From the NCBI GenBank assembly GCA_017444825.1, contig JAFSVU010000004.1:59025-123024 (forward strand): a DNA stretch of 64,000 nucleotides, given 5' to 3'. The position numbers and the translations under genes are program-made. Every line of letters starts with the position of its first letter. Positions within the stretch are counted from its first letter, which is position 1. The DNA is from Clostridia bacterium (GTDB taxonomy: Bacteria > Bacillota > Clostridia > UBA1212). The notes beneath the pieces were generated by a model. That model worked only from the letters and a program-made list of their open reading frames with translations. It was not told the DNA's origin and did no database searches. This document shows positions 1-64,000 of this stretch, in pieces.

Positions 1-2778
1 TGGCTCCTCCTTTTCAAAAACGAGACTCACAACCACCCCACAGAGATCGAGCCCTTCGGCGGCGCCTCCACCTGCATCGGCGGAGCCATCAGGGACCCCC
101 TCTCAGGCCGTTCCTACGTCTACGGGGCAATGCGCGTAACAGGTGCGTCCGACCCGACAGTTCCCGTTGACGAGACGATCCCCGGAAAGCTTCCACAGAG
201 AAAGATCGTCACCGAGGCGGCTGCGGGCTACGCGTCCTACGGAAACCAGATCGGTCTTGCCACAGGCATCGTTGACGAGATCTACCACCCGGGCTATGCC
301 GCAAAGCGCATGGAGATCGGAGCCGTTATAGCCGCGGCGCCGGCGGCCAATGTGCGCCGCGAGCGTCCCGCGCCGGGCGATGTGGTCATACTTCTCGGCG
401 GAGCCACAGGCCGCGACGGCATCGGCGGCGCAACGGGCTCGTCAAAAGCCCACGATTCCCACAGCGTGGAGACCTGCGGAGCCGAGGTCCAGAAAGGCAA
501 CGCCCCGGAGGAGCGGAAGCTCCAGAGGCTGTTCAGAGATCCCGAAGCCTCCCGCATGATAAAGCGTTGCAACGACTTTGGCGCGGGCGGCGTCTCTGTT
601 GCCATTGGCGAGCTGGCTGACGGTCTCGACATCGACCTTGACGCGGTGCCCAAGAAATACGAAGGCCTTGACGGTACGGAGCTTGCCATTTCGGAGTCCC
701 AGGAGCGCATGGCTGTCGTGGTGGCGCCGGAGGACGCAAATGCATTCCTCGCTCTCTGCTCAAAAGAAAACCTGAGCGCTACCCCCGTTGCGAAGGTCAA
801 ATCCGAGCCACGCCTCACCATGACCTGGAGAGGCAGCAGGATCGTCGACATCAGCCGCGAATTCTTAGACTCGAGCGGCGCTGAAAAACACGCCAATGCA
901 TCAGTCTCAAAGCCGGTCCTCGAAAGCGAATCGGTGACGGGCAATTTTACAGAAAACTACAGGAAACTCTCATCCGACCTCAACGTATGCTCGAAGCGGG
1001 GCCTTGCGGAGCGCTTTGACTCCACCATCGGAGCCGGCACGGTCATGATGCCCTTCGGCGGCGACCTCCAGCTCACGCCCTCCCAGGCGATGGTCCAGAA
1101 GATATCAGTTGAGCACGGCCACACCGATGACTGCTCCTTTATGGCCTGGGGCTACGATCCCTTTGTTTCGGAAAAGAGCCCCTACCACGGGGCATATCTC
1201 GCGGTGGTGGAGTCCGTATGCAAGCTGATCGCGTCCGGCGCGTCCTTTGACGACACCTACCTCACGTTCCAGGAATACTTCGAAAGACTCGGAAGCGATC
1301 CCCACCGCTGGGGCAAGCCTCTCGCCGCTCTTCTCGGCGCCTTCAGGGCCCAGATGGATCTCGGCATAGGCTCCATTGGCGGCAAGGACTCCATGTCCGG
1401 CTCCTTTGAAAACATCCACGTTCCGCCCACCCTCGTGTCCTTTGCGGTCACCACGGACAAGGCGGAAAACGTCATCACACCGGAGTTCAAGCAGGCAGGA
1501 AACACCGTTGTCCTCCTCAGTCCCAAAACCCGGGAAAGCGGCCTTCTGGGCCCTGAGTCGCTCATTGGCGTCTTTAACAAGGTCACAGCTCTGATGCGGA
1601 GCGGCCGCGTGGCAGCATGCTTCACCCCCGCCATGGGAGGTATCGCCGCGGCAGTTATGAAAATGGCTTTCGGCAACGGTTTTGGCTTCGACTTCGCGCC
1701 GACCTTCACCCTAAATGACCTCTTCTCCCGCTGCAACGGATCCTTCGTGATCGAGCTCACCCCCGGCGAGATTCCTGCAGGCGCAGTAACGCTTGGAACG
1801 GTCACCGACAACGCCTCGTTCACCTTCGGCGGCGAATCGATCTCCATCCATGAGCTTCTCTCATCATACGAGAGCCCTCTTGAAAGCGTCTACCCCTGCA
1901 ACATCCACCAGAGCGGCAAGAAGCCCGAGGCCTTCACTTTTGAGTGTGAAAACCGCAAAGCACCTGCCGTAAAGGTTGCAAAGCCCAGTGTGCTCATACC
2001 CGTTTTCCCCGGCACAAATTGCGAATATGACAGCGCAAAAGCGGTGGAGGACGCAGGCGCGGAAGCGAAGCTCTTTATCGTGAAGAACCTGACCGCTGAG
2101 GACGTGGCCTTCTCGGTTGAAAAATTCGCCAATGAGCTCAGCGCCTCCCAGATCGTTTTCATACCGGGAGGCTTCTCCGGCGGAGATGAGCCCGACGGAA
2201 GCGGCAAGTTCATAACCGCCTTCTTCAGAAACGCTGCGGTAAAGGACGGCGTCACGGAGCTTCTTTCAAAGCGTGACGGCCTTATGTGCGGCATCTGCAA
2301 CGGCTTCCAGGCTCTCATAAAGCTGGGCCTCGTTCCCTACGGAAAGATCATTGACGTGGACGAGAACTGCCCGACTCTCACCTTCAACACAATAGCGAGG
2401 CACCAGTCCCGCATAGTAAGGACCCGCGTGGCCTCCAACATGTCCCCCTGGCTCTCACTTACAAAGCCCGGTGAGATCTATAGCGTTCCCATCTCCCACG
2501 GAGAAGGCAGGTTCCTGGCCTCGGAAGACATGATACGCACCCTCGCTGAGAACGGCCAGATCGCCACACAGTACGTGGACCTTGAGGGCAACGTCACAAG
2601 CGACATCCATTTCAACCCCAACAACAGCGCCTTCGCCATCGAGGGCATCACGTCCCCCGACGGCCGCGTCTTCGGCAAGATGGGCCACAGCGAGCGCATT
2701 GGCAAATACCTTTACAAAAATGTTCCCGGCAACTACGACATAAGAATGTTTGAAGCTGCCGTGAAATATTTCAGGTAG
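1..2778 (+). CDS. purL: Phosphoribosylformylglycinamidine (FGAM) synthase, single-chain large form; 5' end lies outside the window
   Basis: Frame 1 is open from nt 1 and reads ...ETHNHPTEIEPFGGASTCIGGAIRDP..., a PurL signature. The C-terminal class-I glutamine amidotransferase carries GICNGFQAL (nucleophile Cys) and HGEGRF. Stop at 2776-2778. Confidence 0.93.
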   Translation, partial: WLLLFKNETHNHPTEIEPFGGASTCIGGAIRDPLSGRSYVYGAMRVTGASDPTVPVDETIPGKLPQRKIVTEAAAGYASYGNQIGLATGIVDEIYHPGYAAKRMEIGAVIAAAPAANVRRERPAPGDVVILLGGATGRDGIGGATGSSKAHDSHSVETCGAEVQKGNAPEERKLQRLFRDPEASRMIKRCNDFGAGGVSVAIGELADGLDIDLDAVPKKYEGLDGTELAISESQERMAVVVAPEDANAFLALCSKENLSATPVAKVKSEPRLTMTWRGSRIVDISREFLDSSGAEKHANASVSKPVLESESVTGNFTENYRKLSSDLNVCSKRGLAERFDSTIGAGTVMMPFGGDLQLTPSQAMVQKISVEHGHTDDCSFMAWGYDPFVSEKSPYHGAYLAVVESVCKLIASGASFDDTYLTFQEYFERLGSDPHRWGKPLAALLGAFRAQMDLGIGSIGGKDSMSGSFENIHVPPTLVSFAVTTDKAENVITPEFKQAGNTVVLLSPKTRESGLLGPESLIGVFNKVTALMRSGRVAACFTPAMGGIAAAVMKMAFGNGFGFDFAPTFTLNDLFSRCNGSFVIELTPGEIPAGAVTLGTVTDNASFTFGGESISIHELLSSYESPLESVYPCNIHQSGKKPEAFTFECENRKAPAVKVAKPSVLIPVFPGTNCEYDSAKAVEDAGAEAKLFIVKNLTAEDVAFSVEKFANELSASQIVFIPGGFSGGDEPDGSGKFITAFFRNAAVKDGVTELLSKRDGLMCGICNGFQALIKLGLVPYGKIIDVDENCPTLTFNTIARHQSRIVRTRVASNMSPWLSLTKPGEIYSVPISHGEGRFLASEDMIRTLAENGQIATQYVDLEGNVTSDIHFNPNNSAFAIEGITSPDGRVFGKMGHSERIGKYLYKNVPGNYDIRMFEAAVKYFR

Positions 2779-2896
2779 AACGGTTGAAAAAGGCAGAACG
2801 GAGAAAAAACAGAAGGAACCAAAAAAAGCAGAAAGAACCGAAAAAGCAAAAAGAACGGAGAAAAACCAAAAAGTCTGACAGGTATTCAGACAAAAG

Positions 2897-2941
2897 AGCG
2901 AGCCGCAGGAAAAGCCTCACATTGAGGTACCGGGGCTCGCT
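2897..2941. terminator. Hairpin between convergent purL and carbonic anhydrase genes (possible bidirectional terminator)
   Basis: An 8-bp stem pairs agcgagcc (2897-2904) with ggctcgct (2934-2941). An inner hairpin cctca/tgagg sits in the loop. Short T-runs lie on both strands (tgttattta on +, cttttg on -). Confidence 0.4.
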
Positions 2942-2968
2942 TGTTATTTATATCGCTTTGAAAGGTTC

Positions 2969-3502
2969 TCAGCAGATGATCCTGACCTCTCCGCTTAATA
3001 TGTCGTAGATCGCTCCTGCCACCGTCACGTCCTCATGATGGAAAAACACTCTTCTGATGCCTTCAACACCTTCCTTAACGTTTAGAGCACAGGCCTTCTC
3101 CGGATCCTGCTCATCGCCCGCGGCATTCTTGATGCGGTTCGTAATGACGCCAACGGTCCCACCGAACTCACCTGCAAGCGCAGCCTTCACCGCACCGCAA
3201 CCGGTATGGCCAAGTACGATCACAGTGCCCGCCTTAAGGTGCTCCACCGCGTATTCGATGCTCCCGAACTCGTGTACACCGATCACGTTTCCCGCAGTCC
3301 TTATGACAAACAGTTCCCCTATTCCTGCGGAAAATATCGCCTCCGGAATCACCCTGGAATCGGAGCAGGTTATTACGACTGCGCAGGGATGCTGCCCGTC
3401 TTTGTTTTCCGCCCTTTTGGCGGCAGAGACGTCGCCTCTGAAGATCCCGGTCTTTTGATAGCGCTCGTTTCCCTCAAGAAGTTTCTTGATCCTTTCGTTC
3501 AT
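2969..3502 (-). CDS. Beta-class carbonic anhydrase
   Basis: Zn-ligand motifs CSDSRV and HTGCGAV are present. Length is 177 aa. RBS GGGGG lies before the ATG. Confidence 0.9.
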   Translation of the reverse strand: MNERIKKLLEGNERYQKTGIFRGDVSAAKRAENKDGQHPCAVVITCSDSRVIPEAIFSAGIGELFVIRTAGNVIGVHEFGSIEYAVEHLKAGTVIVLGHTGCGAVKAALAGEFGGTVGVITNRIKNAAGDEQDPEKACALNVKEGVEGIRRVFFHHEDVTVAGAIYDILSGEVRIIC

Positions 3503-3560
3503 GATGTTACCCCCTTTAATGTTTCAAATGATCCCGGACATTCGTATTGGTCACAAGGTA

Positions 3561-3589
3561 AGTTTACTGAACTGCTCTATATTTGTCAA
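3561..3589 (-). promoter_or_regulatory. Sigma-A-like promoter for the carbonic anhydrase gene
   Basis: On the minus strand, TTGACA (3584-3589) is followed by a 17-nt spacer and TAAACT (3561-3566), about 60 nt upstream of the ATG. Confidence 0.4.
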
Positions 3590-3661
3590 TGAAACATGCC
3601 ATAATGAAAAGAGGCAGCAGATTACCCCGTTGCCCCTTCTTTCTTTGATTTGTCTGGACTA

Positions 3662-4330
3662 TCAGTCTTTGTTCAGATCTTCGATTATTTTAGTTACTAT
3701 AGCCTCAATCTGTTCTTCATTCATTACTTTTCCGGAATCATTGAGAGCCTTTGTTACAGCTTCGCTGATGGTGTCTTCGGAAATTGATGTAGTGATCTGT
3801 TTTGTGATCGCCTCGCTGATAATACCACCCAATTCTTCTTTTGAAATATCGTTTGACGGAAGCTTGGCCATTACCTGTTCAACTATTTTTTTCAGATCTT
3901 CATCCGTGAGCTTACTGTGGTCAGTAATGACCACATCGATTTCCTTGCCCGTCTGGTTTTCGAGAGCCTTGGTCACCAGAGCAACTATCTCCTCCTTGCT
4001 AAGCTGACCAATGTTCTCCGGAGCATTTATCAACACTATCCGGTTTTTTGTTTCTTTTTCAGCAAGCTCTTCTAAGACCTTATCAACAGCCCTATCCAAA
4101 TCCTCTTGAGTCATATATTTACCATTGTCATAGTTTGCTATTATTGCGTCAAGTTTATCATTAATATCTTCTTTCTGCTCGATTGCCCTGCCGGAAGCGC
4201 TGAAAACGCTACGCATAATCAGCCAAAAGATTATGAAAACCAATAGCACGACAATGATTACAAGAATAACTTCGACCCAGTTCCGGCGTTTTCCAGGCAT
4301 TTTGTCCGGTTCTTTTTGTGTATTTGGCAT
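3662..4330 (-). CDS. Single-pass membrane protein with acidic helical-repeat ectodomain (hypothetical)
   Basis: Start moved to the ATG at 4330, which is preceded by AAAGGAGGTG. An N-terminal TM segment (VEVILVIIVVLLVFIIFWLIM) is present. Repeats of the 'T..D..KA..E' type resemble the N-terminal part of the upstream pilin-like protein. Confidence 0.6.
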   Translation of the reverse strand: MPNTQKEPDKMPGKRRNWVEVILVIIVVLLVFIIFWLIMRSVFSASGRAIEQKEDINDKLDAIIANYDNGKYMTQEDLDRAVDKVLEELAEKETKNRIVLINAPENIGQLSKEEIVALVTKALENQTGKEIDVVITDHSKLTDEDLKKIVEQVMAKLPSNDISKEELGGIISEAITKQITTSISEDTISEAVTKALNDSGKVMNEEQIEAIVTKIIEDLNKD

Positions 4331-4365
4331 GTTTACACCTCCTTTTTTGTTCTGATTTTTCCGCT

Positions 4366-6270
4366 TTAGTCTGCGGTCATAGTTATTGTAAGCCCTGGAA
4401 CCTCGCATAAGAACGTCTCTTGCCAAGCATTTCCGGCATATGCGTTCCAAACTAAAGCAACGCCGGCTGTTGTAACTCCTTCAGCCGTGGTAGAATTGAG
4501 CATATTCCCTATATTATCAATAACGCCATAAAGACTCGAAACGCTAAGCGCCGTAGGATAAAACTCTGTCCAATCCTTCCAAACAGGAGAGCTGGAAGAG
4601 ATGTCCTCACCTGCGGTACTGTTTGAATTGTTCATTTTACCTCTGATCCCTTCGTACCAGCCAGCATAAGTGTTTTGAACAAACGCAATTCCTAAACCCT
4701 TTCTATAGTTAAAATCGATCATGCGTCGAACAACTTCGCTCTCAACATGTCTATAATCAGTAGTATTTCCGGTGCATTGCCCACACAGTTTAACTAGTAT
4801 AGCATCTGACCAGCCACCTAAAACGGTTTCGACATAGTATTCCAAGCTTGTTTCCGCGCCGGCAGAAAGCTCATTGATGTACTGATTTATAAAGTTTGTA
4901 TCGACGGATGCATAAGTCGTTAAACTATTATCTTTTAGCCATTTTCGGTAATCGTCAAATAATCCTCCCTGAGTTAAATATGGAATGTATTCTCCCGGTA
5001 AAGTGACATAATTGCCGTTTCCGTCAAGCGAATATATGGTTCCGTCACTTATTATTATCTGCGCCGCATTACGAATTGCATCGATTATTCCTGAACTGAA
5101 TACTGAAGAATCAATATGGAAGTTATGCCCGCTGTTATCTACTATTTTTATTGTATACCCATTGGACATGCCCGGCATCTCATATACGTCCATAAATCTA
5201 CTGTTGATATCAACAGGATCAAGTATGATCGTTGCATTTTGAGGAACATTGTCAGGAATCGTATACGTGACAGTACCCATATGCCATACATACGTACTAT
5301 ATCCGGTAATTCCATAATCTAAGCTATTTGCAATGCTGAACAACTGCATTGCTTTTGTGGTTCCAATGGTGTCCCCGTTGTTATACTTATGGTCATCCAC
5401 GGTGTTATACGTCAATACACCTGTAATGTGATATTCAACAGAACCGGCGGAAACTACTGTGACTACCGCTGTAGCACTCTTGGTACCGGATGTTGCAGTG
5501 ATCGTTGCAGAACCGGCTGCAACGCCTGTTACAAGCCCCGTGGCATCGACAGTCGCAACAGCTGTATCGGATGATGTCCAGGTAACGGTTCTGCCCGAAG
5601 GCTCCGTTGTAGCAGAAAGCTGAACAGTATCCCCAATTTCAATTTCGTCCTCTGTTGGCGTGACAGTAATTCCTTGAACAAATTGTTCAAGAATTTTATG
5701 AACGATGGCCGCTATATCATCTTCATCAGGTACATTTTCAAGAGCGTCATCTACTACTTCATCAACGGCAGTCTTTATCGATGTATCAAGACCAATCTCT
5801 TCAATCGCTTTCAGTATATCATCCTTGGTTATAGCTGTTTTTGGAAGTTTAGAAATTATATCTTCAATGTACGATTCGTCTACACCGGCTCTTTCAAGAA
5901 TAACTCTTACTTGAACATCCGTCAGATTCTTTTTAATAAGCTCGTTAAATATCTTTGTCAGTTGCTCTTCGCTCAGTCCCATATCGTCATAACCTTCGAG
6001 GAGTGCGATTATATTCCCCGTGTTAACTTCGCCTTGGGTCAATTTTTCCATGAGAGATTTTTCAAAATCCTCCCATGTCATATAGTTGTTATTGAGAACA
6101 CGCTCTGCCATATCATTAATCTGCTGGCTGGTGCGATCCTGAAGAAATACGGAATCGTTAGCTTTTTTTATAATTGCGGCAAACGTTGGAATGAGTACGG
6201 CCGCTATTATTGCAATAATCGCTATAACGATAACAAGTTCGACTACAGTAAATGCTTTTCTTTTATTCAT
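4366..6270 (-). CDS. Prepilin-type N-terminal cleavage/methylation-domain protein with Big_2 (bacterial Ig-like) domain and large unknown C-terminal domain
   Basis: The N-terminus MNKRKA|FTVVELVIVIAIIAIIA has Phe+1 and Glu+5, matching a type IV pilin signal. The segment VQLSATTEPSGRTVTWTSSDTAVATVDATGLVTGVAAGSATITATS matches the Big_2 pattern. Confidence 0.8.
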   Translation of the reverse strand: MNKRKAFTVVELVIVIAIIAIIAAVLIPTFAAIIKKANDSVFLQDRTSQQINDMAERVLNNNYMTWEDFEKSLMEKLTQGEVNTGNIIALLEGYDDMGLSEEQLTKIFNELIKKNLTDVQVRVILERAGVDESYIEDIISKLPKTAITKDDILKAIEEIGLDTSIKTAVDEVVDDALENVPDEDDIAAIVHKILEQFVQGITVTPTEDEIEIGDTVQLSATTEPSGRTVTWTSSDTAVATVDATGLVTGVAAGSATITATSGTKSATAVVTVVSAGSVEYHITGVLTYNTVDDHKYNNGDTIGTTKAMQLFSIANSLDYGITGYSTYVWHMGTVTYTIPDNVPQNATIILDPVDINSRFMDVYEMPGMSNGYTIKIVDNSGHNFHIDSSVFSSGIIDAIRNAAQIIISDGTIYSLDGNGNYVTLPGEYIPYLTQGGLFDDYRKWLKDNSLTTYASVDTNFINQYINELSAGAETSLEYYVETVLGGWSDAILVKLCGQCTGNTTDYRHVESEVVRRMIDFNYRKGLGIAFVQNTYAGWYEGIRGKMNNSNSTAGEDISSSSPVWKDWTEFYPTALSVSSLYGVIDNIGNMLNSTTAEGVTTAGVALVWNAYAGNAWQETFLCEVPGLTITMTAD

Positions 6271-6406
6271 AATATATTTCCCTTTATCTATAATGGTTCT
6301 TTACTCGTGCAAAGCCTTGTACAACAGACATAGATTTACACAAGAAAAGAATGAAACGCACCTCTTAAACAAGATGGTGCATAAAGTACAATAAAAGGGA
6401 TTTCAG

Positions 6407-6952
6407 TCAACAATTTAGCCTGCAGATCATAATTAGGATCCCTCCACGATTCATTGGCGGCAATATCGCGGTAAAAATCTTTTTTGAAACCCTAGTCTCT
6501 GCTTTTTTTATCAGATGACTCGCTGCACATATAAACTCTTTTGTCATCTCAAAAACGCCGTGCATAACAACAACAATGCCCAGCGTTACTGCCAATGTAG
6601 ATACAGATATAATCGTTTTAATGACCGGAGTATTTATTACATTGCTTTTTTCGTTTAAAAATCGAACAATATTTGCCGGATTGAATTCATACAGAAAATT
6701 AATACGTTCTTCTGAATTCAAAAAGCCTAGTTGTGCAACGTCTAAAACCAACAATGCATAGACCCATGAAATTATCACAGCCCAAAACAAAACAATAGAA
6801 ACCAATGCCACCCGCATCTTTCTCTTATAAAACATATTAGAAAGATAAAGCATGCTCAAAAAGAGCATCGCAAGAATCATGACCAGCATTAGGTATAATT
6901 TCCCTTCAAATAAAAAAATAATAATAATTACCTTTGTATACAATAAAACCAC
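6407..6952 (-). CDS. Hypothetical polytopic membrane protein
   Basis: The 181-aa ORF has 4-5 hydrophobic segments and lies in very AT-rich DNA. Its start codon is uncertain. Confidence 0.45.
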   Translation of the reverse strand: MVLLYTKVIIIIFLFEGKLYLMLVMILAMLFLSMLYLSNMFYKRKMRVALVSIVLFWAVIISWVYALLVLDVAQLGFLNSEERINFLYEFNPANIVRFLNEKSNVINTPVIKTIISVSTLAVTLGIVVVMHGVFEMTKEFICAASHLIKKAETRVSKKIFTAILPPMNRGGILIMICRLNC

Positions 6953-7151
6953 ATAATATTAATTATGAACTACTATTATGTGTTAATATATGCGTTTTTA
7001 GTGATATATGATTATTATTGTGTTTAAAAGAACTTATTATAGAGGAAATAAACGAAAAGTGTTGACAGTCTGTTCAGTCAAATGATAATATACCTGCATA
7101 GTAAAGAATGATTTTGGGAACATAATTAATATTATGTTTACTTTTTTTATT

Positions 7152-8024
7152 TCAAACTGCCCTTCTCCGCCGTCTTATCGCCAATACAAAAGCAGTCAGG
7201 CATATAACCGTCAATATTATCAGATATGCCTTATACCTTCCGGTCTTGATGATCCACGGAATATCCCCGCTTGAAATCTCCCGCTTTTCCGAAGTTAAAA
7301 ACGCTTCCCCGTCGATATCCTTCCAGAGGTTCAGTTCCCTCATATCGATGCCTGCGGAATATGCGGACGTGGGGATGGTGGCGTTCATTTCGTCGGCTGT
7401 CACACCCTCTTCTGTCCGGTTGTTCGCGCCAAAGGCAAGGGCCCCTGCGCATACATTCCCGGTGATCTCACCTTCAAGCGTGCAGTCTGTCCTGCAGTTT
7501 AATATCATCCCGTTAAAATCATGGGCGATTCCCCCCGCCTCGGCGGCAATGACCGTCGCCTTAACGCAGCAGTTTATGATAAGACCCTTGTTCCCTGAGG
7601 AACTGCAGGCGATGCTCCCCGCGATGTCGCCTCTTATCACGCTGTTTTCAACGGAAAGATTCATAACGGTGCCGCCAAGCCTTCCGAAAAGCCCGTTTCC
7701 GCCCTCCCGAGAGGTCTCAAGCCCTGTGATAACGCGGCCGTTTCCGTCATAAGTGCCATCAAAAGAATTATCCGTTCCGTACATCCCGATAGGCACCCAG
7801 TCGATGCCCGAAAGGTCGACGTCCTCCGTCTGTCTGAAAAATTTCCTCTTAAAGCTGTTCCCGCCGTTAACAAGCCTTGAGAGTTCGCAAATGTCCGAGG
7901 CCGTTTCGATGATATAGGGATCCCACGAGGTCCCCGCCCCCTTGAAAGGAACATCAGCCACGCAGGCGGAAAGGACCGTAAGAAGCATTGCCAAAAGGAT
8001 CGCCACAAGGAGGAGCTTTTTCAT
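7152..8024 (-). CDS. Lipoprotein with GLUG-motif-like repeats and C-terminal TM anchor
   Basis: A lipobox LLTVLSAC is present. G-rich repeats (GGLFGRLGGTVMNLSVENS.., AGGIAHDFNGMILNC) follow. The C-terminus is a TM segment plus RRRRR. The ATG overlaps the upstream stop (ATGA at 8021-8024). Confidence 0.7.
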   Translation of the reverse strand: MKKLLLVAILLAMLLTVLSACVADVPFKGAGTSWDPYIIETASDICELSRLVNGGNSFKRKFFRQTEDVDLSGIDWVPIGMYGTDNSFDGTYDGNGRVITGLETSREGGNGLFGRLGGTVMNLSVENSVIRGDIAGSIACSSSGNKGLIINCCVKATVIAAEAGGIAHDFNGMILNCRTDCTLEGEITGNVCAGALAFGANNRTEEGVTADEMNATIPTSAYSAGIDMRELNLWKDIDGEAFLTSEKREISSGDIPWIIKTGRYKAYLIILTVICLTAFVLAIRRRRRAV

Positions 8025-9286
8025 TTCCGCGCCTCCTTCCCGAATACCAGCCGGTTCAGCCCTGCGGTGACCCCGTCAATGGCAAGTTTCAGCACTATCG
8101 CCCCAAGCACCGTGACCGGAATGCACACCCCAAAGAACATGATGTATCTTCCCCAAAGAGGCGCATTGGCGTAAAAAGAGGCGTTGCCTACCGTCATGTC
8201 AAAATAGATGAACACCTGCATGTGGATCACGTAAAACGGGAAAGTGATCTCCGAAAACCGGTCGATCACGCTGAGCATCCTGAATTTCTCAGGCGGCTTT
8301 TTCTTCGGCGCGGAAGGGTCGTGATAGCGGATGATGAGAGCCCCGCAGGAAACTATGTAAAGCGTCGGAAGAATATACCTGTAGATGAAATAGTCGTCCG
8401 GGAGCGCATTGGCGTAGATCCTTGAGGTGTAGATCACCAGCAGCAGAAACTGAAGATTGCATAACACGCCAATGACCCTGCTCCAAAAAGGCGACTTCTC
8501 CTCCGGCGCTTTTTCCTTAACGGAATGATTGATCATCGCAAGAAGGATCCCGCAGACGACAATGTCAAGATTCGAAAAAACAAAGGTGTAGACCCACGTG
8601 TACCAGTCCGCCTCGAAGTACCACAGAAGTCCCCTCACCGCAAGGCCTCCCGAAAGAGCCGCAAAAAATACGATCTTTCGGCCCCTCTCGCCGAGCTTAC
8701 TAATCAGCAGGAAAAGCCAGGGCATGAGCAGGCATATCTGCATCGAAAGAGAAAGATACCACAGGTGGCCGATACCTGCGATACCGCCCTCGCCGTTAAA
8801 CGTAAAGGTGAGTATTCTCAGCGCGATGCCGGGCTTTTTCCAGAGAAAAGTCCTGTCCGAGAAAAACTCGAAGGCAAAGCAGTATATGTAATATATCGGT
8901 GCGTAGCGTATGAACCGCTTAAGATAAAAGATCAGCACCTTTTTCACACTGACTTTCCGTGAAAGGGGGTCTTTATATATATCGTATCTGCCCGTCAAAA
9001 ACCCGTTTCCCAAAAGGTAACAGCTGAGAAGTATGAATATCCAGACTCCCGCCCAGGCAGGTGTCTTCGTAAGAAATACGAAAGGCCCCTCTGCGGTCTT
9101 CATTCCAGGTATGAACTCCGATCCGTGGAGGAAGAAAACAAAAAGAGCGGCCAGCACCCGGAGGAAATTCAGAATATCCGGATGATAACGCTCTTTTCTA
9201 TTAAGCTCCGCGGAAATTGCAGTCATAGGATCGGGTCCCTTTAAAGCCTTTTGGGGTCCGCCCCTTGAGGCCTTCCCCCGATGCAT
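8021..9286 (-). CDS. Acyltransferase family 3 (membrane O-acyltransferase)
   Basis: About 10 TM segments are present, and the N-terminus carries RYHPDILNFLRVLAALFVFFLHG, typical of acyltransferase_3. The true start may be the ATG at 9226. Confidence 0.8.
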   Translation of the reverse strand: MHRGKASRGGPQKALKGPDPMTAISAELNRKERYHPDILNFLRVLAALFVFFLHGSEFIPGMKTAEGPFVFLTKTPAWAGVWIFILLSCYLLGNGFLTGRYDIYKDPLSRKVSVKKVLIFYLKRFIRYAPIYYIYCFAFEFFSDRTFLWKKPGIALRILTFTFNGEGGIAGIGHLWYLSLSMQICLLMPWLFLLISKLGERGRKIVFFAALSGGLAVRGLLWYFEADWYTWVYTFVFSNLDIVVCGILLAMINHSVKEKAPEEKSPFWSRVIGVLCNLQFLLLVIYTSRIYANALPDDYFIYRYILPTLYIVSCGALIIRYHDPSAPKKKPPEKFRMLSVIDRFSEITFPFYVIHMQVFIYFDMTVGNASFYANAPLWGRYIMFFGVCIPVTVLGAIVLKLAIDGVTAGLNRLVFGKEARK

Positions 9287-9403
9287 TTATGATACAGTTT
9301 TTCCCCGGTATAATCAATATCCCCCGGCTTTTACACCGGGGGACATTGTAATTTGATAATCTTTTATCGCGCGGTCTCAGGCTGCGCCTTACCGCTTAAA
9401 AGA

Positions 9404-10996
9404 TCAGTGCTTTTTTCTGATAATAAGAGCAGCTGCAGCAAGCGCTATGACAGCGGCGCCTCCGAGAGCAACGCTTCCGCAGCCAGACTTCTTTGGTTCC
9501 TCTGTTGTTGCGGGCGCTTCAGTTGCGTCTGCAGGAGCCTCGGTGGGAGTCTCAGCATCGGGTGTAGCTGTGGGTTCCTCTGTGGGAGCCTCGGTGGGAG
9601 TTGCGGGACCGTTGAATACTACGTATACTTCTCTGTCCTTCTCGCCCTCTTCGCCACGGTTATCGAATCTGTTAAGTTTAACGATATCGCCGTTTGCGAG
9701 TTTAGCATATACCCAGATGGTGTGAGCGTCGTCCTTCAGCTCGCTTACCGGAACGGTAACCTTGAATCTGCGGTTGTTAGCGTTAAGCTGAGTTACGGCA
9801 TCCTCTGTGTCAGCGAAGAACTCACCGTAAACAATGTCTGCGTCGTCGATCTTGTAACCGAAAGCGACAGTCTCGCTGTTGGCATTTCCATACCAGCCGA
9901 ACATTGTGATGCTGGTGATGTCGCCATTTGTTCCGTCAATAGCCTTCTTCGTTGCGATAATCGCGTCGTTTCCGTTAGCTATCTCAGCGTCGTTTGCAAG
10001 GATCTGGTCGAAGGAAAGTGCGTCGCCTTCGTCAGAGTCGAAATCACGGACGTTTACGCCGTTGGGGTTATTGAATACGATGGATGTGATCCTGATGGAT
10101 CCGCCGGTCTTAGCGCCGGGGAAACGGACTCCGGTAAGCTCTGTTCCTACCATAAGGCCGAATTCGTCCTCGATCTCAAACGTGCGCTCGGTCTTGCCCT
10201 GCATTTTGGGAGGAGTCCATGTGCCTACGTTCGGTGAATAACCGGGGTTGACTTCCAGGTCTCTCAGGTAAACGTTGTTTCCGTGGAGCTCACCTGTGAT
10301 CTCATATGTAACAGTGAATGAAGTATAGATGCTTGTGTCTATCTCATCAAGAACGAGGGAGATCCAGGGATCTGCGTTCTCTTCGATGGTTTCGCAAAGC
10401 AGTGATCCGTCATCCTCTTCGGTGATCTCAACGCCGTTCTGTGTAGAATCGGGTACGAGCTCAACTGCGAGTTTTCTGGGAAGATCGTTCTCTTTTGTCT
10501 CCTGGCCCTGCTGGCCGCCAACGTAGAGAGTAAACTCAGGCTTTACGTCTGCCTCGGAACCGTCGTCAAAGAGAGCGATGATCGCAACGGCATATTCACC
10601 CTCTGCGAGTTCGTCTGCTCCGATAAGCTCCATCATGTCATCGTTGTATCCGAATCCGGCATGCTTTGCGTACTCGGCATCCGTTACTACGCCTACAGTA
10701 AAGAGATCTTCTCTGTCGCGGTAAACGTCGCTGCACTCTTTGCTCTCGCCGTCAACTGTCCAGTAGATCTTTTCAAGAACAGCATCGTTCTTAGCGGCCC
10801 AGCCGAGGATATAAAGCTTATCGCCCTTATTGATAGTAACCGAAACTTTTCCCGCAAAACCTGCGTTGGGAGACTCATCATCATAACGTTCCAGTTCTTT
10901 AACGTTTGCGTACATCGCATCCAGACCCGCGAAGGAGCTGATGCAAAGCGCCAGAGCAACAGCAATAACTGTCACCACAGCAAATATTTTCTTCAT
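9404..10996 (-). CDS. Secreted protein with Pro/Thr/Glu linker and C-terminal SGCG-TM-RKKH tail
   Basis: Start set at ATG 10996, with GGAGG 5 nt upstream. The signal peptide is MKKIFAVVTVIAVALALCISSFA. The C-terminus reads ...PATTEEPKKSGCGSVALGGAAVIALAAAALIIRKKH. Confidence 0.8.
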   Translation of the reverse strand: MKKIFAVVTVIAVALALCISSFAGLDAMYANVKELERYDDESPNAGFAGKVSVTINKGDKLYILGWAAKNDAVLEKIYWTVDGESKECSDVYRDREDLFTVGVVTDAEYAKHAGFGYNDDMMELIGADELAEGEYAVAIIALFDDGSEADVKPEFTLYVGGQQGQETKENDLPRKLAVELVPDSTQNGVEITEEDDGSLLCETIEENADPWISLVLDEIDTSIYTSFTVTYEITGELHGNNVYLRDLEVNPGYSPNVGTWTPPKMQGKTERTFEIEDEFGLMVGTELTGVRFPGAKTGGSIRITSIVFNNPNGVNVRDFDSDEGDALSFDQILANDAEIANGNDAIIATKKAIDGTNGDITSITMFGWYGNANSETVAFGYKIDDADIVYGEFFADTEDAVTQLNANNRRFKVTVPVSELKDDAHTIWVYAKLANGDIVKLNRFDNRGEEGEKDREVYVVFNGPATPTEAPTEEPTATPDAETPTEAPADATEAPATTEEPKKSGCGSVALGGAAVIALAAAALIIRKKH

Positions 10997-11175
10997 AAAA
11001 ACCTCCGTATTAATTGCCCTGAGGGCAAACATAATGGTTAATCAATCGCCTCACTGGCCTTAAACGAAGCCAGGGAACGACCAACTGAATTATAATATCA
11101 GCCCGTGATAAATTCAAGTTTTTTGAAGAAAGGCCGCCTTTTTGAGGCAGTTTTTGGCTTTTTTAGCCTCGGGCG

Positions 11176-11820
11176 TCATCTCGCCCTGCTGTTATAGTCG
11201 TCGCTCACAGTCTTTTTCCAGGCTTTTCCGACCTTTCCCACACGGCGCACGTTTGATATCGCCTCACTCATGGCCCTGTAGTTCGTACACGTTCCCAGCT
11301 CGTCCGGGCAGTAATTCACCGCGTTATCGGCATTGATTCCGTAGTCCGCCGCGGTCTCCGCAGCGTCGATATTCGCCGCCACGAATATGAATTCCCAGCC
11401 CTTCTCCTGCTTCTCCGTGATCAGCTCCTTTACCTTCTTTTGGGTAAACTCACGGCTGGAGTTCTCCAGGCCGTCGGTGGTTATCACAAACAAAACGTGG
11501 TCCGGCACGTCTCCCGGATCGGCCTCCTTGTGGGCCCTGTCTACAGCCCCTATAGTCCCGCCTAATGCGTCAAGCAGCGCGGTGCACCCTCCCGGGGTAT
11601 AGTCCTTTTTGGTAAGCTTCGGAACCTTGTCCAAAGCCATCCTGCTGTGCACGGTCTTTATGACCGTATTGAAAAACACAGTTGTGACCACCGCTTTTCC
11701 GGCCTGCTCCTCCTTCTGTTTTTCTATCATGCTGTTGAACCCGCCGATTGTGTCCGCCTCCAGTCCCGACATGGAACCGCTCTCGTCGATTATAAAGATG
11801 ATTTCGGTAAGATCATTCAT
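11176..11820 (-). CDS. von Willebrand factor type A (vWA) domain protein
   Basis: The MIDAS motif IIDESGSMSG is present. Start set at ATG 11820, preceded by GGAGGG. Confidence 0.85.
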   Translation of the reverse strand: MNDLTEIIFIIDESGSMSGLEADTIGGFNSMIEKQKEEQAGKAVVTTVFFNTVIKTVHSRMALDKVPKLTKKDYTPGGCTALLDALGGTIGAVDRAHKEADPGDVPDHVLFVITTDGLENSSREFTQKKVKELITEKQEKGWEFIFVAANIDAAETAADYGINADNAVNYCPDELGTCTNYRAMSEAISNVRRVGKVGKAWKKTVSDDYNSRAR

Positions 11821-12020
11821 TTTTCGTCCCTCCAAAGTTTTGTAAGTCATTAAGTTTAACCGTTACTCCTGTCCGGGTCTTTCCCGGATCACGGCCTCAT
11901 TTTAGACTCTTCGGAGGGGGCTGTGGTCGCCTGCCGGGCGACATTTTAAAAAAGGCAGCACGCTGAATTGCGGCTGCCCGTTCGTTAAAATTGGTTATAT
12001 TGGTTATTATCTTATCACTG

Positions 12021-13025
12021 TCACTTTTTCCTGATCACAAGGCCTTTGATGAGCGCTGCAACGGATGCGATGAGAGGAGTTGCCACGACCAGCATGGTGG
12101 CGATATTGACGCTGGCGGAAAAAGCGATGGGCAGAATTCCGAAGCCCACGTTTGCCGGACCGTCCAGGTTGAACTTCAGCGCCACGAAGTAGAACACCGC
12201 AGAGGCCACGGACAGGCAGAGGGAGATAAGAGCGATCTTAAACAGCTGATCCTTCTTCTTTTCCGGCTTCAGGTTGTTGTAGTAAAGCTCCCAGCAAGCG
12301 AAGGTGCAGAAGGCCAGGAAGGAAGCGATCAAAACGCCGATGGAATAGGCGACGTACCCGTTTTCGAAATCGATGATAAACAGGCCGTAGAAGAAGCCGC
12401 AGAAGCCGTAGAGGGCAAAGAGCATCCAGAGCGTGGTGAAAAAGTTGTGGCAGAAGCGCCCCTTCTTTGACGCCAATGGCCTTGACGGACCCGCGTACGG
12501 ATGAGCCTCGGAGAATTTTTTCAGATATACCAGCACGCCGACGCCAAGGCATATAAACACCAATGCGTACAGCATGGCATCGAGAGGATAGAGCGGTGAC
12601 GGAGCGCCCTCAACAAGCGACAGGTACCTGCCCAGGATCCTCATGACGACGGTATAGACGATGATCACGGCGCCGATGACTATTGTAATGATTGCATGCT
12701 TTTTGGCCTTCTTTGCGGCAATTTCTTTTGACTCATTGCGGTAGAACGACTGGCACACCATAAGGCCGCCCAGCGTCAGGAAGAAGGACAGGAATATGGG
12801 CATAGACCTTAAAGCATCCCTCAGCGCAACGTCCGCCGAGGCACATACGATGGAACCGATGCAGTCCGAGAAGCAGTACAGGAAGTTCATAAACGTGAAT
12901 GCGGTGATCACGTAAATGACCGCCAGACAGACTATCAGGACTATGCCCTGTTTTTTCTGCTTTCCCTCAAGACCGGAGAATACGAAATTTTCTTTGTCAA
13001 ACATTTTCATCACCATTTTACCCAT
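12021..13025 (-). CDS. Hypothetical polytopic membrane protein
   Basis: The 334-aa ORF has about 8 hydrophobic segments. It overlaps the upstream gene by 16 nt, which suggests an operon. Confidence 0.65.
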   Translation of the reverse strand: MGKMVMKMFDKENFVFSGLEGKQKKQGIVLIVCLAVIYVITAFTFMNFLYCFSDCIGSIVCASADVALRDALRSMPIFLSFFLTLGGLMVCQSFYRNESKEIAAKKAKKHAIITIVIGAVIIVYTVVMRILGRYLSLVEGAPSPLYPLDAMLYALVFICLGVGVLVYLKKFSEAHPYAGPSRPLASKKGRFCHNFFTTLWMLFALYGFCGFFYGLFIIDFENGYVAYSIGVLIASFLAFCTFACWELYYNNLKPEKKKDQLFKIALISLCLSVASAVFYFVALKFNLDGPANVGFGILPIAFSASVNIATMLVVATPLIASVAALIKGLVIRKK

Positions 13026-14158
13026 CTGACGAAATCTCCGTCTGTCCTTTCGTTGTAGTAGAGATGCTCAAGATCGAAGGATCCGTCGCTGCCGGTGAGT
13101 GTCACCAGCGATGCACCGATAAGATCGAAATTCTCGGTGATGCCCACGGACTTAAGTCCCGCCTTCATCGCCTCGTCCTCCGATTCGGTGTCAATGTGTG
13201 CATAATAAAGCTCGGTGCCGGTCTTCACGCCGCAGCCTATCACGACGCCCATGTATTCCACTGTCCAGTCGTCGTTGTGGGCGTGGCCCATGAACGCTGC
13301 CTTGAGGCCGTGGTCTTTAGCCTTGTCGATGAAGTCGCTGGCGTATTTTTCATTGCCGTTGTCCGCAAAGCCCTCGAGTTTGAAGTACTTGTTTTTGTAG
13401 TCTGCGCCTTTTTCGGTCACGTCCTCCCAGGCTTTTGCGTTCTCGTCCTGGGGTATGTGGTAATACGCGATGCAGGGCACGTCCTCGCCCGCTGCGGCAT
13501 GCTCGGCAAGCCACCACTCGGTCTGCTCGGGACGGATGTAGTCATAATCTCTGAAAGGTGAGAGCTCGGTCTCGGAAAAGCTTGCGCCGGAATCCAGATT
13601 TGCGATCATCCAGACCGCCTTAGTGGCCCTGGTGCCGTCCTCGGTGAGATTGATCACGAAATTACTGCGGCCGTAGAGGTCGTCCTTAGGCTCCAGATAG
13701 AGGCAGTGCTTTGCGTTTTTGTAAGTGTCCGCAAGGTAGTTCGGATTGTACAGCGAATGGTGGTCGTGATTTCCCCAGATTATCGTGTAAACGAAACCGT
13801 ACTCCTCGGCTTTCGCCTCGAAAAAGTCGACAAAAGTCTCGACGTGGTAGGTGTTTGCCAGCATGAAGGAATCGCCGGTTATCTCCACCAGGTCGATCTT
13901 CGCTCCGCTGCCCTGGGTGCTGACGATGTGGTCATTGGCTTGTTTAAGAAGCTTGTCGAGGTACGTCTTAGATGCCATCGCCGATGAATTTGCGTTCCAG
14001 TGGATGTCGGTCAACTGCAGTATGTTAAAGTTATCGTGGTATTTGACGGTAAAGACGTAGTCGTCCAGATGCTCGGAGCTTTTTATCCCCTGCGCGCATC
14101 CCGCCAACGCCAATACGGCAAGCACCGCCAGTAAAATACAAATAATTCTCTTTGTCAT
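13010..14158 (-). CDS. Calcineurin-like metallophosphoesterase lipoprotein
   Basis: A lipobox LALAGC is present. Phosphoesterase motifs ITGDSF, GNHDHH and GHAHNDDW are also present. Confidence 0.85.
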   Translation of the reverse strand: MTKRIICILLAVLAVLALAGCAQGIKSSEHLDDYVFTVKYHDNFNILQLTDIHWNANSSAMASKTYLDKLLKQANDHIVSTQGSGAKIDLVEITGDSFMLANTYHVETFVDFFEAKAEEYGFVYTIIWGNHDHHSLYNPNYLADTYKNAKHCLYLEPKDDLYGRSNFVINLTEDGTRATKAVWMIANLDSGASFSETELSPFRDYDYIRPEQTEWWLAEHAAAGEDVPCIAYYHIPQDENAKAWEDVTEKGADYKNKYFKLEGFADNGNEKYASDFIDKAKDHGLKAAFMGHAHNDDWTVEYMGVVIGCGVKTGTELYYAHIDTESEDEAMKAGLKSVGITENFDLIGASLVTLTGSDGSFDLEHLYYNERTDGDFVRWVKW

Positions 14159-14280
14159 GTCTGCTGTTTCTCTCCTTTGATATGCTTAAGTCGAATATTC
14201 TTTAAACACTTTACCTCCTGCCCGATTATATCAAAAATTTCCCGTTTTCGGAACAGATTTACGCTGATATTTCACGGTGC

Positions 14281-14877
14281 TCAGAGTTGGTTTGCGGCAT
14301 TCCTTATGGCCTCCGCGGTCTTTTCGGCACAGCGGCGGTAACCCTCATCCGTCAGGTGAAGAAGGTCAGGGCATTTATAATAATGAGGATCCTTGAGGCA
14401 GAGCGTGTATAGGTCGTTCACGGCGACACCCTCCTTTTTCATGAACTCCGTTGCCGCGGAATTGTAGTCCAGCACCCATTGGTTATTGTAATAGGTTCGC
14501 GGGATCTCCTCCTTCATCACCTCCGCCGCAAGTTCTTCGGAAAGTATCGGGACCGAGGTCGCAAACACCGGGACCGCGCCGTTTTTTCTGATCTCCCGAA
14601 GGATCCTGGCGAGAAAACCAATGTACTCAGAAATTGGATGTATGGGCTCCGTCATCGGCGCCTCTATGTTCATATCCCAATAGCCGTTGTTCCAGTGTAC
14701 CACGTCAAAATGCCCCTCGTGTTTGAAAAAATGATTGGCCTGCCAGAGGGTGTATGCGGCAAAGCGGCCGTTGTCGTCGTTATCGTAGACCACTTCAAAC
14801 TCACCCGCCAGAAGCTCTTTGACGTATTCGTCGTAGCCCATCCTTATGGAATCGCCAAGAAGCAAAACTCTTTTCAT
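14281..14877 (-). CDS. SGNH/GDSL-type hydrolase
   Basis: Block I is LLLGDSIRMGY and block V is HLTDEGY. Start set at ATG 14877, 7 nt after AGGAG. Confidence 0.8.
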   Translation of the reverse strand: MKRVLLLGDSIRMGYDEYVKELLAGEFEVVYDNDDNGRFAAYTLWQANHFFKHEGHFDVVHWNNGYWDMNIEAPMTEPIHPISEYIGFLARILREIRKNGAVPVFATSVPILSEELAAEVMKEEIPRTYYNNQWVLDYNSAATEFMKKEGVAVNDLYTLCLKDPHYYKCPDLLHLTDEGYRRCAEKTAEAIRNAANQL

Positions 14878-15019
14878 GATCATTCTCCTTTTCGCAGAAC
14901 TGTTCGGACATTATAGAGGCATTATAACAGAACGGCGGCGGGCGGACAACAGTTGAACAACAGGGTCTCAGGCTGTATAATGTGCTCATCCCAGAAAAAA
15001 ATCAGAAGGAGGATATTGT

Positions 15020-16417
15020 ATGTCATTTTCTAAATTTCTGGACAGTATGAGAGACGACTGCCGGGGCCTTGTAAAAGAGCTTTCAAAAAGCTTCGACTAC
15101 GTAAGTATACTCGGCACCGACGTCCGCTCCACGGTATTCCGGGCGGATAAAAACATGTCCGACATCCGCGACAGCGAAGGCGAGTGCGGCTTTGTCGTTA
15201 AAATGCACAGCGGCAGGTCCTTTTACGAATATTCCTGCGGCGACATAAAAGGCGATAAGAAGGCCCTTGCCGAAAAGATCTTAAAGAATGTGAAAATTGC
15301 GGGCACCCTTACGGACCGTCAGATAGAGACCGCAAAGGTAAGCGACGTCCCCATGAAGCAGGACTTCTCCATAGAGACCGATTTCGATGACTTTTCCGAC
15401 GAATATCTTCTCGGCGTCTGCAAAAAGATCTCCGACGAGCTCTCCAAAAAGGATGAGAAGGTTTTAAACGCGGTGGGAGTCATGTCGCCCTACAGTGTCT
15501 CCAAGCTCTTCGTCACAGAAAACCGCGAGCTATCCCAGTACTACGGATGGGCCAACGGCTACGCACTGGTCATTTACAACGACGGAAGGATGGTGGAGGC
15601 CCGCCACGTGGAGGGTTCCGCGAAGCTTGCTGAGGTCATCGAAAAAACCAATGCCTCCCTGGACGGCGTCATCGACCTTGCAAGGCACCTCGTGAAGGCC
15701 ACACCCATCAAGCCCGGCGTTTACGACGTGATAACCGACAGCTCGATCACGGGCCTCATCGCCCACGAGGCCTTCGGTCACGGTGTCGAGATGGATCAGT
15801 TCGTGAAGGACAGGGCACTCGCGAAATATTACGTGGGAAAATACGTGGCCTCCCCCATAACCAATATGCACGACGGCGCGGCGGCCACCCGCTCCGTGGC
15901 ATCGTATTTCTTTGACGACGACGGAGTTCTCGCCCACGACACCCAGATCATAAAGGACGGCATTCTGGTGGCGGGTCTTTCGGACCTTGCCAGCGCCACG
16001 CAGCTGGGCACAGAACCCACAGGAAACGGCCGCAGGGACAATTTCAGCCGCAAGTCCTACTCCAGGATGACCAACACCTTCTTCTCCCCCGGAAAGGATA
16101 AGCTCGCCGACATGATCAAGTCCATCAAGCACGGATATATGCTTTTTGAGACCAACAACGGCATGGAGGATCCGAAGAACTGGCAGATCCAGTGCACGGC
16201 TGAGTACGGCATCGAGATAGTGGACGGAAAACTTACCGAAAACTACGTGTCGCCGGTGGTGATGAGCGGCTCAGTGCCGGAGCTTCTCAAATCGATATCG
16301 ATGATCTCCGACAATTTTGAGGTCATTGGCGCGGGTCACTGCGGCAAGGGCTACAAAGAGTGGGTGCGTGTCTCCGACGGCGGCCCCAATCTGAAAGTGA
16401 GGGTGAAGCTGGGATGA
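15020..16417 (+). CDS. tldD: TldD-family metalloprotease
   Basis: The motif HEAFGHGVEMD (HExxxH) is present. The C-terminal part is Gly-rich, as in the TldD/PmbA fold. RBS AGGAGG. Confidence 0.85.
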   Translation: MSFSKFLDSMRDDCRGLVKELSKSFDYVSILGTDVRSTVFRADKNMSDIRDSEGECGFVVKMHSGRSFYEYSCGDIKGDKKALAEKILKNVKIAGTLTDRQIETAKVSDVPMKQDFSIETDFDDFSDEYLLGVCKKISDELSKKDEKVLNAVGVMSPYSVSKLFVTENRELSQYYGWANGYALVIYNDGRMVEARHVEGSAKLAEVIEKTNASLDGVIDLARHLVKATPIKPGVYDVITDSSITGLIAHEAFGHGVEMDQFVKDRALAKYYVGKYVASPITNMHDGAAATRSVASYFFDDDGVLAHDTQIIKDGILVAGLSDLASATQLGTEPTGNGRRDNFSRKSYSRMTNTFFSPGKDKLADMIKSIKHGYMLFETNNGMEDPKNWQIQCTAEYGIEIVDGKLTENYVSPVVMSGSVPELLKSISMISDNFEVIGAGHCGKGYKEWVRVSDGGPNLKVRVKLG

Positions 16418-17688
16418 AAAACTTAAAAGCCATACTCGATAAAACACAGGGCCTCAGCGGATACAGGATCACCGAATCCGCCACGGCATCTTACGAGCTT
16501 TTCTTTGTGCACAGAAAGCTTGAGACCGTAAGGAGCACGGACACCGTCTCCTGCGACGCCACCGTTTACGTGGAGCACGACGGCAAAGTCGGGGATTCCA
16601 CCTTCCACGTCTACCAGTCCATGAGCGACGAAGACATTGCCGCAAAGGTTGAGGCCGCAAAAAACAGGGCATTGCTCATGTTTAACGAGCCCTACAAGCT
16701 GGCTCCCGGCGGGACCCTCGAGGCTGAGATACCCACAAACCTTGACAAGTACGCTCCGGAGGAACTGGGCAGCATGATAGCGGATGCGGTCTTCGCGGCG
16801 GACACCCTCCCGGGAGGCTCCATCAACGCCCTTGAGATATTCATATACCGCACCGTTTTTCACGTTGTGAACAGCCGTGGCGTGGATAAAAAACAGACCG
16901 TCCACCGGGTGATGATCGAGGCGATACCCACCTTTACCGACGAAAAACAGTCCGTTGAGCTTTATGAGGACTACCGTTTCACCAACTTCGACCCCGCAAA
17001 GATCACCGCGGAGATATCGGAGAAGCTGAAGGAGGCGGCGGACAGGGTGACCGCGCAAAAGCTTGACAAGGAGATGGAAATAAACGTTGTGCTCCGCCCG
17101 GAGGAGATCGGAGAGCTGGCATACGAGCTGGCATGGGACTGCAATTACCAGACCATCTATTCACACGCCAATCTCCACACAGTCGGAGACGATATCCAGC
17201 AGGGCAGCGGCGACAAGCTCACCATAACGATGAAAGCAGTCGTCCCCGGCAGCGAGCGCTCCTCATATTTCGACGGCGACGGGTCTACCCTCAGGGATAC
17301 GCAGGTAATCAAGGACGGCGTTGTCTCCGGCAGCTTCGGATCCATAAGGTTCGGACAGTACCTGGGCATAGAGGAGCCCAGCGGCGCCCTCGGCTGCCTC
17401 AGATTGGAGCCCGGGACACTTACTGATGAAGAGCTTAAAGCCGAGCCTTACATTGAGTGCGTGTCCATGTCGGGAATGCAGCTTGACACCTATAACGATT
17501 ACATCGGCGGCGAGATCAGGCTGGCATATCTCCACGACGGAGACAGCGTAAAGCCTATCACCGGAATATCCATGAGCGCAAAGCTTTCGGAGGTCCTCGC
17601 CACATTGCGGCTTCATGAGAAGACAGACATCCGCAATGCATTTGACGGCCCGGTGAAGCTGCTTCTTAAGAAAGTGAAGGTGCTTTGA
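16414..17688 (+). CDS. PmbA/TldE-family protein (partner of TldD)
   Basis: Its ATG overlaps the tldD stop (ATGA at 16414-16417). It has TldD/PmbA-like length and a Gly-rich C-terminus but lacks the HExxxH motif. Confidence 0.8.
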   Translation: MKNLKAILDKTQGLSGYRITESATASYELFFVHRKLETVRSTDTVSCDATVYVEHDGKVGDSTFHVYQSMSDEDIAAKVEAAKNRALLMFNEPYKLAPGGTLEAEIPTNLDKYAPEELGSMIADAVFAADTLPGGSINALEIFIYRTVFHVVNSRGVDKKQTVHRVMIEAIPTFTDEKQSVELYEDYRFTNFDPAKITAEISEKLKEAADRVTAQKLDKEMEINVVLRPEEIGELAYELAWDCNYQTIYSHANLHTVGDDIQQGSGDKLTITMKAVVPGSERSSYFDGDGSTLRDTQVIKDGVVSGSFGSIRFGQYLGIEEPSGALGCLRLEPGTLTDEELKAEPYIECVSMSGMQLDTYNDYIGGEIRLAYLHDGDSVKPITGISMSAKLSEVLATLRLHEKTDIRNAFDGPVKLLLKKVKVL

Positions 17689-17740
17689 TCTTTAATCGAA
17701 TTATCGAAGGTCTTTGATTTCAGGCCCTTCGCGTTTTAAA

Positions 17741-17789
17741 AGGCGTCCCTGTAAGCCGCAAAAGCTTGCAAAGACGCCCTTATTTTTTT
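17741..17789 (+). terminator. Putative rho-independent terminator after the tldD/pmbA pair
   Basis: The stem pairs aggcgtc (17741-17747) with gacgcct (17773-17779) and is followed by tattttttt. The loop is long. Confidence 0.4.
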
Positions 17790-17819
17790 GCGAACCGTTA
17801 TGATGGTCACAGATAACCG

Positions 17820-18755
17820 TCACAGATAAACGCCCCAGATGAGCCTGAACAGCGCCGCGATGCCGAACCCGCCGAAGAAGGAGACGAGATTCGCCACCAC
17901 CGTGTAGATCAGGATCCTCACCGGCTTTATGTTTGTCTCACGTTTAAACTTAAACTTCCTGAATATCAGGAAATATGCCAGGAACTCGATGCCGATGATG
18001 GCTATCTCCATGGGGATGTAGACATTGGTTATGATCGTATTGGCGTAGAAACCTCCCTCCAGAATATCGATGGCCAGCAAACCGTTGAGGGCCAGCTGGG
18101 TGACCGCATTGGCGATGACCACCGGAAGCAGTTCCTTCCCCCTGAAGCCAAAAGCGAGGGCAATAAGCACTTCGATCCCGATGCAGATGCAAAGCCTCAC
18201 GACGAAGGAGACGATGTGATGGGTATAATATTCCACCTCTTCCACCGTAATGGTCCTTTCGGGAGCGGGAACCGAGGGATCTTCACTGACAGACGCGCCA
18301 ACGTCACTCAAAGTCACGGTATACATGGAGCCGAAGCCCTGCTTTTCGTAGATGACGTTATCGGTGATGAAAACGTCGTTGACCGAGTCGTAGATAAGTA
18401 TCTTGAACGGGGACGGGGGGATGTAGCTCCAGTCGAACGAATTGCTCCCGATGCTCTTCATGTAGCGAAGGTAGAAGTAGCCGTCCCGGTCCTCATAACC
18501 AATGAACTTCGCCTCGGCGATCTGATCCGCGGTGGGATCCTCCGGAAGCTCATATTCACTCTTACCGTCATATGCGCTGTAGGGGCCGTAATACGAGTCC
18601 TTCGACAGCAGAGTCATGTACATTCCTTCCGTGTCTCCGACTATGTCGATGTGGGTGTAGGGATGGGGCCCCGTATCCGCCCCGGCATCAAGAGTCAGCG
18701 CAAAGCATAGCGCCAGCAAAAATATCGCCGCAAACAGTATAAAACCTTTTTTCAT
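17820..18755 (-). CDS. Hypothetical membrane protein (signal peptide, ~170-aa ectodomain, 4-5 C-terminal TM segments)
   Basis: The 311-aa ORF begins MKKGFILFAAIFLLALCFALT. An RBS-like GGAAGGAA lies upstream. Confidence 0.65.
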   Translation of the reverse strand: MKKGFILFAAIFLLALCFALTLDAGADTGPHPYTHIDIVGDTEGMYMTLLSKDSYYGPYSAYDGKSEYELPEDPTADQIAEAKFIGYEDRDGYFYLRYMKSIGSNSFDWSYIPPSPFKILIYDSVNDVFITDNVIYEKQGFGSMYTVTLSDVGASVSEDPSVPAPERTITVEEVEYYTHHIVSFVVRLCICIGIEVLIALAFGFRGKELLPVVIANAVTQLALNGLLAIDILEGGFYANTIITNVYIPMEIAIIGIEFLAYFLIFRKFKFKRETNIKPVRILIYTVVANLVSFFGGFGIAALFRLIWGVYL

Positions 18756-18928
18756 AACATGATTCCTTCCTTTCTGAAAATGCAGATTGGGAAAAAGCCT
18801 GTCAACTTCACCCTAATCATATCATTCCCGGCGGGGCCGGAAAAAGAGACAAACTGTCATTTTATGGATATTTCAAGCATACCCGGGGCTCCACGCCGCC
18901 GGTTTTATGATTTCTTTTATTTCGGAGA

Positions 18929-18957
18929 TTGTGCTGTGCTTTGAGTTGTGGTATAAT
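18929..18957 (+). promoter_or_regulatory. Extended -10 promoter for the 19026 gene
   Basis: TGGTATAAT lies at 18949-18957 (TGnTATAAT). A weak -35 TTGTGC lies 17 nt upstream. Confidence 0.4.
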
Positions 18958-19025
18958 TTTACTACATTTTAGGAAATAACACGGACGCGGCACATACCCG
19001 TCCCATGAACTAAAGGAGGAAAATC

Positions 19026-20309
19026 ATGAGAAAGTTTATTTCCCTTATCCTGGCTCTTGCCGTATGCATTTCGTGTGCAGCCGGAGCCATGTTTGTATTT
19101 GCGGACGACGCCGAAGTGGCGCTTCCGGATTACTACAAGACCTGCACGGATGATTTCACCATCATAAACGCCTACGGAAACATCGTCAATGAAGGCGGCA
19201 CACGTCACGCACACTTCATTGGTGATGAAGGTACCGGAGATGCATATTTCTTCCCGCAGGCAGGCTGGGGCCCGGATCTCGAGCACCCCGTACTTCTTCT
19301 CAAATACCGCACCTGCGGCGGCGAAGGCGAGGTCTTCTTCTGCTCAGCGTCCACTACCCCGGGCGTGACCGAGGGAACACGCACCACCATCGAATTCCCC
19401 GCTTCCGAGACTGAGTGGCAGTACATGGTCTACGATTTCAAGGCAAACGGCTTTGCAAGCTTCGACACGGACGACACCGTTATCAACTTCTTCAGAGTCG
19501 ACATGAACGCCATCGCCTGGATGGATTACGCCTTCGTCGCATTCTTCAAGACCGAGGCAGACGCCAATGCCTTCGCCGAAGCCGACAAAGCAGGCAAGGT
19601 TAAAATAATCAAGGAGACCGAGGTAGTAGCTTCCAAGTATATCGTAAGCCCCAGAAGCGCTGATCCTATGACCTTCACAGGCCATACCGACGTGGCAGTT
19701 GAGTTCACGGTGCCCGAGGGCAACTCCTTCAAGGCATTCGTCCTCACCGACGCTCCCACGTGGAACACCCAGGAAAACGCCACCCTCGACGCCACCATCT
19801 ATGCATGGGATGAGGATTATGACAAGACCATCGAGGGTATTGAGATTGGAACCTTCCACGAAGAGGCACATGCCGACAACCAGAGCATCACCATGGACTT
19901 CGGCGTTCTTCTCCCTCCCGGAAAGTACGTCATCCTCATGGTAGCAGAGAACGATACCATTGGCGCCTGGGGCGGAAACATTGAGCAGGTCGGCTACGAA
20001 GGTCTGTTCTATTTTGACGGCATGGAGAGCGAATCCTGGTTCCCCTACTCCCAGATCATACTGGTTGAAGGAACCGAGAATGCAATTGAGCTTCCGACAC
20101 CCGCTCCCACTGCTGAGCCCACAGCGGTTCCCACAGAAGCTCCCGCTACCGAAGCACCCACCGAGGAGCCCACGGCAGAGCCCACAGCAGAACCTACAGC
20201 GGAGCCCACTCCCGAGCCCAAGAACAGCGGCTGCGGCGGAATGGTATTCGGCGGGATCGCGGTCATCGCAGTTGCGGCGGCAGCATTCGTGGCAAGGAAA
20301 AAGGACTGA
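19026..20309 (+). CDS. Secreted protein with Pro/Thr/Glu/Ala linker and C-terminal SGCG-TM-RKKD tail
   Basis: RBS AGGAGG. The signal peptide is MRKFISLILALAVCISCAAGAMFVFA. The C-terminus reads ...EPTAEPTAEPTAEPTPEPKNSGCGGMVFGGIAVIAVAAAAFVARKKD. Confidence 0.8.
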   Translation: MRKFISLILALAVCISCAAGAMFVFADDAEVALPDYYKTCTDDFTIINAYGNIVNEGGTRHAHFIGDEGTGDAYFFPQAGWGPDLEHPVLLLKYRTCGGEGEVFFCSASTTPGVTEGTRTTIEFPASETEWQYMVYDFKANGFASFDTDDTVINFFRVDMNAIAWMDYAFVAFFKTEADANAFAEADKAGKVKIIKETEVVASKYIVSPRSADPMTFTGHTDVAVEFTVPEGNSFKAFVLTDAPTWNTQENATLDATIYAWDEDYDKTIEGIEIGTFHEEAHADNQSITMDFGVLLPPGKYVILMVAENDTIGAWGGNIEQVGYEGLFYFDGMESESWFPYSQIILVEGTENAIELPTPAPTAEPTAVPTEAPATEAPTEEPTAEPTAEPTAEPTPEPKNSGCGGMVFGGIAVIAVAAAAFVARKKD

Positions 20310-20358
20310 CGTGTTAAAACGTTAAAAACATTAAAAACATTAAAGCTTTAAAAGGCTG

Positions 20359-20411
20359 AAAAAACACCGGGTCCATGGCGATGATGATCGTCCGGGGCCC
20401 GGTGCTTTTTT
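20359..20411. terminator. Bidirectional rho-independent terminator between convergent genes
   Basis: The A-run at 20359-20364 is followed by a stem pairing caccggg (20365-20371) with cccggtg (20398-20404), then the T-run at 20406-20411. Confidence 0.6.
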
Positions 20412-20448
20412 ATGTATTATCTTCTCAAAGTGCCAGCAGGGTCGCTTT

Positions 20449-21090
20449 TCAGCGGAATATGCCGAGAAGATCCGAGAAGGTATTCAACCTGTAGTCCGCT
20501 CTTTCGTATTTTACGGCGTCGCCTATCGCAACACCCGTCATGCCCCCGTCCTTGGCGGCATCGATGCCCGCGAAAGCGTCCTCTATCACGGCGCACTCGC
20601 CCGGCTCAAGGCCCAGAAACTCGCTGGCTTTGATAAACACCTCGGGGTCCGGCTTGCTTCTTACGATATTGGTTCCGTCGCTGATGGCGTCAAAATATGA
20701 CGTGAGATCAACTCTGCCAAGAATGAATTTGGCGTTTTTGCTCGAGGATCCGATGGCCAGCTTATACCCTCTTTTTCTGAGTTCCCTTAGAGTATCCCTC
20801 ACCTCGTCCGTCACGTCCGCCGGAGTCATCTCCTTCAGGTATTCCACGTAAAGACCGTTTTTCTTTTCCGCGAGCTTTGCCTTGTCCTCATCGCTGAGGG
20901 GCGCACCCTCGTATCTTTCAAGTATGATCTCAAGACTTGCCATTCTGCTGACTCCCCGGAGCCTGTTGTTGATGATCTCGTCAAAATACACGCCAATGCC
21001 GTCCGCCATTTCCTTCCAGGCGAGATAGTGGTAGCGGTCCGTGAAGACCAGCACGCCGTCAAGATCGAATATAATTCCTTTTGTTGCCAT
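20449..21090 (-). CDS. pgmB: Beta-phosphoglucomutase (HAD superfamily)
   Basis: HAD motif I is FDLDGV. The segment RLRGVSRMASLEIIL and the C-terminal EDAFAGIDAAK are typical of PgmB. Start set at ATG 21090, after GAGG. Confidence 0.85.
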   Translation of the reverse strand: MATKGIIFDLDGVLVFTDRYHYLAWKEMADGIGVYFDEIINNRLRGVSRMASLEIILERYEGAPLSDEDKAKLAEKKNGLYVEYLKEMTPADVTDEVRDTLRELRKRGYKLAIGSSSKNAKFILGRVDLTSYFDAISDGTNIVRSKPDPEVFIKASEFLGLEPGECAVIEDAFAGIDAAKDGGMTGVAIGDAVKYERADYRLNTFSDLLGIFR

Positions 21091-21091
21091 T

Positions 21092-21730
21092 TCAAACCTC
21101 ACAAATAGTTATGCATTTGCCCTTATATCTTCTGTCTTCGCCTTCATCCACCAGGGCCCTTGCGAAGTCACGGTAGCTTATCCTGCTCTCGTGCTTTGAC
21201 GAAAAGATGACCTCTTCCTCGGTGCCCACCTGGTAAATGCCTTTTTTCTGCCCCTCGAAGTCGAAAAACAGGGACGGGCACACGAAAGTGTAGTTTACGT
21301 TCGGTTTTTCCTTCATCTCCAGATACCCCAGGCAGATGTTTCTCGATATCTCCCTGAGAAAATCCGGGTGTTCCTTGGTCTCGTATACCCGCTGGGTGTG
21401 GAGGTGGTCCGTGAACAATGTGCCCGCGCCTCCCACGACGACAAGGTATGTCTCCGTGTTCTGAACGATGTCCGAAAGCCGTCCGATGGCCTTTCTGTTG
21501 ATCTCGGGAGGATTGTTCAGTCCCCCGCCGAAGGTGCTGATTATGAGGTCGCAATCCTTCACGTCCTCTTTTTCCAGCTCAAACAGGTCCTTTTTCAGCA
21601 CGTTCTTAACGCCTTTTGTCCCGCATTCACCGCTTCTTACGATCGCGACCACGTCGTGGCCTCTCTCCACGCATTCCTGAGTGACCAACGTCCCCAGCTT
21701 TCCGTTCGCGCCAATGATCCCGACTCTCAT
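21092..21730 (-). CDS. NAD(P)H-binding oxidoreductase (NmrA/atypical SDR-like)
   Basis: The N-terminal Rossmann motif MRVGIIGANGKLG is present. Confidence 0.75.
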   Translation of the reverse strand: MRVGIIGANGKLGTLVTQECVERGHDVVAIVRSGECGTKGVKNVLKKDLFELEKEDVKDCDLIISTFGGGLNNPPEINRKAIGRLSDIVQNTETYLVVVGGAGTLFTDHLHTQRVYETKEHPDFLREISRNICLGYLEMKEKPNVNYTFVCPSLFFDFEGQKKGIYQVGTEEEVIFSSKHESRISYRDFARALVDEGEDRRYKGKCITICEV

Positions 21731-21731
21731 A

Positions 21732-22748
21732 TCATCGCCCTCCCCGGTCTTCCCTTGTGAGGACCTTGTCCAGCCAGGTCACGTAAAGGCTGATCCACTC
21801 TTTGGTTCCCGCCATCCTTCTGCCCGGTATGCCGAACATGGGCGGAATATCCGTTTGCGTCGCTCCGAAACCGTGGCCGCCTTCCGAGAACATGTGGACC
21901 TCGAATACCACGTTGTTCTTAAGGCACGCGTCTGCCATGTTAAGTATGTTCTCCGGCGACACTACGGAATCGTCGTTGCAGCAGCACATGAACACCGGCG
22001 GGGTGCCCTCTTTAACGTATTCGGGAACGTACGTCTCCTTCAGCGTCTTTTCGCAGAATTCCTTATCGCTAAAGATCCTTTCGCCGAACTGGAGGGACAT
22101 GAGAAACTTGTCCGCGCAGAGCTCCGGGTATATGACGCCAATGGTCGCAGGGACCGGGTCCAGCAAGTCGATCTCATCCTTCTCGTAGCCCGGAACCTCC
22201 GGCATTTCTCTGAAAAGATACGTGGTGAGGCCCACAAGGTTTCCGCCCGCCGAAAAACCGATGACAGATATCATGTCGGGATCGATCCCGAACTCCCCGG
22301 CGTGGTATTTAATGTAGCAGAGCGCTCTCCTCAGGTCCAGCTGCGCGCAAGGGTATTTGTAGGGATAGACCCTGTATTTCAGCGCAAAGGCGCTGACGGA
22401 GCGGCTTTGGAGATATTCGCAGGTGGGGTAGCCCTCGCCGTCAAGGGATACGTCCTGGTATGCGCCGCCCGCGACCACCAGTACGGCTTTGCGGGATCCT
22501 TTGGCGATAAAAGGCACTATGTAAGGCTCGTCGTCATACTTGTCGCTGACAAAGCCCCTCGGAATGTAGAGCTTCCTCTGGGCGGTGTTCGGGCCCAGCA
22601 TGTCGTTCCTTCTCTTTTCCGGGTTGAATGAACACTCCAATGCGTCCGCCGGAGTCCAGTCCTCCCTGTAGGGCGTAAGGTCCGGATATTTGCTCAGGCC
22701 GGTGTTGTAAGGGACCTTCGAATATATCTTAATATGTTCGTGTGACAT
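21732..22748 (-). CDS. Alpha/beta-hydrolase fold esterase
   Basis: The nucleophile elbow GFSAGGN (GxSxG) is present. A C-terminal HGF (catalytic His region) is also present. Confidence 0.8.
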   Translation of the reverse strand: MSHEHIKIYSKVPYNTGLSKYPDLTPYREDWTPADALECSFNPEKRRNDMLGPNTAQRKLYIPRGFVSDKYDDEPYIVPFIAKGSRKAVLVVAGGAYQDVSLDGEGYPTCEYLQSRSVSAFALKYRVYPYKYPCAQLDLRRALCYIKYHAGEFGIDPDMISVIGFSAGGNLVGLTTYLFREMPEVPGYEKDEIDLLDPVPATIGVIYPELCADKFLMSLQFGERIFSDKEFCEKTLKETYVPEYVKEGTPPVFMCCCNDDSVVSPENILNMADACLKNNVVFEVHMFSEGGHGFGATQTDIPPMFGIPGRRMAGTKEWISLYVTWLDKVLTREDRGGR

Positions 22749-22808
22749 ATTGTCCTCTCTTTTTATTCAAGCCCATATTCACTCCGGTGAGTATGGGCTT
22801 GCAATAAA

Positions 22809-24536
22809 TCATCTTTCTATTTTAGCTTCCCATTTTCCGCAGAACGGATCAACGGGCGATCTCCCCTTGAAATCCGATTCCCCTTTGAGCTTCTTCATCA
22901 GTTCATCTATCACCGTATTGAATCCGCAGTAGCAGTTGATGTAGGTCCGCACCTGCGGAACGTCCACCAGGTGATAGGGATTTTCAAACGATATGAACAC
23001 CGTAGGTATCGTGTGGCAGTAGATCGGCACGTTGGCGCCCATCGGGTTTGCCCATTCGATCCTCACGACGGTCTGGTTGGACTTCGTCTGAAGAGAGGCG
23101 GAATAGATCAAAAGATCGTATTTGTCGGTAAAATCGCTTACCGGCTTCATCATTCCCTCGAAGCCTCCGCCCGGTTTGAATTCTTCCACCTCAAATCCGG
23201 CCTGCACGAGGGCGTTCATGAATTTTTTGTTCTGGGAATCGTCCACGTTGAATATAACGGGGCCTTCCGCTTTGTTCTCGAGAGAATAGAACAGTATCCT
23301 CTTGTACCTTTCGGGTGTGATGGGAAGGACGCCTTTTTCCTCTTTGACCAATGTGATCGATTTGTCCGCGCACTCCCTGCTCCACTCGATATACTTTTTC
23401 TGGCCTATCACGCTCTTTGCGTAATCAACGTCCGGCACAAGGGTGCCCTCTCTCTGCTTTATATGAAGCTTGAGAGACGCTTTCAGCGCAAGTATCCTTG
23501 TGACCGCGTCGTTCAGCCTCTCCTCGGTGATGAGCCCCTCCTCGTAGCCTTTGGTCATGTACGCGATGTCCTCGTCCATTGATTTTGTGAACAGGAACAT
23601 GTCGCAGCCTGCGGCTATGGTCATTGGCACCATTTTGTGTCTCGGTATAAGGGAGGCCACGCCCGCCATCGTCGATGAATCGGTGATGATGAGGCCGTTG
23701 AATTCCAGCTTTTCGCGAAGAAGGTTCGTTACCAGCTCCTTTGAAACGGTGGCAGGCAGTATGTCCTTGTCCGCTATCGAAGGATTGAAGTGCCGAGAGT
23801 AGGCCGGCTGGAGAACGTGACCGATCATTACGGTCTTGCACCCAGCCTCTATGGAAGCCTTGTATGCCGCACCGTATGTCTTATCCCAGTCCTCGCAGGA
23901 CATGTCGTTGATGGAAGGAGCCACGTGCTGGTCTCTTTCATCCCGTCCGTCCCCCGGAAAATGCTTTATGCAGGCCGCCATGCCGTGCTTCTGGAGCTCG
24001 ACGACGTAGGCCTTACCCATCTCCTTTACAAGCTCCGGATCGGATCCGAAGGTCCTGGTATTGGTTATGGGGTTTCGCCAGTTGTAATCGATGTCGATGA
24101 TGGGCCCGAAGGACCAGTTGCAGCCCACTGCGCTGCCCTCGACTCCGCAGACCTCGCCAAGCCTTCTGGCCTGTTCAATCTCACCCGTCGCTCCCACCTC
24201 CATCGGTCTTCCGAGGATGGTGCCTTCACTGGACATGCCGTTGCCGCCGGCTTCAAGGTTCGCAGCCACCAGCATGGGTATCTTGGAATACTTCTGCATT
24301 TTCCCGGTGGCCGAGATGCACTCCTCCGTGGGCATGATCCTGCTCATGAACCCGCCCGGCCTGATCACTTCTCCGATGTACTTGCAGTAGTCTTCATTGT
24401 CGTTGTAAGTGATCAGACAGAACAGATGATGGATCTTATCCTCCGCGGTCATTCCCGCCAGAGTCTCGCACACCCAGCTGACGTCTTCGTCGCTCAGATA
24501 AAATGGTTTACTCTTTAATGATTCGTTTGAGATCAT
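22809..24536 (-). CDS. Glycoside hydrolase family 3 (beta-hexosaminidase/beta-glucosidase-like)
   Basis: KHFPGDGRDERDQH and GLIITDSSTMAG are GH3 N-terminal-domain motifs. Confidence 0.85.
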   Translation of the reverse strand: MISNESLKSKPFYLSDEDVSWVCETLAGMTAEDKIHHLFCLITYNDNEDYCKYIGEVIRPGGFMSRIMPTEECISATGKMQKYSKIPMLVAANLEAGGNGMSSEGTILGRPMEVGATGEIEQARRLGEVCGVEGSAVGCNWSFGPIIDIDYNWRNPITNTRTFGSDPELVKEMGKAYVVELQKHGMAACIKHFPGDGRDERDQHVAPSINDMSCEDWDKTYGAAYKASIEAGCKTVMIGHVLQPAYSRHFNPSIADKDILPATVSKELVTNLLREKLEFNGLIITDSSTMAGVASLIPRHKMVPMTIAAGCDMFLFTKSMDEDIAYMTKGYEEGLITEERLNDAVTRILALKASLKLHIKQREGTLVPDVDYAKSVIGQKKYIEWSRECADKSITLVKEEKGVLPITPERYKRILFYSLENKAEGPVIFNVDDSQNKKFMNALVQAGFEVEEFKPGGGFEGMMKPVSDFTDKYDLLIYSASLQTKSNQTVVRIEWANPMGANVPIYCHTIPTVFISFENPYHLVDVPQVRTYINCYCGFNTVIDELMKKLKGESDFKGRSPVDPFCGKWEAKIER

Positions 24537-24556
24537 AATCTCCCGCTCCAGTCCTG

Positions 24557-25636
24557 TCAGCCTTCCGGATCAGCCGTTTCGATCTTTTTCGCTTTCAGCT
24601 TCTCCCTGAACTTTTTGAACATAACAACTTCCACGATCTTTACTTCATTGTTAAGGTAGATCAGGAATGCCACCAGTATGACAGCTTCCACAACGCTTCT
24701 GATCTCGGTGGTGAACGCCGCATTTTTGAACGTGATCTGACCAAAACCGATCTGAATGAACTCGTAGGAGATGCAGGAAAGAAGTATCGCCACCTGTTTG
24801 TTTATGAACTTGCCGATAAATCCCGAGAAGAACAGCGGCAGGAAGCATGAGAACATGGTTCCGATGGTGGAGAAATTGATCGTTGGCGTAGTGCCGTTGG
24901 TGCTGCAGATGGAGAGCGCTCCGGCGATTCCGAAAAGGAAGCCCGCTATGATGTAACACCCCAATGCGTTCATCTTCTCGTTCACACCTGTGTTGACGGC
25001 GATCTTCTGACCGGTCTGGAGTGCTCTGTAGTCATATCCGAATTTTGTAAAATGGAATATCACAAGCATCACGCCAAGGCCCAAAGCCATCAGTATCAGC
25101 AGTGCCACCGGGTTAACGGTAAAGCTGTAATACGACGTATCCGTGCCGAATTTTACCGGCTGGCACCCGTCGGTGATTATCGCGACCACACCCTCGAGGA
25201 TCAGCGCCATACCGAGGCCGATGATCATCGGCGGAAGCTTGAGCAATATGTAAAGCAAGCCTACGAGTCCGCCGATAACCAGTCCGGCCACGGCCGCGAC
25301 AGCCATCATCCCGGCAGGGCCGAGGTTGAGACCGTACGCGACCTTAGCGCCTATAACGCCGCTTATGAGCATTACCGCGCCTGTCGAAAAGTCAAATCTG
25401 CCTGTGTGCATGTTTATCGAGACACCCAGACTGAGCAGGAATACGAACGTCGTACCTCTCAGGAAGAGCTGCAGCGTGCTGTACCCGCCGTTGAACAACG
25501 TGATCCCGTTTGCGATGCAGACGAGCTCCATTATTCCGAAGCACAATACGGGTATCGCAAGTATTCCTGCTATCCTTTTGATGACTTTGACTGCCTGATT
25601 ATTTTTTGCAGGATCCATTTTATTATGTCCTTTCAA
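24557..25636 (-). CDS. ABC transporter permease (ribose/monosaccharide type)
   Basis: The protein is about 10-TM and lies in an operon with an SBP, a second permease and a double-domain ATPase. Confidence 0.85.
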   Translation of the reverse strand: MKGHNKMDPAKNNQAVKVIKRIAGILAIPVLCFGIMELVCIANGITLFNGGYSTLQLFLRGTTFVFLLSLGVSINMHTGRFDFSTGAVMLISGVIGAKVAYGLNLGPAGMMAVAAVAGLVIGGLVGLLYILLKLPPMIIGLGMALILEGVVAIITDGCQPVKFGTDTSYYSFTVNPVALLILMALGLGVMLVIFHFTKFGYDYRALQTGQKIAVNTGVNEKMNALGCYIIAGFLFGIAGALSICSTNGTTPTINFSTIGTMFSCFLPLFFSGFIGKFINKQVAILLSCISYEFIQIGFGQITFKNAAFTTEIRSVVEAVILVAFLIYLNNEVKIVEVVMFKKFREKLKAKKIETADPEG

Positions 25637-25713
25637 TTTATAATCGCGTATTAATTATCAGTAGTTTGTTTGTTGTTTGTTTTGTTTGTTTTCGTGTTGT
25701 GTATTACCGGTTA

Positions 25714-26949
25714 TTATTTGCCGTAGTTTGCGTTGATGGTCTTGGCTGCCTCAAAGTCTGCGTTGCAGAGTTCTAAGAATTCGGTGTAGCCTTTGCCTGC
25801 GTAGTACTCAACTACCTTTCCGTTGTAGCAGTAGCCGTCTGTTTCATTGTCGGCTGCGAGCATGGTGTTGAGTTCGTCGAGAGACGTTGCTACCCAGTAG
25901 CTCATACCTGCTCTCGGAGCTGCGCCTGTTTCGTCAACGATCTTGTTTCCGTTAAGAGCTGCGGTGAGAAGAACGAGACCGGGGGCCATTGCCGAAGCAT
26001 ATTTGCCGCAATCGTAGGTATAACCAATGTTGAAGCAGTCTGCGTAAGCAGATGTGATGGCGTCAACGCCTGCGGATTTGACTTCCGATGCATCGATGGA
26101 TGCAACTGCGTTTGCAATACCGTATGCGATTCCCGCAACAGCGTCGCCTGCGCCGACTGAAAGAATGCTGGTGCCGCCTGCGATCATGCTCTGCTGAAGC
26201 TTTGTGGAGAAAGCGTCGTCAAAGGCGAAGCCGTCCATGTAACCTGTGATGGTGTACTTTGTGCTTACGAATTTAGTGGGGTCAACGCCCTGGCCTGCAA
26301 CCTTGCCAACGAGCTCGCCTCTTGTCTTGGCGCCGTCGTAGGATGTGCCTTCATCTTCGCAAAGGTATGCGAGGATACCTGCGAGTCTCTGTACGTGCAT
26401 GGAAACTGCGTAGCAGGTCGCGCCGCCGAAGAGTGTGAATACGGACTTGCCCAGATCGTTTACGAAGTACTTGGCCATGTCATATCCTGCCTGATAGTCT
26501 GTGTCGTCTGTGGGGGATACGGATCCGAGGTAGTACTCCAGCTTGTTCAGCTGCTCTCTCTGCTCGTCGTTAACGTTTCCGGTGGGGATAACGAGATACA
26601 TCTTGTTCTTGTTGGCTGCGGTCACGCTTGCGATAACGTCGTCATCCGAGAAAAGAAGGATGGCCTTGAAGCCCTTCGCCGCGAAGGTGTTGATCGCATT
26701 GACTTCAGAGGTGGAGCTGTCCGTGGTCACGAACTCGAACGTGAGACCCAGCTCTTTTCCAACGGCTGTGAGATATCCCTGCCATGCGATCGCCTCGCCG
26801 GAGGTGTCGTCCTCACGAAGAACGCCTACTTTATACTCTTTGGATGTTGTTCCTGCTCCGTCGCAGGCCGCAAATGCGAATAACGCCGCAGCGACCATTG
26901 CAACCGCTAAAATAACTGCTAAGATTTTTTTCATTTTGTTTTCCTCCAA
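25714..26949 (-). CDS. ABC transporter substrate-binding lipoprotein
   Basis: A lipobox LFAFAAC is present. The periplasmic-binding-protein-like length and operon position fit this call. Confidence 0.8.
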   Translation of the reverse strand: MEENKMKKILAVILAVAMVAAALFAFAACDGAGTTSKEYKVGVLREDDTSGEAIAWQGYLTAVGKELGLTFEFVTTDSSTSEVNAINTFAAKGFKAILLFSDDDVIASVTAANKNKMYLVIPTGNVNDEQREQLNKLEYYLGSVSPTDDTDYQAGYDMAKYFVNDLGKSVFTLFGGATCYAVSMHVQRLAGILAYLCEDEGTSYDGAKTRGELVGKVAGQGVDPTKFVSTKYTITGYMDGFAFDDAFSTKLQQSMIAGGTSILSVGAGDAVAGIAYGIANAVASIDASEVKSAGVDAITSAYADCFNIGYTYDCGKYASAMAPGLVLLTAALNGNKIVDETGAAPRAGMSYWVATSLDELNTMLAADNETDGYCYNGKVVEYYAGKGYTEFLELCNADFEAAKTINANYGK

Positions 26950-26954
26950 TTGAA

Positions 26955-27962
26955 TTACCTTTCAAGTAATTTGACTTTGTTACCCATGTTGATGAGAAAT
27001 ACCACTATAATAAAGAGCACGCCTTTTACGATCTGTAAATACCAGCTTCCGGATACGAATATGTTCATAAACGCGTCAAGGAAGCTCATTGAGAACGCAC
27101 CCAGTAATGCAGCATACATTTTTGACTTCGGTCCGCCGCTCATGGTCATGCCGCCGAAAACGAGAGCGATGAGCATGTTCATGCCTACGCTGGAGCCGGA
27201 CGACGCTGACAGTGTCGGTGTCTGGACGGTCATTGAGAATGCGGCAAGTCCTATGCCGATTCCCGCAAGAGCGAACGATATGATCGTAAGCCTTTTGGAT
27301 TTGATGCCCGATAAGTAAGCGCAGAAGGGGTTTCCGCCGAGGAACTTCTGTTGTCTTCCCAGCTTCAGTATGTAGAAAAGGAAGAGGCAGAGGAGCTCAT
27401 AGCCCACGATCAGGATGACCCTGAACCAGGTGGTGTTAAGCGGTTCCACCAGGGCCATAGGCACCGATATCTGTGCGTTTTTACCGAGTGTTGTTAGTAT
27501 AAGTGTCGCCACCGCCCCGTAGACGCTCATCATAACTATCGTCATGATGAACACAGGCAGGTTGAAAACGGACGCGAGGGTGGAGTTGAGCACGCTGAGA
27601 AGGACCGCCACTCCGATGGATGTGAGCAGCATGAGCACCAGGCTGTTTGTCGCAGAACCGACCAGACCGCCGAGAAGCGCACTTACCAGCATGTTGGAAC
27701 CCAGAGACAGGTCGAAGGAGCCTGACGTGAAGATGAAGGTCGCGCCGGTTGCCACGAGAGCCACCAGAGTCGCATCCGAAATTATGGTCTGAAGTCCGAT
27801 GGATATCGAATATCCCTTGATCGACGCAAATATCAGGTACAGTGCCGCAAGGATCAGACATGCTATCAAAGGAATGATCGAAATGATCCGCTGCTTGATT
27901 ATAGCTTTCTTTCTCAAAGCGGTTTCGTCAAGAACAGCTTCTTTTTTGATTTGAGCCGCCAT
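26955..27962 (-). CDS. ABC transporter permease (ribose/monosaccharide type)
   Basis: Polytopic 335-aa protein, paralogous in style to 24557-25636. Confidence 0.85.
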   Translation of the reverse strand: MAAQIKKEAVLDETALRKKAIIKQRIISIIPLIACLILAALYLIFASIKGYSISIGLQTIISDATLVALVATGATFIFTSGSFDLSLGSNMLVSALLGGLVGSATNSLVLMLLTSIGVAVLLSVLNSTLASVFNLPVFIMTIVMMSVYGAVATLILTTLGKNAQISVPMALVEPLNTTWFRVILIVGYELLCLFLFYILKLGRQQKFLGGNPFCAYLSGIKSKRLTIISFALAGIGIGLAAFSMTVQTPTLSASSGSSVGMNMLIALVFGGMTMSGGPKSKMYAALLGAFSMSFLDAFMNIFVSGSWYLQIVKGVLFIIVVFLINMGNKVKLLER

Positions 27963-27975
27963 TTAATCACACCTC

Positions 27976-29502
27976 CTACACCATGTATTTAATGATCTCT
28001 GCGTCTGACAGATCCTGAGAGCGCGGGAATTCTTTTGTAACGGTTCCGTCCTTCATGATTATCAGTCTGTCGGCCATTCCCATAAGCTCGGTCATCTCCT
28101 CCGAGATCATGATGATGGTCTTTCCTTCCCGTTTCATGGCGTACATCAGCTGGTACATTGTCTGTTTAACGCCAATGTCGATTCCCCTGGTGGGGCAGTC
28201 GAGGATGAGTATCTCCGAATCCCTGCCGATCCACTTGGCGAAGACCACCTTCTGTTTGTTACCGCCGGACAGCTCCGAAACAGGCTGGGAAGTTGAAAAA
28301 CACTTGACCTTCATGAATTCGCTGTGCTTTTTAACGTATTTCTTCTCGTTTTTCCTGAGGATGAAATGCCTTCCCACAGCTATCTTATCGAGGCCTCCAA
28401 TGGCGATGTTGTCCGTAATGGACGCATGTGTGCAGAGTGATTCGATGTCGCGGTCCTTCGCCACGTAGCCAATGTGGTTCTTCATGGCCTGGGTGGGGTT
28501 CTTAAGCTCCTTACCCCTCACGAAGACCTTGCCCTTTTCCGGTTTTACCGCGCCGTACATGATCTTACCGATGGTGTGCATGCCGCAGCCGGAAAGTCCG
28601 CCGATACCGAGTATCTCGCCCTCGTGAGCCTGAATATTGACGTTTCTCGCCTGGTCGCGCAGTGAAACGTCCTTGAGCTCGAGCACCACCTTCTCACCGT
28701 AGGAGCCGTCCCAGTCTGACCTGTAGTAGTCTCCCTGGAGCTCTCTGCCGATCATTGACGTCCTGATGGCGTCGGGGTCGAACTCTTCCTTCTCGAAGGT
28801 GCGGATGATCTTACCGTCTCTCAGCACCGTGAGGGTGTCGCACTTTTCCATGATCTCGTCAAGGTCGTGGGAAATGAACACAACGCTTCTGTTGCTCTCC
28901 TTCATCCTCGTCATGAGACCGTAAATGATGTCGCGCCCTATCTGGGACAGAGAAGTCGTCGTCTCGTCAACGACAATGATCTCCGGGTTCTTCATCCAGA
29001 CCTTGGCCACCTCCACCAGTTTTCTGTCCATCATGTCGAGGGTGCCTGTGATCCGGTTGGCCTTTATATGGCCTGCCCCGATATCGTCGAGAGCCGCCTG
29101 TGCCGCCTTCATCAGAGCCGCGTTGTTGACGAACAGTTTGCCCTTGGCGAATCTGTCGGTGTCGCACAGAAACATGTTTTCCGCCACCGTGATCCCGGGA
29201 ACGGTGCCGCTTTCCTGCACTATCATTCCCACGCCGTGGTCTGACGCCCATTTCATGCTCTTCGGATTCCAGGGTTCCCCTTTATAGAACATCTCGCCGT
29301 AATCGCATCCCTGCATTCCCGAAAAGATGGACGTTATGGTGGATTTTCCCGAACCGTTCTCGCCAATGAGCCCTCTGATCTCGCCCCGCTTTACAGTCAG
29401 GTCAACATCGTTTAAAGCAATCGTCGGACCGAAAGTCTTGCGCATGTGATTTATCTGCATTATCACTTCGCCCCTGACTCTCTCCTGTAAGCCTGAGTCC
29501 AT
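27976..29502 (-). CDS. Sugar ABC transporter ATP-binding protein (two fused NBDs)
   Basis: Walker A is GENGSGKST, the signature motif is LSGGNKQKV, and a second NBD is present. RBS GGAGG lies 6 nt before the ATG. Confidence 0.9.
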   Translation of the reverse strand: MDSGLQERVRGEVIMQINHMRKTFGPTIALNDVDLTVKRGEIRGLIGENGSGKSTITSIFSGMQGCDYGEMFYKGEPWNPKSMKWASDHGVGMIVQESGTVPGITVAENMFLCDTDRFAKGKLFVNNAALMKAAQAALDDIGAGHIKANRITGTLDMMDRKLVEVAKVWMKNPEIIVVDETTTSLSQIGRDIIYGLMTRMKESNRSVVFISHDLDEIMEKCDTLTVLRDGKIIRTFEKEEFDPDAIRTSMIGRELQGDYYRSDWDGSYGEKVVLELKDVSLRDQARNVNIQAHEGEILGIGGLSGCGMHTIGKIMYGAVKPEKGKVFVRGKELKNPTQAMKNHIGYVAKDRDIESLCTHASITDNIAIGGLDKIAVGRHFILRKNEKKYVKKHSEFMKVKCFSTSQPVSELSGGNKQKVVFAKWIGRDSEILILDCPTRGIDIGVKQTMYQLMYAMKREGKTIIMISEEMTELMGMADRLIIMKDGTVTKEFPRSQDLSDAEIIKYMV

Positions 29503-29756
29503 AAATCACCTCCAAAGTATTTTACCGTACTCATTAAGAATGGCTTTAGCGCCATTTTCAGCTGATACAATTATATTGGAAATAATTGGCGTTTATAAGG
29601 CCGATTCTTTCAATTATTGTGCACATTTTTTACATCATTTCCGTACGGCTGCATTGGTCATTATGGTTGTTAGTCAATTTTTTACATCTTTTTGATAAAT
29701 TTTGTTCACATTTTTGCACGTTTATGATAATATTGGGGCAGGAAGGTGATACAGCC

Positions 29757-32219
29757 ATGCAACCGATATATGAAATTATTAACAGTAAAGCGCCGCTTAA
29801 TATCGATCTCTTTATGCACAAGGTGAGCGTCTACCCTCTCCACTGGCACAAGGAGCACGAATTCCTGCTGGTTCTGGGCGGCGAGGCCAGGATCACTGTG
29901 TCCGACAACGTTTACACCTGCTCTGAGAACGACTTTCTGCTGATCAACGCAAACGAGCCCCACATGATATTCTCTCAGGAGGGAGTGGTCATGCTGGCTC
30001 TGCATCTTCCCAAGACCCCGGAGCAGGCAAACAAAAGGTTTGACATTAATTCCGTAAAGCATCCCGAAAACGATTACGATAACATAAAGGCGATATTGGC
30101 GAGGATGATAAAACTCCACTCGGAGGCGGCTCCCAACAGTGAGCTACTCATCGAAAGTCTTATCCTCGAACTGAGATACCTTCTTGTCGGCAGATATTCC
30201 TACGACTATGACGAGTCGGAGAACAATTTCGAGAAATATTTTTCCAAGATCTCGGACGTGATACGGTACATCCAGGACCACTACCATGAGGACATCGGGC
30301 TCAAGGATACGGCCGACAGGTTCTATTATTCAAGCTCCTACCTCTCCAGGCTCTTTGAGAAGACGATGGGGATAACCTTCAAGAAATACATCAATAATCT
30401 GCGGCTTGGCGATGCGGTGAACCTTCTCCTGTCTACGGACAGGTCTGTGGATGACATTGCGGCGGAATGCGGATTTCCGAACACCAGAAGCTTCGTCGCG
30501 CTTCACAAGGAGGAGTACGGCTGCCTGCCCACGGAGCACAGGAAAAACCAGGGAAATTCCCTTCTTTACCAGGAAAAGAACAACGAGAACTACCTGGACT
30601 TTAAGAAGACGGACTACCTTTCGAAGCTCGCGGTCTTTATCAATTCGGATGATAACCACGCGGACGTGCAGCCGGTGAAGGCCTCGGAGTCGGTCTATAC
30701 CTCGGTGGACACGGAAAAGCCGGTGTGCGTTCTGAGACACACTTTCAAAAAATTCTGCAGCGTGGGAAGAGCCTCTGACATACTTAAGCAGAACGTCAGA
30801 AACATGCTCATCGAGCTTCAGAACGACGTCAGGTTTGAATATATCAAATTCCACGGCCTGTTTGACGACGACCTCAGCGTATACGCCAAGACCGCCGACG
30901 GAAGGGTCGTTATCAATTTTGATGCCATTGACAATATCATCGACTTCCTGCTGTCCATAAGGCTGAAGCCGCTGATGCAGCTGTCCTTCATGCCTAAGGC
31001 ATTGGCGAAATATCCCGAAAAGACCACATTCTTCAGACCCATCGTGATGAGCGAGCCCACCTGCAACGAGGACTGGGTGTATCTCATCAAAAAATTCGTT
31101 GCCCATCTTCTTTCAAGGTACGGTCAAGAGACGGTCCAGACCTGGCTTTTTTGCGTTTGGAATGAGCCGGAATCCACCCCCGCCCTCTTCGGCTTTAAAG
31201 ATATCTCACTGTTCCCCGAGTTTTACAGGGCGACATACAGGGCAGTGAAGGAGGTCTGTCCGGCGCTTAAGTTCGGTTCCTCTTCGCTGATGAGCGAGAC
31301 CATTCTCAGCACCACCTATTTCGAGGACACGTTCCTTTCGGACAGCTCCACGAGGCCCGACTTCGTTAATTTCCACTTCTACCCCTTAAGTTCCAGCGCT
31401 CTTTACTCTGACAATAATCTGGAGAGCCCCGTGGTAAAGCTCGAGTCGAATCCCTACATCATGGGGGCCACCATAGAAAAGCTGAAAGTAAGGCTGGCAA
31501 GTCTCGGCGCGGGGGACCTTCCCCTCTACCTCACCGAGTGGAACTCCACCACCTCCCACAGGGATCTCTTAAATGACACCGCCTTCAAGGGGGCATACGT
31601 GGCCAGAAATATCATTGACAATTATGATTCGCTGGATTCCTTTGGTTACTGGACTCTCACGGACGACATACTGGAGCTTCCACTGGTGGACAATCTTTTC
31701 CACGGAGGAATAGGTCTTTTCACAAAGAGCGGCATAAAAAAGCCCCCCTATTACGCCTTCAAATTCCTCGCCGAACTTGGGGACAGTCTGCTGGATAAGA
31801 ACAAGGGGTACATCATTACGGAGGACAAGCGGGGGTTCCAGATACTTCTCGTGAACTACATCCACTACTCCGACATTTATTCCGCGGGGGAAATGTTCGA
31901 CATAACTTCCTCCAACAGGTACGCCGCCTTCAGAAACGAGAGGGAGCTGGAGTTCAACATCGATTTTCTCCACAGCGTGAGCGGAAATTACCTGATCGAA
32001 GAATACACGGTAAACCGGCAGTACGGGTCCTGCTTCGACGTCTGGATGGAGAGATTCGCCAATGAAGAACCCAGCACCCCGGAATCGATGCTGGCTCTAA
32101 AGAACGCTTCCCACCCGAAATACACCATAAGGAGGACAGTCGTCGATGACGGAAGGCTCAGGTTCCACGCGGTGCTGGAGCCCTTTGAGATAAGGCTGGT
32201 CAAGATAAAAAGGCTCTGA
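29757..32219 (+). CDS. AraC-family regulator (cupin + HTH) fused to a GH39-like glycoside-hydrolase domain
   Basis: Start set at ATG 29757, after GGAAGGTGA. The AraC HTH reads ...SSSYLSRLFEKTMGITFKKYINNLRL...ECGFPNTRSFVALHKEEYG. The C-terminal ~500 aa are GH39-like (CSVGRA.., RFEYIKFHGLFDDD, VWNEPES, LYLTEWNST). Confidence 0.8.
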   Translation: MQPIYEIINSKAPLNIDLFMHKVSVYPLHWHKEHEFLLVLGGEARITVSDNVYTCSENDFLLINANEPHMIFSQEGVVMLALHLPKTPEQANKRFDINSVKHPENDYDNIKAILARMIKLHSEAAPNSELLIESLILELRYLLVGRYSYDYDESENNFEKYFSKISDVIRYIQDHYHEDIGLKDTADRFYYSSSYLSRLFEKTMGITFKKYINNLRLGDAVNLLLSTDRSVDDIAAECGFPNTRSFVALHKEEYGCLPTEHRKNQGNSLLYQEKNNENYLDFKKTDYLSKLAVFINSDDNHADVQPVKASESVYTSVDTEKPVCVLRHTFKKFCSVGRASDILKQNVRNMLIELQNDVRFEYIKFHGLFDDDLSVYAKTADGRVVINFDAIDNIIDFLLSIRLKPLMQLSFMPKALAKYPEKTTFFRPIVMSEPTCNEDWVYLIKKFVAHLLSRYGQETVQTWLFCVWNEPESTPALFGFKDISLFPEFYRATYRAVKEVCPALKFGSSSLMSETILSTTYFEDTFLSDSSTRPDFVNFHFYPLSSSALYSDNNLESPVVKLESNPYIMGATIEKLKVRLASLGAGDLPLYLTEWNSTTSHRDLLNDTAFKGAYVARNIIDNYDSLDSFGYWTLTDDILELPLVDNLFHGGIGLFTKSGIKKPPYYAFKFLAELGDSLLDKNKGYIITEDKRGFQILLVNYIHYSDIYSAGEMFDITSSNRYAAFRNERELEFNIDFLHSVSGNYLIEEYTVNRQYGSCFDVWMERFANEEPSTPESMLALKNASHPKYTIRRTVVDDGRLRFHAVLEPFEIRLVKIKRL

Positions 32220-32261
32220 CGCACCCCGGCCGGCTGCTAACGTTTAACGACCGTAAAATTT

Positions 32262-32291
32262 AGGGCACCCCAGAGGGTGCCCTGTTTTTTT
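32262..32291. terminator. Rho-independent terminator between convergent genes
   Basis: A perfect 9-bp stem pairs agggcaccc with gggtgccct around the 4-nt loop caga. It is followed by gttttttt. Confidence 0.7.
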
Positions 32292-32308
32292 ACTGTTTTT
32301 TTATTTCC

Positions 32309-34999
32309 TTATGGTTCTATCTTTTTGAGCTCCGCCTCATATTTTTGCAGGTCCTCCGGCGCCGCCCTGAACATTGCAAGGTAGCCCAGGAACCGCCCCG
32401 TGTTAAGCTTAAACTCCTCATTCTCTCCCGTGACCATCCCGTAGGCGAAGGGGAGGTGTTTCTCGAAAAGCGCCCTGGCCCGGCTGTTTGCCAATATATC
32501 TATGTTCGGCGTGTCAAGGTCGAAGGGGTGAACGAGCTTTTCCGGAAGCCTGCAGGAAAAATCATATTCCCCGCGGGAAACTTTATGTGACGATCCGTCG
32601 GGGAGCTCGACCGTTCCTTCCGTTCCGAAAGGTATTTCGACCTTCAGGCTGAAATCACCGCCGGAGACTTTCCAGGACACCTTGTATTTTCCCATTGGCG
32701 AGTCAAATGCGATCTCCGCCTTTTTCATCCTGTAGTTTACGTGGGGCTTTATCAGCACCTTTTTCCACCCGGGCTCCAGATTTTTAAGTCCGCAGATCCT
32801 TGAGTAAATGGCCTCGCAGACAGAGCCGTAGGAGTAATGGTTGAGGGAGTTCATATTGATGCCGCTGATCCTGCCGTCCGGAAGCACCGAGTTCCACCTC
32901 TCCCACACAGTTGTGGCGCCCATGTTCACCGCGTAGAGCCAGCCCGGGCACTCCTCGTTAAAGAGGATCCTGTAGGCGTCGTCGTCCATGCCGTTGTCGA
33001 ACATTGCAAGAAGTATGAGGGGCGTGCCGGTAAAGCCGGTCTTCATCTTGTAGAAGTCCCGTCTCAGCCTTTCCCTGAAGTCATTTATGATCCTGTCCCT
33101 GTTGCGATAGATGCCGTAGTAAAGGGACAGCACGTAGGCCGTCTGGGTGCCTAAGGCCAGCTTTCCGTTTGGTGCGAAATACTCATTAAGAATGGCGTTA
33201 TACACCTTCTCCGCCCGCTCCGAATACTTCTTTTCAAGGTCGGAAGCGCCAAGCTCCCTTGCCGCGGAAGCTGTAAGCCTCAGGGAGTTCCAGTAGTATA
33301 CGTTGGTTATGAAGGTGTTGTCGGTGCCGCCCGCAAGGCTCTGCTCGCAAATTCCGTCCTGGGCAAGCCAGTCGCCGAATGTAAACCCGTGGAGGATCAG
33401 GCCGTTGTCACCGTCCGCCTTCTCCTTTTCCATCAGAACGTTGCAATAGTCCTTCATTATCTCAAAGCCGTAGCCCAGAAGCTGCCTGTCGCCATAGTTC
33501 ATGTAGACGTTCCAGGGAATTATCGTTCCCGCGTCCGCCCACACTGCCCCACCGGGACCCGCCTCATGCTTGAGAGACGGTGAATACATCGGGATGTCGC
33601 CCCCGTAGTACGCCAGCTGATCGTACCTCAGGTCGTGGAGATACTTTCTGTAGAAATTGTAGGTGTCCATCTGGTAGCAGGCGGTATTGACGAATACCTG
33701 GGTGTCGGCGGTCCATCCCAGCCTCTCGTCTCTCTGAGGGCAGTCGGTGGGCACGTCAATGAAATTCGACCTCTGTCCCCAGTAGGTGTTCTTCATCAGC
33801 CTGTTGATCTTTTCGCTGTCTGTGGCGCAGTAAAGCGTGTCCGCAAGGTCCGAATAAATGACGACGAACTCGAAACCTTCGGGGTCCACCTTTTCAAGGC
33901 CCTCCACCAGCACGTATCTGCCGCCGAAATAGGTAAAATATGGCTCGTACACCCTCTCTTTTCCGTCGCCAATGTACACGCACCGTGCAAGGGCCGTCCG
34001 CAGATTGTCCCGGTAGAAGCAGCCCTCCTGAAGGATCTCACCGTAGTGGAGGCTGACCTTTTGACCATAGCCGAGCTTCGCTTTGAACCTCACGAAGCCA
34101 GCCGCGTTCTGGCCGAAATCCAGTATCTGCTCACCCTTCGGCGATACGTAAAGCACCGGCTTCAGCACGTCCTTCTGCTTAACGTGGGTACCAAGGTCCG
34201 GCGTTATATTGTATTTGACCTCTCTTACGGCCGCGGGTTTTCTTTCGCTGAGCTTCTTCGTGTAATCCCTGACCTCGCCGTCGTAGATACTGTTTTCGGT
34301 GCAGTAAGAATCGCTCCACTCCCAGGTCTCATCCGTTTCCAGGGTCTCGGTCTCTCCGCCCTCATACTCTATGGTGAGCTTCAGGCAGAGAAGGTAGTCC
34401 GTGCCGAATACTTTGTCGCCGTTCACCGGCTTATCGATGCCGAACCTTCCCTTGTACCAGCCGTCCCCCATGTGGATCTCGAGCTCATTGGCGCCCTGTC
34501 TCAAAAGAGAGGTCACGTCGAAGGTCTGGAACCGAAGGTATGTGTCGTAGTCGTTGAAGCCCGGCGTAAGGTAGGAATCCCCCGCCCTCTCTCCGTTTAT
34601 AAAAGCCCTGTAGAGGCCAAGGCCCGTTACCGCCAGTTCCGCCCTTTCGATCTTTTTATCGATCACCTTTGTCTTGTAAAAAACCGGCGCGAAGGTCTCA
34701 GAGGAAGTGGTGATGACCTTTGAATCAAGGATCACCGAAGTGCGAAAATCCATCTCCGCTCTTTCGTCCCCGGAACCCACAAAATATGTGTATTTTTTAC
34801 CGTGCTCAAGGGGGCAGTCAAACGCGAAGGCGCAGGAATCGCCAATGTCCACCGTTTTCGAGGAAATGCATCGCCCGTTCTCCTCTATCCCCGCCGTGTA
34901 CGGGCCCTCGCCGTCCGCAATGAACGAGAAGGTGTTGAACATCGGCAGCACGACGCAGTTTTCTCTCATATGGTTTATCATCAATCCGGTAATCGCCAT
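32309..34999 (-). CDS. Alpha-L-rhamnosidase (GH78)
   Basis: The 896-aa protein carries DCPQRDERLGWTADTQVF and the domain order typical of bacterial GH78. Confidence 0.88.
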   Translation of the reverse strand: MAITGLMINHMRENCVVLPMFNTFSFIADGEGPYTAGIEENGRCISSKTVDIGDSCAFAFDCPLEHGKKYTYFVGSGDERAEMDFRTSVILDSKVITTSSETFAPVFYKTKVIDKKIERAELAVTGLGLYRAFINGERAGDSYLTPGFNDYDTYLRFQTFDVTSLLRQGANELEIHMGDGWYKGRFGIDKPVNGDKVFGTDYLLCLKLTIEYEGGETETLETDETWEWSDSYCTENSIYDGEVRDYTKKLSERKPAAVREVKYNITPDLGTHVKQKDVLKPVLYVSPKGEQILDFGQNAAGFVRFKAKLGYGQKVSLHYGEILQEGCFYRDNLRTALARCVYIGDGKERVYEPYFTYFGGRYVLVEGLEKVDPEGFEFVVIYSDLADTLYCATDSEKINRLMKNTYWGQRSNFIDVPTDCPQRDERLGWTADTQVFVNTACYQMDTYNFYRKYLHDLRYDQLAYYGGDIPMYSPSLKHEAGPGGAVWADAGTIIPWNVYMNYGDRQLLGYGFEIMKDYCNVLMEKEKADGDNGLILHGFTFGDWLAQDGICEQSLAGGTDNTFITNVYYWNSLRLTASAARELGASDLEKKYSERAEKVYNAILNEYFAPNGKLALGTQTAYVLSLYYGIYRNRDRIINDFRERLRRDFYKMKTGFTGTPLILLAMFDNGMDDDAYRILFNEECPGWLYAVNMGATTVWERWNSVLPDGRISGINMNSLNHYSYGSVCEAIYSRICGLKNLEPGWKKVLIKPHVNYRMKKAEIAFDSPMGKYKVSWKVSGGDFSLKVEIPFGTEGTVELPDGSSHKVSRGEYDFSCRLPEKLVHPFDLDTPNIDILANSRARALFEKHLPFAYGMVTGENEEFKLNTGRFLGYLAMFRAAPEDLQKYEAELKKIEP

Positions 35000-35019
35000 G
35001 TCAGTTCTCCCCCAAGGTC

Positions 35020-36633
35020 TTATCCTTTTTTGTATTCTTTACATGCATTTATTGCCCGTATGTACGGCAGGTTCATCGCGTAGACCGATTCGTCGCTGTG
35101 GCACGTGACGAAGGTCGCGATCACTTTCTCGGCATGTTCCCGAAGCAGTCTGTCCATAGACTCATTCTCCGCGACCCGTATGACCGTGGGTATGGCGGAG
35201 GGCCCCAGTTCCTGCAGATAGTTTACGTCGAGCTCATTGGTGCTTCCCGAAACATAGCAGTTGTAGTTGTGGCCCGCGATAAAAGCATCCGTATCCGGCA
35301 CCGCCAGCAGTCCGAAGCAGACCGCGAAAATAACCAATGCCGACGCCGCGAAGGGCAGCTTATCGATAAACTGCTTCAGGATCGCAAGGATGAAGAACAG
35401 GCAGATAAGCGCCATGAACCACAGTGTATAAAGTCTGAAACGAGTCAGCCCGTAAGCCGAGACGTACATGAGCATCTGGGATATCGCCGTTACCGATATT
35501 ATAACAGTTACGAGCGAAAGAATCACCGTCGAAATTTTCACAATGGGAGATATCTTTCCGCCGGCTGTTTTTTTGGTAAAGATCCGGATAAGTATGAGCG
35601 CTGCGGCGTTGATCGCGGCCACCGCACAGAGGCGGAAGAACCCGTCCCTGGCAAATTCGGCATAGGTGAAGGCATCGGGAAGGACCCCTGTGAACACCGC
35701 CTTGTAGTAATCCAGCTGCGCGATGATGAACACGATGTAAAGGAAGAGCATCGGCACCAGAGCCACGGCACCCACCACAGCGGGCATGAATTTGATCTTG
35801 TTTTCGATCTTTATGCAGTTTTCGCTGTTAAATTTGTCCTGAGAGGGATGTGCGCCAGTGTATGCCGCGGCGTAGAAGAACATGCCGAGAGGAATGCCGA
35901 AAAACAGCGCCCAGAAGCGGCTCACGATCTCGTCAAAAACGCTATTGGTGATCTTCTCAAGTATCTCGTAAAAGGCCATGTCGTAGGAAAGCAGCCAGAA
36001 TACCACTGCAGTCGGAATTATGGTCACGCCAATGCCCGCCATCACAAACAGCAGCGTTTTTCCGATCTTCTTCCCGCCCTTGTTTGAACCGATGGACTGC
36101 ACCGAGGCGGTGATATTCCTGAACGGCGAGAAAAACAGCGCTTTCACCGTCTCGAAAACGTATAGCTGTCCCGCATGATCTTCAAGAGCAGTCTCCGATC
36201 CCGTCTGGCAGAACATGAAGAAGGCGATCAGTGAATACGTAAGTTCAAACAGAAGGAGCACGGGGCTGCAGGAAAGGAAGAGCCCCGAGGCCACGACAAG
36301 GGCACTCACCGGGTAAAAATAGCTCCTCGGCTTCCTTTGCCTGTTTCCGAAGAACACGAATCCAAAGGCAAAAAGAAATATGATAAATACCAGAGCCAGC
36401 ACCGGGTTTTGCCACACGAAGAAGGTGCGGCAGAAAACGTACCCCGCAAGAACGGCCACCGGGACCAGGATCTTCTCTTTTTTGGTAAATTCTCTCGCAG
36501 GTTTTTTGGCCGTTGGCGTCTGATAAGTTATCTGATCCGGCGTGCGATACGGTGCCTGGTTTGGCGCCTGATACGTTGTCTGAGCCTGCCCTTCGGGATC
36601 GGCAGAATAATATGGGTTTTGCTGTTCGTTCAT
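35020..36633 (-). CDS. Large polytopic membrane protein (DUF4153/DUF4173-like), Q/P-rich N-terminus
   Basis: Start set at ATG 36633 (MNEQQNPYYSADPEG...). More than 10 hydrophobic segments are present. The longer ORF start would overlap the upstream HTH gene. Confidence 0.7.
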   Translation of the reverse strand: MNEQQNPYYSADPEGQAQTTYQAPNQAPYRTPDQITYQTPTAKKPAREFTKKEKILVPVAVLAGYVFCRTFFVWQNPVLALVFIIFLFAFGFVFFGNRQRKPRSYFYPVSALVVASGLFLSCSPVLLLFELTYSLIAFFMFCQTGSETALEDHAGQLYVFETVKALFFSPFRNITASVQSIGSNKGGKKIGKTLLFVMAGIGVTIIPTAVVFWLLSYDMAFYEILEKITNSVFDEIVSRFWALFFGIPLGMFFYAAAYTGAHPSQDKFNSENCIKIENKIKFMPAVVGAVALVPMLFLYIVFIIAQLDYYKAVFTGVLPDAFTYAEFARDGFFRLCAVAAINAAALILIRIFTKKTAGGKISPIVKISTVILSLVTVIISVTAISQMLMYVSAYGLTRFRLYTLWFMALICLFFILAILKQFIDKLPFAASALVIFAVCFGLLAVPDTDAFIAGHNYNCYVSGSTNELDVNYLQELGPSAIPTVIRVAENESMDRLLREHAEKVIATFVTCHSDESVYAMNLPYIRAINACKEYKKG

Positions 36634-36649
36634 CTTTAGTGTCCGCCTT

Positions 36650-36850
36650 TCATTTTTTGTACTCAATGATGTCGCTGACATCGCAGTCCAGGGCCTCGCA
36701 TATCGCGTCGAGTGTGGAGAACCGGACCGCCTTGGCTTTGTTGTTTTTGAGGATCGAGAGATTGGCAAGTGTGATGCCCACCTTTTCGGAGAGCTCACCG
36801 AGGGACATCTTTCGCTTCGCCATCATCACGTCGAGATTTATGATGATCAT
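36650..36850 (-). CDS. Small XRE-family HTH regulator (YozG-like)
   Basis: The 66-aa protein carries MSLGELSEKVGITLANLSILKNNKAKAVRFSTLDAICEALDC. Confidence 0.85.
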   Translation of the reverse strand: MIIINLDVMMAKRKMSLGELSEKVGITLANLSILKNNKAKAVRFSTLDAICEALDCDVSDIIEYKK

Positions 36851-36862
36851 GGTACTCTCCTT

Positions 36863-37336
36863 TCAGACCGTAAGGTCGTTTTCTTCCTTAATGTAGACTG
36901 CTTCCTCGATTACGTTCTTCACCACCCGGATGGCCAGGCCCACGAAGAGTACCACCGCGCCGGTAACGATCGCGATAGGCGTGCAGAAGGCCAGTATCAT
37001 CATTATGAAACCCATGAATATGAGGCACCAGGAGATGTAGCGGATGAGCTCGACAGCAGCCCGGGTGAAGACCTTTCCCTGTCTCACAAGAAGAAGCAGC
37101 GCAAAGAGCATCCCCAGTCCGCCTGCCGTAAGAGCCAGCTCGATATAGGCAGTGACGTAGACGATCACCCTTTGGGCCGGAACCAGTTCAAGCCTCGCCC
37201 CGCTGAGGTCCGGGAGTTTTATCAGATATTCGATAAATGCAGGCATAAAAAACGCCAATGCCACCGCCCCCGCAAGCATCATGCCGGTGAGAACGATGGA
37301 TATCATGACCGAAAGTTTTCTGTTGATCTTAAGCAT
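36863..37336 (-). CDS. DUF2975-like 4-TM membrane protein (usual partner of YozG-like HTH)
   Basis: The 157-aa protein has four hydrophobic segments. It sits directly upstream of the small HTH gene. RBS GGAGG. Confidence 0.7.
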   Translation of the reverse strand: MLKINRKLSVMISIVLTGMMLAGAVALAFFMPAFIEYLIKLPDLSGARLELVPAQRVIVYVTAYIELALTAGGLGMLFALLLLVRQGKVFTRAAVELIRYISWCLIFMGFIMMILAFCTPIAIVTGAVVLFVGLAIRVVKNVIEEAVYIKEENDLTV

Positions 37337-37433
37337 AAGAGCCTCCGTAATGTTTGTTACAGAGGCATCTTACCATGATGTAAATCGTTTGTCAATATGA
37401 ATTTATCGAAATTCAATAAAATTTTTTCGAGAA

Positions 37434-38903
37434 TCAAAAACTACTCTTCGAAGGCCCCATGTACTCAAGGCAGAGCATGGTCAGGTCGTCGAACTGCTCG
37501 GCACTTTTAACGAAGGCGTCCACGTCGCTGCGCACGTTGGCGAGGATGGTCTCGGGGTGCGCTTCCGGGTCCTTGTTCAGAGCCTCCAGCATCCTGTCCA
37601 AACCAAAAAGGTTCTTGTTGGCGTCCGTAGCCTCGGGCACACCGTCGGTGTAAAGGAAGAGCTTTGAGCCGGGCTCCATGTTGAGCTCGTATTCCTTGTA
37701 GCGGGCCTGGTCCATTCCGCCGATGACGAAGCCGTGCTTGTCCTTGACGATCTCAAAGGAGCCGTCAGCATGCTTCATGACGGGGTACTCGTGGCCTGCA
37801 TTGGCGGCGGTAAGCCTGCCTGTCGAGATCTCGAGGATGCCCAGCCAGACCGTCACGAACATCTCCTCACGGTTGTTGGCGCAGATGGCGGCATTGGCGT
37901 CGGTGAGTATCCGGGCGGGTGACTTTCCCAGCATCGCGTTGTTCGCAAGTATGATCTTCGAGGCCATCATAAACAGTGCCGCAGGAACGCCCTTTCCGGA
38001 CACGTCAGCCATAACTATGCAGAGATGGTCGTCGTCCACAAGGAAAAAGTCGTAGAAGTCGCCTCCTACCTCCTTGGCGGGGGCCATTGACGCGTAAACG
38101 TCGAAATCCGAGCGCTCGGGGAAAGCCGGGAAAATGCTGGGCAACATGTGCGCCTGGATGTTCGAAGCCATGTTGAGCTCCGCCTCGATGCGGGATGTCT
38201 CCAGCTTCTGCTGCTCGTACTTCTCGTTCTGGTTCTTGACGATGACCGAAAACATGAACACCGCGGCGCAGACAGTCGCAACAATGATGAACTGGATGCC
38301 GTAGGAGAAGCTCTGGATGAGTATCGCCAATACCGGCGCGACCATATATATCCAAAAGGCAATCCTGACTCTCCGGGAGATGTTCTTTCTGTGCCTAACC
38401 AGAAGCACCATGTCGAGCACCAGCATGAGTATAGGCACCAGGTTTGAGAGCAGGTAAAGGCCCGAACGGTGATAGACATTGGCGTCGTCGAAACGGTAGA
38501 TCAGGTCAAAGGGCCAGCCGATCAGCAGTATCACCGCGTGGAGGCCTGTCAGCGCAAGCAGCGAAATCTGAATGGGCTTGGCGAATTTTTCGGCCCTGGA
38601 GACTGTGAGAACGAGCAATGACATCATAAGCGCCATAAAGCCCGCCGCCAGCATCTCCGTGAAAGTGACTGTGTAAAGCGCCACCCTGATCCCGCCGCCC
38701 GGCCTGCCGTCCATGAGTTCCCTGGCGAGGTGTGCCGAGATGTACAGCATGATGAGGCCGAAGAAGACCTGGAAATAGATCCTGACCTCTTTTCTGATGT
38801 GAGTGGAGGAGGAGATGTGCAGGATGCAAAGCACGCACACGCCAATGCCTGCCGCAATGAATAATATATTGATCAAATTGACTGCAGAAAGCTGAAAATC
38901 CAT
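37434..38903 (-). CDS. Membrane-bound PP2C/SpoIIE-family serine phosphatase
   Basis: The N-terminal half has ~8 TM segments. The C-terminal half carries GGDFYDFF and ADVSGKGVPAALFM. RBS GGAG. Confidence 0.85.
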   Translation of the reverse strand: MDFQLSAVNLINILFIAAGIGVCVLCILHISSSTHIRKEVRIYFQVFFGLIMLYISAHLARELMDGRPGGGIRVALYTVTFTEMLAAGFMALMMSLLVLTVSRAEKFAKPIQISLLALTGLHAVILLIGWPFDLIYRFDDANVYHRSGLYLLSNLVPILMLVLDMVLLVRHRKNISRRVRIAFWIYMVAPVLAILIQSFSYGIQFIIVATVCAAVFMFSVIVKNQNEKYEQQKLETSRIEAELNMASNIQAHMLPSIFPAFPERSDFDVYASMAPAKEVGGDFYDFFLVDDDHLCIVMADVSGKGVPAALFMMASKIILANNAMLGKSPARILTDANAAICANNREEMFVTVWLGILEISTGRLTAANAGHEYPVMKHADGSFEIVKDKHGFVIGGMDQARYKEYELNMEPGSKLFLYTDGVPEATDANKNLFGLDRMLEALNKDPEAHPETILANVRSDVDAFVKSAEQFDDLTMLCLEYMGPSKSSF

Positions 38904-39002
38904 GTTGCGCTCCTGTTTACGGTTTGGTTTTTGTTATTCTACAGTTTTTGAGAGGGTTTTTCAATGGCGGAGAAAAGGTTTGTCACAAAATGCCGGCATA
39001 TT

Positions 39003-39203
39003 TCAGAAGCTCCCTCTTTTCGCCAGCAGTTCATATTTCTCCCTGATCAGGATCCGCTCCGCCATCTCTTTAACTTTCAGCTTGTCAGTCTTTTTCAGGC
39101 CTCTCATCAGATAAGCTAACGAGTCAGACTGGCCAAAAGAATCCCGAGTTTCTTTCAGTTCTACGATGTCTTTACTGGATTTTACTGTATTAAACTCTTT
39201 CAT
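39003..39203 (-). CDS. Hypothetical 66-aa protein downstream of the TIR-NACHT-LRR gene
   Basis: The ATG at 39203 lies 6 nt after a perfect GGAGG. A TATAAT (39257-39262, minus) lies upstream. No recognisable motif. Confidence 0.5.
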   Translation of the reverse strand: MKEFNTVKSSKDIVELKETRDSFGQSDSLAYLMRGLKKTDKLKVKEMAERILIREKYELLAKRGSF

Positions 39204-39321
39204 AATGATCCTCCTTTGTTGCCAACAGTTTTGTTGGTTTTTAACATATAGCTGCAATTATACTCTGATTTTGACAACTTTAATCTTGAGCAGTGTTTGT
39301 TGTTTTTCAAATTAACGCACT

Positions 39322-42300
39322 TCAACTGCCGGTGTAGATATAGATGATTTCTGCGTTGGCAAGGCATTCGTTTCCGGTTTCTACGTCAATACTCTGCCAC
39401 TGTTCTAACGATCCTTGGTAAAAGACTGACTGAAGCCCGATGCAATCCCAGAACGCTCCATGTCCGATTTCTGTAATTCCGGCATGCATTCCCACTCGTT
39501 TAAGCCCCGTGCAATATGAAAATGTTCTTGCGCTGATTACTTTTACTTTGCATGGTATGTCTATCTCTGTAAGCCCGGTGCAACCTGCAAATGCCCAGTC
39601 TCCGATTTCGGTAACACTGTCGGGTATTACTAAGCTTGTAAGTGCGGCGCAACCTGCAAATGCCCTATTCCCGATCTCGGTAACACTGTCGGGTATGGTT
39701 ACATTTTCAAGTTCTTTGCAACCGCGGAATGCACTGTCTCCGATTTTAGTCACACTGCCATCATCAGGTATAATACTATTTTTGCACCCTACAACCAGCT
39801 CTTTCGTATCCGCCTTTATAATACAATCATTTCGTTCATAATATCTCTCTGTTTTGGAATCAACAGATTGGACAGTTATTTTTTTGAGTTCCGTACAAAT
39901 CGAGAAGGCTCCGTATCCTATCTCAGACACACCGGCAGGTATGTCTATACTCGTAAGGCCTGTACATCCCGTGAATGCATTGGCTCCGATTTCCGTTCCG
40001 TCACCGGTTATCGCCAAAGTTATAAGCCCCGTGCAATTCTTGAACGCAAATTCCCAGATTTTTGTATCATCACTGTTTATCTCTAAACCGGTAAGTCCGG
40101 TACAGCCTTCAAACGCACTTTTCCCAATTTCTTTGATTTTCTCTGTTATTTGAATGTTGCTAAGCCCGGAACAACCGCTGAATGCGCTGTCACCGATCTT
40201 GGTCACACTGCCGTCATCAGGTATAATGCTATTTTTGCATCCGACTATCAACTCTTTCGTATCAGCCTTTATGATGCAATTATTTCGGCTATAGTATTTC
40301 CCAATTCCGGAGTTTACAGAATGAACCGTTAGTTTTTCGATTTCATTACAGCCAGCGAAAGCGCCGTATTCAATCTTCGTCACACTGTCAGGTATGTCCA
40401 AACTTGTAAGGCCGGTGCAACCGCTGAATGCACTTTGTCCGATTTCTGTTCCGCTGCCGGTTATCTCCACATTCGTAAGTTCATTGCAGTCGCTGAATGC
40501 AAAACCTCCGATTTTTGTTTTGTTGCCTGTTATCTCTATGCTCGTAAGGCCGGTGCAACCGCGGTATGCAGCATTAGTTATTTCTGTCCCGTTGCCGGTT
40601 ATTTTAACATCTGTGAGTGCTTTGTTATTACTGAAGGCTTCTTCTCCGATTCTTGTTCCGTTTCCGGTTATTTCTATGTGCTTAAGTCCTGTTGTGAATT
40701 CTGTATCAAAGCTCCAGCAGCCGAATGCTCTTCTTCCGATTTCGGTATTATTACCGTGTATTGTTATTTTTGTAAGGCTTCTGCAACCGCTTAATGCTGC
40801 TTCTCCAATTTTCGTAACCCTATCATGAATACCTATGCACGAGAGATTTGTGCAGCAAAAAAACGCATGTTCTCCGATTATTGTAACGGATCGGGGTATG
40901 TATATGCTCGTAAGACTTGTACGACCGCGGAAGGCAGATTCTTCAATTTGAGTGCCATTGCTTGTAATTCTATAAAGGCCTTTAAAAGTCGTGCACGAAG
41001 CTGCGTCCTTCATTTTTTCTACACAATCTTTAAAGCCAATCGCCTTTTTCCTGTCTTCGTATATTAAGGCCAGTTCAGAATGCATATTGTCGGAGAATAC
41101 AGCTTTCAGTTCTTTTAAAAGTTCTTTCCTCACATAGTTGTATTTCTTTAACCCCTTATGAAGATCAATTTTGTTCTCATTGCTCGTCTCTATATTGTCA
41201 AAAGAATCCTGAAGTATTTTATAAATTGCAGGAAAATAGAATAACTCGGTGTAAGGATTTGTCCCTTTCGCACATTTCCATGCAGGCTTGCCAAAACTTG
41301 AGTCCCATTTTTTCAATATTATGCTTCCGTCAAGATCCTCCACAGATACCGGAATTCGTTTGCGTTCTTTGAGGGAAAGCCCCGTAAGAATTCCTTCACA
41401 GCCTCGATCCATCATTCTTTCCAATATTTGGTTAATAGCCCGGTTTTTAATATGTGGCTTTTCAAACTGTGAAACCGCATCGCAAATAAGATCGTAATCA
41501 GGCTCATTTACCGACTGGAATCCCTCTACCAAAGACTCTGCGATATAGCTCTCCTTTGAATACTTGTCGCTGAGGAGAAGCAACGTCTTTTTAACGCTTT
41601 TCCAGTACTCAGAGTCAGATTTGGCTACTTCAAAGTCTTTGATCCTGACCGATTTATTTTTTATTGTTAGCCAAAGATATAGAGCATCTGAACTGGTTTC
41701 TCCATTTTTGGAATTGTCACCTTTGGCATTATTCTTGATCTCAGTCCACAAAAAATATGCAGCATAAGCCTCGGCAAAAAACTCGTGACTGAAACCGGTT
41801 TCATTACAAAGCTTGCTTTCCTCGAAAAACCGGTTAAACTTTTCCTTATACTTCGAATAATAATCCTCGTTAACTTCTTCGGCGCACCTTATAAGCATAT
41901 GCGAATCGATTTTCGGAAAAGGTTTATTGGCATCTTTCGCCCTGTAGATTTTATACGAAAGACATCCCAGGATCGATTTTATATCATCCTCGTTTATAAA
42001 CTCCCACCCGGTAGGGTTTTTATGCAATTCCCGATATATCACACTGTTTATGGCATACTCCACAGCGTCAAAACGAGTCTCCGGGAGGGAATCCTCCACG
42101 AGGGGATCGTAGGCGGTGAAGATCGTGAATAAAAAGAACGGGTTTCGCGATATGTCCTTGTAATCTTTGACCGTTTGCTCTTTTTCGTTTATTTTTTCGA
42201 AAAAAGTATCTTTTTTCTCATCCGATTCATGCCTGACATTGGCGAGCTTCAAAATATACTTGTCTCTCTTTTCATTGTCAAAATATTGGACCTTGTATCT

Positions 42301-43581
42301 TCTGACGAGAGTCATTGGCGTTTGGTCAATCATCATGTCGTTTACTGACGCCAATCGTTTCTGCCCCGGCCTTGAAGTAAACAATATATGCACTCCGGCG
42401 GTTTTGTGGTTCGAAATGAGGACGCTGTTGATCTTATCGACCAGAATATCCATGGTGCTTGCCGGGACCTCATCCATCGCGTCGAAAATGAATAAAGGCC
42501 TGCAGTTTCTCAGAACAGCTTCAAAACCCGGCTGGCTGAGGTCAATCCCCTTAAAGAGCGCTCTATAGAAGTCTTCGTCATTGGCGAGACTTTGGATAAA
42601 ATCCTTGCACTCGTAATACATCGGGAAAAACTCATTCTTTGAGAAACCGAGTTTTTTCGTTCTTTCGCCAAGGTCTATGCACAGTTTTTTGACCGCCAGC
42701 GACTTTCCCTGACCTGCATCGCCAACCAGCACCGCATACTTGTCTCTCATCAGCTGCTCCCTAAGATTTTCATCCTCGAACAGCTCTTTAGGAAGTTCTT
42801 CATGCTTTTCCCGGGCGGTCTTTATTTCTTCATCCGTATGAAGTCTTTCCAGCGTCACCGGCACATAGGTTCCCTCAATCGTAAGACCCGAATCGTCAAA
42901 CCCTTCTCCCGGAATGAATATTGCGTTTCGCTTTTTCTTCTGCGCATCAAGTACGTCGGCATAGTAACCGACCTCTGATTTTTCAAACAGCCTGTCAAAA
43001 ATAACGTCGGCGAAACTGCTCAAAGCTTCATCGTCAATATCCAGTGTCTTTAATTTCACGCCCTGGGACCTTCTGAGATAAAGCTTTACCTTTTCAAGAT
43101 CCTCTTTGGCAACCTCTTCGGCCTTTTTCGAAAGTGCCTCGTCAAAATGGTCTTCGAGATCAGCCCCGCTCACAAGTTTAAGGAGCCGCTCCGCTTCATC
43201 CTTCGGATAATCTAACTTCTGAGTTGTTGAGTTGGTTTTAAAATCCAGAAATACAGGTACGACTCTTGCTCCGTTTTCGAGTGCCGTCAAATATTCAAAC
43301 AGGCAAAAGTCTTTGTCGAGATCGCGGTTGCTTTCGGGGCCGAAGCTGATATAACTATCGGTGACCACAGGCATGAAAACATACGCACCACCGGCACTTT
43401 TTCTGAGATTTTCCACAAAATCACCGCTGCGCAATTCATTCTTATCGTAAAAAACATGAAGTCCTGTCTCAGCTTTTATTCTATTTATAAAGGAATTGAA
43501 AACCTCCTCCGTAGCGGCTTCCTTGTCGCCCCAGCGGTAGCTCAGAAATATATGGTATTGTCTGTCGTCAGTTGAGCTCAT
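39322..43581 (-). CDS. TIR-NACHT(STAND NTPase)-LRR (BspA/LRR_5-type) protein, 1419 aa; candidate NLR-like defence protein
   Basis: TIR elements are YHIFLSYRWGD, HVFYD and DFCLFEY. Walker A is VLVGDAGQGKS (nt 42700-42723), Walker B is LFIFDAMDEV (nt 42466-42495), and the NACHT-like ILFTSRP follows. Residues ~875-1419 are tandem repeats of the ..VTKIGDSAFSGCTGLTSI.IP.. type. Confidence 0.9.
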   Translation of the reverse strand: MSSTDDRQYHIFLSYRWGDKEAATEEVFNSFINRIKAETGLHVFYDKNELRSGDFVENLRKSAGGAYVFMPVVTDSYISFGPESNRDLDKDFCLFEYLTALENGARVVPVFLDFKTNSTTQKLDYPKDEAERLLKLVSGADLEDHFDEALSKKAEEVAKEDLEKVKLYLRRSQGVKLKTLDIDDEALSSFADVIFDRLFEKSEVGYYADVLDAQKKKRNAIFIPGEGFDDSGLTIEGTYVPVTLERLHTDEEIKTAREKHEELPKELFEDENLREQLMRDKYAVLVGDAGQGKSLAVKKLCIDLGERTKKLGFSKNEFFPMYYECKDFIQSLANDEDFYRALFKGIDLSQPGFEAVLRNCRPLFIFDAMDEVPASTMDILVDKINSVLISNHKTAGVHILFTSRPGQKRLASVNDMMIDQTPMTLVRRYKVQYFDNEKRDKYILKLANVRHESDEKKDTFFEKINEKEQTVKDYKDISRNPFFLFTIFTAYDPLVEDSLPETRFDAVEYAINSVIYRELHKNPTGWEFINEDDIKSILGCLSYKIYRAKDANKPFPKIDSHMLIRCAEEVNEDYYSKYKEKFNRFFEESKLCNETGFSHEFFAEAYAAYFLWTEIKNNAKGDNSKNGETSSDALYLWLTIKNKSVRIKDFEVAKSDSEYWKSVKKTLLLLSDKYSKESYIAESLVEGFQSVNEPDYDLICDAVSQFEKPHIKNRAINQILERMMDRGCEGILTGLSLKERKRIPVSVEDLDGSIILKKWDSSFGKPAWKCAKGTNPYTELFYFPAIYKILQDSFDNIETSNENKIDLHKGLKKYNYVRKELLKELKAVFSDNMHSELALIYEDRKKAIGFKDCVEKMKDAASCTTFKGLYRITSNGTQIEESAFRGRTSLTSIYIPRSVTIIGEHAFFCCTNLSCIGIHDRVTKIGEAALSGCRSLTKITIHGNNTEIGRRAFGCWSFDTEFTTGLKHIEITGNGTRIGEEAFSNNKALTDVKITGNGTEITNAAYRGCTGLTSIEITGNKTKIGGFAFSDCNELTNVEITGSGTEIGQSAFSGCTGLTSLDIPDSVTKIEYGAFAGCNEIEKLTVHSVNSGIGKYYSRNNCIIKADTKELIVGCKNSIIPDDGSVTKIGDSAFSGCSGLSNIQITEKIKEIGKSAFEGCTGLTGLEINSDDTKIWEFAFKNCTGLITLAITGDGTEIGANAFTGCTGLTSIDIPAGVSEIGYGAFSICTELKKITVQSVDSKTERYYERNDCIIKADTKELVVGCKNSIIPDDGSVTKIGDSAFRGCKELENVTIPDSVTEIGNRAFAGCAALTSLVIPDSVTEIGDWAFAGCTGLTEIDIPCKVKVISARTFSYCTGLKRVGMHAGITEIGHGAFWDCIGLQSVFYQGSLEQWQSIDVETGNECLANAEIIYIYTGS

Positions 43582-43715
43582 TGGTCCCTCGAAATGTTGT
43601 TACCTTATTTACTTGTCGTTAAAAGACATCATTATCAACATGTTCAATTGTAGCATAATCTCTTATTGAAGAATACTCCTATTTTAAGCAAAGGCAGAGA
43701 CTTAGACTTCCTGTC

Positions 43716-43807
43716 AGTTTACCCGCGTTAAAAAAACGTGTCAATATCAAAAATGAAGTTTCTCGCCTTGGTGTCGACCATAGCCGACAGTAAAACGCAA
43801 AAACTTC
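43716..43807 (-). promoter_or_regulatory. Promoter plus conserved upstream module R1 (in front of the TIR-NACHT-LRR gene)
   Basis: On the minus strand, TTGACA (43739-43744) is followed by 17 nt and TAAACT (43716-43721). The 70 nt from the -35 upward (43738-43807) match 46897-46966 at 61/70 positions by manual alignment. GTGTCAAT-like boxes lie at 43738 and 43771, 33 bp apart. Confidence 0.55.
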
Positions 43808-43847
43808 ATTCAGGTTTCAAAATACACATCCGCAAGAAAGGTTTCTA

Positions 43848-44045
43848 TTATTTCTTCCGCCTCCCGAAAATCGGTGAAACGATATCGGCTCTTCCCGAAC
43901 CAACGTCAACCGCAACGTCATCCGCGACCTTTACCCTCGTTTTTCCGTTTTTACCAAGAATAATGCCACCCGAGAATTCATATTCGACTTCGCCGGTCCT
44001 CCAATTCAGGACAGGCTTAAAAGGATCGTTTTTATCGTTTTTCAT
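43848..44045 (-). CDS. Hypothetical 65-aa protein
   Basis: The ORF has an AAGGAA RBS-like sequence before its ATG. No motif was recognised. Confidence 0.35.
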   Translation of the reverse strand: MKNDKNDPFKPVLNWRTGEVEYEFSGGIILGKNGKTRVKVADDVAVDVGSGRADIVSPIFGRRKK

Positions 44046-44096
44046 TTTCCTTCATCAATCAGTTCTTCTATCTTTTTCATTGCTTCTTCTTTATCC

Positions 44097-44444
44097 TTAC
44101 TGCCGCGGATCATTTCCAGGATCAGCTTCAAAACTTATCCACATGGCGGGCCTCACACCATATTCCCAGTCACAGTACATCCCGCTTGGACGAACTCCGC
44201 CATCATCAGCAACAGTTGCCGCAGGAAAACAGCGGCCATTCGGAACTGCTCCGGAAGACCGTAACCACCACCGACAGTGAGAGTTTCCGTAGGGCTTATA
44301 TTCGACTCCCTCATCTGTCTCAACACCTTTCATTTTAGCATTGGCCGTAGGCAGACACAATCTGGCTTCATTGCTTTCAAAAAGAGTTTTGGCCTCTTTG
44401 ACGCTGAGAAGAAACACTTTATCGATCGTGTCGCTGTTCGACAC
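44097..44444 (-). pseudogene. 5'-truncated paralogue of the 46181-46840 gene (C-terminal WWLRS/DUF6273-like domain only)
   Basis: 44137-44436 aligns without gaps to 46197-46496. Homology stops abruptly at 44436/46496. Only a GTG is available as a start, there is no RBS, and about 105 N-terminal codons are missing. Confidence 0.65.
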
Positions 44445-44546
44445 CTAAACAGATTTTTAATGTTTTTTTGAAAAACCAGCGGTTTTATCCGAACATCTCT
44501 TGATTTGCATCCCACTTCAAGTGCTCATAAGGCCTAGGAATTACGC

Positions 44547-45203
44547 TTATCTTATCTTCCACACGAATGTCAAGAGTGCATAGTCTGAACCGCAATCGAT
44601 GTTATCTTTGTCAAATACTATGGTATTATAGATATATTCATCACACGTCAAGTCGGTCTTATCGCTAAAGTACTTTTCATTTTTGAATGAGTCAAGTACC
44701 TCTTGCTTCTTTTTATTCTCAGTCCACACATCAGCAAGGATAACACCATATATGCTGAAATTCTCTAACCAATCAAGCTTGGCAAATCTCTTGTCCTTTT
44801 CGATGTCCTTTGCAAACTGTTTTATTCTTATGATGTCTTTGGTAATAGCGTTACTTTTTCCGGTTGTGTTCGTAAAGCGTTTCGACTCTATGACAAACAG
44901 GTTTTTTTCTGTTTTATCAATTATGATACAATCGAGGTGGTTGTTCTTTTTCTCGTCAATGAAATCAGCCGCACCTGGCTGTTCATTCTTATCGTCTTGA
45001 TCCGCCTCTTTCTTTGAAAACTGTAGCTCGTACCAGCTTAAAACATCTCTATTGGGAAAGGCATCTTTATATGCTTCCGCAAAATTTACAGTCAGATTAC
45101 GCTCTTGAAGACCGGTTGAACCGATTGAAGGATAGAAAGTCGTCAGAATGCGATTATATCGATTTCTGTAGTTTTCAAAGACTGCGTTTGTCAATATTTC
45201 CAT
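44547..45203 (-). CDS. Predicted PD-(D/E)xK-fold nuclease (hypothetical, 218 aa)
   Basis: Start set at ATG 45203, after GAGGGAAAA; the longer ORF would need a TTG start. The motif LDCIIID-x12-FVIESKR matches a D...ExK pattern, preceded by conserved acidic residues. Confidence 0.6.
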   Translation of the reverse strand: MEILTNAVFENYRNRYNRILTTFYPSIGSTGLQERNLTVNFAEAYKDAFPNRDVLSWYELQFSKKEADQDDKNEQPGAADFIDEKKNNHLDCIIIDKTEKNLFVIESKRFTNTTGKSNAITKDIIRIKQFAKDIEKDKRFAKLDWLENFSIYGVILADVWTENKKKQEVLDSFKNEKYFSDKTDLTCDEYIYNTIVFDKDNIDCGSDYALLTFVWKIR

Positions 45204-45238
45204 TTTTCCCTCGTGTTTACTCAAGTTTTTAGTGTAGT

Positions 45239-46102
45239 TCAATTCATGTTATAACCATTTTCTTTAGTTTGGAACACTTCTTTCCAATAACTTTCACGAG
45301 CTATAATAATATGAGAATCCGTGTTTTTGTTAAATGTCTCTATTATAGTAAACTCAAAATTTTCTTGGAAATACGATTCTCCAACGCGATTGTATAATTC
45401 AATAAGAGCTTTATTCCTTCCGTGCATTGAATCTATGTAGTCGGACCACCTTTGAAGTATACCTTCTTCTCCATACGCCGAACCAATGTAAAACTTACTT
45501 TCTTTTTTATCTGTTAAACAATAGACACCTTTAACACCTTGAAGAGCAGATCTATAATCTGCGTACTTATGCCCTTCAAGAATGTGTTTTAAGGTGGAGT
45601 AAGAAAGATGAACACTATCAAAACCTTGGAATTTGATAGGCTCATAGACGTTTGGAAGAATCTCGGAAACTTCTGCCTCGTCTATTACTGTTGCCAAGTC
45701 AAAAATGTAACGCGCAAATTTATTGCCTTTATGATAGCTGATTATCAATCTGCCTATCAGCCCCTGATAAGCTTCTAACTCAACATGGCCACATGCCCCA
45801 CTATTATTTCTATCCGGAATAGAAGTTATTTCGCCCGCCGAAACCAACAACCACTTATCATCATGTTCTTGAAGCCTTACAAAGCCAAAGCACCATTGGC
45901 CAACTCTTGTGAAGTTTCTATTCCTTCCGTGCACTCCTTGGTGTGAGTGATATGTAAAATCAACATTCCTGTTTTGCTCGTCACTTTCATACCAAATCTC
46001 GAAATGGGTTTTCCCTCCCCATTGCATGTTCAAACCTATTTTTGAATTTGCGATTTGTTCGCTGTTCAAGTGCAAGATATCGTTGAGCATTATTTTTGTC
46101 AT
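45239..46102 (-). CDS. GIY-YIG nuclease-domain protein with uncharacterised ~190-aa N-terminal domain
   Basis: The C-terminal segment GVYCLTDKKESKFYIGSAYGEEGILQRWSDY...ARESYWKEVF...GYN fits GIY-x10-YIG, Arg, Glu and Asn. RBS AGGAG lies 7 nt before the ATG. Confidence 0.8.
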   Translation of the reverse strand: MTKIMLNDILHLNSEQIANSKIGLNMQWGGKTHFEIWYESDEQNRNVDFTYHSHQGVHGRNRNFTRVGQWCFGFVRLQEHDDKWLLVSAGEITSIPDRNNSGACGHVELEAYQGLIGRLIISYHKGNKFARYIFDLATVIDEAEVSEILPNVYEPIKFQGFDSVHLSYSTLKHILEGHKYADYRSALQGVKGVYCLTDKKESKFYIGSAYGEEGILQRWSDYIDSMHGRNKALIELYNRVGESYFQENFEFTIIETFNKNTDSHIIIARESYWKEVFQTKENGYNMN

Positions 46103-46180
46103 AATATTCTCCTTGTTCTATTTTAAGGCAAAAGCACATTCATCGCTTGTTGCTTTCTCGTTTAGTAAGCGATAAAAAGC

Positions 46181-46840
46181 TTACGATTCAAGAGATATCC
46201 ACATGGCAGGTCGCACAGCAAATTCCCAATCACAGTACATTCCGCTTGGGCGAACTCCACCATCATCAGCAACAGTTGCGGCAGGAAAACAACGACCGTT
46301 CGGAACGACTCCGGAAGACCGTAACCACCACAGACAATGAGGGTTTTCGTAGGGCTTATATTCGTCGCCCTCATCTGTCTCAACACCTTTCATTTTAGCA
46401 TAAGCCGTAGGCAGACACAATCTGGCTTCATTGCTTTCAAAAAGAGTTTTGGCCTCTTTGACGCTGAGAAGAAACACTTTATCGATCGTGTCGCTGCCTG
46501 GCTCTATCGTTGTACCAAAATACGAGTCATAAATCGGTTTTTCCTCTACTTTTAAGGCAGTACTGAGAATTCTCTTCTGCTCAGCATCATTAAAGGCAAC
46601 CCGAAAAAAGTCGTTGTTAAGCCACTCGCGGAGTGAACATCTCTCCCAAGGTGCATTTTCGATTGCTTCATCATTGTACTGTTTGCAATCAAGAGCATAT
46701 TCGCTTAAGACAAGGGCCTTGCTATTCTCAACCCTTAGAACACGCCAAACAAGTTCCCGTATATCGCCTTCAGCCGTCGTTGGATATCGGCCGAAAGTGA
46801 TTGTGCGTTTTCCGTTTTCGTCAGTTTTAAAGTAGTCCAT
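46181..46840 (-). CDS. Hypothetical protein with C-terminal Cys/Trp-rich 'WWLRS' domain (DUF6273-like)
   Basis: The 219-aa protein carries ...CLWWLRSSGVVPNGRCFPAATVADDGGVRPSGMYCDWEFAVRPAMWI. RBS GAGGG. The promoter module R2 lies directly upstream. Confidence 0.7.
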   Translation of the reverse strand: MDYFKTDENGKRTITFGRYPTTAEGDIRELVWRVLRVENSKALVLSEYALDCKQYNDEAIENAPWERCSLREWLNNDFFRVAFNDAEQKRILSTALKVEEKPIYDSYFGTTIEPGSDTIDKVFLLSVKEAKTLFESNEARLCLPTAYAKMKGVETDEGDEYKPYENPHCLWWLRSSGVVPNGRCFPAATVADDGGVRPSGMYCDWEFAVRPAMWISLES

Positions 46841-46874
46841 TGCGGTTATCCCTCGTCTTTTTTTATCTATTTAC

Positions 46875-46966
46875 AGTTTATGAAAGCACAGAATTGGTGT
46901 CAATATCAAAAATGAAGTTTTCTGCGTTGGTGTCAATCATGACCGACAATAAAACGCAAAAACTTC
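46875..46966 (-). promoter_or_regulatory. Promoter plus conserved upstream module R2 (in front of 46181-46840 and the nuclease pair)
   Basis: On the minus strand, TTGACA (46898-46903) is followed by 17 nt and TAAACT (46875-46880). GTGTCAAT boxes lie at 46897 and 46930. It is the homologue of R1, exactly 3159 nt away. Confidence 0.55.
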
Positions 46967-47026
46967 GTTAAATTTCACCGATCTAATTACAACTATCTTT
47001 TATCAGATATCGCAGACCCGCATTGA

Positions 47027-47683
47027 TCATTTATACACATCTTCCGGAATGCCCGCTCTGATGTATCTCTCAAAGGGACTGTCAGTTTCCCAGTTCCAAC
47101 CTTCTGGCATGCTATCTTTTGAGATCCGGTTTACAAGGCTGTCTTCTTCCGTTGTCAAAAACACCTGTGGTATATTGGCGCTCATGTACTCAATGTACCT
47201 TAAGGCATTATCAGCATTTTTCTTTTCGATATATTCAAGCAGCTTTAATTTCGAATAATTGACGGGGACAGGGTGCTCATAAACACCGCTTTTTATCTTC
47301 CTTTTTCTCTCTTTTTGCTTTTGTGAAAGTCTATGAATTCTTCTGAATGTTTGTCCTTGCTGCTTTGTGAGCCAGGATAGAAGTTCCTCGCTGAAAGCCT
47401 CATCGCCGTACCGGATCAAAAGGAGAACGTACTCCTTGGCGATTTCGACAACAGACAGACTCATGTTACCCGGCCGAACCTTTGGCTCACCGTAGAACGG
47501 CATATCAATCTTTTTTGATAGATCACAGCGCAATCTGTAAACTAACTCTTCAGAAGCGCCTACGTCTCTCAGAAAAGTGTTCACCCTTTCCTTAAAGCTT
47601 TGAACTTCAGGGCTGTTTCTTCTTGCTTCAAGTTTTTTCGTATAAACGGTATTTGGCACACTGTCACCATCCAGGTCGGTCAT
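47027..47683 (-). CDS. Hypothetical 218-aa protein translationally coupled to the WYL regulator
   Basis: The ATG at 47683 overlaps the WYL gene stop (ATGA at 47680-47683). The centre is basic (KQKERKRKIK). The C-terminal segment YEHPVPVN...LTTEEDSLVN is of unknown meaning. Confidence 0.65.
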   Translation of the reverse strand: MTDLDGDSVPNTVYTKKLEARRNSPEVQSFKERVNTFLRDVGASEELVYRLRCDLSKKIDMPFYGEPKVRPGNMSLSVVEIAKEYVLLLIRYGDEAFSEELLSWLTKQQGQTFRRIHRLSQKQKERKRKIKSGVYEHPVPVNYSKLKLLEYIEKKNADNALRYIEYMSANIPQVFLTTEEDSLVNRISKDSMPEGWNWETDSPFERYIRAGIPEDVYK

Positions 47684-48660
47684 TCCACAGCTTCCCACGC
47701 CTGCCGCACAAACTCCCTGTACTCCTCCACGACCTCGTCCGGCCCGGTCACCTTCACCTTGCCGCCAAAACCCACGATCCAGCAGAAGAGCACGTTGTTC
47801 ACAGCCACCTCGACCGTAGCCTCAAACGTGCCGTCGCCCCGCAGGAACGTGTCCACCTTCTCGCCAAACCGGTCCACAATTGCATCCATCACCGAATTGT
47901 CGCAGATAAGCCTCACCCGCTTGCGCTCGGAATTAAACATGTGCGGCATTGTGTTGATGTGTCGCTCCAGGTCAAACCCCTTCTCCAGCGGGATCGCGTC
48001 ATCCTGCAAAATCTCCGGCGGCGCCACCATCCTGTCAACGCGAAAACTCGTCAAGCCCTCATACTTCTCATACCGGCCGATAACGTAGTAAAAATCGCCG
48101 TTCCACACCAGTCTGTAGGGACTGAAGCAATACCTGTACCCGTCGTGGCGCAGCTTCCTCTGCTTCTTCTCGTTGTACTCAAAATACTGGAACGAGATCT
48201 GCTTCTTTTGGTTTATCGCATCGTTGACCGCCTCAATGATCCCCAGCACTTTCTTGTTGGTCCCCTTGATCCGCCTCTCGACCGAAACGTTTCGAACCAG
48301 CTTTTCTGACCCGTGCTTTCCCGCAAGCGCAGTGATCTTCGCGATCAGCTTCTTGCTCTGAGTCGCCGGTATAAATTTGCACGACGCCAATGAATCGATC
48401 ATCAGCCTCATCTCCGCATCGTCAAAGTACCTTTTCCCGAAAAAGTAGCGGTTTTGCGTCGACTTGGTCATCTGAATGTCGAAGCCAAGCTCCTTCAGCA
48501 TCTCGATATCAGCGCCAATGGTCGTCCTGTGCGTAGTCATACCATACTCGTCCTCGAGTATGCGCATCAGCTGCGCCGTCGTCAGAAAATGCTCCGCATC
48601 GGTTCGCTCGAAAAGTATTCTGGCAAGCAGCCAGGGTCGAAGTTTTGCGTCAATGTCCAT
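47680..48660 (-). CDS. HTH-WYL-WCX transcriptional regulator (BrxR/CapW/PafBC-like)
   Basis: The N-terminal wHTH reads FLTTAQLMRILEDEYGMTTHRTTIGADIEMLKELGF. The WYL core is YRLVWNGDFYYVIGRYEKYEGLTSFRVDRM. A C-terminal extension follows. RBS AGGAGAGG is strong. Confidence 0.88.
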   Translation of the reverse strand: MDIDAKLRPWLLARILFERTDAEHFLTTAQLMRILEDEYGMTTHRTTIGADIEMLKELGFDIQMTKSTQNRYFFGKRYFDDAEMRLMIDSLASCKFIPATQSKKLIAKITALAGKHGSEKLVRNVSVERRIKGTNKKVLGIIEAVNDAINQKKQISFQYFEYNEKKQRKLRHDGYRYCFSPYRLVWNGDFYYVIGRYEKYEGLTSFRVDRMVAPPEILQDDAIPLEKGFDLERHINTMPHMFNSERKRVRLICDNSVMDAIVDRFGEKVDTFLRGDGTFEATVEVAVNNVLFCWIVGFGGKVKVTGPDEVVEEYREFVRQAWEAVE

Positions 48661-48746
48661 AATACCTCTCCTTTTAAGGCACTATCTTGGAAACGGCTTT
48701 AACCGATCTGTCGACTTATTCATATCCTTATCATTTTCTATCTATC

Positions 48747-48986
48747 TTAGATTTTGTAAAAAGTAACTCGCTTATTAATCAGATCGGGATCCATCCTATA
48801 CCCGCAGCCTAAAACTCTCGTTGGAAATCCGGCTTTTCTGCCAGAGGGACTCCAATATACTTTGTACTTATATGCCGAATTGCACAATCTGGACCCGATA
48901 ATGTCTTCAATTTCCGCAAAAGAAAGCGTAAAACTGTTTTGGGTCTGATGTCTTAAGTAATAGATGAAGTTATCAAATTTGTTCAT
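48747..48986 (-). CDS. Hypothetical 79-aa protein
   Basis: A strong RBS AGGAGG lies 6 nt before the ATG. No motif was recognised. Confidence 0.6.
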   Translation of the reverse strand: MNKFDNFIYYLRHQTQNSFTLSFAEIEDIIGSRLCNSAYKYKVYWSPSGRKAGFPTRVLGCGYRMDPDLINKRVTFYKI

Positions 48987-49020
48987 TTTGTTCCTCCTCT
49001 TTAATGTTTAGCCTTTTGTT

Positions 49021-49572
49021 TTATTCCGGCAGCATCGCTATCAAAGCGTCCCCGTTTTCCTTGAGCCAGGCATATTTTTCCCTATAATCAGGAAACACAC
49101 GAAGGACCTCATTGTAAAACCTTTTTGAGTGGTTCATCTCTTTCCGGTGGCAAAGTTCGTGGACCACCACGCTGTCAAGCACCTCCGGCGGCGCCAGCAT
49201 AAGCAAGCAGTTGAAATTCAGGTTGCCCTTGCTGCTGCAGCTTCCCCACCTTGATTTCTGCCGGCGTATCGTGATCCTTCCGTAAGTCACACCCACAAGC
49301 GGTGCATAGTGCGCCACGCGCTCCTGAATAACCTCTTTCGCACGACTCGCCAATGCATTTATCTCTTCCTGCGTCAGCTTCCGAACGGATGCCTTTGCCT
49401 GCTCTTTTGCCTGAGCCTTCGCCAGGTGGGTTTCGATCCACTTTTTGTTTTTCAGCATGAAGCGATCGATTTCCTTGTTTGTCGCAAAAAACGGCGCACG
49501 GATGATCAGCTTCCCGCCTCTTATCTCTGCTCCCAGCGTTTTTCGGTTGCTTCGGATCACTTCAAATTCCAT
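49021..49572 (-). CDS. YgjP-like (DUF45/M48-related) zinc metallopeptidase
   Basis: The motif HELCHRKEMNHSKRFY (HExxH...H) is present. Start set at ATG 49572, after GAGG. This family is commonly linked to Type I R-M loci. Confidence 0.85.
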   Translation of the reverse strand: MEFEVIRSNRKTLGAEIRGGKLIIRAPFFATNKEIDRFMLKNKKWIETHLAKAQAKEQAKASVRKLTQEEINALASRAKEVIQERVAHYAPLVGVTYGRITIRRQKSRWGSCSSKGNLNFNCLLMLAPPEVLDSVVVHELCHRKEMNHSKRFYNEVLRVFPDYREKYAWLKENGDALIAMLPE

Positions 49573-49756
49573 CTGTTGCCTCATTATCTCCGTTGCCGTT
49601 ATTATCAGGCGGCTGGGGACTACTTTTCTGATGCAATTCATTTTGTTTCAGTTTCATGATACTAAGGAGCTGTTTCATTAGCTCTTCATCCTCTGGCGTA
49701 ATATCAAAATCGTCATCTGGTTCCTCTATTAATGCTTCAATCTTCCTCATCTTCAT
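49562..49756 (-). CDS. Possible small acidic protein (64 aa)
   Basis: The ORF has no convincing RBS. It overlaps both neighbours. Its composition is strongly acidic. Confidence 0.3.
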   Translation of the reverse strand: MKMRKIEALIEEPDDDFDITPEDEELMKQLLSIMKLKQNELHQKSSPQPPDNNGNGDNEATDGI

Positions 49757-49955
49757 TATTTACATATATTTCGCCGTTTGGACCATAAAACTCTTCATGG
49801 TCTTTCCCGTCATAGTGGTTATAAAAATGATGATTGTCTTTTATCTTCTTCTTGCATTTTGTGCAAACATCCCAATATCCCCAGTCATCCTCAAATCCAG
49901 TAGTTACTGACGATACTGTTTTACATGTACAGAAATCGTTCTCGTTTTCTTTCAT
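49737..49955 (-). CDS. Small Cys-rich (CxC...CxxC) putative zinc-ribbon protein with acidic tail (72 aa)
   Basis: RBS GGAGG lies 9 nt before the ATG. The protein has FCTCKT...VCTKCKKK and a C-terminal NNEDEED. Confidence 0.55.
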   Translation of the reverse strand: MKENENDFCTCKTVSSVTTGFEDDWGYWDVCTKCKKKIKDNHHFYNHYDGKDHEEFYGPNGEIYVNNEDEED

Positions 49956-49968
49956 AGTAAAAGTCCTC

Positions 49969-50373
49969 CTATTTGACTTTATTTATCTTGTCTTTTCCAA
50001 GCAAATTTGTGTGGCTTTGTAAAAACAACGCGATTATAATAGAAACAACAGAGATTATTATAACGCACCATTCCGGGGCTCCAATACCTGAAATAATCAC
50101 ACCTACTAGGAATGCAATTACACTCATGACCCATTTTCCAAATTTCGAGTCATTGAATATAATAAAAGCTGCAATACCCCATAACAAGTCACATAAAAGC
50201 GACAATGGCGTAATGATAAACCCGGAGAGAATCTCTCCAAATACCAGTTTTCCCAGATTTGTTTCTGCAAGCCAAGCTAGCGCCTTAACAAACTTCAAGC
50301 AGCCTTCCGTACCAAATTGGAAAACTCTTGCAATAATTTGGAATATTGTTTCTAGAATGTTTGCTTTAAACAC
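49969..50373 (-). CDS. Hypothetical small membrane protein (3-4 TM)
   Basis: The ORF is hydrophobic and 134 aa long. It has a GTG start after a purine-rich GGGAAGAGAG and overlaps the upstream ORF by 8 nt. Confidence 0.5.
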   Translation of the reverse strand: MFKANILETIFQIIARVFQFGTEGCLKFVKALAWLAETNLGKLVFGEILSGFIITPLSLLCDLLWGIAAFIIFNDSKFGKWVMSVIAFLVGVIISGIGAPEWCVIIISVVSIIIALFLQSHTNLLGKDKINKVK

Positions 50374-50674
50374 CTCTCTTCCCTTGTTCTTTTTCGTCCT
50401 CTATACGGACCTCTTTGTTACGTTTCGAATCATATTCGATCCTTGCATTAAGATATTTTACAACCGCATCTGGATATGAGTTTGCATATTTTGTGTGGGT
50501 TTTTCTATGCGCATCTCTCAAACACAAACTGACCACACTGCGACTATTTCGGTCTTTCATGGCTTCAACCCACTCTGGTTTATTCTCGCAGGCATAAGTC
50601 ATCATTTCATAGTACGAAAACATCTGTTTTTCATTACAATATTCTAATATTTCTTTTATAATTTTAGTGTCCAT
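50366..50674 (-). CDS. Hypothetical 102-aa protein
   Basis: An ORF in AT-rich DNA with a weak RBS and no motif. Confidence 0.45.
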   Translation of the reverse strand: MDTKIIKEILEYCNEKQMFSYYEMMTYACENKPEWVEAMKDRNSRSVVSLCLRDAHRKTHTKYANSYPDAVVKYLNARIEYDSKRNKEVRIEDEKEQGKRGV

Positions 50675-50713
50675 CTATTCTACGGAATAAGTTCTGTCAA
50701 AGCAGCCCCCATA

Positions 50714-52102
50714 TTACACCTCAACTTCATTGGCAAAAGTACCATGCCGGATATACTTTGTCCCCTTATTTTTGCCAATTCTGTCAAGAATCATTTGCTG
50801 TACAAGTGATCCCAAAATCTCCTTTGTCCGAGTCGCTTTCAACCCGAGAATCGTCTGGGCTTCAGCGTTGGTGATCGAGCCGTTTTTGGCAATATAAGCC
50901 AGTATTTTTTCAATTATATCGGCACTTATCGGCGTTATATCGGCACTTATCGGCGTTTTACCGCTGCCGATATCCGTATTACCTGCTTCGGTGCTGCGGT
51001 AAAAGATGACTACGAAGCCGGATTTCAACTGATTAAAATCGTATTTTACGCTTGCGGAAGTACATGCGTCGTGAATACGCTTCAGTCCGGAGCCGAAACT
51101 CTCGACATCCTTGGAATAATATAGAGTTCTTGCGATTACAGGATTCCTTCGAATAGGTCTTTCAGAATGTTCAATAAAATCTTTCGGAGTGTATCCCTTA
51201 GGAAACTGTCCGGGATTGTAGATTTCAATTCTATCCTTGAAAATCGCGACTTCGTTGCTTTGACCGCTGCCGTGATCTTTATGGCAGAACGAGTTGAGGA
51301 GTGCCTCTCTTACAGCGTCCGCCGGTATTTCCGGAATTTCTTTTCTCTGGATGCTTCCATCGAATTCCACACGCCAGTGAATGTTATTCATGATATATTT
51401 TTCGGCAGCGTCAACAAGCCGGATGATCGGGCCATGCACTCTCTGAATATCAATAAAGGTGACTCGTTCATTTGTGGCAAAAATAGCCATCTGAACATCT
51501 TGGACGATATCGTCCGCAAAAAGCACTTTTCCGGCGTTGGTAAGGTGATCGACATCTGACAATCCGAGCTTTTTAAGCACCGTAGCTTTATCAGTGTAAT
51601 CAAAGCTGATCCTGCCTGCGGCCTTGGCTTTTTCAACGTATTGCCGCAGCAGTTTTTCATCTGCGTCGTCAACAAGCTTGTTTGAGGTATAATTCTCCCA
51701 CTGATTTCCTTCAGAAGCATTGTCGCGTATATAGTTCGCCAGTTCCTGCGGAGTCATCGTTAAATCTTCGTCGGCAACACGTATTTTAGCGACCCCTCTG
51801 GCAAAATACGGAGTATGATCACCTTCGAATTTAACGTGAACGCATTCTTTTCCGTCAATGACTACCCGGTTAATTTCCGGAAATATACGCGGTTCTATCA
51901 TGCTCCCAATTTTCTGACTGATATCGCGCAGCGTCTGTTCAGTGACGATCTGACCCACGACATCACCATTCGGCTTTATACCAAAGTAGATTTCGCCAGC
52001 CTGATGCTTATTCAACATTGCGCTGATCGAGTTAATCGCCGCATCAAGTTCCGCAGTTGATTGCTTGAACTCCAGCGTCTCTGTTTCAATTCCAAATTTC
52101 AT
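50714..52102 (-). CDS. AlbA_2 (Schlafen-like 'divergent AAA') + HATPase_c_4-like + C-terminal wHTH protein
   Basis: The N-terminus ETETLEFKQS...GEIYFGIKPNGDVVG is typical of AlbA_2. The C-terminal part is HTH-like (ITNAEAQTILGLKATRTKEILGSLV). RBS GAGGGG. Confidence 0.85.
   Translation of the reverse strand: MKFGIETETLEFKQSTAELDAAINSISAMLNKHQAGEIYFGIKPNGDVVGQIVTEQTLRDISQKIGSMIEPRIFPEINRVVIDGKECVHVKFEGDHTPYFARGVAKIRVADEDLTMTPQELANYIRDNASEGNQWENYTSNKLVDDADEKLLRQYVEKAKAAGRISFDYTDKATVLKKLGLSDVDHLTNAGKVLFADDIVQDVQMAIFATNERVTFIDIQRVHGPIIRLVDAAEKYIMNNIHWRVEFDGSIQRKEIPEIPADAVREALLNSFCHKDHGSGQSNEVAIFKDRIEIYNPGQFPKGYTPKDFIEHSERPIRRNPVIARTLYYSKDVESFGSGLKRIHDACTSASVKYDFNQLKSGFVVIFYRSTEAGNTDIGSGKTPISADITPISADIIEKILAYIAKNGSITNAEAQTILGLKATRTKEILGSLVQQMILDRIGKNKGTKYIRHGTFANEVEV
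50915..50956. repeat. Perfect 21-bp tandem duplication inside the AlbA_2 gene
   Basis: The unit tatatcggcacttatcggcgt occurs twice (50915-50935 and 50936-50956). This duplicates the heptapeptide ADITPIS. Confidence 0.9.
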
Positions 52103-52125
52103 AGATTACCCCTCGATCTCCCTAA

Positions 52126-52789
52126 TTATTGCGTCGATCTCTGCCCGGAGGACCGCTTGATACGGCAGAGGTTGTACGTAGTGATGTTGATTTCCTGACC
52201 GTAGAAACCGGTGCGGATGGCGTCTTTGCCAAGTACTTTTTCGGCTTTTAAAAGCAGGGAGCCGGAACCGCAGGCCGGATCGTACACCTTGTTGATCTCT
52301 TTTTTTCCAACCGTTCCGAGGCGCGTAAGCAGTTCAGACACGTCAGCGGGAGTAAAGAACTCGCCGCCGGATTTTCCTGCGTTGGAGGCATACATCGTCA
52401 TCAAATATTCGTATGCGTCACCGAAGGCATCAATATCGTGATGTTTGACGTCGCCCAGGTTCATATTGACGATGCCGTCAAGAAGCTTCACAAGCTTTTC
52501 ATTGCGCTTTGCGACAGTTGCACCAAGTTTTTGTTAGAGTTGACATCATAGTCATCAAAAAGACCCGCAAAGCTGTTTTCAGATTCACTTCCCTTGGCAG
52601 ACTCTTCAATGTGCAGAAACACTCTTTCAAGCGTTTCATTAAGGTTTTCGGATATGTAACGTTAAAACATAGTGCCCAGCACATAGTTCTTAAATCCCAG
52701 CCGTCAACAGCTCCGCGCAATTCGTCAGCAATCGCCCAAATCGCACGATGCAGTTCTTCACGTTCCTGTTCCTTCTTCAAATCAGCCAT
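52126..52789 (-). pseudogene. hsdM: Decayed Type I R-M methyltransferase gene (hsdM remnant)
   Basis: The N-terminus reads MADLKKEQEREELHRAIWAIADELRGAVDGWD. A -1 frameshift follows at ~52690. An in-frame TAA sits within GTMF*RYISENL. A second frameshift lies near 52495. The remainder reads GDAYEYLM..GGEFFTP..DPACGSGSLL..YGQEIN..NLCRI, and homology ends at ~52158, before the NPPF motif. Confidence 0.85.
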
Positions 52790-52979
52790 ATACTGACCTC
52801 CGGATGTTAAATCATTATCTCGCAAAACTGCGTAATCAGTTTATTATCGCATTCTGGAAATACCTTTTCAAGCCTCTCATCTGCCAAATAACACTTGCTG
52901 TCGCTTACGCCCGACACCAAAAACATTAATTCTTTCTTTCCGGGATTCAATGGACTATTTAAGTCACATTATCCACCGG

Positions 52980-54017
52980 CTACACCTCTCTCACCTTCAT
53001 AGCCTGGATATCTGCGTATGACCGCCGCAGCAGTTCCGCGCCGCGCTGCACACTGACCTCCTCTTCGTTGACTGCACGGTAAACAAGCTGCTCAAACAGC
53101 GAGGTGTGTTCGGCCTTTATACGGCTCGGCTCGGAGGTTCGCCATCCCGCGCGGGAGGCATTGACGTAAAAATACTCCGCCGCCGCAGCTGAAATGATCC
53201 CGCACAGTTTCGCACGGGTAACAAGCATCATCATGGAGATGCCGTACTCCTCGGCCACAAGCTCCATGTCCTTTGACACGAAAGAGCGCCTGACGCCAAG
53301 CTCACGGATCGCATCGCTTTTCGGGAACAGGAAAGCACCTCCAATGGCGGTAGCCCGGGCTTCGATTTCCTTTTCCTTGAGGCCTTCGGGCCAAGCAAAC
53401 ATCAGATGCGCAAGCTCGTGGACTGCGGTCGAGCGGTTTCTTTCTGCATTCATTTCGGGGTTCAGAACAATGTACGGTCTCTCATTCACGAAGCCGTTCA
53501 TGCCGGAGAATTTGGCGTTTTCGACCGGGCACTCATAAATCAATATCCCTTTTTTTTCGAGTTTTCCGATCAGGCCCTCGATCGGGCCGTCGCTTGCAAA
53601 ACCAAGGTGATCCCGAAGAGCCGCGGCATTCTTCTCGTCGTCCTCAGCCACCCGAAGCACATGGCACTCCGGGGCATTCGGCAATACCTCACCGCCAAGG
53701 ATCTCAACAGTCGTCATAAAGCGGCTGAAATAGTCTTCAACGCTCTCCCGTATGTACTCCCGCTCCATCTGTTTAAGCGATGCAGCCTTACGGAATTCAG
53801 CGTGTCTGAAGGTGATGTTTTCGTCGCGAACGGTCAAAAAGTCCGCAACACGCACGCCAAGCACATCCGCAAGGGCAGACAATATCTCCATATTCGGCTG
53901 ACGCGATCCGTCTTCGTAATGCGTGATCGCCATGGGGGTAACGTTGATTGCCTCGGCAAGGGCTGCCTTGGTCATGTTTTTCCTCAAACGGTAAAATCTA
54001 AGGTTTTTGCTAAACAT
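52980..54017 (-). CDS. XRE-family HTH fused to ImmA/IrrE-type zinc metallopeptidase
   Basis: The HTH reads MTKAALAEAINVTPMAITHYEDGSRQP. HELAHLMF (HExxH) lies in the central domain. RBS AGGAG. Confidence 0.88.
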   Translation of the reverse strand: MFSKNLRFYRLRKNMTKAALAEAINVTPMAITHYEDGSRQPNMEILSALADVLGVRVADFLTVRDENITFRHAEFRKAASLKQMEREYIRESVEDYFSRFMTTVEILGGEVLPNAPECHVLRVAEDDEKNAAALRDHLGFASDGPIEGLIGKLEKKGILIYECPVENAKFSGMNGFVNERPYIVLNPEMNAERNRSTAVHELAHLMFAWPEGLKEKEIEARATAIGGAFLFPKSDAIRELGVRRSFVSKDMELVAEEYGISMMMLVTRAKLCGIISAAAAEYFYVNASRAGWRTSEPSRIKAEHTSLFEQLVYRAVNEEEVSVQRGAELLRRSYADIQAMKVREV

Positions 54018-54049
54018 CAGGGAACACTCCTCTCTGTTTATATTTTAAC

Positions 54050-54086
54050 AAAAAACCGACTGAATGCAAACATCATTCCAGCCGGT
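54050..54086 (-). terminator. Putative rho-independent terminator (minus orientation) between the 23-bp repeat array and the XRE::ImmA gene
   Basis: The arms ccgactgaatg (54056-54066) and cattccagccgg (54074-54085) give 10 bp with one bulge and one mismatch, around a 7-nt loop. On the minus strand the stem is followed by TTTTTT (54050-54055). Confidence 0.5.
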
Positions 54087-54098
54087 TTTCAGTGCCCG

Positions 54099-54213
54099 TT
54101 TTGTGTTTTTGAGGCATTTCATTTTGTGTTTTTGAGGCATTTCGTTTTGTGTTTTTGAGGCATTTTATTTTGTGTTTTTGAGGTGTTTTATTTTGTGTTT
54201 TTGAGGTAACCTT
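54099..54213. repeat. Five head-to-tail 23-bp direct repeats (TTTTGTGTTTTTGAGGCATTTCA consensus)
   Basis: Units start at 54099, 54122, 54145, 54168 and 54191. The 16-nt core ttttgtgtttttgagg is identical in all five; the 3' 7 nt drift. Confidence 0.92.
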
Positions 54214-54423
54214 TCATCTAAAACAATAACAACAAAACGATAATCGTTCAGTAGACACCCAGCACATTTTTTCATTATAGTGTCTCCGGAAATCCCAAAA
54301 AACTACCGTCCTTTGAAATCATCAGCAAGTTGCTGAGGATTTGCCGCATCATGATAAAGACCGGCGCCAGCCGAAGTCTCAGCCCCTGATAACGCCGGTT
54401 TCTAAAACTTCAAAATTAACATA

Positions 54424-57180
54424 TCAATTCTTACGCCATGCCCTTCTTCCCCTAACAACCAAACTCAGCGCCACAGCAGCGGCCGCAAGGACGATCAGGG
54501 CGGCGGGAGCATTGCCGCCGGTCTGGGGCGGGTCGACCCGCTTCGGCACCGCCGTAAACGTGGGCCTAAAGGTCGTTACGGCGCCTTCGGCCGCGCCGGC
54601 GTCCCAGCCTGCGAAGGTGTAGGTATTGGCGTCGTCCTCCTCTTTGGTCGGGATGATATCGGGGGCTGCGGGCGGGGTCTCGCCCTCCAGGTAGGTCTTG
54701 GTGTCGAGGACATTGCCGTCGTCAGAGAGCCACTTCAGCGTGTAAACAACCTTTTCCCGGTATTTTGCGGTGAGAGTTGTATCCCCCGTGATCGTGAATG
54801 TGTAGGAGAGGTCGTCCGAGACCTTGGTCTCACCGTCGAACCAGCCCAGGAACACCCGGTCGTCGCTCACTGTGGCGGTGACCGTTACGGAAGAATTCGG
54901 CGTGTAGGACCCGTCACCCGAAACGACTTCGACGTCTCCATTGGAGGTGCCGAGCGAAACTGTGTGCCTGATAAGCGGGTTCTCGATAAAGAGCGTCGTG
55001 ACGCCATCAGCAGTGGAGGTCCTGCAGGTCGTTGTGACGGTGCCGGACTCATTGATGCTGAAAGTGGTGTCGGAAACCGCGGTGTAGCCCTCGGGGGCCT
55101 TGGTCTCGCGGATGATATAGTCGGTTTCGGGGAGAAGCCCGTCTGCGGAGAAGGCCTCAGTGCCCGACGTCCAGGATTTGATGACCGTCTCACCGGCGCC
55201 AATGAGCTGCATTTCAGCCCCCGCCTTCAGCTTTCCGTCGTCTTCATCCGCAACAGCGACCAGGACCGTGTAAGTCTTGGCAATGAACGAGGCATGGACC
55301 GTCACGTCCGCCGCGGGCATCTCGAAGGTGTATTTGCCGCCGCCGAGATCCGTGATTGCGATATCGAAATTATCCTTCTTTACCGTAAGTTCCTTAAGTT
55401 CATAGAGTCGGTCCGGGGCGACCTCCAGAGTAACCAGCTTGCCTGCCGCGATGCCTGTGAGGACTGCAGAGTCTTCGATCGACACCGAGACGCTGCCGTG
55501 GTCAGAGGCGTCATTGGTTATGTCGTACGTGAAATAGCCGAGGGTCGCCTCATTGGTTTGATTGAGCTTTACGCCATAAGTAGCATCGTCGCTGAAAAAG
55601 CAGGTTGCAAGGCCCTTTCCGGAGAGGCCCTTCGTAAAAACTACAGGTTCTGAGGCAGTGGGAGTCGCAGGAGTTTTTATGCCGATCTCGGAACCGCTGA
55701 GGTCGCCCGTTACGTTGATGAGTACGTCTCCCTTCAGGTAAACGTCGTCCGGGACCCTTGAATCGATTGGCCCGCTCATATTTCCGGTCACAGTTACCTT
55801 TCCCGACATGCTGACGTCCTCTTGAGGAAGATACAAAGGGCCAGTATACTCGCCACCGGTAACATCCACCGATTCGGGATTTTCAAACTCCGGGATCCAT
55901 ATTCCGCCGCCGTTTCCAAGGGCAACGTTATCGCTGATAACGCAGTCCTTAAATGACGCGTTACCCTGGCAGAACAGGCACAATCCCCCCTGCCCTCCTA
56001 TCGCCAACGTAAGAGTAAGCTGCGAAAGGTAAACGCCGCCGCCGTCCCTTCCGGCCTTGTTTTCGGTCACAGAAGCTCCCGACATTTGGAAATTGTAGGA
56101 AGCAACCACGTAAAGGCCACCGCCGTCAACATGAGCGGAGTTTCCTTTGATCTCGCCTCCGGTTATGATTATATTGCTCTCAATGGGAACGACAACGCGG
56201 GGACCGCTCGGGTCTTCTGTTTTGACTGACCATCTGATACTTCCGAATCCGCCGATGGCGCCGCCGCATCCGTTCCGTCCCACCGCGGAGTTGTACGCAA
56301 TGACACCCCCCGACATGTTAAGATCGCTGTTCATTATAAATATTCCGGCACCGTTTCCGCTCACGTTCCCGGATATCTCTCCGCCCTTGAAATTGAAGGT
56401 GACGTTATATGCCAGAAGCACACCGCCTCCGATGCCGTTCACGTTGCCGGTGATCGACCCGTTTTCCATAGTAAACGTGGCTCCGTTATGCACAGTAACG
56501 CCTCCGTGGTATTTGTCGTTTCCTACGTTGTTAATGAAGTCGTTTGTGTCGTAATAATTCTTTCCGGAGTTGCCCGTAATGGTGCCGCCCGTCATCGTAA
56601 AATGCGATCTGCTTCCCGTTACGAACACCGGTCCTCCGCTTATCATACGGCCGTCGTCGTGCTCAAACTCGCCAATGCCACCGACATTGCCGGCAATGGC
56701 CCCTCCCGACATGGTGGCACTGCCCATTTTTATAAGTATTCCGCTGTTTCCCGTCAGCGTGCCGCCCTCCATGGTGAAGTTGTCTTGCGTCTCATCCAGC
56801 TCTATAAGGCCTGTGACTGCCCCTCCTTGGATCATGTGCTCAGTGACCCCGTCGATCGGGTCAACGTACCTTAGCGATTCATGGGCCCTGGTCGGATCGC
56901 TGTCCTTAAGCGTCACCGTCCTGACGATCTTGATGCCGCCGTCAAGCACGTGACCGTTCAGGTCGATCACCGAGTCGTCTTTGGCAATGACGTCCCCCTG
57001 AATGTCGGATATAAGAACAGCGGTGCCGTGGCTGTCAAGAACGCTCTGAAGCTCTGAAAGATCGGACACCTCCGTGCCCGTCGCTCCCTGTTCTCCGCCG
57101 GCACCGCTCACTGCCATGATGGTTGCGGTAAATATAAGACAAATTACAGATAATACACCGATGATAAACTTTGGTTTCAT
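54424..57180 (-). CDS. Cell-wall-anchored surface protein: signal peptide, Gly/Asn-rich parallel beta-helix repeats, Cna-B/SpaA-like and Listeria-Bacteroides-type repeats, PPQTG sorting signal
   Basis: The N-terminal signal/TM is MKPKFIIGVLSVICLIFTATIMAV. Repeats of the GGAI.GN..GGG type are present, as is ...YIIRETKAPEGYT... Two ..FLGWFDG../..FAGWD.. repeats are present. The C-terminus is VDPPQTGGNAPAALIVLAAAAVALSLVVRGRRAWRKN. Confidence 0.85.
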   Translation of the reverse strand: MKPKFIIGVLSVICLIFTATIMAVSGAGGEQGATGTEVSDLSELQSVLDSHGTAVLISDIQGDVIAKDDSVIDLNGHVLDGGIKIVRTVTLKDSDPTRAHESLRYVDPIDGVTEHMIQGGAVTGLIELDETQDNFTMEGGTLTGNSGILIKMGSATMSGGAIAGNVGGIGEFEHDDGRMISGGPVFVTGSRSHFTMTGGTITGNSGKNYYDTNDFINNVGNDKYHGGVTVHNGATFTMENGSITGNVNGIGGGVLLAYNVTFNFKGGEISGNVSGNGAGIFIMNSDLNMSGGVIAYNSAVGRNGCGGAIGGFGSIRWSVKTEDPSGPRVVVPIESNIIITGGEIKGNSAHVDGGGLYVVASYNFQMSGASVTENKAGRDGGGVYLSQLTLTLAIGGQGGLCLFCQGNASFKDCVISDNVALGNGGGIWIPEFENPESVDVTGGEYTGPLYLPQEDVSMSGKVTVTGNMSGPIDSRVPDDVYLKGDVLINVTGDLSGSEIGIKTPATPTASEPVVFTKGLSGKGLATCFFSDDATYGVKLNQTNEATLGYFTYDITNDASDHGSVSVSIEDSAVLTGIAAGKLVTLEVAPDRLYELKELTVKKDNFDIAITDLGGGKYTFEMPAADVTVHASFIAKTYTVLVAVADEDDGKLKAGAEMQLIGAGETVIKSWTSGTEAFSADGLLPETDYIIRETKAPEGYTAVSDTTFSINESGTVTTTCRTSTADGVTTLFIENPLIRHTVSLGTSNGDVEVVSGDGSYTPNSSVTVTATVSDDRVFLGWFDGETKVSDDLSYTFTITGDTTLTAKYREKVVYTLKWLSDDGNVLDTKTYLEGETPPAAPDIIPTKEEDDANTYTFAGWDAGAAEGAVTTFRPTFTAVPKRVDPPQTGGNAPAALIVLAAAAVALSLVVRGRRAWRKN

Positions 57181-57418
57181 GCTTTCTCCCCCTGACTTTT
57201 TCCCTGCGCATCCGTTTTGTGAAAAAAATTAACGGAAATGCCTGACAAAATGCTTTATGAAAATCAGTTCGCTTTATTATAGTAAATTATAATCCGCGAT
57301 TTCAAGGTTTTCAGCGCTAATTTAGCACTGTTGCGCTTTGTCACTTTACATTATTCGCCGTTATAATATAATAAGGTCATTCTGAGAAAAGGCAGAAACG
57401 CGGGAGAAGAGTACGCCA

Positions 57419-57877
57419 ATGACAGACATCGGAACAAAAATAGCGACCCTCAGGGCGGACCGTAACATATCCCAGCAGGCGCTGGCCGACCGGCTTTATG
57501 TTTCACGTTTTCTTGTGTCCAGGTGGGAGTCAGGGGAGCGGCGGCCCGACTACAATATGATTAGGAGCATTGCCGAGGTGCTCGGGGTGAGGCCTGAGGA
57601 GATCGCGGACATAAACAGCATGGCTGTGGCGGAGCTGATGGAGTGCATTGGCGGCAGCTGCGGTCTGACGGAGGATGAGCTTGCCCTGGCGATCGGCGCA
57701 TTTCTTCGGAAAAACAACGCCCTTGAGTCGAAGATCTTCATCCAGCGGTACTACCATCTGAAGTCAACCTCCGAGACCGCCATCCTTTTCGGGATAGGAG
57801 AGAATCACGTGAGAAGCCTGCTCTCAAGGACCAGGCGCAAGCTGAAAAAGTTTTTAGCGGGGTACAGCGCATCATGA
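57419..57877 (+). CDS. Hybrid regulator: XRE-type HTH N-terminus + sigma-70 region-4-like C-terminus
   Basis: The N-terminal part ISQQALADRLYVSRFLVSRWESGERRP is an XRE HTH. The C-terminal part FIQRYYHLKSTSETAILFGIGENHVRSLLSRTRRKLKKFL resembles sigma70_r4_2. Confidence 0.7.
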   Translation: MTDIGTKIATLRADRNISQQALADRLYVSRFLVSRWESGERRPDYNMIRSIAEVLGVRPEEIADINSMAVAELMECIGGSCGLTEDELALAIGAFLRKNNALESKIFIQRYYHLKSTSETAILFGIGENHVRSLLSRTRRKLKKFLAGYSAS

Positions 57878-59136
57878 ACAACGAAACGATCTTTAACGCA
57901 ATATCAAAGCTGGACGGGGAGCTGGTCGACGGAAGCCTGCCTACAGCCAAGCCTGCAAGGAGAAAAACGCCAATAGCTTTAAAGCTGGTCCTTGCGGCCG
58001 CCGCCCTGGTGGCGGCGGCCGGCATTGGCGCCGGTGTGTCGGCGTACACCGCCGAGGTCAGGGAATACAACAACGCCCTGGACTTCTTCTCAAGCAACTC
58101 TCTTTCCACAGAGGGGCTGAGCCGCTCCGAGATCAAGGAAGTGTACCACGATATTACCACAAACACCTTTTCAAACAGCGCGACGGCGACCGCCATGAAC
58201 AATTCGATACCCGGCCTCGACCTTGACGTTGTCGGGATATCCTCCGCGGAACTGAACTCCGCCTGGTTCTCAAACGTTCTGATAACGAAGGCAAAAAGCT
58301 ACGTTTGCAACAGCCTCAGATCCACCGTGGACCCGGGCTTTGATATCCCGGAAGGGTGTACGCTTTACGGCAACGGGTTTTACGTGTGCGAGGATTTCCC
58401 GGAGGCTTCGTATGAGGCGTTCATTTCGGAGCTTGAGGGCATTGGTTATTCCTCGGCAAGGACCCTCACCGGCGCATTTCTTTTCAGGGACGACTGCGCG
58501 GTTTTTTTGAGTTACTACGTTGACCGTTTCGAGCTCTGCTGGTACAAAACAAGCCCCTACGCGCCAAAGTACGGGATCAGCGTCAGCGAAGCGAAGAAGC
58601 TGCTCTGCCCGGAAAAGAGTTTGTCGCCTATCGATTTTCACCCCATTGACGTGACGCCCGAGGGGTTCTACGTTAAGACAGGGGGCCAGATCTTTGCGGT
58701 CCCCACCTACTCCTACGACGAATACGCCAATTGGGACGGCAACGGCATGTCCCGGGAAGAGAACGAGCACTATTTCTTCGCAGTGTACTACGTCAAGGGG
58801 TCTCAGGTCAGCCAAATCGGCATGGACAAGATCGCAATTTTTGACATAGACGGGGACGGGGATGACGAGGTGTGCATATTGTCTTACGGGCCCACCAGCG
58901 GAGTGTTCACGTTCGGCGTCACGGTTGAGCATGGCGGCGCCACCCTCTCCCGCTACTTCCTTACGAATCACGCGGAGCTGTCCTTTGCGGAGGCAGATGA
59001 TACGGTCAAGATCCGCGCTGTGGAGTATTTGTCCGGCGAAGAACACTTTTTTGACATTAAGATCGAAAGCTCTGACGGCAATGACACCGTCGCCCTGTAC
59101 GAAAACGGCGAGCCGGTGCGGAGCGGGGGCAGTTGA
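57874..59136 (+). CDS. Membrane-anchored protein coupled to the hybrid regulator (anti-sigma-like position), hypothetical
   Basis: Its ATG overlaps the upstream stop (ATGA at 57874-57877). A single TM segment ALKLVLAAAALVAAAGIGAGV lies after ~35 aa. An IFDIDGDGDDEV Ca-binding-like motif is present. Confidence 0.65.
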   Translation: MNNETIFNAISKLDGELVDGSLPTAKPARRKTPIALKLVLAAAALVAAAGIGAGVSAYTAEVREYNNALDFFSSNSLSTEGLSRSEIKEVYHDITTNTFSNSATATAMNNSIPGLDLDVVGISSAELNSAWFSNVLITKAKSYVCNSLRSTVDPGFDIPEGCTLYGNGFYVCEDFPEASYEAFISELEGIGYSSARTLTGAFLFRDDCAVFLSYYVDRFELCWYKTSPYAPKYGISVSEAKKLLCPEKSLSPIDFHPIDVTPEGFYVKTGGQIFAVPTYSYDEYANWDGNGMSREENEHYFFAVYYVKGSQVSQIGMDKIAIFDIDGDGDDEVCILSYGPTSGVFTFGVTVEHGGATLSRYFLTNHAELSFAEADDTVKIRAVEYLSGEEHFFDIKIESSDGNDTVALYENGEPVRSGGS

Positions 59137-59298
59137 CACTACCTTGAGGGGTGAAAGGGTTGCGACAGATTTATTCCGCGTATCCGCAATACGGGCATAC
59201 CGGTTTGACCTCAACCGACCAGGAATTCTGATCTCTCTACTTGATTAAAACGCCGTTTACTATTGAAATCATTTTTGTCCTCTTTTTTCTGATCCTTT

Positions 59299-59727
59299 TC
59301 ACTTTTCCGGGTCCAAGACCTTTTGAAGTACTTGTTCGTAAAGTTTTTCGTCGTCATAAAGGATATAGACGTCGTTCTTTTCAGGCCAAGCCCCTTTCAG
59401 TTCCCGTGAAAGAGCCCTTACAAATGCCTGCTCGGAATCGAACCTTGCTGTAGTGACGATATCCACATCGTCTATAGACAAGTCAAAGTTCTCCCTATTG
59501 ATCAAACGATGCCAGAGGGGTTTCTTTGCACCATATATTCCAAACCCCTTGCACCCCGCAATAAGGATATCGTCCACCTGCTCCAAGATGAAAGACTCGT
59601 CGTCAATGTGCTCGACAATGAGGAAACAAATGAAGTCCCGTCCCAGAGGAACGTTGACTTTGCCTGTTGTCATGGATGCGCTGTAAAAATCGGGGCGTAT
59701 TTGGTTGATTGGGGTGTGGATGTTCAT
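59299..59727 (-). CDS. Hypothetical 142-aa cytoplasmic protein
   Basis: An ORF in AT-rich DNA. No motif was recognised. Confidence 0.5.
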   Translation of the reverse strand: MNIHTPINQIRPDFYSASMTTGKVNVPLGRDFICFLIVEHIDDESFILEQVDDILIAGCKGFGIYGAKKPLWHRLINRENFDLSIDDVDIVTTARFDSEQAFVRALSRELKGAWPEKNDVYILYDDEKLYEQVLQKVLDPEK

Positions 59728-59745
59728 TGTTAGAAAATGTATTGG

Positions 59746-60999
59746 CTACAGCAGATACACCGGAAACGCATATGCTTTTTCATTGATGGCTCTGATTTTA
59801 TCACAGGTATCAATAACGAGTCCCGGCATGATATTCAGCTTGTACTTTTCGAGCACGTTGAAATTCTTGGTCGGGTTTGACGGCAATGCGCTCTTTTTGA
59901 TCTCAACAGGATAGATTTTTTCGCCTTCGACGAACAGAAGGTCGATTTCTTTGCGGTCAATGTCTCTGTAATAGTACAGGGTTGCAGACGGATCTTTGTT
60001 GTAGGCGTAGAAGTTTTTTATGATCTCGCTGACAACATAAGTTTCAAAAAACGCTCCGTTCATCGCACAATTCTCAAGCATTTCAGCGTCAGGCCACTTG
60101 CAGAGGTATGCACACAGCCCTGTATCCATAAAATAGAGTTTCGGCGACTTTATGATCCTGTTGGAGATATTGGCCATGTAAGGCGTAAGCAGATAAACTA
60201 TTCCTGATGTTTGAAGAATAGATATCCATCTCTTGCAGGTGCGCACGTCGATTCCTACGTTTGAGGCAATCTCATCATAATGCAGTTCCTGAGCAGTTCT
60301 GAGAGCAACGATCGAGAGAAAATTCCTGAATTGCATCTCATTTGAAGCAGATATAAGTTTGAGAATATCTTTTTCAATGTACGTGTTAATGTAGGATTTA
60401 AAATATATCTCCCGGCTTGATTCGCCTGTGCAGATATCAGGCATACCACCCATGAATATGTCCTTAAAGATCTCACTTCTGGTTCGGTACATGCGTCCTG
60501 AGGCTTCACGCTTGCGTATATCAGACAGCTCCGGAGAGAACAGTGGACTGTCATAACCGTATTTTTCCGCTTGAGACAAAGAAGACAGATCAATTACCCC
60601 GCAGCGCCCTGCCAGTGACTCGGAGATGCCTTCCTGAAGTTCAAAACGGTTGGAGCCTGTGAGGATATACATCAGCTGACGTTCTTTGCCGTTTTTCAGC
60701 CAGGAGAGCCGTTGTTTATCGATAATGATTTTTATCTCGTTGAGAAGCATTGGTGCTTTTTGAATCTCGTCAATGATCAGAGGCCATCCGTATGATTCGA
60801 GAAACAGCTTTGGATTGGCAATGGCAAGAGCGCGATCGCCGGTATCGTCAAGGGAAACCTTGCGGTACTTATCCCCGAATATCATATCAACAGTGGTTGA
60901 TTTTCCCACCTGTCTCGGCCCGTAAACGACAATGCAGGGGAAAGACCGGCTGACGTCAATGATCATTTTTTCGGCAGTTCGCTTTAAGTACATTGGCAT
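59746..60999 (-). CDS. AAA-family ATPase with DUF4143-like C-terminal domain
   Basis: Start set at ATG 60999, after AGGAGG. Walker A is VYGPRQVGKST. Walker B is PLIIDEIQ. Confidence 0.85.
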   Translation of the reverse strand: MPMYLKRTAEKMIIDVSRSFPCIVVYGPRQVGKSTTVDMIFGDKYRKVSLDDTGDRALAIANPKLFLESYGWPLIIDEIQKAPMLLNEIKIIIDKQRLSWLKNGKERQLMYILTGSNRFELQEGISESLAGRCGVIDLSSLSQAEKYGYDSPLFSPELSDIRKREASGRMYRTRSEIFKDIFMGGMPDICTGESSREIYFKSYINTYIEKDILKLISASNEMQFRNFLSIVALRTAQELHYDEIASNVGIDVRTCKRWISILQTSGIVYLLTPYMANISNRIIKSPKLYFMDTGLCAYLCKWPDAEMLENCAMNGAFFETYVVSEIIKNFYAYNKDPSATLYYYRDIDRKEIDLLFVEGEKIYPVEIKKSALPSNPTKNFNVLEKYKLNIMPGLVIDTCDKIRAINEKAYAFPVYLL

Positions 61000-61134
61000 G
61001 TTTCCTCCTTTGCAGCTACAGTATAACAGATTTTCCCGATTAAAACAACATCCGACTGCTGTTTTAATCGGAAAAATCCGCATCATAAAGCCTGCAAAAG
61101 GGTCGTTTTTCCCCTTAGGCCCGCCATAAAGTCC

Positions 61135-61860
61135 CTAGCCCCGGTCCTGGCCCTGGTCCCGGATCAGCCTGCAGTCCATAAAATCAACGTATTCCAGTTC
61201 AGGCAGCTCGGATATGAAGCCCAGGTCTTTGACTTTAATCGCGGCGTTTACGTTGGTGCTGTAGCCGCAGATGCCCAGCACCTTGAGCTTTTTCAGCCCT
61301 GCCAGCACGGAATAGTCGGTGATCTTATTGGTGTCGCCAAGGATCAATACCTCCAGGCCGTCAAGCTTTGCCAACGGCGCGATGTCTGTGAGCGATGAGG
61401 CTTTTTCCAAAAACAGTTTTTTGAGGTTCCTGAGCTTTACGATCCCGTCGATCTCCTTGCAGCGGAGCCACTTGATTCTGAGGGACTCCAGGCTGTCCTG
61501 GCAGCACAGCGCGTCAAACACCTCCTGATTTAGGGAGGAGCAGACGTGGAGCTCTTTTACCGGCAGTTTTTCACTTTTGAGGTAGTCCACCCACCCCTGC
61601 GTGTATTGGCGTTGCTTTTTTTCGCACCCTTTCGGATCGGACATGCCCTCTGCCAGACTGAAGGAATGCTGTGAGCAAACGAGACACATTGACGACTGGC
61701 CGGTATACTGCCCGGGATGTTCCACAAACTCACCGGACCTCAGGTCGCGCACAAAATCCTCGTAGATTCGGCAATGCTCAAAATCCTGCGCAAATTCGAT
61801 CTTCGGATTCGCCAATGATAAGGCTTTCAGATATTCACGTGTTTTCTTGTATGATGTCAT
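61135..61860 (-). CDS. Cytoplasmic leucine-rich-repeat protein (hypothetical)
   Basis: Start set at ATG 61860, after GAGGA. The C-terminal half holds ~22-aa LRRs (LRNLKKLFLEKASSLTDIAPLAKLDGLEVLILGDTNKITDYSVLAGLKKLKVLGI). Confidence 0.65.
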   Translation of the reverse strand: MTSYKKTREYLKALSLANPKIEFAQDFEHCRIYEDFVRDLRSGEFVEHPGQYTGQSSMCLVCSQHSFSLAEGMSDPKGCEKKQRQYTQGWVDYLKSEKLPVKELHVCSSLNQEVFDALCCQDSLESLRIKWLRCKEIDGIVKLRNLKKLFLEKASSLTDIAPLAKLDGLEVLILGDTNKITDYSVLAGLKKLKVLGICGYSTNVNAAIKVKDLGFISELPELEYVDFMDCRLIRDQGQDRG

Positions 61861-61919
61861 TCTTGTCCTCGCTCCCTGTTCAAAAAATATCACACCCCAG
61901 GCCAAAACGCAAGGAAAAA

Positions 61920-62246
61920 TGCCTTCACGGAATCGATATTGCGGGGACCCGCCCGGGGGACAGCGTGTGCGTCATTGGCGGCGGCACGATCCTTCTGTTC
62001 AGCGTTCCGAAGCCCGGTGTCCACCACAGCCTCAATCTGGAAGACGTTTTCAACAAGGAGCTGAAAATCGTTGGTTCGAGGATCAATCCCGACACCCACG
62101 CGCGGGCAGTCTCGCTCATAAACAGCGGCAGGATCTCACTTGACAGGCTCATCACCCACACCTATCCGCTGGAGAAGCTGGAGGATGCCATCATAAAACA
62201 GACTGAAAATGATTCGATCAAGGTTGTGGTCGAGCCTTCGATTTGA
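61920..62246 (+). pseudogene. Remnant of a zinc-type (medium-chain) alcohol/polyol dehydrogenase: 5' truncated with internal deletion
   Basis: CLHGIDIAGTRPGDSVCVIGGG starts the Rossmann GxGxxG region and then jumps to ..FNKELKIVGSRINPDTHARAVSLINSGRISLDRLITHTYPLEKLEDA... About 70 aa of the Rossmann fold and the entire N-terminal catalytic domain are absent. Confidence 0.6.
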
Positions 62247-62272
62247 AAGGGGCAGGAAGCTTTTCTGATAAA

Positions 62273-62545
62273 CTATTTTTCAAGAGCCTCCTTGAGTTCA
62301 TCCATAGAGGAATACTCGGGGACGGAAGGATCGGACGAAATTCTTTTTGCTTCCGCCATTGCGTCAAGTGTTTTTTGAGAATACTGAGGCAGCTCGACAG
62401 CAAACGGCAAGCCTCCGCGAAGAACACACTGGTATAGAAAGATATTTACAGCGCTTGACATATCGAGTCCAAGTGAGTCAAACAGATCGACAGCTGCTTT
62501 TTTCACATTGGCGTCAATACGAATTTGAGTGGGAGTAGTAGCCAT
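62273..62545 (-). CDS. RelB/DinJ-family type II antitoxin (no adjacent toxin gene)
   Basis: The sequence MATTPTQIRIDANVKKAAVDLFDSLGLDMSSAVNIFLYQCVLRGGLPF is present. Start set at ATG 62545, 9 nt after AGGAG. Confidence 0.8.
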   Translation of the reverse strand: MATTPTQIRIDANVKKAAVDLFDSLGLDMSSAVNIFLYQCVLRGGLPFAVELPQYSQKTLDAMAEAKRISSDPSVPEYSSMDELKEALEK

Positions 62546-62664
62546 GAAAATCATCTCCTTTGTTTCGGTTTCGCAATTATTATAGCCGAAACGGTTTACG
62601 TTGTAAAGCAAAATCTTTATTATGTTCAAATAATCATGCAAACAAATGGGATAAGATCGAAATG

Positions 62665-63099
62665 CTAACGCCGCGTTTTCGGAACGAATCTATTGGTTAA
62701 AACATCTTCCACTTTGGTATCATTCAGGGCATATGAACGAAACTCGTGCTTCCAGGTTGCACTTTGCCCAACGTTTTTAAGACACACGCCATGTTCGTCA
62801 ATCAAAAGACCGGCACGATTAGAATAGTCTTCAGCAAGCGGAATCGTTTCAATTATGTGCAATCTCTTCGGCATAAGCAGGTCAACATCCGAAAACCACG
62901 CCAATGTAAAAAGGAATAGCCCCAGGATATCATTTGCACAGATCTTACTGATCGGTTTTACTATTTCTTCTGAAAGAGCAATCAAATAATAGTCTTGCTG
63001 ACGAAATAGAAAAACACCGCCATATGTTTTCTTTTTGCTTTTATAAAAAAAAACGTCTCCCGGCGAGTAGCTCGACGTGTTCTTAATAAGAATTCCCAC
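62665..63099 (-). CDS. Hypothetical 144-aa protein
   Basis: An ORF in AT-rich DNA with no motif. Confidence 0.5.
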   Translation of the reverse strand: MGILIKNTSSYSPGDVFFYKSKKKTYGGVFLFRQQDYYLIALSEEIVKPISKICANDILGLFLFTLAWFSDVDLLMPKRLHIIETIPLAEDYSNRAGLLIDEHGVCLKNVGQSATWKHEFRSYALNDTKVEDVLTNRFVPKTRR

Positions 63100-63295
63100 A
63101 GTCTAATTACCTCATAATTCTCTTATCATTGAATTGTCAATACCGCTATTATTTTCCATGATTGCTCATCCGTCCGTCTCTTAGGATCTTCGCATCATGC
63201 AATCCCCTATTCCAGTACCATTCCGGTAATCTTGGCTTTTCATCGCTGACACTCAAATCTTTTTTCTTCATTTGTTTTCCCTTTAGGCTATCCAT

Positions 63296-63955
63296 TCAAT
63301 CAGTCTCCATCTCGAAAACTTTTATCTTCTTCCCGTTTTTGTCGATGGCGTGAATGGTTATCCATGTATACGCATCTTCATAATCATCAAACGAGCATTC
63401 TATGCCGGTGTTTTGTTTAAATTCATCATAACTCGGGTCATGCTCCACCGAAACACAGATTTCAGCCGGAAGACCGTCGCGACGCTTTTTTTGCTTGAAG
63501 TGCGGAATATAAGTTGCTTCTTCGCCAATGGCATTGGCGCATAACTTCCCGCTGTAGCCGTTAAATCTGTTGTCAAATAGAATATACTCTCTACCGCATT
63601 GGCTGCATTTGATTTTGATAGTATGAATGCGTCCAAATACCGGAAGAGGCGGAACCATCACTTCCTGCCTTGGACCGTTTCGGTCAGACGAAAGCAGTTT
63701 CCAATGATGAACAGTCCCGTCATTGTCGATGGTACAAGTCGATGCACCACCACCGGAAAAAAGCTCTGTAAGTGCATCATAATGTGGTTTGCATGCTTTT
63801 TGTTCGTCTTTATCAAGATACGATTCAAAGACGTCAAACAGTATACATCCGCAGCTGCATCTCAGGCGGAAATTAGTAAAGTCGCCTTTGGTGGTTGCGT
63901 TGTATGCAATTGGTTTTAAATAGCTTGGAATCAGTATCATGCTATCTTCTTCCAT
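63296..63955 (-). CDS. Hypothetical Cys-rich protein (CSCGC ... CSQCG, possible zinc ribbon)
   Basis: The ORF is 219 aa. Its start is ambiguous (63955 or 63940). Confidence 0.55.
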   Translation of the reverse strand: MEEDSMILIPSYLKPIAYNATTKGDFTNFRLRCSCGCILFDVFESYLDKDEQKACKPHYDALTELFSGGGASTCTIDNDGTVHHWKLLSSDRNGPRQEVMVPPLPVFGRIHTIKIKCSQCGREYILFDNRFNGYSGKLCANAIGEEATYIPHFKQKKRRDGLPAEICVSVEHDPSYDEFKQNTGIECSFDDYEDAYTWITIHAIDKNGKKIKVFEMETD

Positions 63956-64000
63956 TCGTCGTTGCAGTCGTCTATACGAAGAATATTCTACTAGACGTTT

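Follow-up and report, generated by a model that had tools for sequence, protein, structure and literature searches.

The window, by which we mean the whole 64,000-nt stretch of DNA analysed here, carries on its minus strand an open reading frame of 1419 codons (39322-43581) that begins at the earliest in-frame start codon. The initial annotation had described this frame together with a GAGGGA preceding the ATG at 43581, and both are present (Table 1). It had further read the product as a TIR domain, a NACHT-type NTPase and leucine-rich repeats (LRRs) of the LRR_5 family in a single chain. This architecture is borne out by Pfam, a family TIR profile, hhalign and Foldseek: TIR_2 (residues 11-126), NACHT (283-445) and LRR_5 (about 875-1419) each exceed their Pfam cut-offs. 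Every motif quoted there is in its place, namely YHIFLSYRWGD (9-19), HVFYD (42-46), YVFMPVVTDSY (67-77) and DFCLFEYLTAL (91-101, with E96) in the TIR domain, and VLVGDAGQGKS (284-294, with K293), LFIFDAMDEV (363-372) and ILFTSRP (399-405) in the NACHT domain. A polar N-terminus and a highest 19-residue hydropathy of 1.25 point to a cytoplasmic location; neither a signal peptide nor a membrane segment or wall anchor was found in the protein.

Table 1 Features of the TIR-NACHT-LRR_5 gene and its upstream region (AF2, AlphaFold2 model)
Feature	Position	Strand	Basis or remark
Whole gene, TIR-NACHT-LRR_5 in one chain	39322..43581	-	1419 codons and stop; GC 0.431
TIR domain, residues about 7-140	43162..43563	-	Pfam TIR_2, family profile, Foldseek
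E96 codon, predicted catalytic Glu	43294-43296	-	Alignment with SARM1 E642
Helical TIR-NACHT linker, residues about 141-282	42736..43161	-	AF2 model
NACHT nucleotide-binding domain (NBD), residues 283-445	42247..42735	-	Pfam NACHT, hhalign, motifs
Helical/winged-helix region after the NBD, residues 446-870	40972..42246	-	AF2 model, alignment, Foldseek
BspA-type LRR_5 solenoid, residues 875-1419	39325..40959	-	Pfam LRR_5 (6.9e-111), AF2, Foldseek
Shine-Dalgarno-like GAGGGA	43585..43590	-	Three bases ahead of ATG
Promoter-like TTGACA-17-TAAACT	43716..43744	-	Consensus match, 10/12 positions; about 135 nt upstream of ATG
Motif copy 1, TTTTAACG-N3-GTAAA	43718..43733	-	Overlaps spacer and -10 hexamer of promoter-like site
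Motif copy 2, TTTTAACG-N4-GTAAA	43608..43624	-	About 20 nt upstream of the ribosome-binding site

A sigma-A-like promoter of its own had been proposed for the gene, and a candidate for it is found purely by consensus match. Upstream of the gene, the motif TTTTAACG-N3/4-GTAAA occurs in two copies and nowhere else in the window, as judged by a post hoc test. As a matter of sequence the 'duplicated operator-like module' reported earlier is real, but it is not conserved, the motif being absent from the homologue loci. A 66-aa ORF downstream (39003-39203), suggested as a possible partner, is without an equivalent next to the homologues and remains a singleton on clustering; it is thus not a conserved partner.

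The gene is in a defence-island setting. GC content is 0.431 over 38900-52900 against 0.52 over 7001-38900, and this low value points to horizontal acquisition. The AT-rich island had been described as holding nucleases, a WYL regulator and a dead restriction-modification gene, which we recognise in a GIY-YIG protein matching UzuA (1.9e-46), a WYL-WCX regulator and HsdM fragments at 52126-52825. An RmrA-like protein (4e-44) and a Schlafen/HATPase_c_4 protein are also encoded in the window.

Domains of the 1419-residue chain

Taken alone, the Pfam TIR_2 score is marginal (29.1 bits versus a cut-off of 28). The assignment is secure because a profile built from 14 family sequences matches known TIR domains and because Foldseek aligns the TIR region with plant TIR domains at a target-normalised TM of about 0.6. 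The top sequence matches of this profile are the NADase TIR domains of SARM1 and C. elegans TIR-1 (E=1.3e-14 to 5e-12), followed by L6, AtTIR, Roq1, Cat1 and AbTIR. Glu96 had been placed at the position of the catalytic glutamate of TIR NADases, and there it stands: it aligns with SARM1 E642 and is invariant in 14/14 diverse family members in an [FYW]xxxE context. In the linker that follows, the AF2 model predicts three helices (148-171, 184-198 and 205-220) and is of low confidence over 216-247; the segment received no family assignment.

The NACHT domain scores 32.7 bits against a Pfam cut-off of 26.7, with homologues reaching 58.8 bits. Its motifs comprise Walker A GDAGQGKS (K293, codon 42703-42705), Walker B with the acidic pair IFDAMDE (D367, D370, E371) and sensor 1 LFTSRPG (R404). 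These predicted catalytic residues are conserved among relatives, in which D-[GAS]-h-D-E and TSRP occur without variation. In hhalign the family profile is homologous to the phage-protective bNACHT23, whose anti-phage activity is validated, with a probability of 97.2% and E=2.8e-11 over 261 columns. Pfam NB-ARC does not match the 1419-aa protein, and the NACHT region has no sequence-level match to solved NLR structures.

Between NACHT and LRRs, the helical spacer put at ~450 aa is indeed predicted to be helical by AF2, over 430 aa. It contains an invariant GFxHEF motif (H599 codon, 41785-41787); extended to GFxHEF..YAAY, this is presumably akin to the His motif in the winged helix of animal NLRs, a likeness that we note as a lead. 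Two insertions specific to the window protein, at about 621-654 and 744-773, are modelled with low confidence. The AF2 model of the N-terminal 870 residues is of moderate quality overall (pLDDT 67, pTM 0.50). With this model Foldseek retrieves RPP1 on top (E=1e-5, 645 columns), NLRC4 (E=4e-3, 583 columns) and Avs4 (E=1.2e-2, probability 0.63); over the whole chain, RPP1 and NLRC4 reach low TM-scores of 0.15-0.22.

The C-terminal array consists of 19 canonical 23-aa (69-nt) units and two 59-aa units with insertions, so that the count of more than 20 tandem repeats in the initial annotation came close. The array holds a 453-nt internal segmental duplication (39719-40018 versus 40172-40471, 77% identical). 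Its AF2 model (pLDDT 81.6, pTM 0.80) finds its best Foldseek matches in 4gt6, 4fs7, 4h09 and 4cp6 (E=3.5e-15 to 9e-10).

A rare family and its neighbours

Searched exhaustively, 1.84 billion representatives yielded 23 family members at E<=1e-30, and the genome matches are metagenome-assembled genomes of rumen or gut Clostridia. Nearly all genome matches keep the order TIR-NACHT-LRR_5, and TIR_2, NACHT and LRR_5 occur together in at least 15 relatives. Neighbouring genes change from locus to locus and often lie on the opposite strand: this is a single-gene system without a conserved partner gene. In a small sample of 12 loci and 67 proteins, taken without a formal background control, the homologues adjoin defence genes. 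These include BrxA/BrxB/BrxC (BREX), Schlafen/HATPase_c_4 and TIR proteins, alongside a Card1/PD-DExK-like nuclease, an Mrr_cat protein and OLD/AriA-like ATPases. Integrases, a transposase and a Fic protein are also near, and the gene thus travels with mobile elements. None of the relatives was found on phage or viral contigs, which speaks neither for nor against a role in defence.

Within the family, the LRR region evolves fast. For P0008 and P0009, identity is 96-100% over residues 1-700 versus 35-51% in the LRRs; for P0017 and P0018, it is 98% in the TIR domain versus 22-37% in the LRRs. A conserved TIR-NACHT part with divergent LRRs is what one would expect if the sensor evolves rapidly. 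On the same NACHT-LRR_5 chassis effectors are also swapped, for example for Metallophos in P0028 and for N-termini of unknown kind in P0021, P0024 and P0025.

Proposed mechanism and its alternatives

We consider it probable that the gene encodes a stand-alone cytoplasmic immune receptor of the bNACHT type on a defence island gained by horizontal transfer. If NLRC4 and bNACHT are taken as a guide, the resting protein would be monomeric and inactive, its NACHT domain nucleotide-bound and closed. The BspA-type solenoid would act as the sensor, either binding a phage protein or sensing a phage-induced change. NACHT would then open and oligomerise, a step for which its motifs suggest a requirement for K293, D367/D370/E371 and sensor-1 R404. 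The oligomer may gather the N-terminal SARM1-like TIR domains into composite NADase sites around E96, and cleavage of NAD+ would stop growth of the infected cell or kill it, blocking phage spread by abortive infection. In this scheme defence, NADase activity and ligand sensing are all inferred.

The same receptor could instead, once activated, use its TIR domain to make a signal, a Thoeris-style cADPR isomer or another ADPR-derived nucleotide, for an effector encoded separately at some other place in the genome. Plant TIRs, Cat1 and cyclases of the AbTIR type are among the matches of the family profile as well, additional TIR proteins are encoded close to the homologues in L007 and L011, and sequence alone cannot tell TIRs that produce signalling nucleotides from those that deplete NAD+. 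However, no ThsA-like, SLOG, Macro, SAVED or STING gene is conserved alongside, the neighbours varying by locus; the best matches are the NAD+-consuming domains of SARM1/TIR-1; and in single-chain STAND proteins an enzymatic effector as a rule acts directly (Kibby et al., bioRxiv 10.1101/2022.07.19.500537). We give such signalling a small but appreciable probability. Slightly less probable, and in our view unlikely, is a NACHT switch serving conflict or regulation other than against phages, such as plasmid or ICE exclusion, kin or self/non-self recognition or stress dormancy, with a cellular or bacterial LRR ligand. Regulators without an immune role are indeed found among the STAND NTPases, scattered between the defence clades (bioRxiv 10.64898/2026.01.04.697583), and the mobile genes and Fic protein among the neighbours would fit. 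Against this, the effector is a TIR domain with an intact catalytic Glu and not a DNA-binding domain, BREX, Uzume and RmrA-like genes recur as neighbours, and a hypervariable sensor on a conserved chassis is typical of immune receptors.

Two further readings seem very improbable to us, to much the same degree. LRR_5 is typically found on the cell surface, the repeats have their best structural counterparts in PcpA and in surface LRR proteins from gut bacteria, and there are partial NCBIfam adhesin matches. This might suggest a BspA-like adhesin, secreted or displayed on the surface, or else a TIR virulence factor aimed at the host, like TcpB/BtpA, in either case with an incidental NTPase. The adhesin matches are far under their cut-offs (83 bits versus 1250-1750), though, export and anchoring signals are all absent, the LRRs stand C-terminal to a STAND ATPase that depends on cytoplasmic nucleotide, and the hosts live as commensals in the rumen or gut. 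If the island were degraded and the gene a remnant, decaying or without function, this would agree with the fragmented HsdM gene and with the L015 relative, broken into two ORFs; yet the reading frame of 4.26 kb is unbroken, none of the catalytic motifs varies across relatives of 34-40% identity, and a near-identical copy is present on other contigs.

Relation to known systems

PADLOC v2 has no significant model for the 1419-aa protein (best PDC-S66, 1.5e-4, residues 3-55 only), which places it outside every system modelled there. With SARM1 and TIR-1 it shares a similar KD[WFY]xxxE[IY]xxA motif around the catalytic Glu, although the aromatic four positions before this Glu is F or Y, not W, in the closest family members. 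In SARM1 itself, ARM and SAM domains control the TIR domain and SAM drives octamer formation, whereas here TIR is fused to NACHT-LRR. BspA-like surface proteins (4gt6, 4fs7, 4h09 and PcpA 4cp6) have the 23-aa repeat family and predicted solenoid in common with it, but they are exported, while the repeats here follow a cytoplasmic ATPase and carry no export signal.

The order TIR, STAND NTPase, LRR is also that of plant TIR-NB-LRR proteins (TNLs) such as RPP1 and ROQ1, of which Roq1 and L6 are matched by sequence and RPP1 is the top Foldseek match. Plant TNLs, however, combine NB-ARC with canonical plant LRRs and C-JID in place of NACHT and LRR_5, and the resemblance is architectural, its simplest explanation being that the domains were assembled independently. 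Animal NLRs (NLRC4, NLRP3, NOD2) likewise join NACHT to C-terminal LRRs, NLRC4 being matched by Foldseek; they differ in having a CARD or PYD adaptor instead of an enzymatic TIR and ribonuclease-inhibitor-type instead of BspA-type LRRs. Avs proteins are single-chain STAND receptors that sense phage proteins and, like this family, have swappable N-terminal effectors. Their sensors are mostly TPR-like helical repeats rather than LRRs, their NTPase is not of the NACHT clade, and the PADLOC Avs models do not match the protein.

Among the closest parallels are the bNACHT proteins, with an N-terminal effector, central NACHT and C-terminal sensor encoded by one gene on defence islands. Kibby et al. 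(bioRxiv 10.1101/2022.07.19.500537) define bacterial NACHT proteins related to NLRs as anti-phage proteins, counting TIR as one of the effectors at the N-terminus and LRRs as one of the sensors at the C-terminus, with the LRR-bearing bNACHT16 in the tested set. The tested proteins come from Enterobacteriaceae, whereas the present clade is from rumen or gut Clostridia, and its sensor is a BspA-type 23-aa LRR, elsewhere known from surface proteins. A non-exhaustive string search of their Table S1 gave no TIR_2+NACHT+LRR, no LRR_5/BspA sensor and no Ruminococcus entry. Our literature search likewise returned no characterised protein from bacteria that combines exactly TIR, NACHT and BspA-type LRR, in agreement with the initial annotation for that exact combination. 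Of its 'candidate undescribed defence system', the defence-receptor reading is well founded, but the kind is already described: NACHT proteins of bacteria that carry a TIR effector or an LRR sensor were reported in 2022-23, and a TIR-NACHT-LRR_5 protein is therefore not new in kind. Judged by its sequence, the gene product belongs with the NLR-related anti-phage receptors already known from bacteria, as a rare and uncharacterised branch of them.

Domain architecture of the TIR-NACHT-LRR protein

The longest ORF of its neighbourhood in the window begins with the first start codon to follow a stop in its frame, and its 1419-residue product is divided by Pfam into three parts in the order TIR_2 (residues 11-126), NACHT (283-445) and LRR_5 (about 875-1419), each above its cut-off. 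This confirms what the initial annotation had read from the sequence, including the motifs it quoted, all of which are found at the residue numbers claimed. The order corresponds to the effector, NACHT and sensor layout of bNACHT proteins, the bacterial NACHT or NLR-related anti-phage proteins.

For the TIR part, TIR_2 scores 29.1 bits against a cut-off of 28, and the single sequence used as query matches the TIR domains of Roq1, L6 and SARM1 weakly (E about 0.007-0.01). A profile built from 14 N-termini of the family (A4) does far better: the TIR domains of C. elegans TIR-1 and human SARM1 come first, at E=1.3e-14 to 5e-12, ahead of L6, AtTIR, Roq1, the CRISPR-associated Cat1 and AbTIR. Within this alignment E96 falls opposite the catalytic glutamate of SARM1, E642 in full-length numbering (7knq 587-661 versus query 39-115). 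It is kept in 14 of 14 family sequences, always with an aromatic residue four positions earlier. When an 870-residue AlphaFold model was searched with Foldseek, plant TIR domains were returned with a target-normalised TM of about 0.6, along with those of SARM1 and SPARTA; across the plant and SARM1 domains the values span 0.5-0.67. At the level of sequence and fold, the domain combines the flavodoxin-like TIR fold with a glutamate at the SARM1 E642 position, as TIR NADases do.

The NACHT match scores 32.7 bits (cut-off 26.7), within the 24-59 bits seen in relatives (maximum 58.8), while NB-ARC gives no Pfam match at E<=1, so that the NTPase scores as NACHT. NACHT signatures, as reportedly described by Koonin and Aravind in 2000, comprise a Walker A GxxGxGK[ST], a Walker B with D-[GAS]-h-D-E after it, and a TSRP sensor 1. 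The protein carries these same signatures of the bNACHT group: GDAGQGKS (K293), IFDAMDE with the Walker B and acidic pair, and LFTSRPG (R404) do not vary among nine sequences of 34-41% identity, nor does a GFxHEF motif (H599) further along the chain. A3, the family profile of residues 230-870, aligns by hhalign with the published fragment of bNACHT23 at 97.2% probability (E=2.8e-11, 261 columns); in E. coli, bNACHT23 gives protection from T2, T5 and T6 (Kibby et al. Table S2, bioRxiv 10.1101/2022.07.19.500537). Neither the single sequence nor A3 finds a meaningful sequence match in the PDB for the NACHT-helical region, which marks this NACHT as divergent and leaves its assignment standing on Pfam, the hhalign match to bNACHT23 and Foldseek. 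The 870-residue model (pLDDT 67, pTM 0.50) matches the plant TNL RPP1 (E=1e-5, 645 columns), NLRC4 (E=4e-3, 583 columns) and Avs4, with whole-chain TM-scores that are low (0.15-0.22), as expected of a moderate multi-domain model. Two insertions in the helical domain (41620-41721 and 41263-41352; residues ~621-654 and 744-773) are unique to the window protein among its homologues and are modelled at pLDDT <50.

The C-terminal array is recognized by LRR_5 in four stretches (E=6.9e-111) and keeps a strict period of 69 nt, or 23 residues. With 19 canonical units and two 59-residue units bearing insertions, it comes close to the more than 20 tandem repeats counted initially. A segment of about 151 residues that takes in a long 59-residue unit is doubled within the array (39719-40018 versus 40172-40471, spaced by 453 nt, 77% DNA identity), which is evidence that the repeats expanded recently. 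Residues 862-1419 are modelled confidently (pLDDT 81.6, pTM 0.80) as a predicted solenoid of tandem 23-residue units, the hallmark of BspA-type LRRs. Structurally it comes closest to surface LRR_5 proteins from gut bacteria, namely Faecalibacterium 4gt6 (E=3.5e-15), Bacteroides 4fs7 and Eubacterium 4h09, and to pneumococcal PcpA; Toll-like receptors come next. The N-terminus of the window protein itself is polar, and no segment of the chain is hydrophobic (top 19-residue hydropathy 1.25), from which the repeat array is predicted to be cytoplasmic.

A rare family with variable LRR arrays

How widespread is this architecture? Residues 1-866, used as query in a word-indexed search of 5.8 billion clusters, returned eight relatives in all, at 34-37% identity, with NACHT and LRR_5 in all eight and TIR_2 in most. 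An exhaustive HMMER search of the NACHT-helical profile against 1.84 billion representatives gave 23 matches at E<=1e-30, rising to 100 at E<=1e-10 and 2289 at E<=1e-3, and TIR_2-NACHT-LRR_5 was found in 10 of the 15 best new matches scanned. Other homologues depart from this plan: P0019 has TIR_2 and LRR_5 with no NACHT match at the threshold used, P0028 has a calcineurin-like phosphoesterase at the TIR position, P0011, P0021, P0024 and P0025 are without a recognised N-terminal domain, and in P0023 NACHT is the sole domain detected.

In reference genomes, the close relatives come without exception from MAGs. Four of these are labelled uncultured Ruminococcus, one of them carrying the gene twice; the others are labelled as a Clostridia bacterium from sheep omasum and another, uncultured Clostridia bacterium. 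The MAG RUG11832 holds two paralogous TIR-NACHT(-LRR) genes (loci L010 and L011). A Christensenellaceae relative lacks the TIR, and the similarity of a Thalassomonas SIR2-NNH1-NACHT-LRR protein is confined to NACHT. JGI metagenomes added two further loci, IMG/VR and phage records held no relatives, and plasmids yielded distant Acaryochloris NACHT proteins and nothing closer. One distant relative (24% identity) is split over two adjoining ORFs at locus L015, which may reflect a frameshift, a pseudogene or a fault in the assembly.

Closely related pairs are mosaics. The homologues P0008 and P0009 share 96-100% identity over their first 700 residues and 35-51% in the LRRs, and P0017 and P0018, at 98% identity in the TIR, share 22-37% in the LRRs; the divergence of the LRRs is perhaps somewhat inflated by repeat misregistration. 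Array length is highly variable too, with family proteins ranging from 823 to 1858 residues. A constant effector and switch, fast-changing repeats and occasional replacement of the effector together make up a pattern known from immune receptors. Diversification of the LRRs of the DGR type was considered and set aside, with no reverse transcriptase among the scanned neighbours.

Elsewhere, the genes flanking the relatives are unrelated and often on the opposite strand, so that the TIR-NACHT-LRR gene behaves like a unit of one gene. Around the homologues, genes known from defence systems or mobile elements turn up repeatedly. Proximity to defence genes, which had been proposed as a test, is therefore observed, in a small sample of 12 loci and 67 neighbour proteins taken without a formal background. 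The Schlafen/HATPase_c_4 pair of domains occurs both beside a BREX operon at L005 and in the window, two independent loci.

Genomic surroundings in the window

A stretch of low GC (38900-52900; GC 0.431 versus 0.52), with the TIR-NACHT-LRR gene at its edge, contains several genes of defence-related families. WYL-WCX regulators are of the type controlling defence operons; no connection was found between the one located here and the promoter motif of the TIR-NACHT-LRR gene. YgjP-like metallopeptidases are often associated with Type I R-M systems, and the dead Type I R-M gene named by the initial annotation is indeed present as an HsdM pseudogene, in whose fragments the SAM-binding motif DPACGSGSLL is still legible. 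The UzuA homologue may be co-transcribed with the 231-residue ORF that overlaps it. The HTH and M78-peptidase protein matches RmrA, the antitoxin-like component of RosmerTA, and no obvious RmrT partner ORF lies beside it. As to mobility, the 64-kb window has no tRNA genes, the scanned island ORFs include no integrase, and no direct or inverted repeats of >=13 nt join the two GC boundaries. Taken together, the 918-residue surface protein and the SpoIIE-type phosphatase indicate that the host is a Gram-positive member of the Clostridia.

Features in the window and at the loci of homologues (L numbers)
Locus	Feature	Coordinates	Strand	Remarks
Window	SpoIIE-type phosphatase	37434-38903		
Window	66-aa ORF	39003-39203	-	RBS AAAGGAGG; within low-GC part
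Window	TIR-NACHT-LRR ORF	39322-43581	-	1419 aa
Window	GAGGGA, RBS-like	43585-43590	-	5' of TIR-NACHT-LRR ORF start
Window	Promoter-like site TTGACA-17-TAAACT	43744-43716	-	Consensus match
Window	65-aa ORF	43848-44045	-	Co-oriented, between TIR-NACHT-LRR gene and Uzume pair; no Pfam match
Window	115-aa ORF	44097-44444	-	Co-oriented, same interval
Window	231-aa ORF	44547-45242	-	No family; overlaps end of UzuA homologue by 4 nt
Window	UzuA (Uzume) homologue, GIY-YIG	45239-46102	-	PADLOC E=1.9e-46
Window	WYL-WCX regulator	47680-48660	-	PADLOC WYL 9.7e-31
Window	YgjP-like metallopeptidase	49021-49641		In low-GC stretch
Window	Schlafen AlbA_2 + HATPase_c_4 (+ wHTH) protein	50714-52102	-	
Window	HsdM-like Type I methyltransferase pseudogene	52126-52825	-	At least two ORFs, 121 aa and 108 aa
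Window	RmrA-like HTH-M78 protein	52980-54017	-	E=4e-44; just past island's upstream edge, abuts HsdM fragments
Window	918-aa predicted surface protein	54424-57180	-	Just beyond island; SpaA/prealbumin-like and Listeria-Bacteroides repeats, C-terminal membrane anchor
L001	Transposase, Fic, integrase			
L004	Sel1 protein, RuvB_N/Mrr_cat protein			
L005	BrxA, BrxB, BrxC			
L005	Schlafen/HATPase_c_4 protein	3018-4715	-	Adjoins BREX operon
L005	1205-aa protein	14474-18088	+	Directly 3' of homologue, before integrase-like gene; no Pfam/PADLOC match
L005	Integrase-like gene			
L007	TIR_2 protein	5102-5984	+	Directly downstream of homologue
L011	729-aa double-TIR protein	757-2943	-	
L011	Card1/PD-DExK-like protein			
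L015	Split distant relative	5116-6741, 6748-10122	+	Two adjoining ORFs
L015	OLD/AriA-like ATPase			

Upstream of the gene, the sigma-A-like promoter that had been claimed is there as a consensus match and nothing beyond. The duplicated operator-like module also exists in the sequence, as two copies of TTTTAACG-N3/4-GTAAA, one over the -10 hexamer and one near the RBS, but it is missing from all 13 of the homologue loci in which it was sought. No further copy occurs in the 64 kb (0.01 expected), a count that is not independent, since the pattern was built from those two copies.

The 66-residue ORF downstream had been put forward as a possible partner. It has a good RBS and is annotated as a gene on six public contigs, yet it belongs to no Pfam family, forms a singleton 90% cluster with no close relatives, and has no counterpart beside any relative: a tblastn search with 39006-39203 against all homologue loci came back empty, and the homologues share no small downstream ORF on the gene's own strand. 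We conclude that it is not a conserved partner.

Proposed mechanism and relation to known systems

The best-supported reading is that of a stand-alone bacterial NLR-related receptor, for which the analysis documents domain identity, motif conservation, cytoplasmic location, single-gene organisation, genomic context and sensor hypervariability. The LRR_5 solenoid would sense infection through a putative ligand, the NACHT ATPase would act as a switch and presumably oligomerise, and the clustered SARM1-like TIR domains might then cleave NAD+ and bring about abortive infection. In the main rival, the TIR domain produces a signalling nucleotide that acts on an unlinked effector. We rate this lower because no conserved receptor gene is found nearby and the closest TIR relatives consume NAD+. 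Taking the stand-alone receptor further, rumen and gut Clostridia could have built a complete TIR-NOD-LRR receptor independently, turning surface-type BspA LRRs into a cytoplasmic, fast-diversifying sensor that binds phage proteins directly and triggers SARM1-like NAD+ destruction. We regard this scenario as possible, while leaning slightly against it; if true, the full domain logic of plant TNLs would be seen for the first time in a bacterial immune receptor, and an LRR_5 domain for the first time as an intracellular pattern-recognition module.

Is this a new kind of defence system, as the initial annotation proposed? Bacterial NACHT proteins defend against phages, with TIR among their N-terminal effectors and LRRs among their C-terminal sensors, and the LRR-bearing bNACHT16 has been studied (Kibby et al., bioRxiv 10.1101/2022.07.19.500537); the kind is therefore already known. 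The combination is another matter: a string search of Table S1 of that work, which is not exhaustive, finds no 'TIR_2+NACHT+LRR', no LRR_5 and no Ruminococcus entry. Our literature search found no paper with 'TIR-NACHT-LRR' and none of relevance linking BspA, LRR_5, STAND and NACHT, in line with the earlier statement that no characterised bacterial protein is known to join TIR, NACHT and a BspA-type LRR. Surveys report TPR, WD40 and FGE-sulfatase as the main sensors of prokaryotic STAND proteins, and NB-LRR combinations as uncommon (PMC7145615; bioRxiv 10.64898/2026.01.04.697583). The initial interpretation is thus partly supported, and we class the family as a bNACHT clade that is rare, uncharacterised and restricted to Clostridia, joining a SARM1-like TIR to an LRR sensor of the BspA type, and not as a new principle.

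If confirmed, it would extend bacterial NLR-related receptors to Gram-positive anaerobes of rumen and gut, the validated bNACHT proteins being from Enterobacteriaceae; it would offer a compact bacterial TIR-NOD-LRR model for the coupling of LRR ligand binding to TIR NADase activation; and it would demonstrate that a BspA-type LRR_5 repeat can act as an intracellular sensor. The gene is a good, well-defined candidate for experiment, and the pairs with near-identical TIR-NACHT parts and divergent LRRs are ready-made natural specificity variants for swaps.

Existing models do not capture the protein. PADLOC v2 gives no system-level match, which points to an annotation gap, and NCBIfam gives solely sub-threshold LRR adhesin matches. 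It falls outside Avs1-5 (AVAST), with no Avs models among its PADLOC matches at E<=1, and outside Thoeris, in which a ThsA-type effector gene accompanies a ThsB-type TIR gene: PADLOC finds neither ThsA nor ThsB in the protein or in the genes around it on the island, and no partner gene is conserved. Likeness to plant TNLs is restricted to architecture, since the NTPase is a NACHT, whereas that of plants is an NB-ARC of the AP-ATPase clade. It is the bNACHT proteins that the window protein resembles in its NACHT-clade STAND NTPase, its NACHT signatures and its tripartite layout.

What the first reader, a model, noticed from the sequence alone, without database searches (positions are those of the whole stretch)
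43716..46966. A 92-nt promoter/operator-like module present twice, 3159 nt apart, in front of the TIR-NACHT-LRR gene and in front of the nuclease-containing block
On the minus strand both copies carry TTGACA, a 17-nt spacer and TAAACT. R1 has the -35 at 43739-43744 and the -10 at 43716-43721. R2 has the -35 at 46898-46903 and the -10 at 46875-46880. The 70 nt running from the -35 upstream (43738-43807 versus 46897-46966) are identical at 61/70 positions by my manual alignment. The 17-nt spacers are unrelated, so what is conserved is the upstream DNA plus the two hexamers. Each copy contains two ATTGACAC-like boxes (sense strand) spaced 33 bp apart, about 3 helical turns. In R2 they sit at 46897 and 46930; in R1 they sit at 43738 and 43771, the second being TCGACAC. 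The promoter-proximal box includes the -35 hexamer, so a bound protein would occlude RNA polymerase. R2 starts only ~60 nt downstream of the WYL-regulator operon. I infer that both transcription units are co-regulated, plausibly by the adjacent WYL protein, as BrxR and CapW do for BREX and CBASS.
Basis: partly seen in the sequence, partly recalled or inferred. Interest (0 to 1): 0.7.

Follow-up and report, generated by a model that had tools for sequence, protein, structure and literature searches.

The report
Repeated hairpin–promoter module in defence island
A conserved ~110-nt intergenic unit, made of a terminator-like hairpin with an invariant palindrome placed exactly 27 bp upstream of a standard promoter, heads two and probably three neighbouring operons of a clostridial anti-phage island, so they probably share one regulator, but nothing shows yet that it is the neighbouring WYL protein.

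Summary
The repeat is real. R1 (43703-43835) and R2 (46859-46993), both on the minus strand, match at 61/70 positions, and both carry TTGACA-17-TAAACT.

It belongs to a small family. I found eight copies: three in the window, counting a diverged R5 at 52822-52965, and five on related metagenome contigs. All are intergenic and point at the downstream gene.

Three things are conserved:
- a long hairpin whose tip is TGTCGG-N8-GACA, unchanged in 8/8 copies;
- a fixed 27-nt gap to the -35, even where those 27 nt are unrelated;
- TTGA and TAAACTG, with an unconserved spacer between them.

The distal box is half of the palindrome, and the proximal box is simply the -35.

Homology between related islands breaks at the 5' edge of R, so cassettes are exchanged with R at their head. 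R5 heads the gene array that contains the WYL gene.

The WYL protein resembles the activators DriD and PafBC more than BrxR or CapW. PafB recognises tGTCgg. However, four loci with WYL orthologues (64-85% identical) have no R.

Verdict: the promoters are supported and co-regulation is plausible. WYL is the best candidate regulator, but this is unproven.

The parts
43703..43835 (-). R1, the whole module in front of the TIR-NACHT-LRR gene
   Evidence: covariance-model score 115 bits
43752..43810 (-). R1 hairpin, AAUGAAGUUUUUG...AAACUUCAUU; the U/A-rich run AUUUUUGAUA at 43745-43754 overlaps its last pairs
   Evidence: fold -29.9 kcal/mol, z = -5.0; per-copy folds
43772..43789 (-). R1 apical palindrome TGTCGGCTATGGTCGACA, an exact TGTCG-N8-CGACA
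43739..43744 (-). R1 -35 hexamer TTGACA, 27 nt after the palindrome
43716..43721 (-). R1 -10 hexamer TAAACT, followed by an invariant G
46859..46993 (-). R2, the whole module in front of the DUF6273-UzuA-p231 unit
   Evidence: covariance-model score 138 bits
46914..46966 (-). R2 hairpin, GAAGUUUUUGCG...CGCAGAAAACUUC, followed by AUUUUUGAUA at 46904-46913
   Evidence: fold -20 to -21 kcal/mol, z = -2.4 to -2.8
46931..46948 (-). R2 apical palindrome TGTCGGTCATGATTGACA
46898..46903 (-). R2 -35 hexamer TTGACA
46875..46880 (-). R2 -10 hexamer TAAACT
52822..52965 (-). R5, a diverged third copy. Palindrome TGTCGGGCGTAAGCGACA at 52899-52916, a 27-nt gap, TTGAAA at 52866-52871, a 17-nt spacer, GATAAT at 52843-52848, and TAAACTG at 52837-52843, sharing T 52843 with GATAAT
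   Evidence: nhmmer E = 0.0085 with a model built from R1-R4 only; spacing; its own hairpin is weak
39322..43581 (-). TIR-NACHT-LRR(BspA) gene, 1419 aa, driven by R1
   Evidence: Pfam TIR_2, NACHT, LRR_5
38974..43839 (-). Replacement segment that is absent from the sister island L025. It begins about 10-15 nt upstream of the R1 hairpin and ends at the SpoIIE promoter
46181..46840 (-). DUF6273 gene, 219 aa, first gene after R2
   Evidence: orthologues on L006, L007 and L025 also have an R upstream
45239..46102 (-). UzuA-like GIY-YIG protein, 287 aa
   Evidence: PADLOC UzuA E = 1.9e-46; Pfam GIY-YIG
44547..45242 (-). 231-aa gene with no family match (p231); its start overlaps the uzuA stop
44097..44444 (-). 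DUF6273 C-terminal remnant, one arm of the 310-nt 91.6% repeat with 46187-46496
43848..44045 (-). Conserved 65-aa ORF (p65) just upstream of R1. Its homologue sits directly behind R7 on L015
47680..48660 (-). wHTH-WYL-WCX regulator, 326 aa, the candidate trans factor
   Evidence: Pfam WYL and WCX; predicted fold matches DriD at 1.3e-13, PafBC at 2e-13, BrxR at 5e-8
47027..47698 (-). 223-aa gene (p223) overlapping the WYL stop; no family match; R2 starts 50-60 nt after its stop
52126..52789 (-). Two hsdM remnants (96 aa and 121 aa) directly behind R5. They open a tightly packed co-directional array that runs to WYL and p223
   Evidence: NCBIfam hsdM; Pfam N6_Mtase; gene spacing

Best explanation
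R is a conserved intergenic junction module of about 110 nt. It has three parts.

1. A hairpin of about 55 nt followed by a U-rich run. This insulates the unit from upstream transcription in the manner of an intrinsic terminator.
2. At the tip of that hairpin, an 18-bp palindrome, TGTCGG-N8-GACA (consensus TGTCG-N8-CGACA). It is held exactly 27 bp upstream of the -35, so its centre is near -71.5.
3. A sigma-A-type promoter: an A/T-rich UP-like stretch, TTGACA, 17 bp, then TAAACT.

Three such modules head three successive minus-strand units of the island:
- R5 heads the hsdM remnants, SLFN/AlbA_2, YgjP, DUF7662, WYL and p223.
- R2 heads DUF6273, UzuA, p231, the DUF6273 remnant and p65.
- R1 heads TIR-NACHT-LRR.

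One dimeric DNA-binding protein that recognises the palindrome would therefore tie the three units together. The DriD/PafBC-like WYL protein encoded in the first unit is the best candidate. From -71.5 it would more plausibly act by contacting or obstructing the RNA polymerase alpha-CTD at the UP-like region than by occluding the core promoter.

Cassettes in this island are gained and lost with R at their 5' end.

Shown: the anatomy, the conservation pattern, the family, and the breakpoints. Inferred: promoter activity, termination, protein binding, and the identity of the binding protein.
For: Promoter
- TTGA of the -35 and TAAACTG are invariant in 8/8 copies. TAAACT lies 17 nt from the -35 in 7/8. 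In R5 the hexamer at 17 nt is GATAAT.
- The spacer is at 40% identity and both flanks at 34-40%, which is chance level.
- Every copy is intergenic, points at the downstream gene, and lies ahead of its start codon.
- The 24-nt block from the UP-like stretch through the -35 also occurs in front of a tRNA-Leu gene in Caproiciproducens sp. R1.

Hairpin
- Fold energies are -17 to -29 kcal/mol in six copies, each followed by AUUUUUG(A/G)UA.
- 77.7% of cells pair, against 40-53% when the partners are slid by 1-3 columns. Nine pairs show changes on both sides, for example GAAG/CUUC becoming GGGG/CCUC in R7.
- In R4 the apical stem alone is followed by UUUUGUUUU.
- Five copies lie 32-130 nt after the stop of a co-directional gene.

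Palindrome as a DNA site
- TGTCGG and GACA are invariant in 8/8 copies, including R4 and R5, whose outer stems have diverged.
- The gap to the -35 is 27 nt in 8/8, although in R4 and R5 those 27 nt are unrelated; R4 matches R2 at 9/27.
- An exact TGTCG-N8-CGACA is expected about 0.02-0.1 times per locus. It occurs in the window (twice), L014, L015 and L019.
- On L019 it is a perfect 10-bp inverted repeat with no U-run, 19 nt before the promoter of a LexA-like gene and about 1.8 kb downstream of a 62% WYL homologue.
- On L033 (WYL 52% identical) GGTGACG-N8-CGACACC lies between a classic terminator and the promoter of the operon that contains the WYL gene.

WYL as the candidate
- R6 and R7 lie 2-3 kb downstream of 81-82% WYL orthologues.
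- R5 heads the array that contains the WYL gene.
- The predicted fold is full-length wHTH-WYL-WCX, closest to DriD and PafBC.
- The PafB HTH recognises tGTCgg with an invariant GTC (PMC8635444). DriD binds ATACGAC-N7-GTCGTAT (PMC13004042).
- BrxR controls two operator boxes within one defence island (PMC9122601).

Cassette boundary
- Homology between the window and L025 stops about 10-15 nt before R1.
- Homology with L006 starts at the first base of R.
- L014 and L015 share only the 65-75-nt core with the window.
Against: - No transcription or binding data exist.
- The sample is small: eight copies, and only R4 and R5 are deeply diverged, so the invariant positions may partly reflect shared ancestry.
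- R5 is a weak match (E = 0.0085), and its hairpin is not stable.
- R7 follows a divergent gene, so no terminator is needed there.
- WYL orthologues on L013 and L016 (85%), L018 (64%) and L026 (80%) have no R or palindrome in the 4-10 kb of flank held on each side. The five closest orthologue loci have no hairpin directly after the WYL gene.
- R3 has unrelated DNA upstream.
- The palindrome's half-site orientation and position (-71.5) differ from DriD (overlapping the -35), PafBC (-26), and BrxR, whose R-BOX1 lies between the promoter and the gene.
- An HTH_3 + sigma70_r4 gene tracks R at least as well as WYL does: it is present in the window, L014 and L015 and absent from the five independent R-less loci L013, L016, L018, L019 and L026.
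- The -35 and the UP-like stretch are near consensus, which is unusual for an activator-dependent promoter.
Confidence: 0.5

Rival explanations
1. Shared ancestry only. R1, R2 and R5 are paralogous copies of one strong, unregulated promoter with the terminator in front of it. They were carried along when cassettes were copied or exchanged. The similarity then implies no common regulator.
For: - The region shows recent recombination: the 310-nt 91.6% DUF6273 duplication, and the presence or absence of the UzuA/p231 and NLR segments relative to L025.
- The -35 is consensus, with an UP-like stretch identical to that of a tRNA promoter.
- The hairpin plus U-run is explained fully by termination.
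Against: - The palindrome arms are invariant, and the 27-nt gap is kept, in R4 and R5 where all surrounding sequence has diverged to chance level.
- The same palindrome occurs without a U-run on L019, and next to a separate terminator on L033.
- Strong constitutive expression of a TIR-NACHT-LRR protein and a GIY-YIG nuclease would be risky for the cell. This last point is inference.
Confidence: 0.27
2. The adjacent WYL protein is a BrxR/CapW-type repressor that binds two direct ATTGACAC boxes 33 bp apart, and the proximal box occludes the -35.
For: - ATTGACAC occurs at 43738, 46897 and 46930.
- A WYL gene lies upstream of R2.
- BrxR and CapW repress defence operons (PMC9122601, PMC11662680).
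Against: - The boxes are not conserved as direct repeats in R1, R3, R4, R5, R6 or R7.
- The distal box is half of an inverted repeat.
- The proximal box equals the -35 hexamer, whose conservation needs no further explanation.
- Four ATTGACAC matches in the window against 1.8 expected is not significant; 12 of 100 shuffles reached four.
- The protein is structurally nearer to DriD and PafBC than to BrxR or CapW.
Confidence: 0.06
3. The palindrome is bound by a regulator other than WYL. Candidates are the HTH_3 + sigma70_r4 protein (57419-57877), the HTH_3/Peptidase_M78 protein just upstream of R5 (52980-54017), and Spo0A, because the half-sites resemble the 0A box TGTCGAA (recalled from memory).
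For: - The HTH_3 + sigma70_r4 gene with a 420-550-aa partner is present in all three large R-bearing loci and absent from the five independent R-less loci.
- R5 lies 64 nt after the HTH/M78 gene.
- The R6 half-site, read on the other strand, is TGTCGAA.
Against: - The HTH_3 + sigma70_r4 proteins are only 34-47% identical to one another, and their own promoters carry no palindrome.
- No HTH/M78 gene is present on L014 or L015.
- Spo0A is known to bind tandem boxes rather than inverted ones (from memory).
- The numbers are far too small for a phylogenetic-profile argument.
Confidence: 0.12
4. R is a recombination site or a mobile-element end, for example an attC-like folded site or a MITE. Its promoter-like hexamers would be incidental.
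For: - Homology breakpoints between related islands coincide with the 5' edge of R.
- The module is an imperfect palindrome of attC-like size.
- The order of cassettes behind R differs between loci.
Against: - The gene tables for the island (32-57 kb) show no integrase, transposase or IntI-like gene.
- No attC R''/R' boxes (RYYYAAC, GTTRRRY) are visible by eye.
- Not every cassette junction carries an R; for example DUF6273-p65 on L025 does not.
- Only 1-3 copies occur per locus, and there are none in plasmid, phage or viral collections.
- The strict conservation of TTGA and TAAACTG with a free 17-nt spacer is a promoter signature.
Confidence: 0.05

Closest known systems
BrxR R-BOX1 and R-BOX2 in the pEFER defence island (PMC9122601)
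   Same: One wHTH-WYL-WCX regulator, and two related inverted-repeat sites in front of two transcription units of one defence island. The regulator is encoded in the island.
   Different: - BrxR sites are 11-bp arms with a 5-bp spacer. R-BOX1 lies between the promoter and the gene and acts by steric repression.
- Here the arms are 5-7 bp with an 8-bp spacer, centred near -71.5, embedded in a terminator-like hairpin.
- The regulator gene is the next-to-last gene of its array rather than the first, and the protein is structurally nearer to DriD and PafBC.
DriD of Caulobacter crescentus (PMC13004042, PMC10853764)
   Same: It is the best structural match for the window's WYL protein (E = 1.3e-13). 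It is a homodimer that binds a pseudo-palindrome of similar size (7-N7-7 against 7-N8-7 on L019) with a GTCG/CGAC core. It controls several promoters.
   Different: - The DriD site overlaps the -35, and DriD activates by contacting the beta subunit and alpha-CTD.
- Its half-sites point the other way (ATACGAC-N7-GTCGTAT).
- Its regulon is DNA-damage genes, not defence cassettes.
PafBC -26 element, tGTCgg(N10)tA(N3)T (PMC8635444)
   Same: The hexamer TGTCGG, invariant in all eight R copies, equals the element read by the PafB wHTH. PafC is the best sequence match in the PDB.
   Different: - PafBC is a heterodimer.
- Its site is non-palindromic, replaces the -35 (sigma adaptation), and lies 10 nt from the -10.
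- R has a canonical -35, and its TGTCGG lies about 60 nt upstream of the -10.
- A hexamer match could be chance.
Intrinsic terminator placed directly before the next promoter (ordinary operon junction)
   Same: A hairpin followed by a U-run 30-130 nt after a stop codon, immediately followed by a -35 and -10.
   Different: Ordinary junctions are not conserved as an 80-87% identical block in front of unrelated genes. They also do not keep an invariant loop-proximal palindrome at a fixed distance from the -35.
Integron attC sites and chromosomal cassette arrays
   Same: A repeated imperfect palindrome of about 60-70 nt at the borders of exchangeable cassettes.
   Different: R sits at the 5' end of cassettes and carries its own promoter. 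There is no integrase, there are no R'/R'' boxes, and not every junction has an R.

Membership tests
Sigma-70/sigma-A promoter | -35 and -10 hexamers close to TTGACA/TATAAT with a 16-18 bp spacer | tested here: met
   TTGACA-17-TAAACT scores 10/12 in R1 and R2. In the family the -35 reads TTGACA, TTGACG, TTGATT or TTGAAA, and the spacer is 17 nt.
Sigma-70/sigma-A promoter | Hexamers conserved among homologues while the spacer sequence is free | tested here: met
   TTGA and TAAACTG are at 100% identity. The spacer is at 40% and the flanks at 34-40%.
Sigma-70/sigma-A promoter | A mapped transcription start | not testable with these tools
   This needs 5'-RACE or dRNA-seq.
Intrinsic (Rho-independent) terminator | A stable stem-loop directly followed by a U-run, downstream of a co-directional gene | tested here: inconclusive
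   Six copies meet it: -17 to -29 kcal/mol, followed by AUUUUUG. R4 meets it through the apical stem plus UUUUGUUUU. R5 is weak. R7 has no co-directional upstream gene. The stem is unusually long and A/U-rich.
Conserved RNA/DNA hairpin | Base pairs maintained by compensatory change | tested here: met
   77.7% of cells pair against 40-53% for slid controls, and nine pairs show double changes. Caveat: there are only eight sequences, and the structure was taken from one of them.
wHTH-WYL-WCX transcription factors (the protein at 47680-48660) | WYL and WCX domains | tested here: met
   Pfam WYL 3.1e-12 and WCX 3e-11.
wHTH-WYL-WCX transcription factors (the protein at 47680-48660) | An N-terminal winged HTH and the full-length architecture | tested here: met
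   Pfam HTH_11 is only sub-threshold, E = 0.034. However, the AlphaFold model (pLDDT 79.5) aligns over about 340 columns with full-length DriD, PafB/C, BrxR and CapW.
BrxR/CapW-type operator | Inverted repeat overlapping or downstream of the promoter of the regulator's own operon | tested here: not met
   The palindrome lies 27 bp upstream of the -35. The 86-nt gap directly upstream of the WYL gene holds no copy of it.
BrxR/CapW-type operator | Regulator gene immediately upstream of the system it controls | tested here: inconclusive
   This holds for R2 in the window and on L025. It does not hold for R3, R6 or R7, which are 2-3 kb away. R is absent from four WYL orthologue loci.
DriD/PafBC-type activator site | Site overlapping the -35 (DriD) or replacing it at -26 (PafBC) | tested here: not met
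   The site is centred near -71.5 and a canonical -35 is present.
DriD/PafBC-type activator site | A GTC-containing half-site read by the wHTH | tested here: met
   TGTCGG is invariant in 8/8 copies. The published motifs are tGTCgg and GTCGTAT. This is a resemblance only.
Any operator | Demonstrated protein binding | not testable with these tools
   This needs EMSA, footprinting or ChIP.
Integron attC | R''/L''-L'/R' boxes with GTTRRRY, and an IntI integrase nearby | tested here: not met
   No such boxes are visible in the sequences (checked by eye). The gene tables for the island show no integrase.
DGR template/variable repeat pair (for the 310-nt DUF6273 repeat) | Mismatches confined to adenines of one copy, and a reverse transcriptase nearby | tested here: not met
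   Of 26 mismatches, 12 are C/T transitions and only 6 involve an A in one copy. Searches show no RT gene.
Known RNA families (Rfam 15) | A covariance-model match | tested here: not met
   Nothing relevant at E <= 1 in 43500-47200.
Uzume defence system (the gene at 45239-46102) | A match to the UzuA profile | tested here: met
   PADLOC UzuA E = 1.9e-46, covering residues 49-287.

The most novel reading that the evidence does not exclude
R is a portable regulatory head that defence cassettes carry with them in these rumen/gut Clostridia. It would combine an insulating terminator, an operator and a promoter. The operator would be read by a DriD/PafBC-like, ssDNA-sensing WYL protein that acts from about -71.5. 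Any cassette that lands in the island would then join an infection- or damage-inducible regulon that includes the regulator's own unit. The about 75-nt conserved core would also serve as the homology patch through which cassettes are swapped.
Probability: 0.2. Interest if true: 0.65.

Novelty: new variant of a known kind. Interest (0 to 1): 0.42.

Why it matters
Regulation of defence islands by WYL proteins is known for BREX and CBASS, where a repressor acts at its own promoter. If the reading here holds, it would show three new things:
- a different geometry, with an upstream palindrome at a fixed distance from the promoter;
- a regulator closer to the activators DriD and PafBC;
- one regulatory head shared by unrelated systems: a decayed type I R-M array, a Uzume-containing operon and a TIR-NACHT-LRR gene.

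It also yields a concrete, cheap experiment: a 30-bp probe and three reporter fusions. It suggests as well how newly acquired toxic defence genes could come under control on arrival.

If the rival 'shared ancestry' reading is right, this is only an ordinary duplicated promoter.

Tried and rejected
- **Widespread repeat.** The 21-mer ACTTCATTTTTGATATTGACA gave one hit in 185,579 species genomes, a tRNA-Leu promoter, and none in viral contigs. A composite pattern gave none in the JGI metagenomes. blastn of R2 against plasmids and phages gave nothing. Two further viral scans returned five random-looking hits and then none.
- **Second metagenome scan.** It failed with an error and was still counted against the cap.
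- **Known RNA family.** None found.
- **Direct ATTGACAC boxes.** They are not conserved across the family and are not enriched in the window.
- **DGR explanation of the DUF6273 repeat.** Rejected, because the mismatches show no adenine bias.
- **attC or a mobile element.** Rejected; see the membership tests.
- **R5-like module upstream of an intact hsdM.** The only locus I could fetch (L032) is a frameshift-ridden assembly with no R.
- **More distant WYL loci from IMG/VR (36-44% identical).** None has an R. Two have GGTGT...ACACC terminator hairpins right after the WYL gene. By my rough estimate the chance probability is about 0.02, so this is suggestive only.
- **Covariance-model search of 314 kb of related loci.** It found no further copies.
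- **Synteny as the reason the HTH_3 + sigma70_r4 gene tracks R.** Those proteins are only 34-47% identical, and no other flanking genes are shared. This remains unresolved.

Full report
**1.

On the minus strand, 43738-43810 and 46897-46969 form a two-copy direct repeat with 3159-nt spacing (family D7). blastn-short gives 61/70 identities, E = 2.8e-14, and no further copy at that level in the 64-kb window. With one gap the match extends to 82 nt. Both copies carry TTGACA-17-TAAACT at the stated coordinates. The two spacers agree at only 5/17 positions. ATTGACAC occurs at 43738, 46897 and 46930.

**2. Gene context**

All genes here are on the minus strand. In the direction of transcription they are:
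- an HTH_3/Peptidase_M78 gene;
- two hsdM remnants;
- SLFN/AlbA_2 and three small ORFs;
- YgjP, DUF7662, a WYL-WCX regulator (47680-48660), and an overlapping 223-aa gene (p223);
- **R2**;
- DUF6273, a GIY-YIG protein that matches PADLOC UzuA at 1.9e-46, a 231-aa gene (p231), a DUF6273 C-terminal remnant, and a 65-aa ORF (p65);
- **R1**;
- a 1419-aa TIR-NACHT-LRR gene;
- SpoIIE.

This is a defence island in a spore-forming member of the Clostridia. The closest contigs come from metagenome assemblies whose sample labels suggest rumen studies. That reading of the labels is my own recollection.

**3.

The 55-60 nt upstream of the -35 fold into a long imperfect hairpin. R1 folds at -29.9 kcal/mol (z = -5.0) and R2 at about -21 kcal/mol (z = -2.4 to -2.8). 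The hairpin ends directly before AUUUUUGAUAUU.

**4. R belongs to a family**

- The two close DUF6273 homologues, on short contigs, both have an R upstream. R3 on L006 precedes DUF6273 (95% aa) and UzuA (96%), and the DNA upstream of it is unrelated to the window. R4 on L007 precedes a DUF6273 at 70% aa and follows a GmrSD gene.
- Searching the window for the palindrome found a third copy, R5, at about 52822-52965. A profile built without R5 finds it at E = 0.0085, the best hit on the sense strand apart from R1 and R2 themselves.
- Loci holding WYL orthologues gave three more. R6 on L014 (E = 1e-19) and R7 on L015 (E = 4e-18) each lie 2-3 kb downstream of the WYL gene and in front of other genes. 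An orthologue of R2 lies on L025.
- A covariance model over 314 kb of related loci finds these eight and nothing else, apart from a weak hit on L019.
- R is absent from plasmid, phage, IMG/VR and JGI metagenome collections, and from GTDB representative genomes except for one 21-mer hit. It is therefore a rare, lineage-restricted element, not a widespread repeat.

**5. What is conserved**

- TGTCGG and GACA of the palindrome: 8/8 copies.
- A 27-nt gap from the palindrome to the -35: 8/8. This holds even in R4 and R5, where those 27 nt are unrelated to the rest (R4 matches R2 at 9/27).
- TTGA of the -35 and TAAACTG at the -10: 8/8.
- A 17-nt distance from the -35 to TAAACT: 7/8. In R5 the hexamer at 17 nt is GATAAT.
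- By contrast, the spacer (40%), the 5' flank (39%) and the region downstream of the -10 (34-40%) are at chance identity.

This is the pattern expected of a real promoter with a functional element upstream. The direct-repeat box model does not survive the comparison. The distal box varies (TCGACAC, CAGACAC, TTGACAG, GCGACAG), and the proximal box is simply the -35.

**6. Hairpin or DNA site? Probably both**

For a transcribed hairpin that acts as a terminator:
- Six copies fold at -17 to -29 kcal/mol and are followed by a U-run.
- Pairing is 77.7%, against 40-53% for slid controls, with compensatory and G-U-compatible changes on the sense strand.
- R4 has a textbook apical stem followed by UUUUGUUUU.
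- Five copies lie 32-130 nt behind a co-directional stop codon.

For a DNA site:
- The arm sequence and the distance to the -35 are invariant even though the R5 hairpin is unstable and R7 has no upstream co-directional gene.
- An exact TGTCG-N8-CGACA, expected at most 0.1 times per locus, recurs on L019. There it is a perfect 10-bp inverted repeat with no U-run, 19 nt before a promoter and about 1.8 kb from a 62% WYL homologue.
- On L033 (Subdoligranulum plasmid OY725878, WYL 52% identical) GGTGACG-N8-CGACACC lies after a separate classic terminator and 38 nt before the promoter of the operon that contains the WYL gene.

With a 27-nt gap the palindrome centre is near -71.5. That is upstream of the core promoter, over or just beyond the UP-like stretch.

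**7. Who binds it?**

The WYL protein is the best candidate but is unproven.

For:
- It co-locates with R in the window, L025, L014 and L015.
- R5 heads the tightly packed array that ends with WYL and p223, which would give autoregulation.
- The predicted structure (pLDDT 79.5) aligns full-length with DriD (1.3e-13) and PafB/C (2e-13), ahead of BrxR (5e-8) and CapW (8e-7). The sequence search also puts PafC and DriD first.
- The PafB HTH reads tGTCgg with a strictly conserved GTC (PMC8635444). DriD binds ATACGAC-N7-GTCGTAT (PMC13004042). BrxR controls two boxes in one island (PMC9122601).

Against:
- L013 and L016/L017 (85%), L026 (80%) and L018 (64%) have WYL orthologues but no R or palindrome in the 4-10 kb of flank held on each side.
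- In the five closest orthologue loci nothing resembling R follows the WYL gene.
- R3 has different DNA upstream.
- The position and half-site orientation differ from every characterised WYL site.
- An HTH_3 + sigma70_r4 gene with a large partner gene tracks R at least as well, although those proteins are only 34-47% identical.

**8. R marks cassette boundaries**

- L025, from a sister strain whose WYL protein is 99% identical, has the order ...WYL, p223, R, DUF6273, p65, two small ORFs, SpoIIE. It lacks UzuA/p231, R1 and the NLR gene.
- Its homology with the window stops about 10-15 nt before the R1 hairpin and resumes at the SpoIIE promoter. The 4.87-kb segment of R1, the NLR gene and a 66-aa ORF is therefore a replacement that starts with R.
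- Homology with L006 starts at the first base of R.
- L014 and L015 share only the 65-75-nt core with the window. Behind it they carry genes that sit elsewhere in other islands, a p65 homologue and a homologue of the 92-aa ORF of L025.
- The 310-nt DUF6273 repeat is the scar of one such exchange. It is not a DGR template/variable pair.

**9. Verdict**

- The promoters are well supported by comparative evidence.
- A shared cis element, and hence co-regulation of two and probably three units, is plausible.
- The specific operator model is wrong.
- The WYL assignment is a reasonable but untested hypothesis, with about one-third probability on its own.
- The system is closest to BrxR-type island regulation. 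It differs in site geometry, in the clade of the regulator, and in being fused to a terminator-like hairpin at cassette heads.

Noticed in passing
window 44127-44436 and 46187-46496: A 310-nt direct repeat at 91.6% identity. One arm is the 3' part of the intact DUF6273 gene. The other is a 115-aa remnant downstream of UzuA and p231. It looks like the scar of a cassette insertion by recombination. The mismatches show no adenine bias, so it is not a DGR pair, although literature titles link DUF6273 to DGR targets.
   Followed up: yes
L025 (whole locus) against window 38000-49729: The sister-strain island lacks UzuA/p231 and the R1-NLR segment. In the slot between p65 and the SpoIIE promoter it carries 45-aa and 92-aa ORFs instead. 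This is a presence/absence polymorphism of defence cassettes between strains that are 95-98% identical.
   Followed up: partly
L013, L014, L015, L016, L018, L019, L026 (the WYL gene in each): The WYL gene is a discrete block of about 980 nt, 74-82% identical between loci, whose flanks are unrelated. On L013-L016, L018 and L019 it starts 2-35 nt after the last gene of a different defence operon: McrBC, GmrSD, a Sel1-repeat operon, or a BREX/PglZ system. This differs from the usual BrxR position at the head of the operon.
   Followed up: partly
window 45239-46102 with 46181-46840 and 44547-45242; L006 501-1640: The UzuA-like GIY-YIG gene follows a DUF6273 gene in two independent contexts and overlaps a 231-aa gene that has no family match. 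This may be a multi-gene variant of the single-gene Uzume system.
   Followed up: no
window 52126-52789 and 49021-49641: A decayed type I R-M system. Only two hsdM fragments and the YgjP-like gene remain, whereas L025, L016 and L013 keep hsdR/hsdS upstream of YgjP or WYL.
   Followed up: partly
window 57419-59136; L014 18093-19900; L015 14989-17119: An HTH_3 + sigma70_r4 protein of about 150 aa with an overlapping 420-550-aa partner of no known family recurs in every large R-bearing locus. Its promoter region shares TTTGTCACTTTAC between the window and L014.
   Followed up: partly
L001 4490-4516 (Caproiciproducens sp. R1, CP194790): A 24-nt stretch identical to the UP-like stretch plus -35 of R (AAACTTCATTTTTGATATTGACAC) sits in front of a tRNA-Leu gene, followed after 16 nt by TAATAT. 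It could be chance, a shared strong-promoter design, or promoter capture.
   Followed up: partly
L015 12880-13040: Several copies of a TCGAGTCACTCGAC-like palindromic motif lie in the divergent region between an SLFN/AlbA_2-HATPase_c_4 gene and R7. They look like operators.
   Followed up: no
L028 11125-11155, L027 3600-3625, L030 11050-11075: Downstream of distant WYL homologues (36-44% identical) there is a terminator hairpin with GAGGTG...CACCTC arms, then a promoter, then a shared palindrome (C)GAAGCAGATTGCTTC just after the -10.
   Followed up: no
window 43812-43823 and 38976-38991: An imperfect direct repeat flanks the R1-NLR replacement segment: ATTTTGAAACCT on one side and ATTTTG-TGAC-AAACCT on the other. 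It could be chance or a trace of the joining event.
   Followed up: no
window 43640-43700: The 125-nt leader between the R1 -10 and the NLR start codon contains a second promoter-like site, an extended -10 reading TGCTACAAT.
   Followed up: no

Follow-up and report, generated by a model that had tools for sequence, protein, structure and literature searches.

Uzume, described by Millman et al. (2022), is a single-gene anti-phage system, listed in the supplementary tables of that study as SG175/Uzume, a one-gene system annotated 'GIY-YIG nuclease' and 'verified'; its mechanism is listed as unknown in reviews. Its protein, UzuA (PADLOC models PDLC03973 and PDLC03974), is approximately 280 residues long and combines a family-specific N-terminal domain with a C-terminal GIY-YIG domain that has a complete set of catalytic residues. 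It has no obligatory partner and is found in defence islands or prophages. [quoted passage not shown] Among small stand-alone PD-(D/E)xK nucleases of defence and restriction-modification systems, a common core topology with an E/D/ExK signature is seen in NERD, HamA of the Hachiman system, the catalytic domain of Mrr and the N-terminal domain of HsdR.

We analysed two adjacent genes in a 64,000-nt stretch of a Clostridia bacterium contig (the window), which a sequence-only reading had interpreted as a two-gene nuclease cassette. The locus consists of the known Uzume system and a gene for a predicted stand-alone nuclease of an uncharacterised family, stacked in a defence island. Its UzuA shares with Uzume the profile family, the length, the domain architecture, the complete catalytic residues, the lack of an obligatory partner and the type of location. 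Identity to the experimentally verified Bacillus protein is only 33%, however, and in pairwise comparison extends over the C-terminal 130-140 residues alone.

Results

The features of the locus are collected in Table 1. Both open reading frames are present as the sequence-only reading had described them, on the minus strand, AT-rich and separated by 35 nt. Each starts with ATG, preceded by AAGGAG in uzuA and by GAGGG in the downstream companion gene; the mechanical reading frame of the companion extends to a TTG at 45242 (231 residues), and the family alignment favours the ATG start. The GC content is 0.372 for the cassette and 0.373 for each gene, compared with 0.43 for the surrounding island and 0.52-0.54 for the flanks. 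Genes for a TIR-NACHT-LRR protein, a WYL regulator (47680-48660) and a Schlafen/AlbA_2 ATPase are close by, and the setting is indeed a defence island. It was also correctly noted that no methyltransferase lies in or adjoins the block, the nearest being a 121-residue N6_Mtase fragment approximately 6 kb away. An Eco29kI-like type II restriction-modification system with a GIY-YIG endonuclease was rejected, given that there is no adjacent cognate DNA methyltransferase.

Table 1. Positions of features at the uzuA locus, numbered from the first nucleotide of the window.
Feature	Position	Strand	Basis or remark
uzuA homologue, 287 residues, single protein of the Uzume defence system	45239..46102	-	PADLOC UzuA model PDLC03973
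UzuA N-terminal domain, approximately residues 1-150, β-rich	45653..46102	-	Conserved in alignment; AF2 pLDDT 93
UzuA C-terminal GIY-YIG nuclease domain, residues 191-287	45239..45532	-	PF01541; Foldseek 1mk0
Companion gene, 218 residues, unannotated stand-alone family, PD-(D/E)xK-like fold	44547..45203	-	Family alignment; AF2 model
Companion D91...E106-x-K108 codons (D91, 44931-44933; E106, 44886-44888; K108, 44880-44882)	44880..44933	-	Invariant residues
1.75-kb block, both genes and 109-nt 3' tail	44438..46186	-	GC 0.372; downstream edge common to L090
Direct repeat D1, upstream copy, 3' part of intact DUF6273 gene (46181-46840)	46187..46486	-	300 nt
Direct repeat D1, downstream copy, within truncated DUF6273 remnant (44097-44444)	44127..44426	-	91% identity to upstream copy
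73-nt repeat D2 (46897-46969) and promoter-like TTGACA-17-TAAACT site (46903-46875)	46875..46969	-	Consensus match only

By its sequence profile, the 287-residue protein is the UzuA of Uzume. It matches PDLC03973 with an E-value of 1.9e-46 (residues 49-287 on positions 44-278 of 278) and PDLC03974 with an E-value of 1.5e-43, and the verified UzuA of Bacillus sp. FJAT-27231 matches PDLC03973 end to end (residues 3-280 on positions 3-278). Pairwise comparison of the two proteins by BLASTP and hhalign aligned the last 130-142 residues only. The sequence-only reading had been unable to match the protein to a named system and had taken it for a GIY-YIG protein with a novel N-terminal domain. The profile match alters both points: the family is a named one, and the N-terminal domain is predicted to be its usual one and no new fusion, being covered by the profile from residue 49 onwards, with the first 48 residues falling beyond the match. 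Phage protection of the Uzume type is predicted from family membership, and functional equivalence of the N-terminal domain with that of the verified UzuA is predicted solely from the family profile.

The GIY-YIG module, recognised already from the sequence, is confirmed by a match of residues 191-285 to Pfam PF01541 (E-value 2.6e-6, above the gathering score). Tyr194, Tyr205, Arg218, Glu270 and Asn285 are invariant in 50 homologues. A Foldseek search identified the I-TevI catalytic domain (PDB 1mk0) as a structural relative, with an E-value of 3e-5, a TM score of 0.76 and 26-28% sequence identity. The N-terminal domain has neither a PDB match in Foldseek nor a Pfam model; it is conserved across the homologue alignment and its AF2 model is of high confidence. 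We presume that it is a sensing or DNA-binding domain. A metal-binding role, considered for its richness in His, Cys and Trp, found no support: those residues are not invariant among homologues and no metal site is indicated.

UzuA homologues are numerous. We found at least 131 clusters of full-length homologues, and an alignment-based scan of GTDB genomes yielded at least 588 relatives, all from the first 600 pattern matches that were inspected; the same genome scan with a single UzuA protein as query found nothing. The Uzume subfamily to which the present protein belongs comes from gut Firmicutes and Mollicutes-like metagenome-assembled genomes. On prophage contigs, UzuA homologues are located just 3' of the terminase large-subunit gene, in one group between the terminase and portal genes. 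An apparently split uzuA in contig L164 (176 + 126 residues) is interrupted by 10 Ns at a scaffold gap and is no pseudogene.

The companion protein has no match in Pfam, NCBIfam or PADLOC, and only noise with E-values above 0.1 in PHROGs. The assignment to the PD-(D/E)xK fold made in the sequence-only reading nevertheless finds support in the invariance of the motif, in the topology of the model and in weak profile and fold matches that recur. Glu34, Glu59, Asp91, Glu106, Lys108 and Trp160 are invariant in 98 diverse family members. The D-x12-ExK signature reported earlier (LDCIIID...FVIESKR) is thus present and its residues are invariant, but the spacing was misjudged and is Asp91-x14-Glu106-x-Lys108. 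The AF2 model (pLDDT 85) contains an α-β-β-β-α-β core, made up of helix 33-48, strand 54-61, strand 89-96 (with Asp91), strand 101-109 (with Glu106 and Lys108), helix 113-136 and strand 150-160. The family also has invariant residues of its own (ERNLTVN, ILADVW).

None of the 98 members reaches the gathering score of any Pfam family, but the recurrent sub-threshold matches are to families of the PDDEXK clan only (NERD in ten, HamA in eight, DUF234 in four, HSDR_N_2 in four and Mrr_cat_2 in one; best E-value 4.7e-4). Sequence-profile searches of the PDB that started from the companion alignments returned nothing above noise. A fold search of the viral models in BFVD returned a best E-value of 2.2e-4 with TM scores of approximately 0.3, the top 25 hits being most often named PD-(D/E)XK, RecE, Cas4 or restriction enzyme. 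The corresponding search of the PDB gave nothing below an E-value of 0.06, and its weak matches (R2 RLE, McrC, cap-snatching endonucleases, MunI, AddB) are mostly of the PD-(D/E)xK fold. Taken with the model, these data support the prediction that the companion is a stand-alone PD-(D/E)xK-fold protein of approximately 200 residues. Because the E...E...D-x14-ExK site is invariant, it is most likely a Mg-dependent nuclease. It shares core topology and signature with NERD, HamA, Mrr and HsdR, but lacks the helicase or ATPase partner of HamA-HamB and HsdR. Comparison with an 85%-identical relative gave a dN/dS of 0.18, indicating purifying selection.

A word search found 41 clusters of the companion family and an exhaustive profile search 506 representatives, or approximately 500 clusters at 50% identity, for which there is no Pfam, NCBIfam or PADLOC model. 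Neighbouring genes encode HTH_3 and WYL proteins, type IIG restriction-modification enzymes, MADS, AriA, IetA, integrase, type IV secretion (T4SS) proteins, RepA_N and ParB. No neighbour is constant, the commonest being a WYL regulator in six of 44 locus groups. A phage origin was rejected, there being no match in IMG/VR or among GenBank phages. The family is carried as cargo by integrative and conjugative elements and by variable islands, where HTH or WYL regulators and known defence genes are frequent neighbours. This makes the companion itself a candidate for a single-gene nuclease of defence or element maintenance.

The same neighbourhoods bear on whether the companion has anything to do with defence. 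It might serve the housekeeping of mobile elements, either as a nuclease of recombination or repair or by countering restriction, or it might be an inactive DNA-binding derivative of the fold; its position next to uzuA would then be incidental. Consistent with this, family members frequently occur with integrase, RepA_N, ParB, DUF6017 and the T4SS coupling protein and also beside plain housekeeping genes, the family is absent from PADLOC 2.0, and one member is fused to a NADAR domain of the DarT1-antitoxin type, suggesting that it processes DNA adducts rather than kills. The invariance of the full catalytic set argues against an inactive derivative, however, and the restriction-modification, MADS, AriA, IetA and WYL neighbours and the absence of the family from phage records and IMG/VR argue against a non-defence role more generally, which we regard as unlikely.

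The two genes form a 1.75-kb AT-rich block, both edges of which coincide with junctions of the direct repeat D1. The D1 copies start 2060 nt apart, and the upstream DUF6273 gene matches PF19789 with an E-value of 4e-26. The copies differ mainly at synonymous sites (dN/dS 0.23, dS 0.29) and hence diverged as functional genes before one was truncated. Upstream of the DUF6273, uzuA and companion genes lie D2 and a promoter-like site; a second copy of D2 (43738-43810) precedes the TIR-NACHT-LRR gene. There is no terminator-like site between the promoter-like site and either uzuA or the companion. Co-transcription of both genes with the DUF6273 gene that precedes them is probable. An exact-protein look-up for an empty site, in which DUF6273 would be followed directly by the 65-residue ORF, returned only contigs identical to the window.

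A related copy of the block is present in another contig, L090, with 89% nucleotide identity up to approximately position 44438 and different flanks beyond. Gene order, the 35-nt spacer and the 109-nt 3' tail are the same in both, and the downstream flank is different. The conservation of spacer and tail in L090 and the identical GC content of the two genes (0.373) indicate short-range joint movement or persistence, which a functional link would also explain.

The sequence-only reading had offered a selfish homing-type element as an alternative. In such an element the GIY-YIG protein would cut a target such as DUF6273 genes or nearby DNA, repair would copy the block in, and the 300-nt repeats would be the footprint. 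Part of this has a basis: the GIY-YIG domain is structurally closest to I-TevI, there are sub-threshold matches to TIGR01453 (34.5 bits, against a cut-off of 56.05, covering the nuclease domain only), PADLOC HEase and PHROG homing endonucleases, direct repeats of a DUF6273 3' end flank the block, and prophage homologues lie beside the terminase large-subunit gene, where free-standing homing genes classically occur. Against this, UzuA has neither the linker nor the DNA-binding domain of I-TevI, is not intron-encoded and carries its nuclease at the C-terminus, opposite to the I-TevI order. Homing leads to co-conversion of flanks, not to a 300-nt duplication whose copies are 91% identical; repeats that have diverged under purifying selection fit paralogues or a recombination event involving diverged DUF6273 genes. 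A general role of DUF6273 as target or partner was rejected, since no other UzuA locus and only a single further companion locus has a DUF6273 gene nearby. One member of the UzuA family, moreover, protects against phage. We consider the case for homing weak and this origin of the block very improbable.

Whether the two genes constitute a system was decided by their co-occurrence elsewhere. The companion was found near UzuA in none of 147 UzuA loci, even with a broader HMM at E≤1, and UzuA near the companion in none of 77 informative companion loci (43 distinct groups); many companion contigs are short, which lowers the power of the second count and makes the first the stronger. Nor does UzuA have any other conserved neighbour in the 147 loci, the largest neighbour cluster accounting for nine of 136. 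The pair was found only in the lineage of the window, on near-identical contigs, and in the 89%-identical block of L090. Nucleotide homology with the closest UzuA homologue (77% amino acid identity) is limited to uzuA, and that with the locus of a 63%-identical companion (L091) is limited to the companion gene. The proposed two-gene system is thus not borne out: uzuA and the companion are neighbours only locally, in a block that has moved or persisted, and do not form a conserved two-component system.

A two-nuclease system could still be specific to this lineage, with the block as the functional unit. The companion would then work with UzuA, be it as second effector, as modulator or immunity factor, or as a reserve against phage inhibitors. 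The common gene order, spacer and tail of the window and L090 despite different downstream flanks, the equal GC content of the two genes, far below that of the island, the missing terminator-like site between them and the purifying selection on the companion all fit such a system. It is quite unlikely, however, given the two co-occurrence counts, the nearest relatives of each gene standing alone, the verification of UzuA as a single-gene system, and the fact that unrelated defence genes adjoining each other are the norm in defence islands.

Discussion

Our analysis makes it likely that the locus contains two independent, predicted single-gene nuclease modules that adjoin each other within a defence island of low GC content. 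The N-terminal domain of UzuA would recognise a trigger or target, and the C-terminal I-TevI-like GIY-YIG domain, with its complete catalytic set, would cut DNA. Because there is no methyltransferase nearby, discrimination between self and non-self would have to lie in the N-terminal domain, which may respond to, for example, a modification or structure of phage DNA, or a phage protein. The companion would act as a separate Mg-dependent nuclease, neither gene needing the other, and the two genes would have travelled together in this lineage as the 1.75-kb block.

CMoRE could serve as a working model for how UzuA discriminates phage DNA, albeit with a different sensor. The two are alike in combining a GIY-YIG nuclease and a sensing domain in one polypeptide without a methyltransferase, but the order is reversed, the nuclease of CMoRE being N-terminal and its modified-cytosine sensor C-terminal. 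The PADLOC PD-T4-3 model does not match UzuA at E≤0.1, and the Foldseek comparison of UzuA with 9u75 is not significant (E-value 0.42 over approximately 100 alignment columns).

The locus can now be annotated as one Uzume gene of a gut-Firmicute subfamily and one unannotated PD-(D/E)xK-like gene, and a supposed new two-nuclease system is removed as a false lead. Given that the N-terminal domain has no structural relative, any easily expressed UzuA would be useful for work on the mechanism of Uzume. We also suggest, tentatively and with the balance against it, that the companion family might represent a new single-gene system against phages or plasmids, carried as cargo by integrative elements, which may here be welded to Uzume as a mobile two-nuclease block. 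The family is compact and well defined, has invariant catalytic residues and recurs in the context of defence and of mobile elements, which makes it a cheap candidate for single-gene defence.

Organisation of the locus

Both minus-strand open reading frames described in the sequence-only reading were found, 35 nt apart and each preceded by a good ribosome-binding site. Gene 1, uzuA, encodes a protein with a C-terminal GIY-YIG domain; gene 2, the companion, encodes a PD-(D/E)xK-like protein. At a GC content of 0.373 each, they are more AT-rich than the surrounding low-GC stretch (~39-53 kb of the window; 0.43, against 0.52-0.54 outside). Their neighbours (Table) are typical of a defence island. 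The TIR-NACHT-LRR protein has only weak PADLOC matches and resembles bacterial NLR-like defence proteins. A second 218-aa ORF overlaps the stop of the WYL-WCX gene by 4 nt and lies just upstream of the repeat D2; it matched nothing in any library searched, and may itself be the effector of the WYL-WCX regulator.

Table. Features of the uzuA-companion locus (window positions).
Feature	Position	Strand	Remarks
Gene 1 (uzuA)	45239-46102	-	ORF, 287 aa
Gene 2 (companion)	44547-45203	-	ORF, 218 aa; mechanical ORF reaches TTG at 45242
Direct repeat D1	44127-44426 and 46187-46486		300 nt, 91% identical
DUF6273 gene, intact	46181-46840		upstream of block; 3' end is one D1 copy
DUF6273 remnant, truncated (3' third)	44097-44444		downstream of block; other D1 copy
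Direct repeat D2	43738-43810 and 46897-46969		73 nt, 86% identical
65-aa ORF	43848-44045	-	downstream of DUF6273 remnant
TIR-NACHT-LRR protein	39322-43581	-	neighbour; 1419 aa; BspA-type LRR_5 repeats
218-aa ORF	47027-47683	-	
WYL-WCX regulator gene	47680-48660		neighbour
Schlafen/AlbA_2-HATPase protein			neighbour
YgjP-like hydrolase			neighbour
HTH-M78 peptidase			neighbour
Methyltransferase fragment			neighbour

D2 contains TTGGTGTCRAY motifs, CCGACARTAAAACGCAAAAAC and a promoter-like site (TTGACA-17-TAAACT). One copy precedes DUF6273-uzuA-companion; the second precedes the TIR-NACHT-LRR gene. This arrangement points to an operator or promoter common to both, possibly one for the nearby WYL regulator. 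Judged by its consensus match, the site in D2 probably drives transcription of uzuA and the companion together with DUF6273.

Gene 1 belongs to the Uzume family

The sequence-only reading had assigned the cassette to no named system. A PADLOC search identifies the predicted product as UzuA, the protein of the Uzume defence system (E = 1.9e-46, residues 49-287 against positions 44-278 of the 278-position profile; a further UzuA model gave 1.5e-43). Millman et al. list Uzume in their supplementary tables as a one-gene system (SG175, 'GIY-YIG nuclease'), with the gene from Bacillus sp. FJAT-27231 marked 'verified'. This verified UzuA matches the same PADLOC model end to end. In direct comparison, alignment of the two proteins is limited to the last 130-142 residues (33% identity), so that homology of their N-terminal domains rests on the family profile. 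Gene 1 is thus a known defence gene, belonging to an untested Uzume subfamily.

The N-terminal domain, which had been called novel, is uncharacterised but not new to this locus: the complete 275-290-aa architecture is kept in more than 130 clusters. At least 588 pattern matches in GTDB genomes encode a UzuA relative (588 of the first 600 listed), and 65 IMG/VR contigs carry one. A split uzuA in a metagenome scaffold (L164, 5739-6606; 176 + 126 aa) was rejected as a pseudogene, the split being an assembly artefact caused by a run of 10 N at a scaffold gap. An alignment of 50 homologues shows no variation at Y194, Y205, R218, E270 and N285; the His, Cys and Trp residues previously stressed in the N-terminal domain do vary. 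In the AlphaFold model (pLDDT 93), the C-terminal domain superposes onto the I-TevI catalytic domain (Foldseek E = 3e-5, TM 0.76), and the N-terminal domain is β-rich, with no PDB relative found by Foldseek.

UzuA would work alone, its N-terminal domain sensing and its GIY-YIG domain cutting DNA. Reviews up to 2026 still give the Uzume mechanism as unknown. The closest mechanistic precedent is CMoRE/PD-T4-3 (PMC12923530), a methyltransferase-free, single-chain GIY-YIG defence enzyme, although its domain order is reversed relative to UzuA and there is no profile relationship.

The companion has a predicted restriction-endonuclease fold

The companion matched no Pfam, PADLOC or NCBIfam family and nothing meaningful in PHROGs. 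Its own family comprises 41 clusters by word-indexed search and 506 representatives by exhaustive profile search, nearly all ~200 aa and stand-alone. The D...ExK motif noted previously is present, but with a spacing of D91-x14-E106-x-K108 rather than x12. E34, E59, D91, E106, K108 and W160 are invariant in 98 diverse members. The AlphaFold model (pLDDT 85) predicts a canonical PD-(D/E)xK core with the motif residues in their canonical places: helix 33-48, strands 54-61, 89-96 (D91) and 101-109 (E106, K108), helix 113-136 and strand 150-160. Searched against Pfam at a lax threshold, the 98 members matched NERD (10), HamA (8), DUF234 (4), HSDR_N_2 (4) and Mrr_cat_2 (1), which we take to be PD-(D/E)xK-clan families; every other family matched at most twice. 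Among viral models (Foldseek, best E = 2.2e-4), the commonest named top annotations were PD-(D/E)XK nucleases, RecE-type exonucleases, Cas4 and a restriction enzyme. No PDB match was significant; weak ones included R2 restriction-like endonuclease, McrC, cap-snatching endonucleases, MunI and AddB. The earlier fold prediction is supported by motif invariance, modelled core and recurrent weak clan matches, and we regard PD-(D/E)xK as probably correct. A dN/dS of 0.18 against an 85%-identical copy indicates purifying selection. The companion would work alone as a Mg-dependent nuclease.

In one predicted gene model (P0216, 439 aa), a companion domain at 240-435 is fused to a full-length DarT1-antitoxin-type NADAR (PF22397, E = 3.7e-81), which hints at a link between the family and ADP-ribosylated DNA.

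Linkage of the two genes

The sequence-only reading had proposed a two-gene system and named absent co-occurrence as refuting it. No companion was found within 4-6 kb of UzuA at any of 147 loci (80 from GTDB genomes, 2 from metagenomes, 65 from IMG/VR), even with a broader HMM at E ≤ 1. Conversely, 78 companion loci fall into 44 distinct groups; in one, L090, the sequence breaks off upstream; the remaining 77 (43 groups) all lack a nearby UzuA. By that criterion the proposal is refuted. UzuA has no conserved neighbour (biggest cluster, 9/136). Its closest homologue (77% aa identity) lies amid unrelated neighbours, and nucleotide homology to the window is limited there to the interval from 22 nt ahead of the uzuA start to 16 nt short of its stop. 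For the 63%-identical companion in L091, homology is confined to the companion gene, and upstream lies an unrelated 148-aa ORF.

The pair occurs in contigs identical to the window and in one diverged copy, L090 (89% nt identity), which retains 14 codons at the 3' end of uzuA, the 35-nt spacer, the companion and the 109 nt that follow it. Homology ends at window ~44438, followed by a LexA-like gene where the window has the DUF6273 remnant. This break coincides exactly with the D1 junction. We infer that an AT-rich 1.75-kb block was either inserted or took the place of the 5' portion of a second DUF6273 gene. Most differences between the D1 copies are synonymous (dN/dS 0.23), so both were functional genes when diverging; this suggests recombination between diverged DUF6273 genes, not simple target-site duplication. 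An exact-protein look-up (DUF6273 followed by the 65-aa ORF) found no empty site. A D2-like 20-mer (CCGACACTAAAATGCAAAAAG) lies at ~850-870 in L090, just beyond the block boundary.

The two-gene block has thus persisted as a unit in two lineages. Block structure is the sole support for a lineage-specific cooperative pair; the linkage reflects movement together over a short evolutionary distance and is no evidence that the genes function together. In L091, which has neither UzuA nor DUF6273, a 51%-identical homologue of the 65-aa ORF (1681-1884) follows the companion homologue at a distance of ~500 nt, suggesting that the companion already had this gene as a neighbour when uzuA arrived.

A rival reading, a homing-type selfish element, draws support from the flanking repeats, the I-TevI-like nuclease fold and the position of some UzuA homologues (37-46% identity), which immediately follow the terminase large-subunit gene in two independent (pro)phage groups. 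In one group (L013, L017, L169, L206; UzuA at 6001-6861 or 4001-4861), UzuA has terminase on one side and a gene weakly matching the SPP1 portal on the other; the other group comprises L189-L192 and L208. Free-standing homing endonucleases or morons typically occupy such terminase-adjacent positions. Against a homing element, the UzuA domain order is reversed relative to I-TevI-type enzymes, the TIGR01453 score is sub-threshold, the kind of duplication at the block does not fit, and a defence phenotype is verified in the family.

Contexts of the companion family

The companion has no conserved neighbour; HTH_3 and WYL regulators are commonest. Its surroundings mix type IIG R-M, MADS, AriA and IetA matches with integrase, RepA_N, ParB, T4SS coupling protein and some housekeeping genes, and a non-defence, housekeeping function on mobile elements is the rival to a defence role. 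The commonest lineage (17 contigs, mostly human-gut; L097-L113, L135, L158) resides in an integrative element (e.g. L098, 239-10357), with a tyrosine integrase, an AAA_25 replication protein and an XRE regulator on one side of the companion and an AAA_21/SMC-like ATPase and a type IIG restriction-methylase on the other. The sole relative in the plasmid database (L233, Vibrio parahaemolyticus NZ_CP010886.1, 1045-1668; 27% identity) is a hypothetical protein. Its gene belongs to a series of short genes on one strand (GNAT, DUF3265, MazG-related), an arrangement reminiscent of integron cassettes.

The locus is a known defence gene beside an unannotated restriction-fold gene, not a new system. It merits correct annotation, and the companion family merits a cheap experiment.
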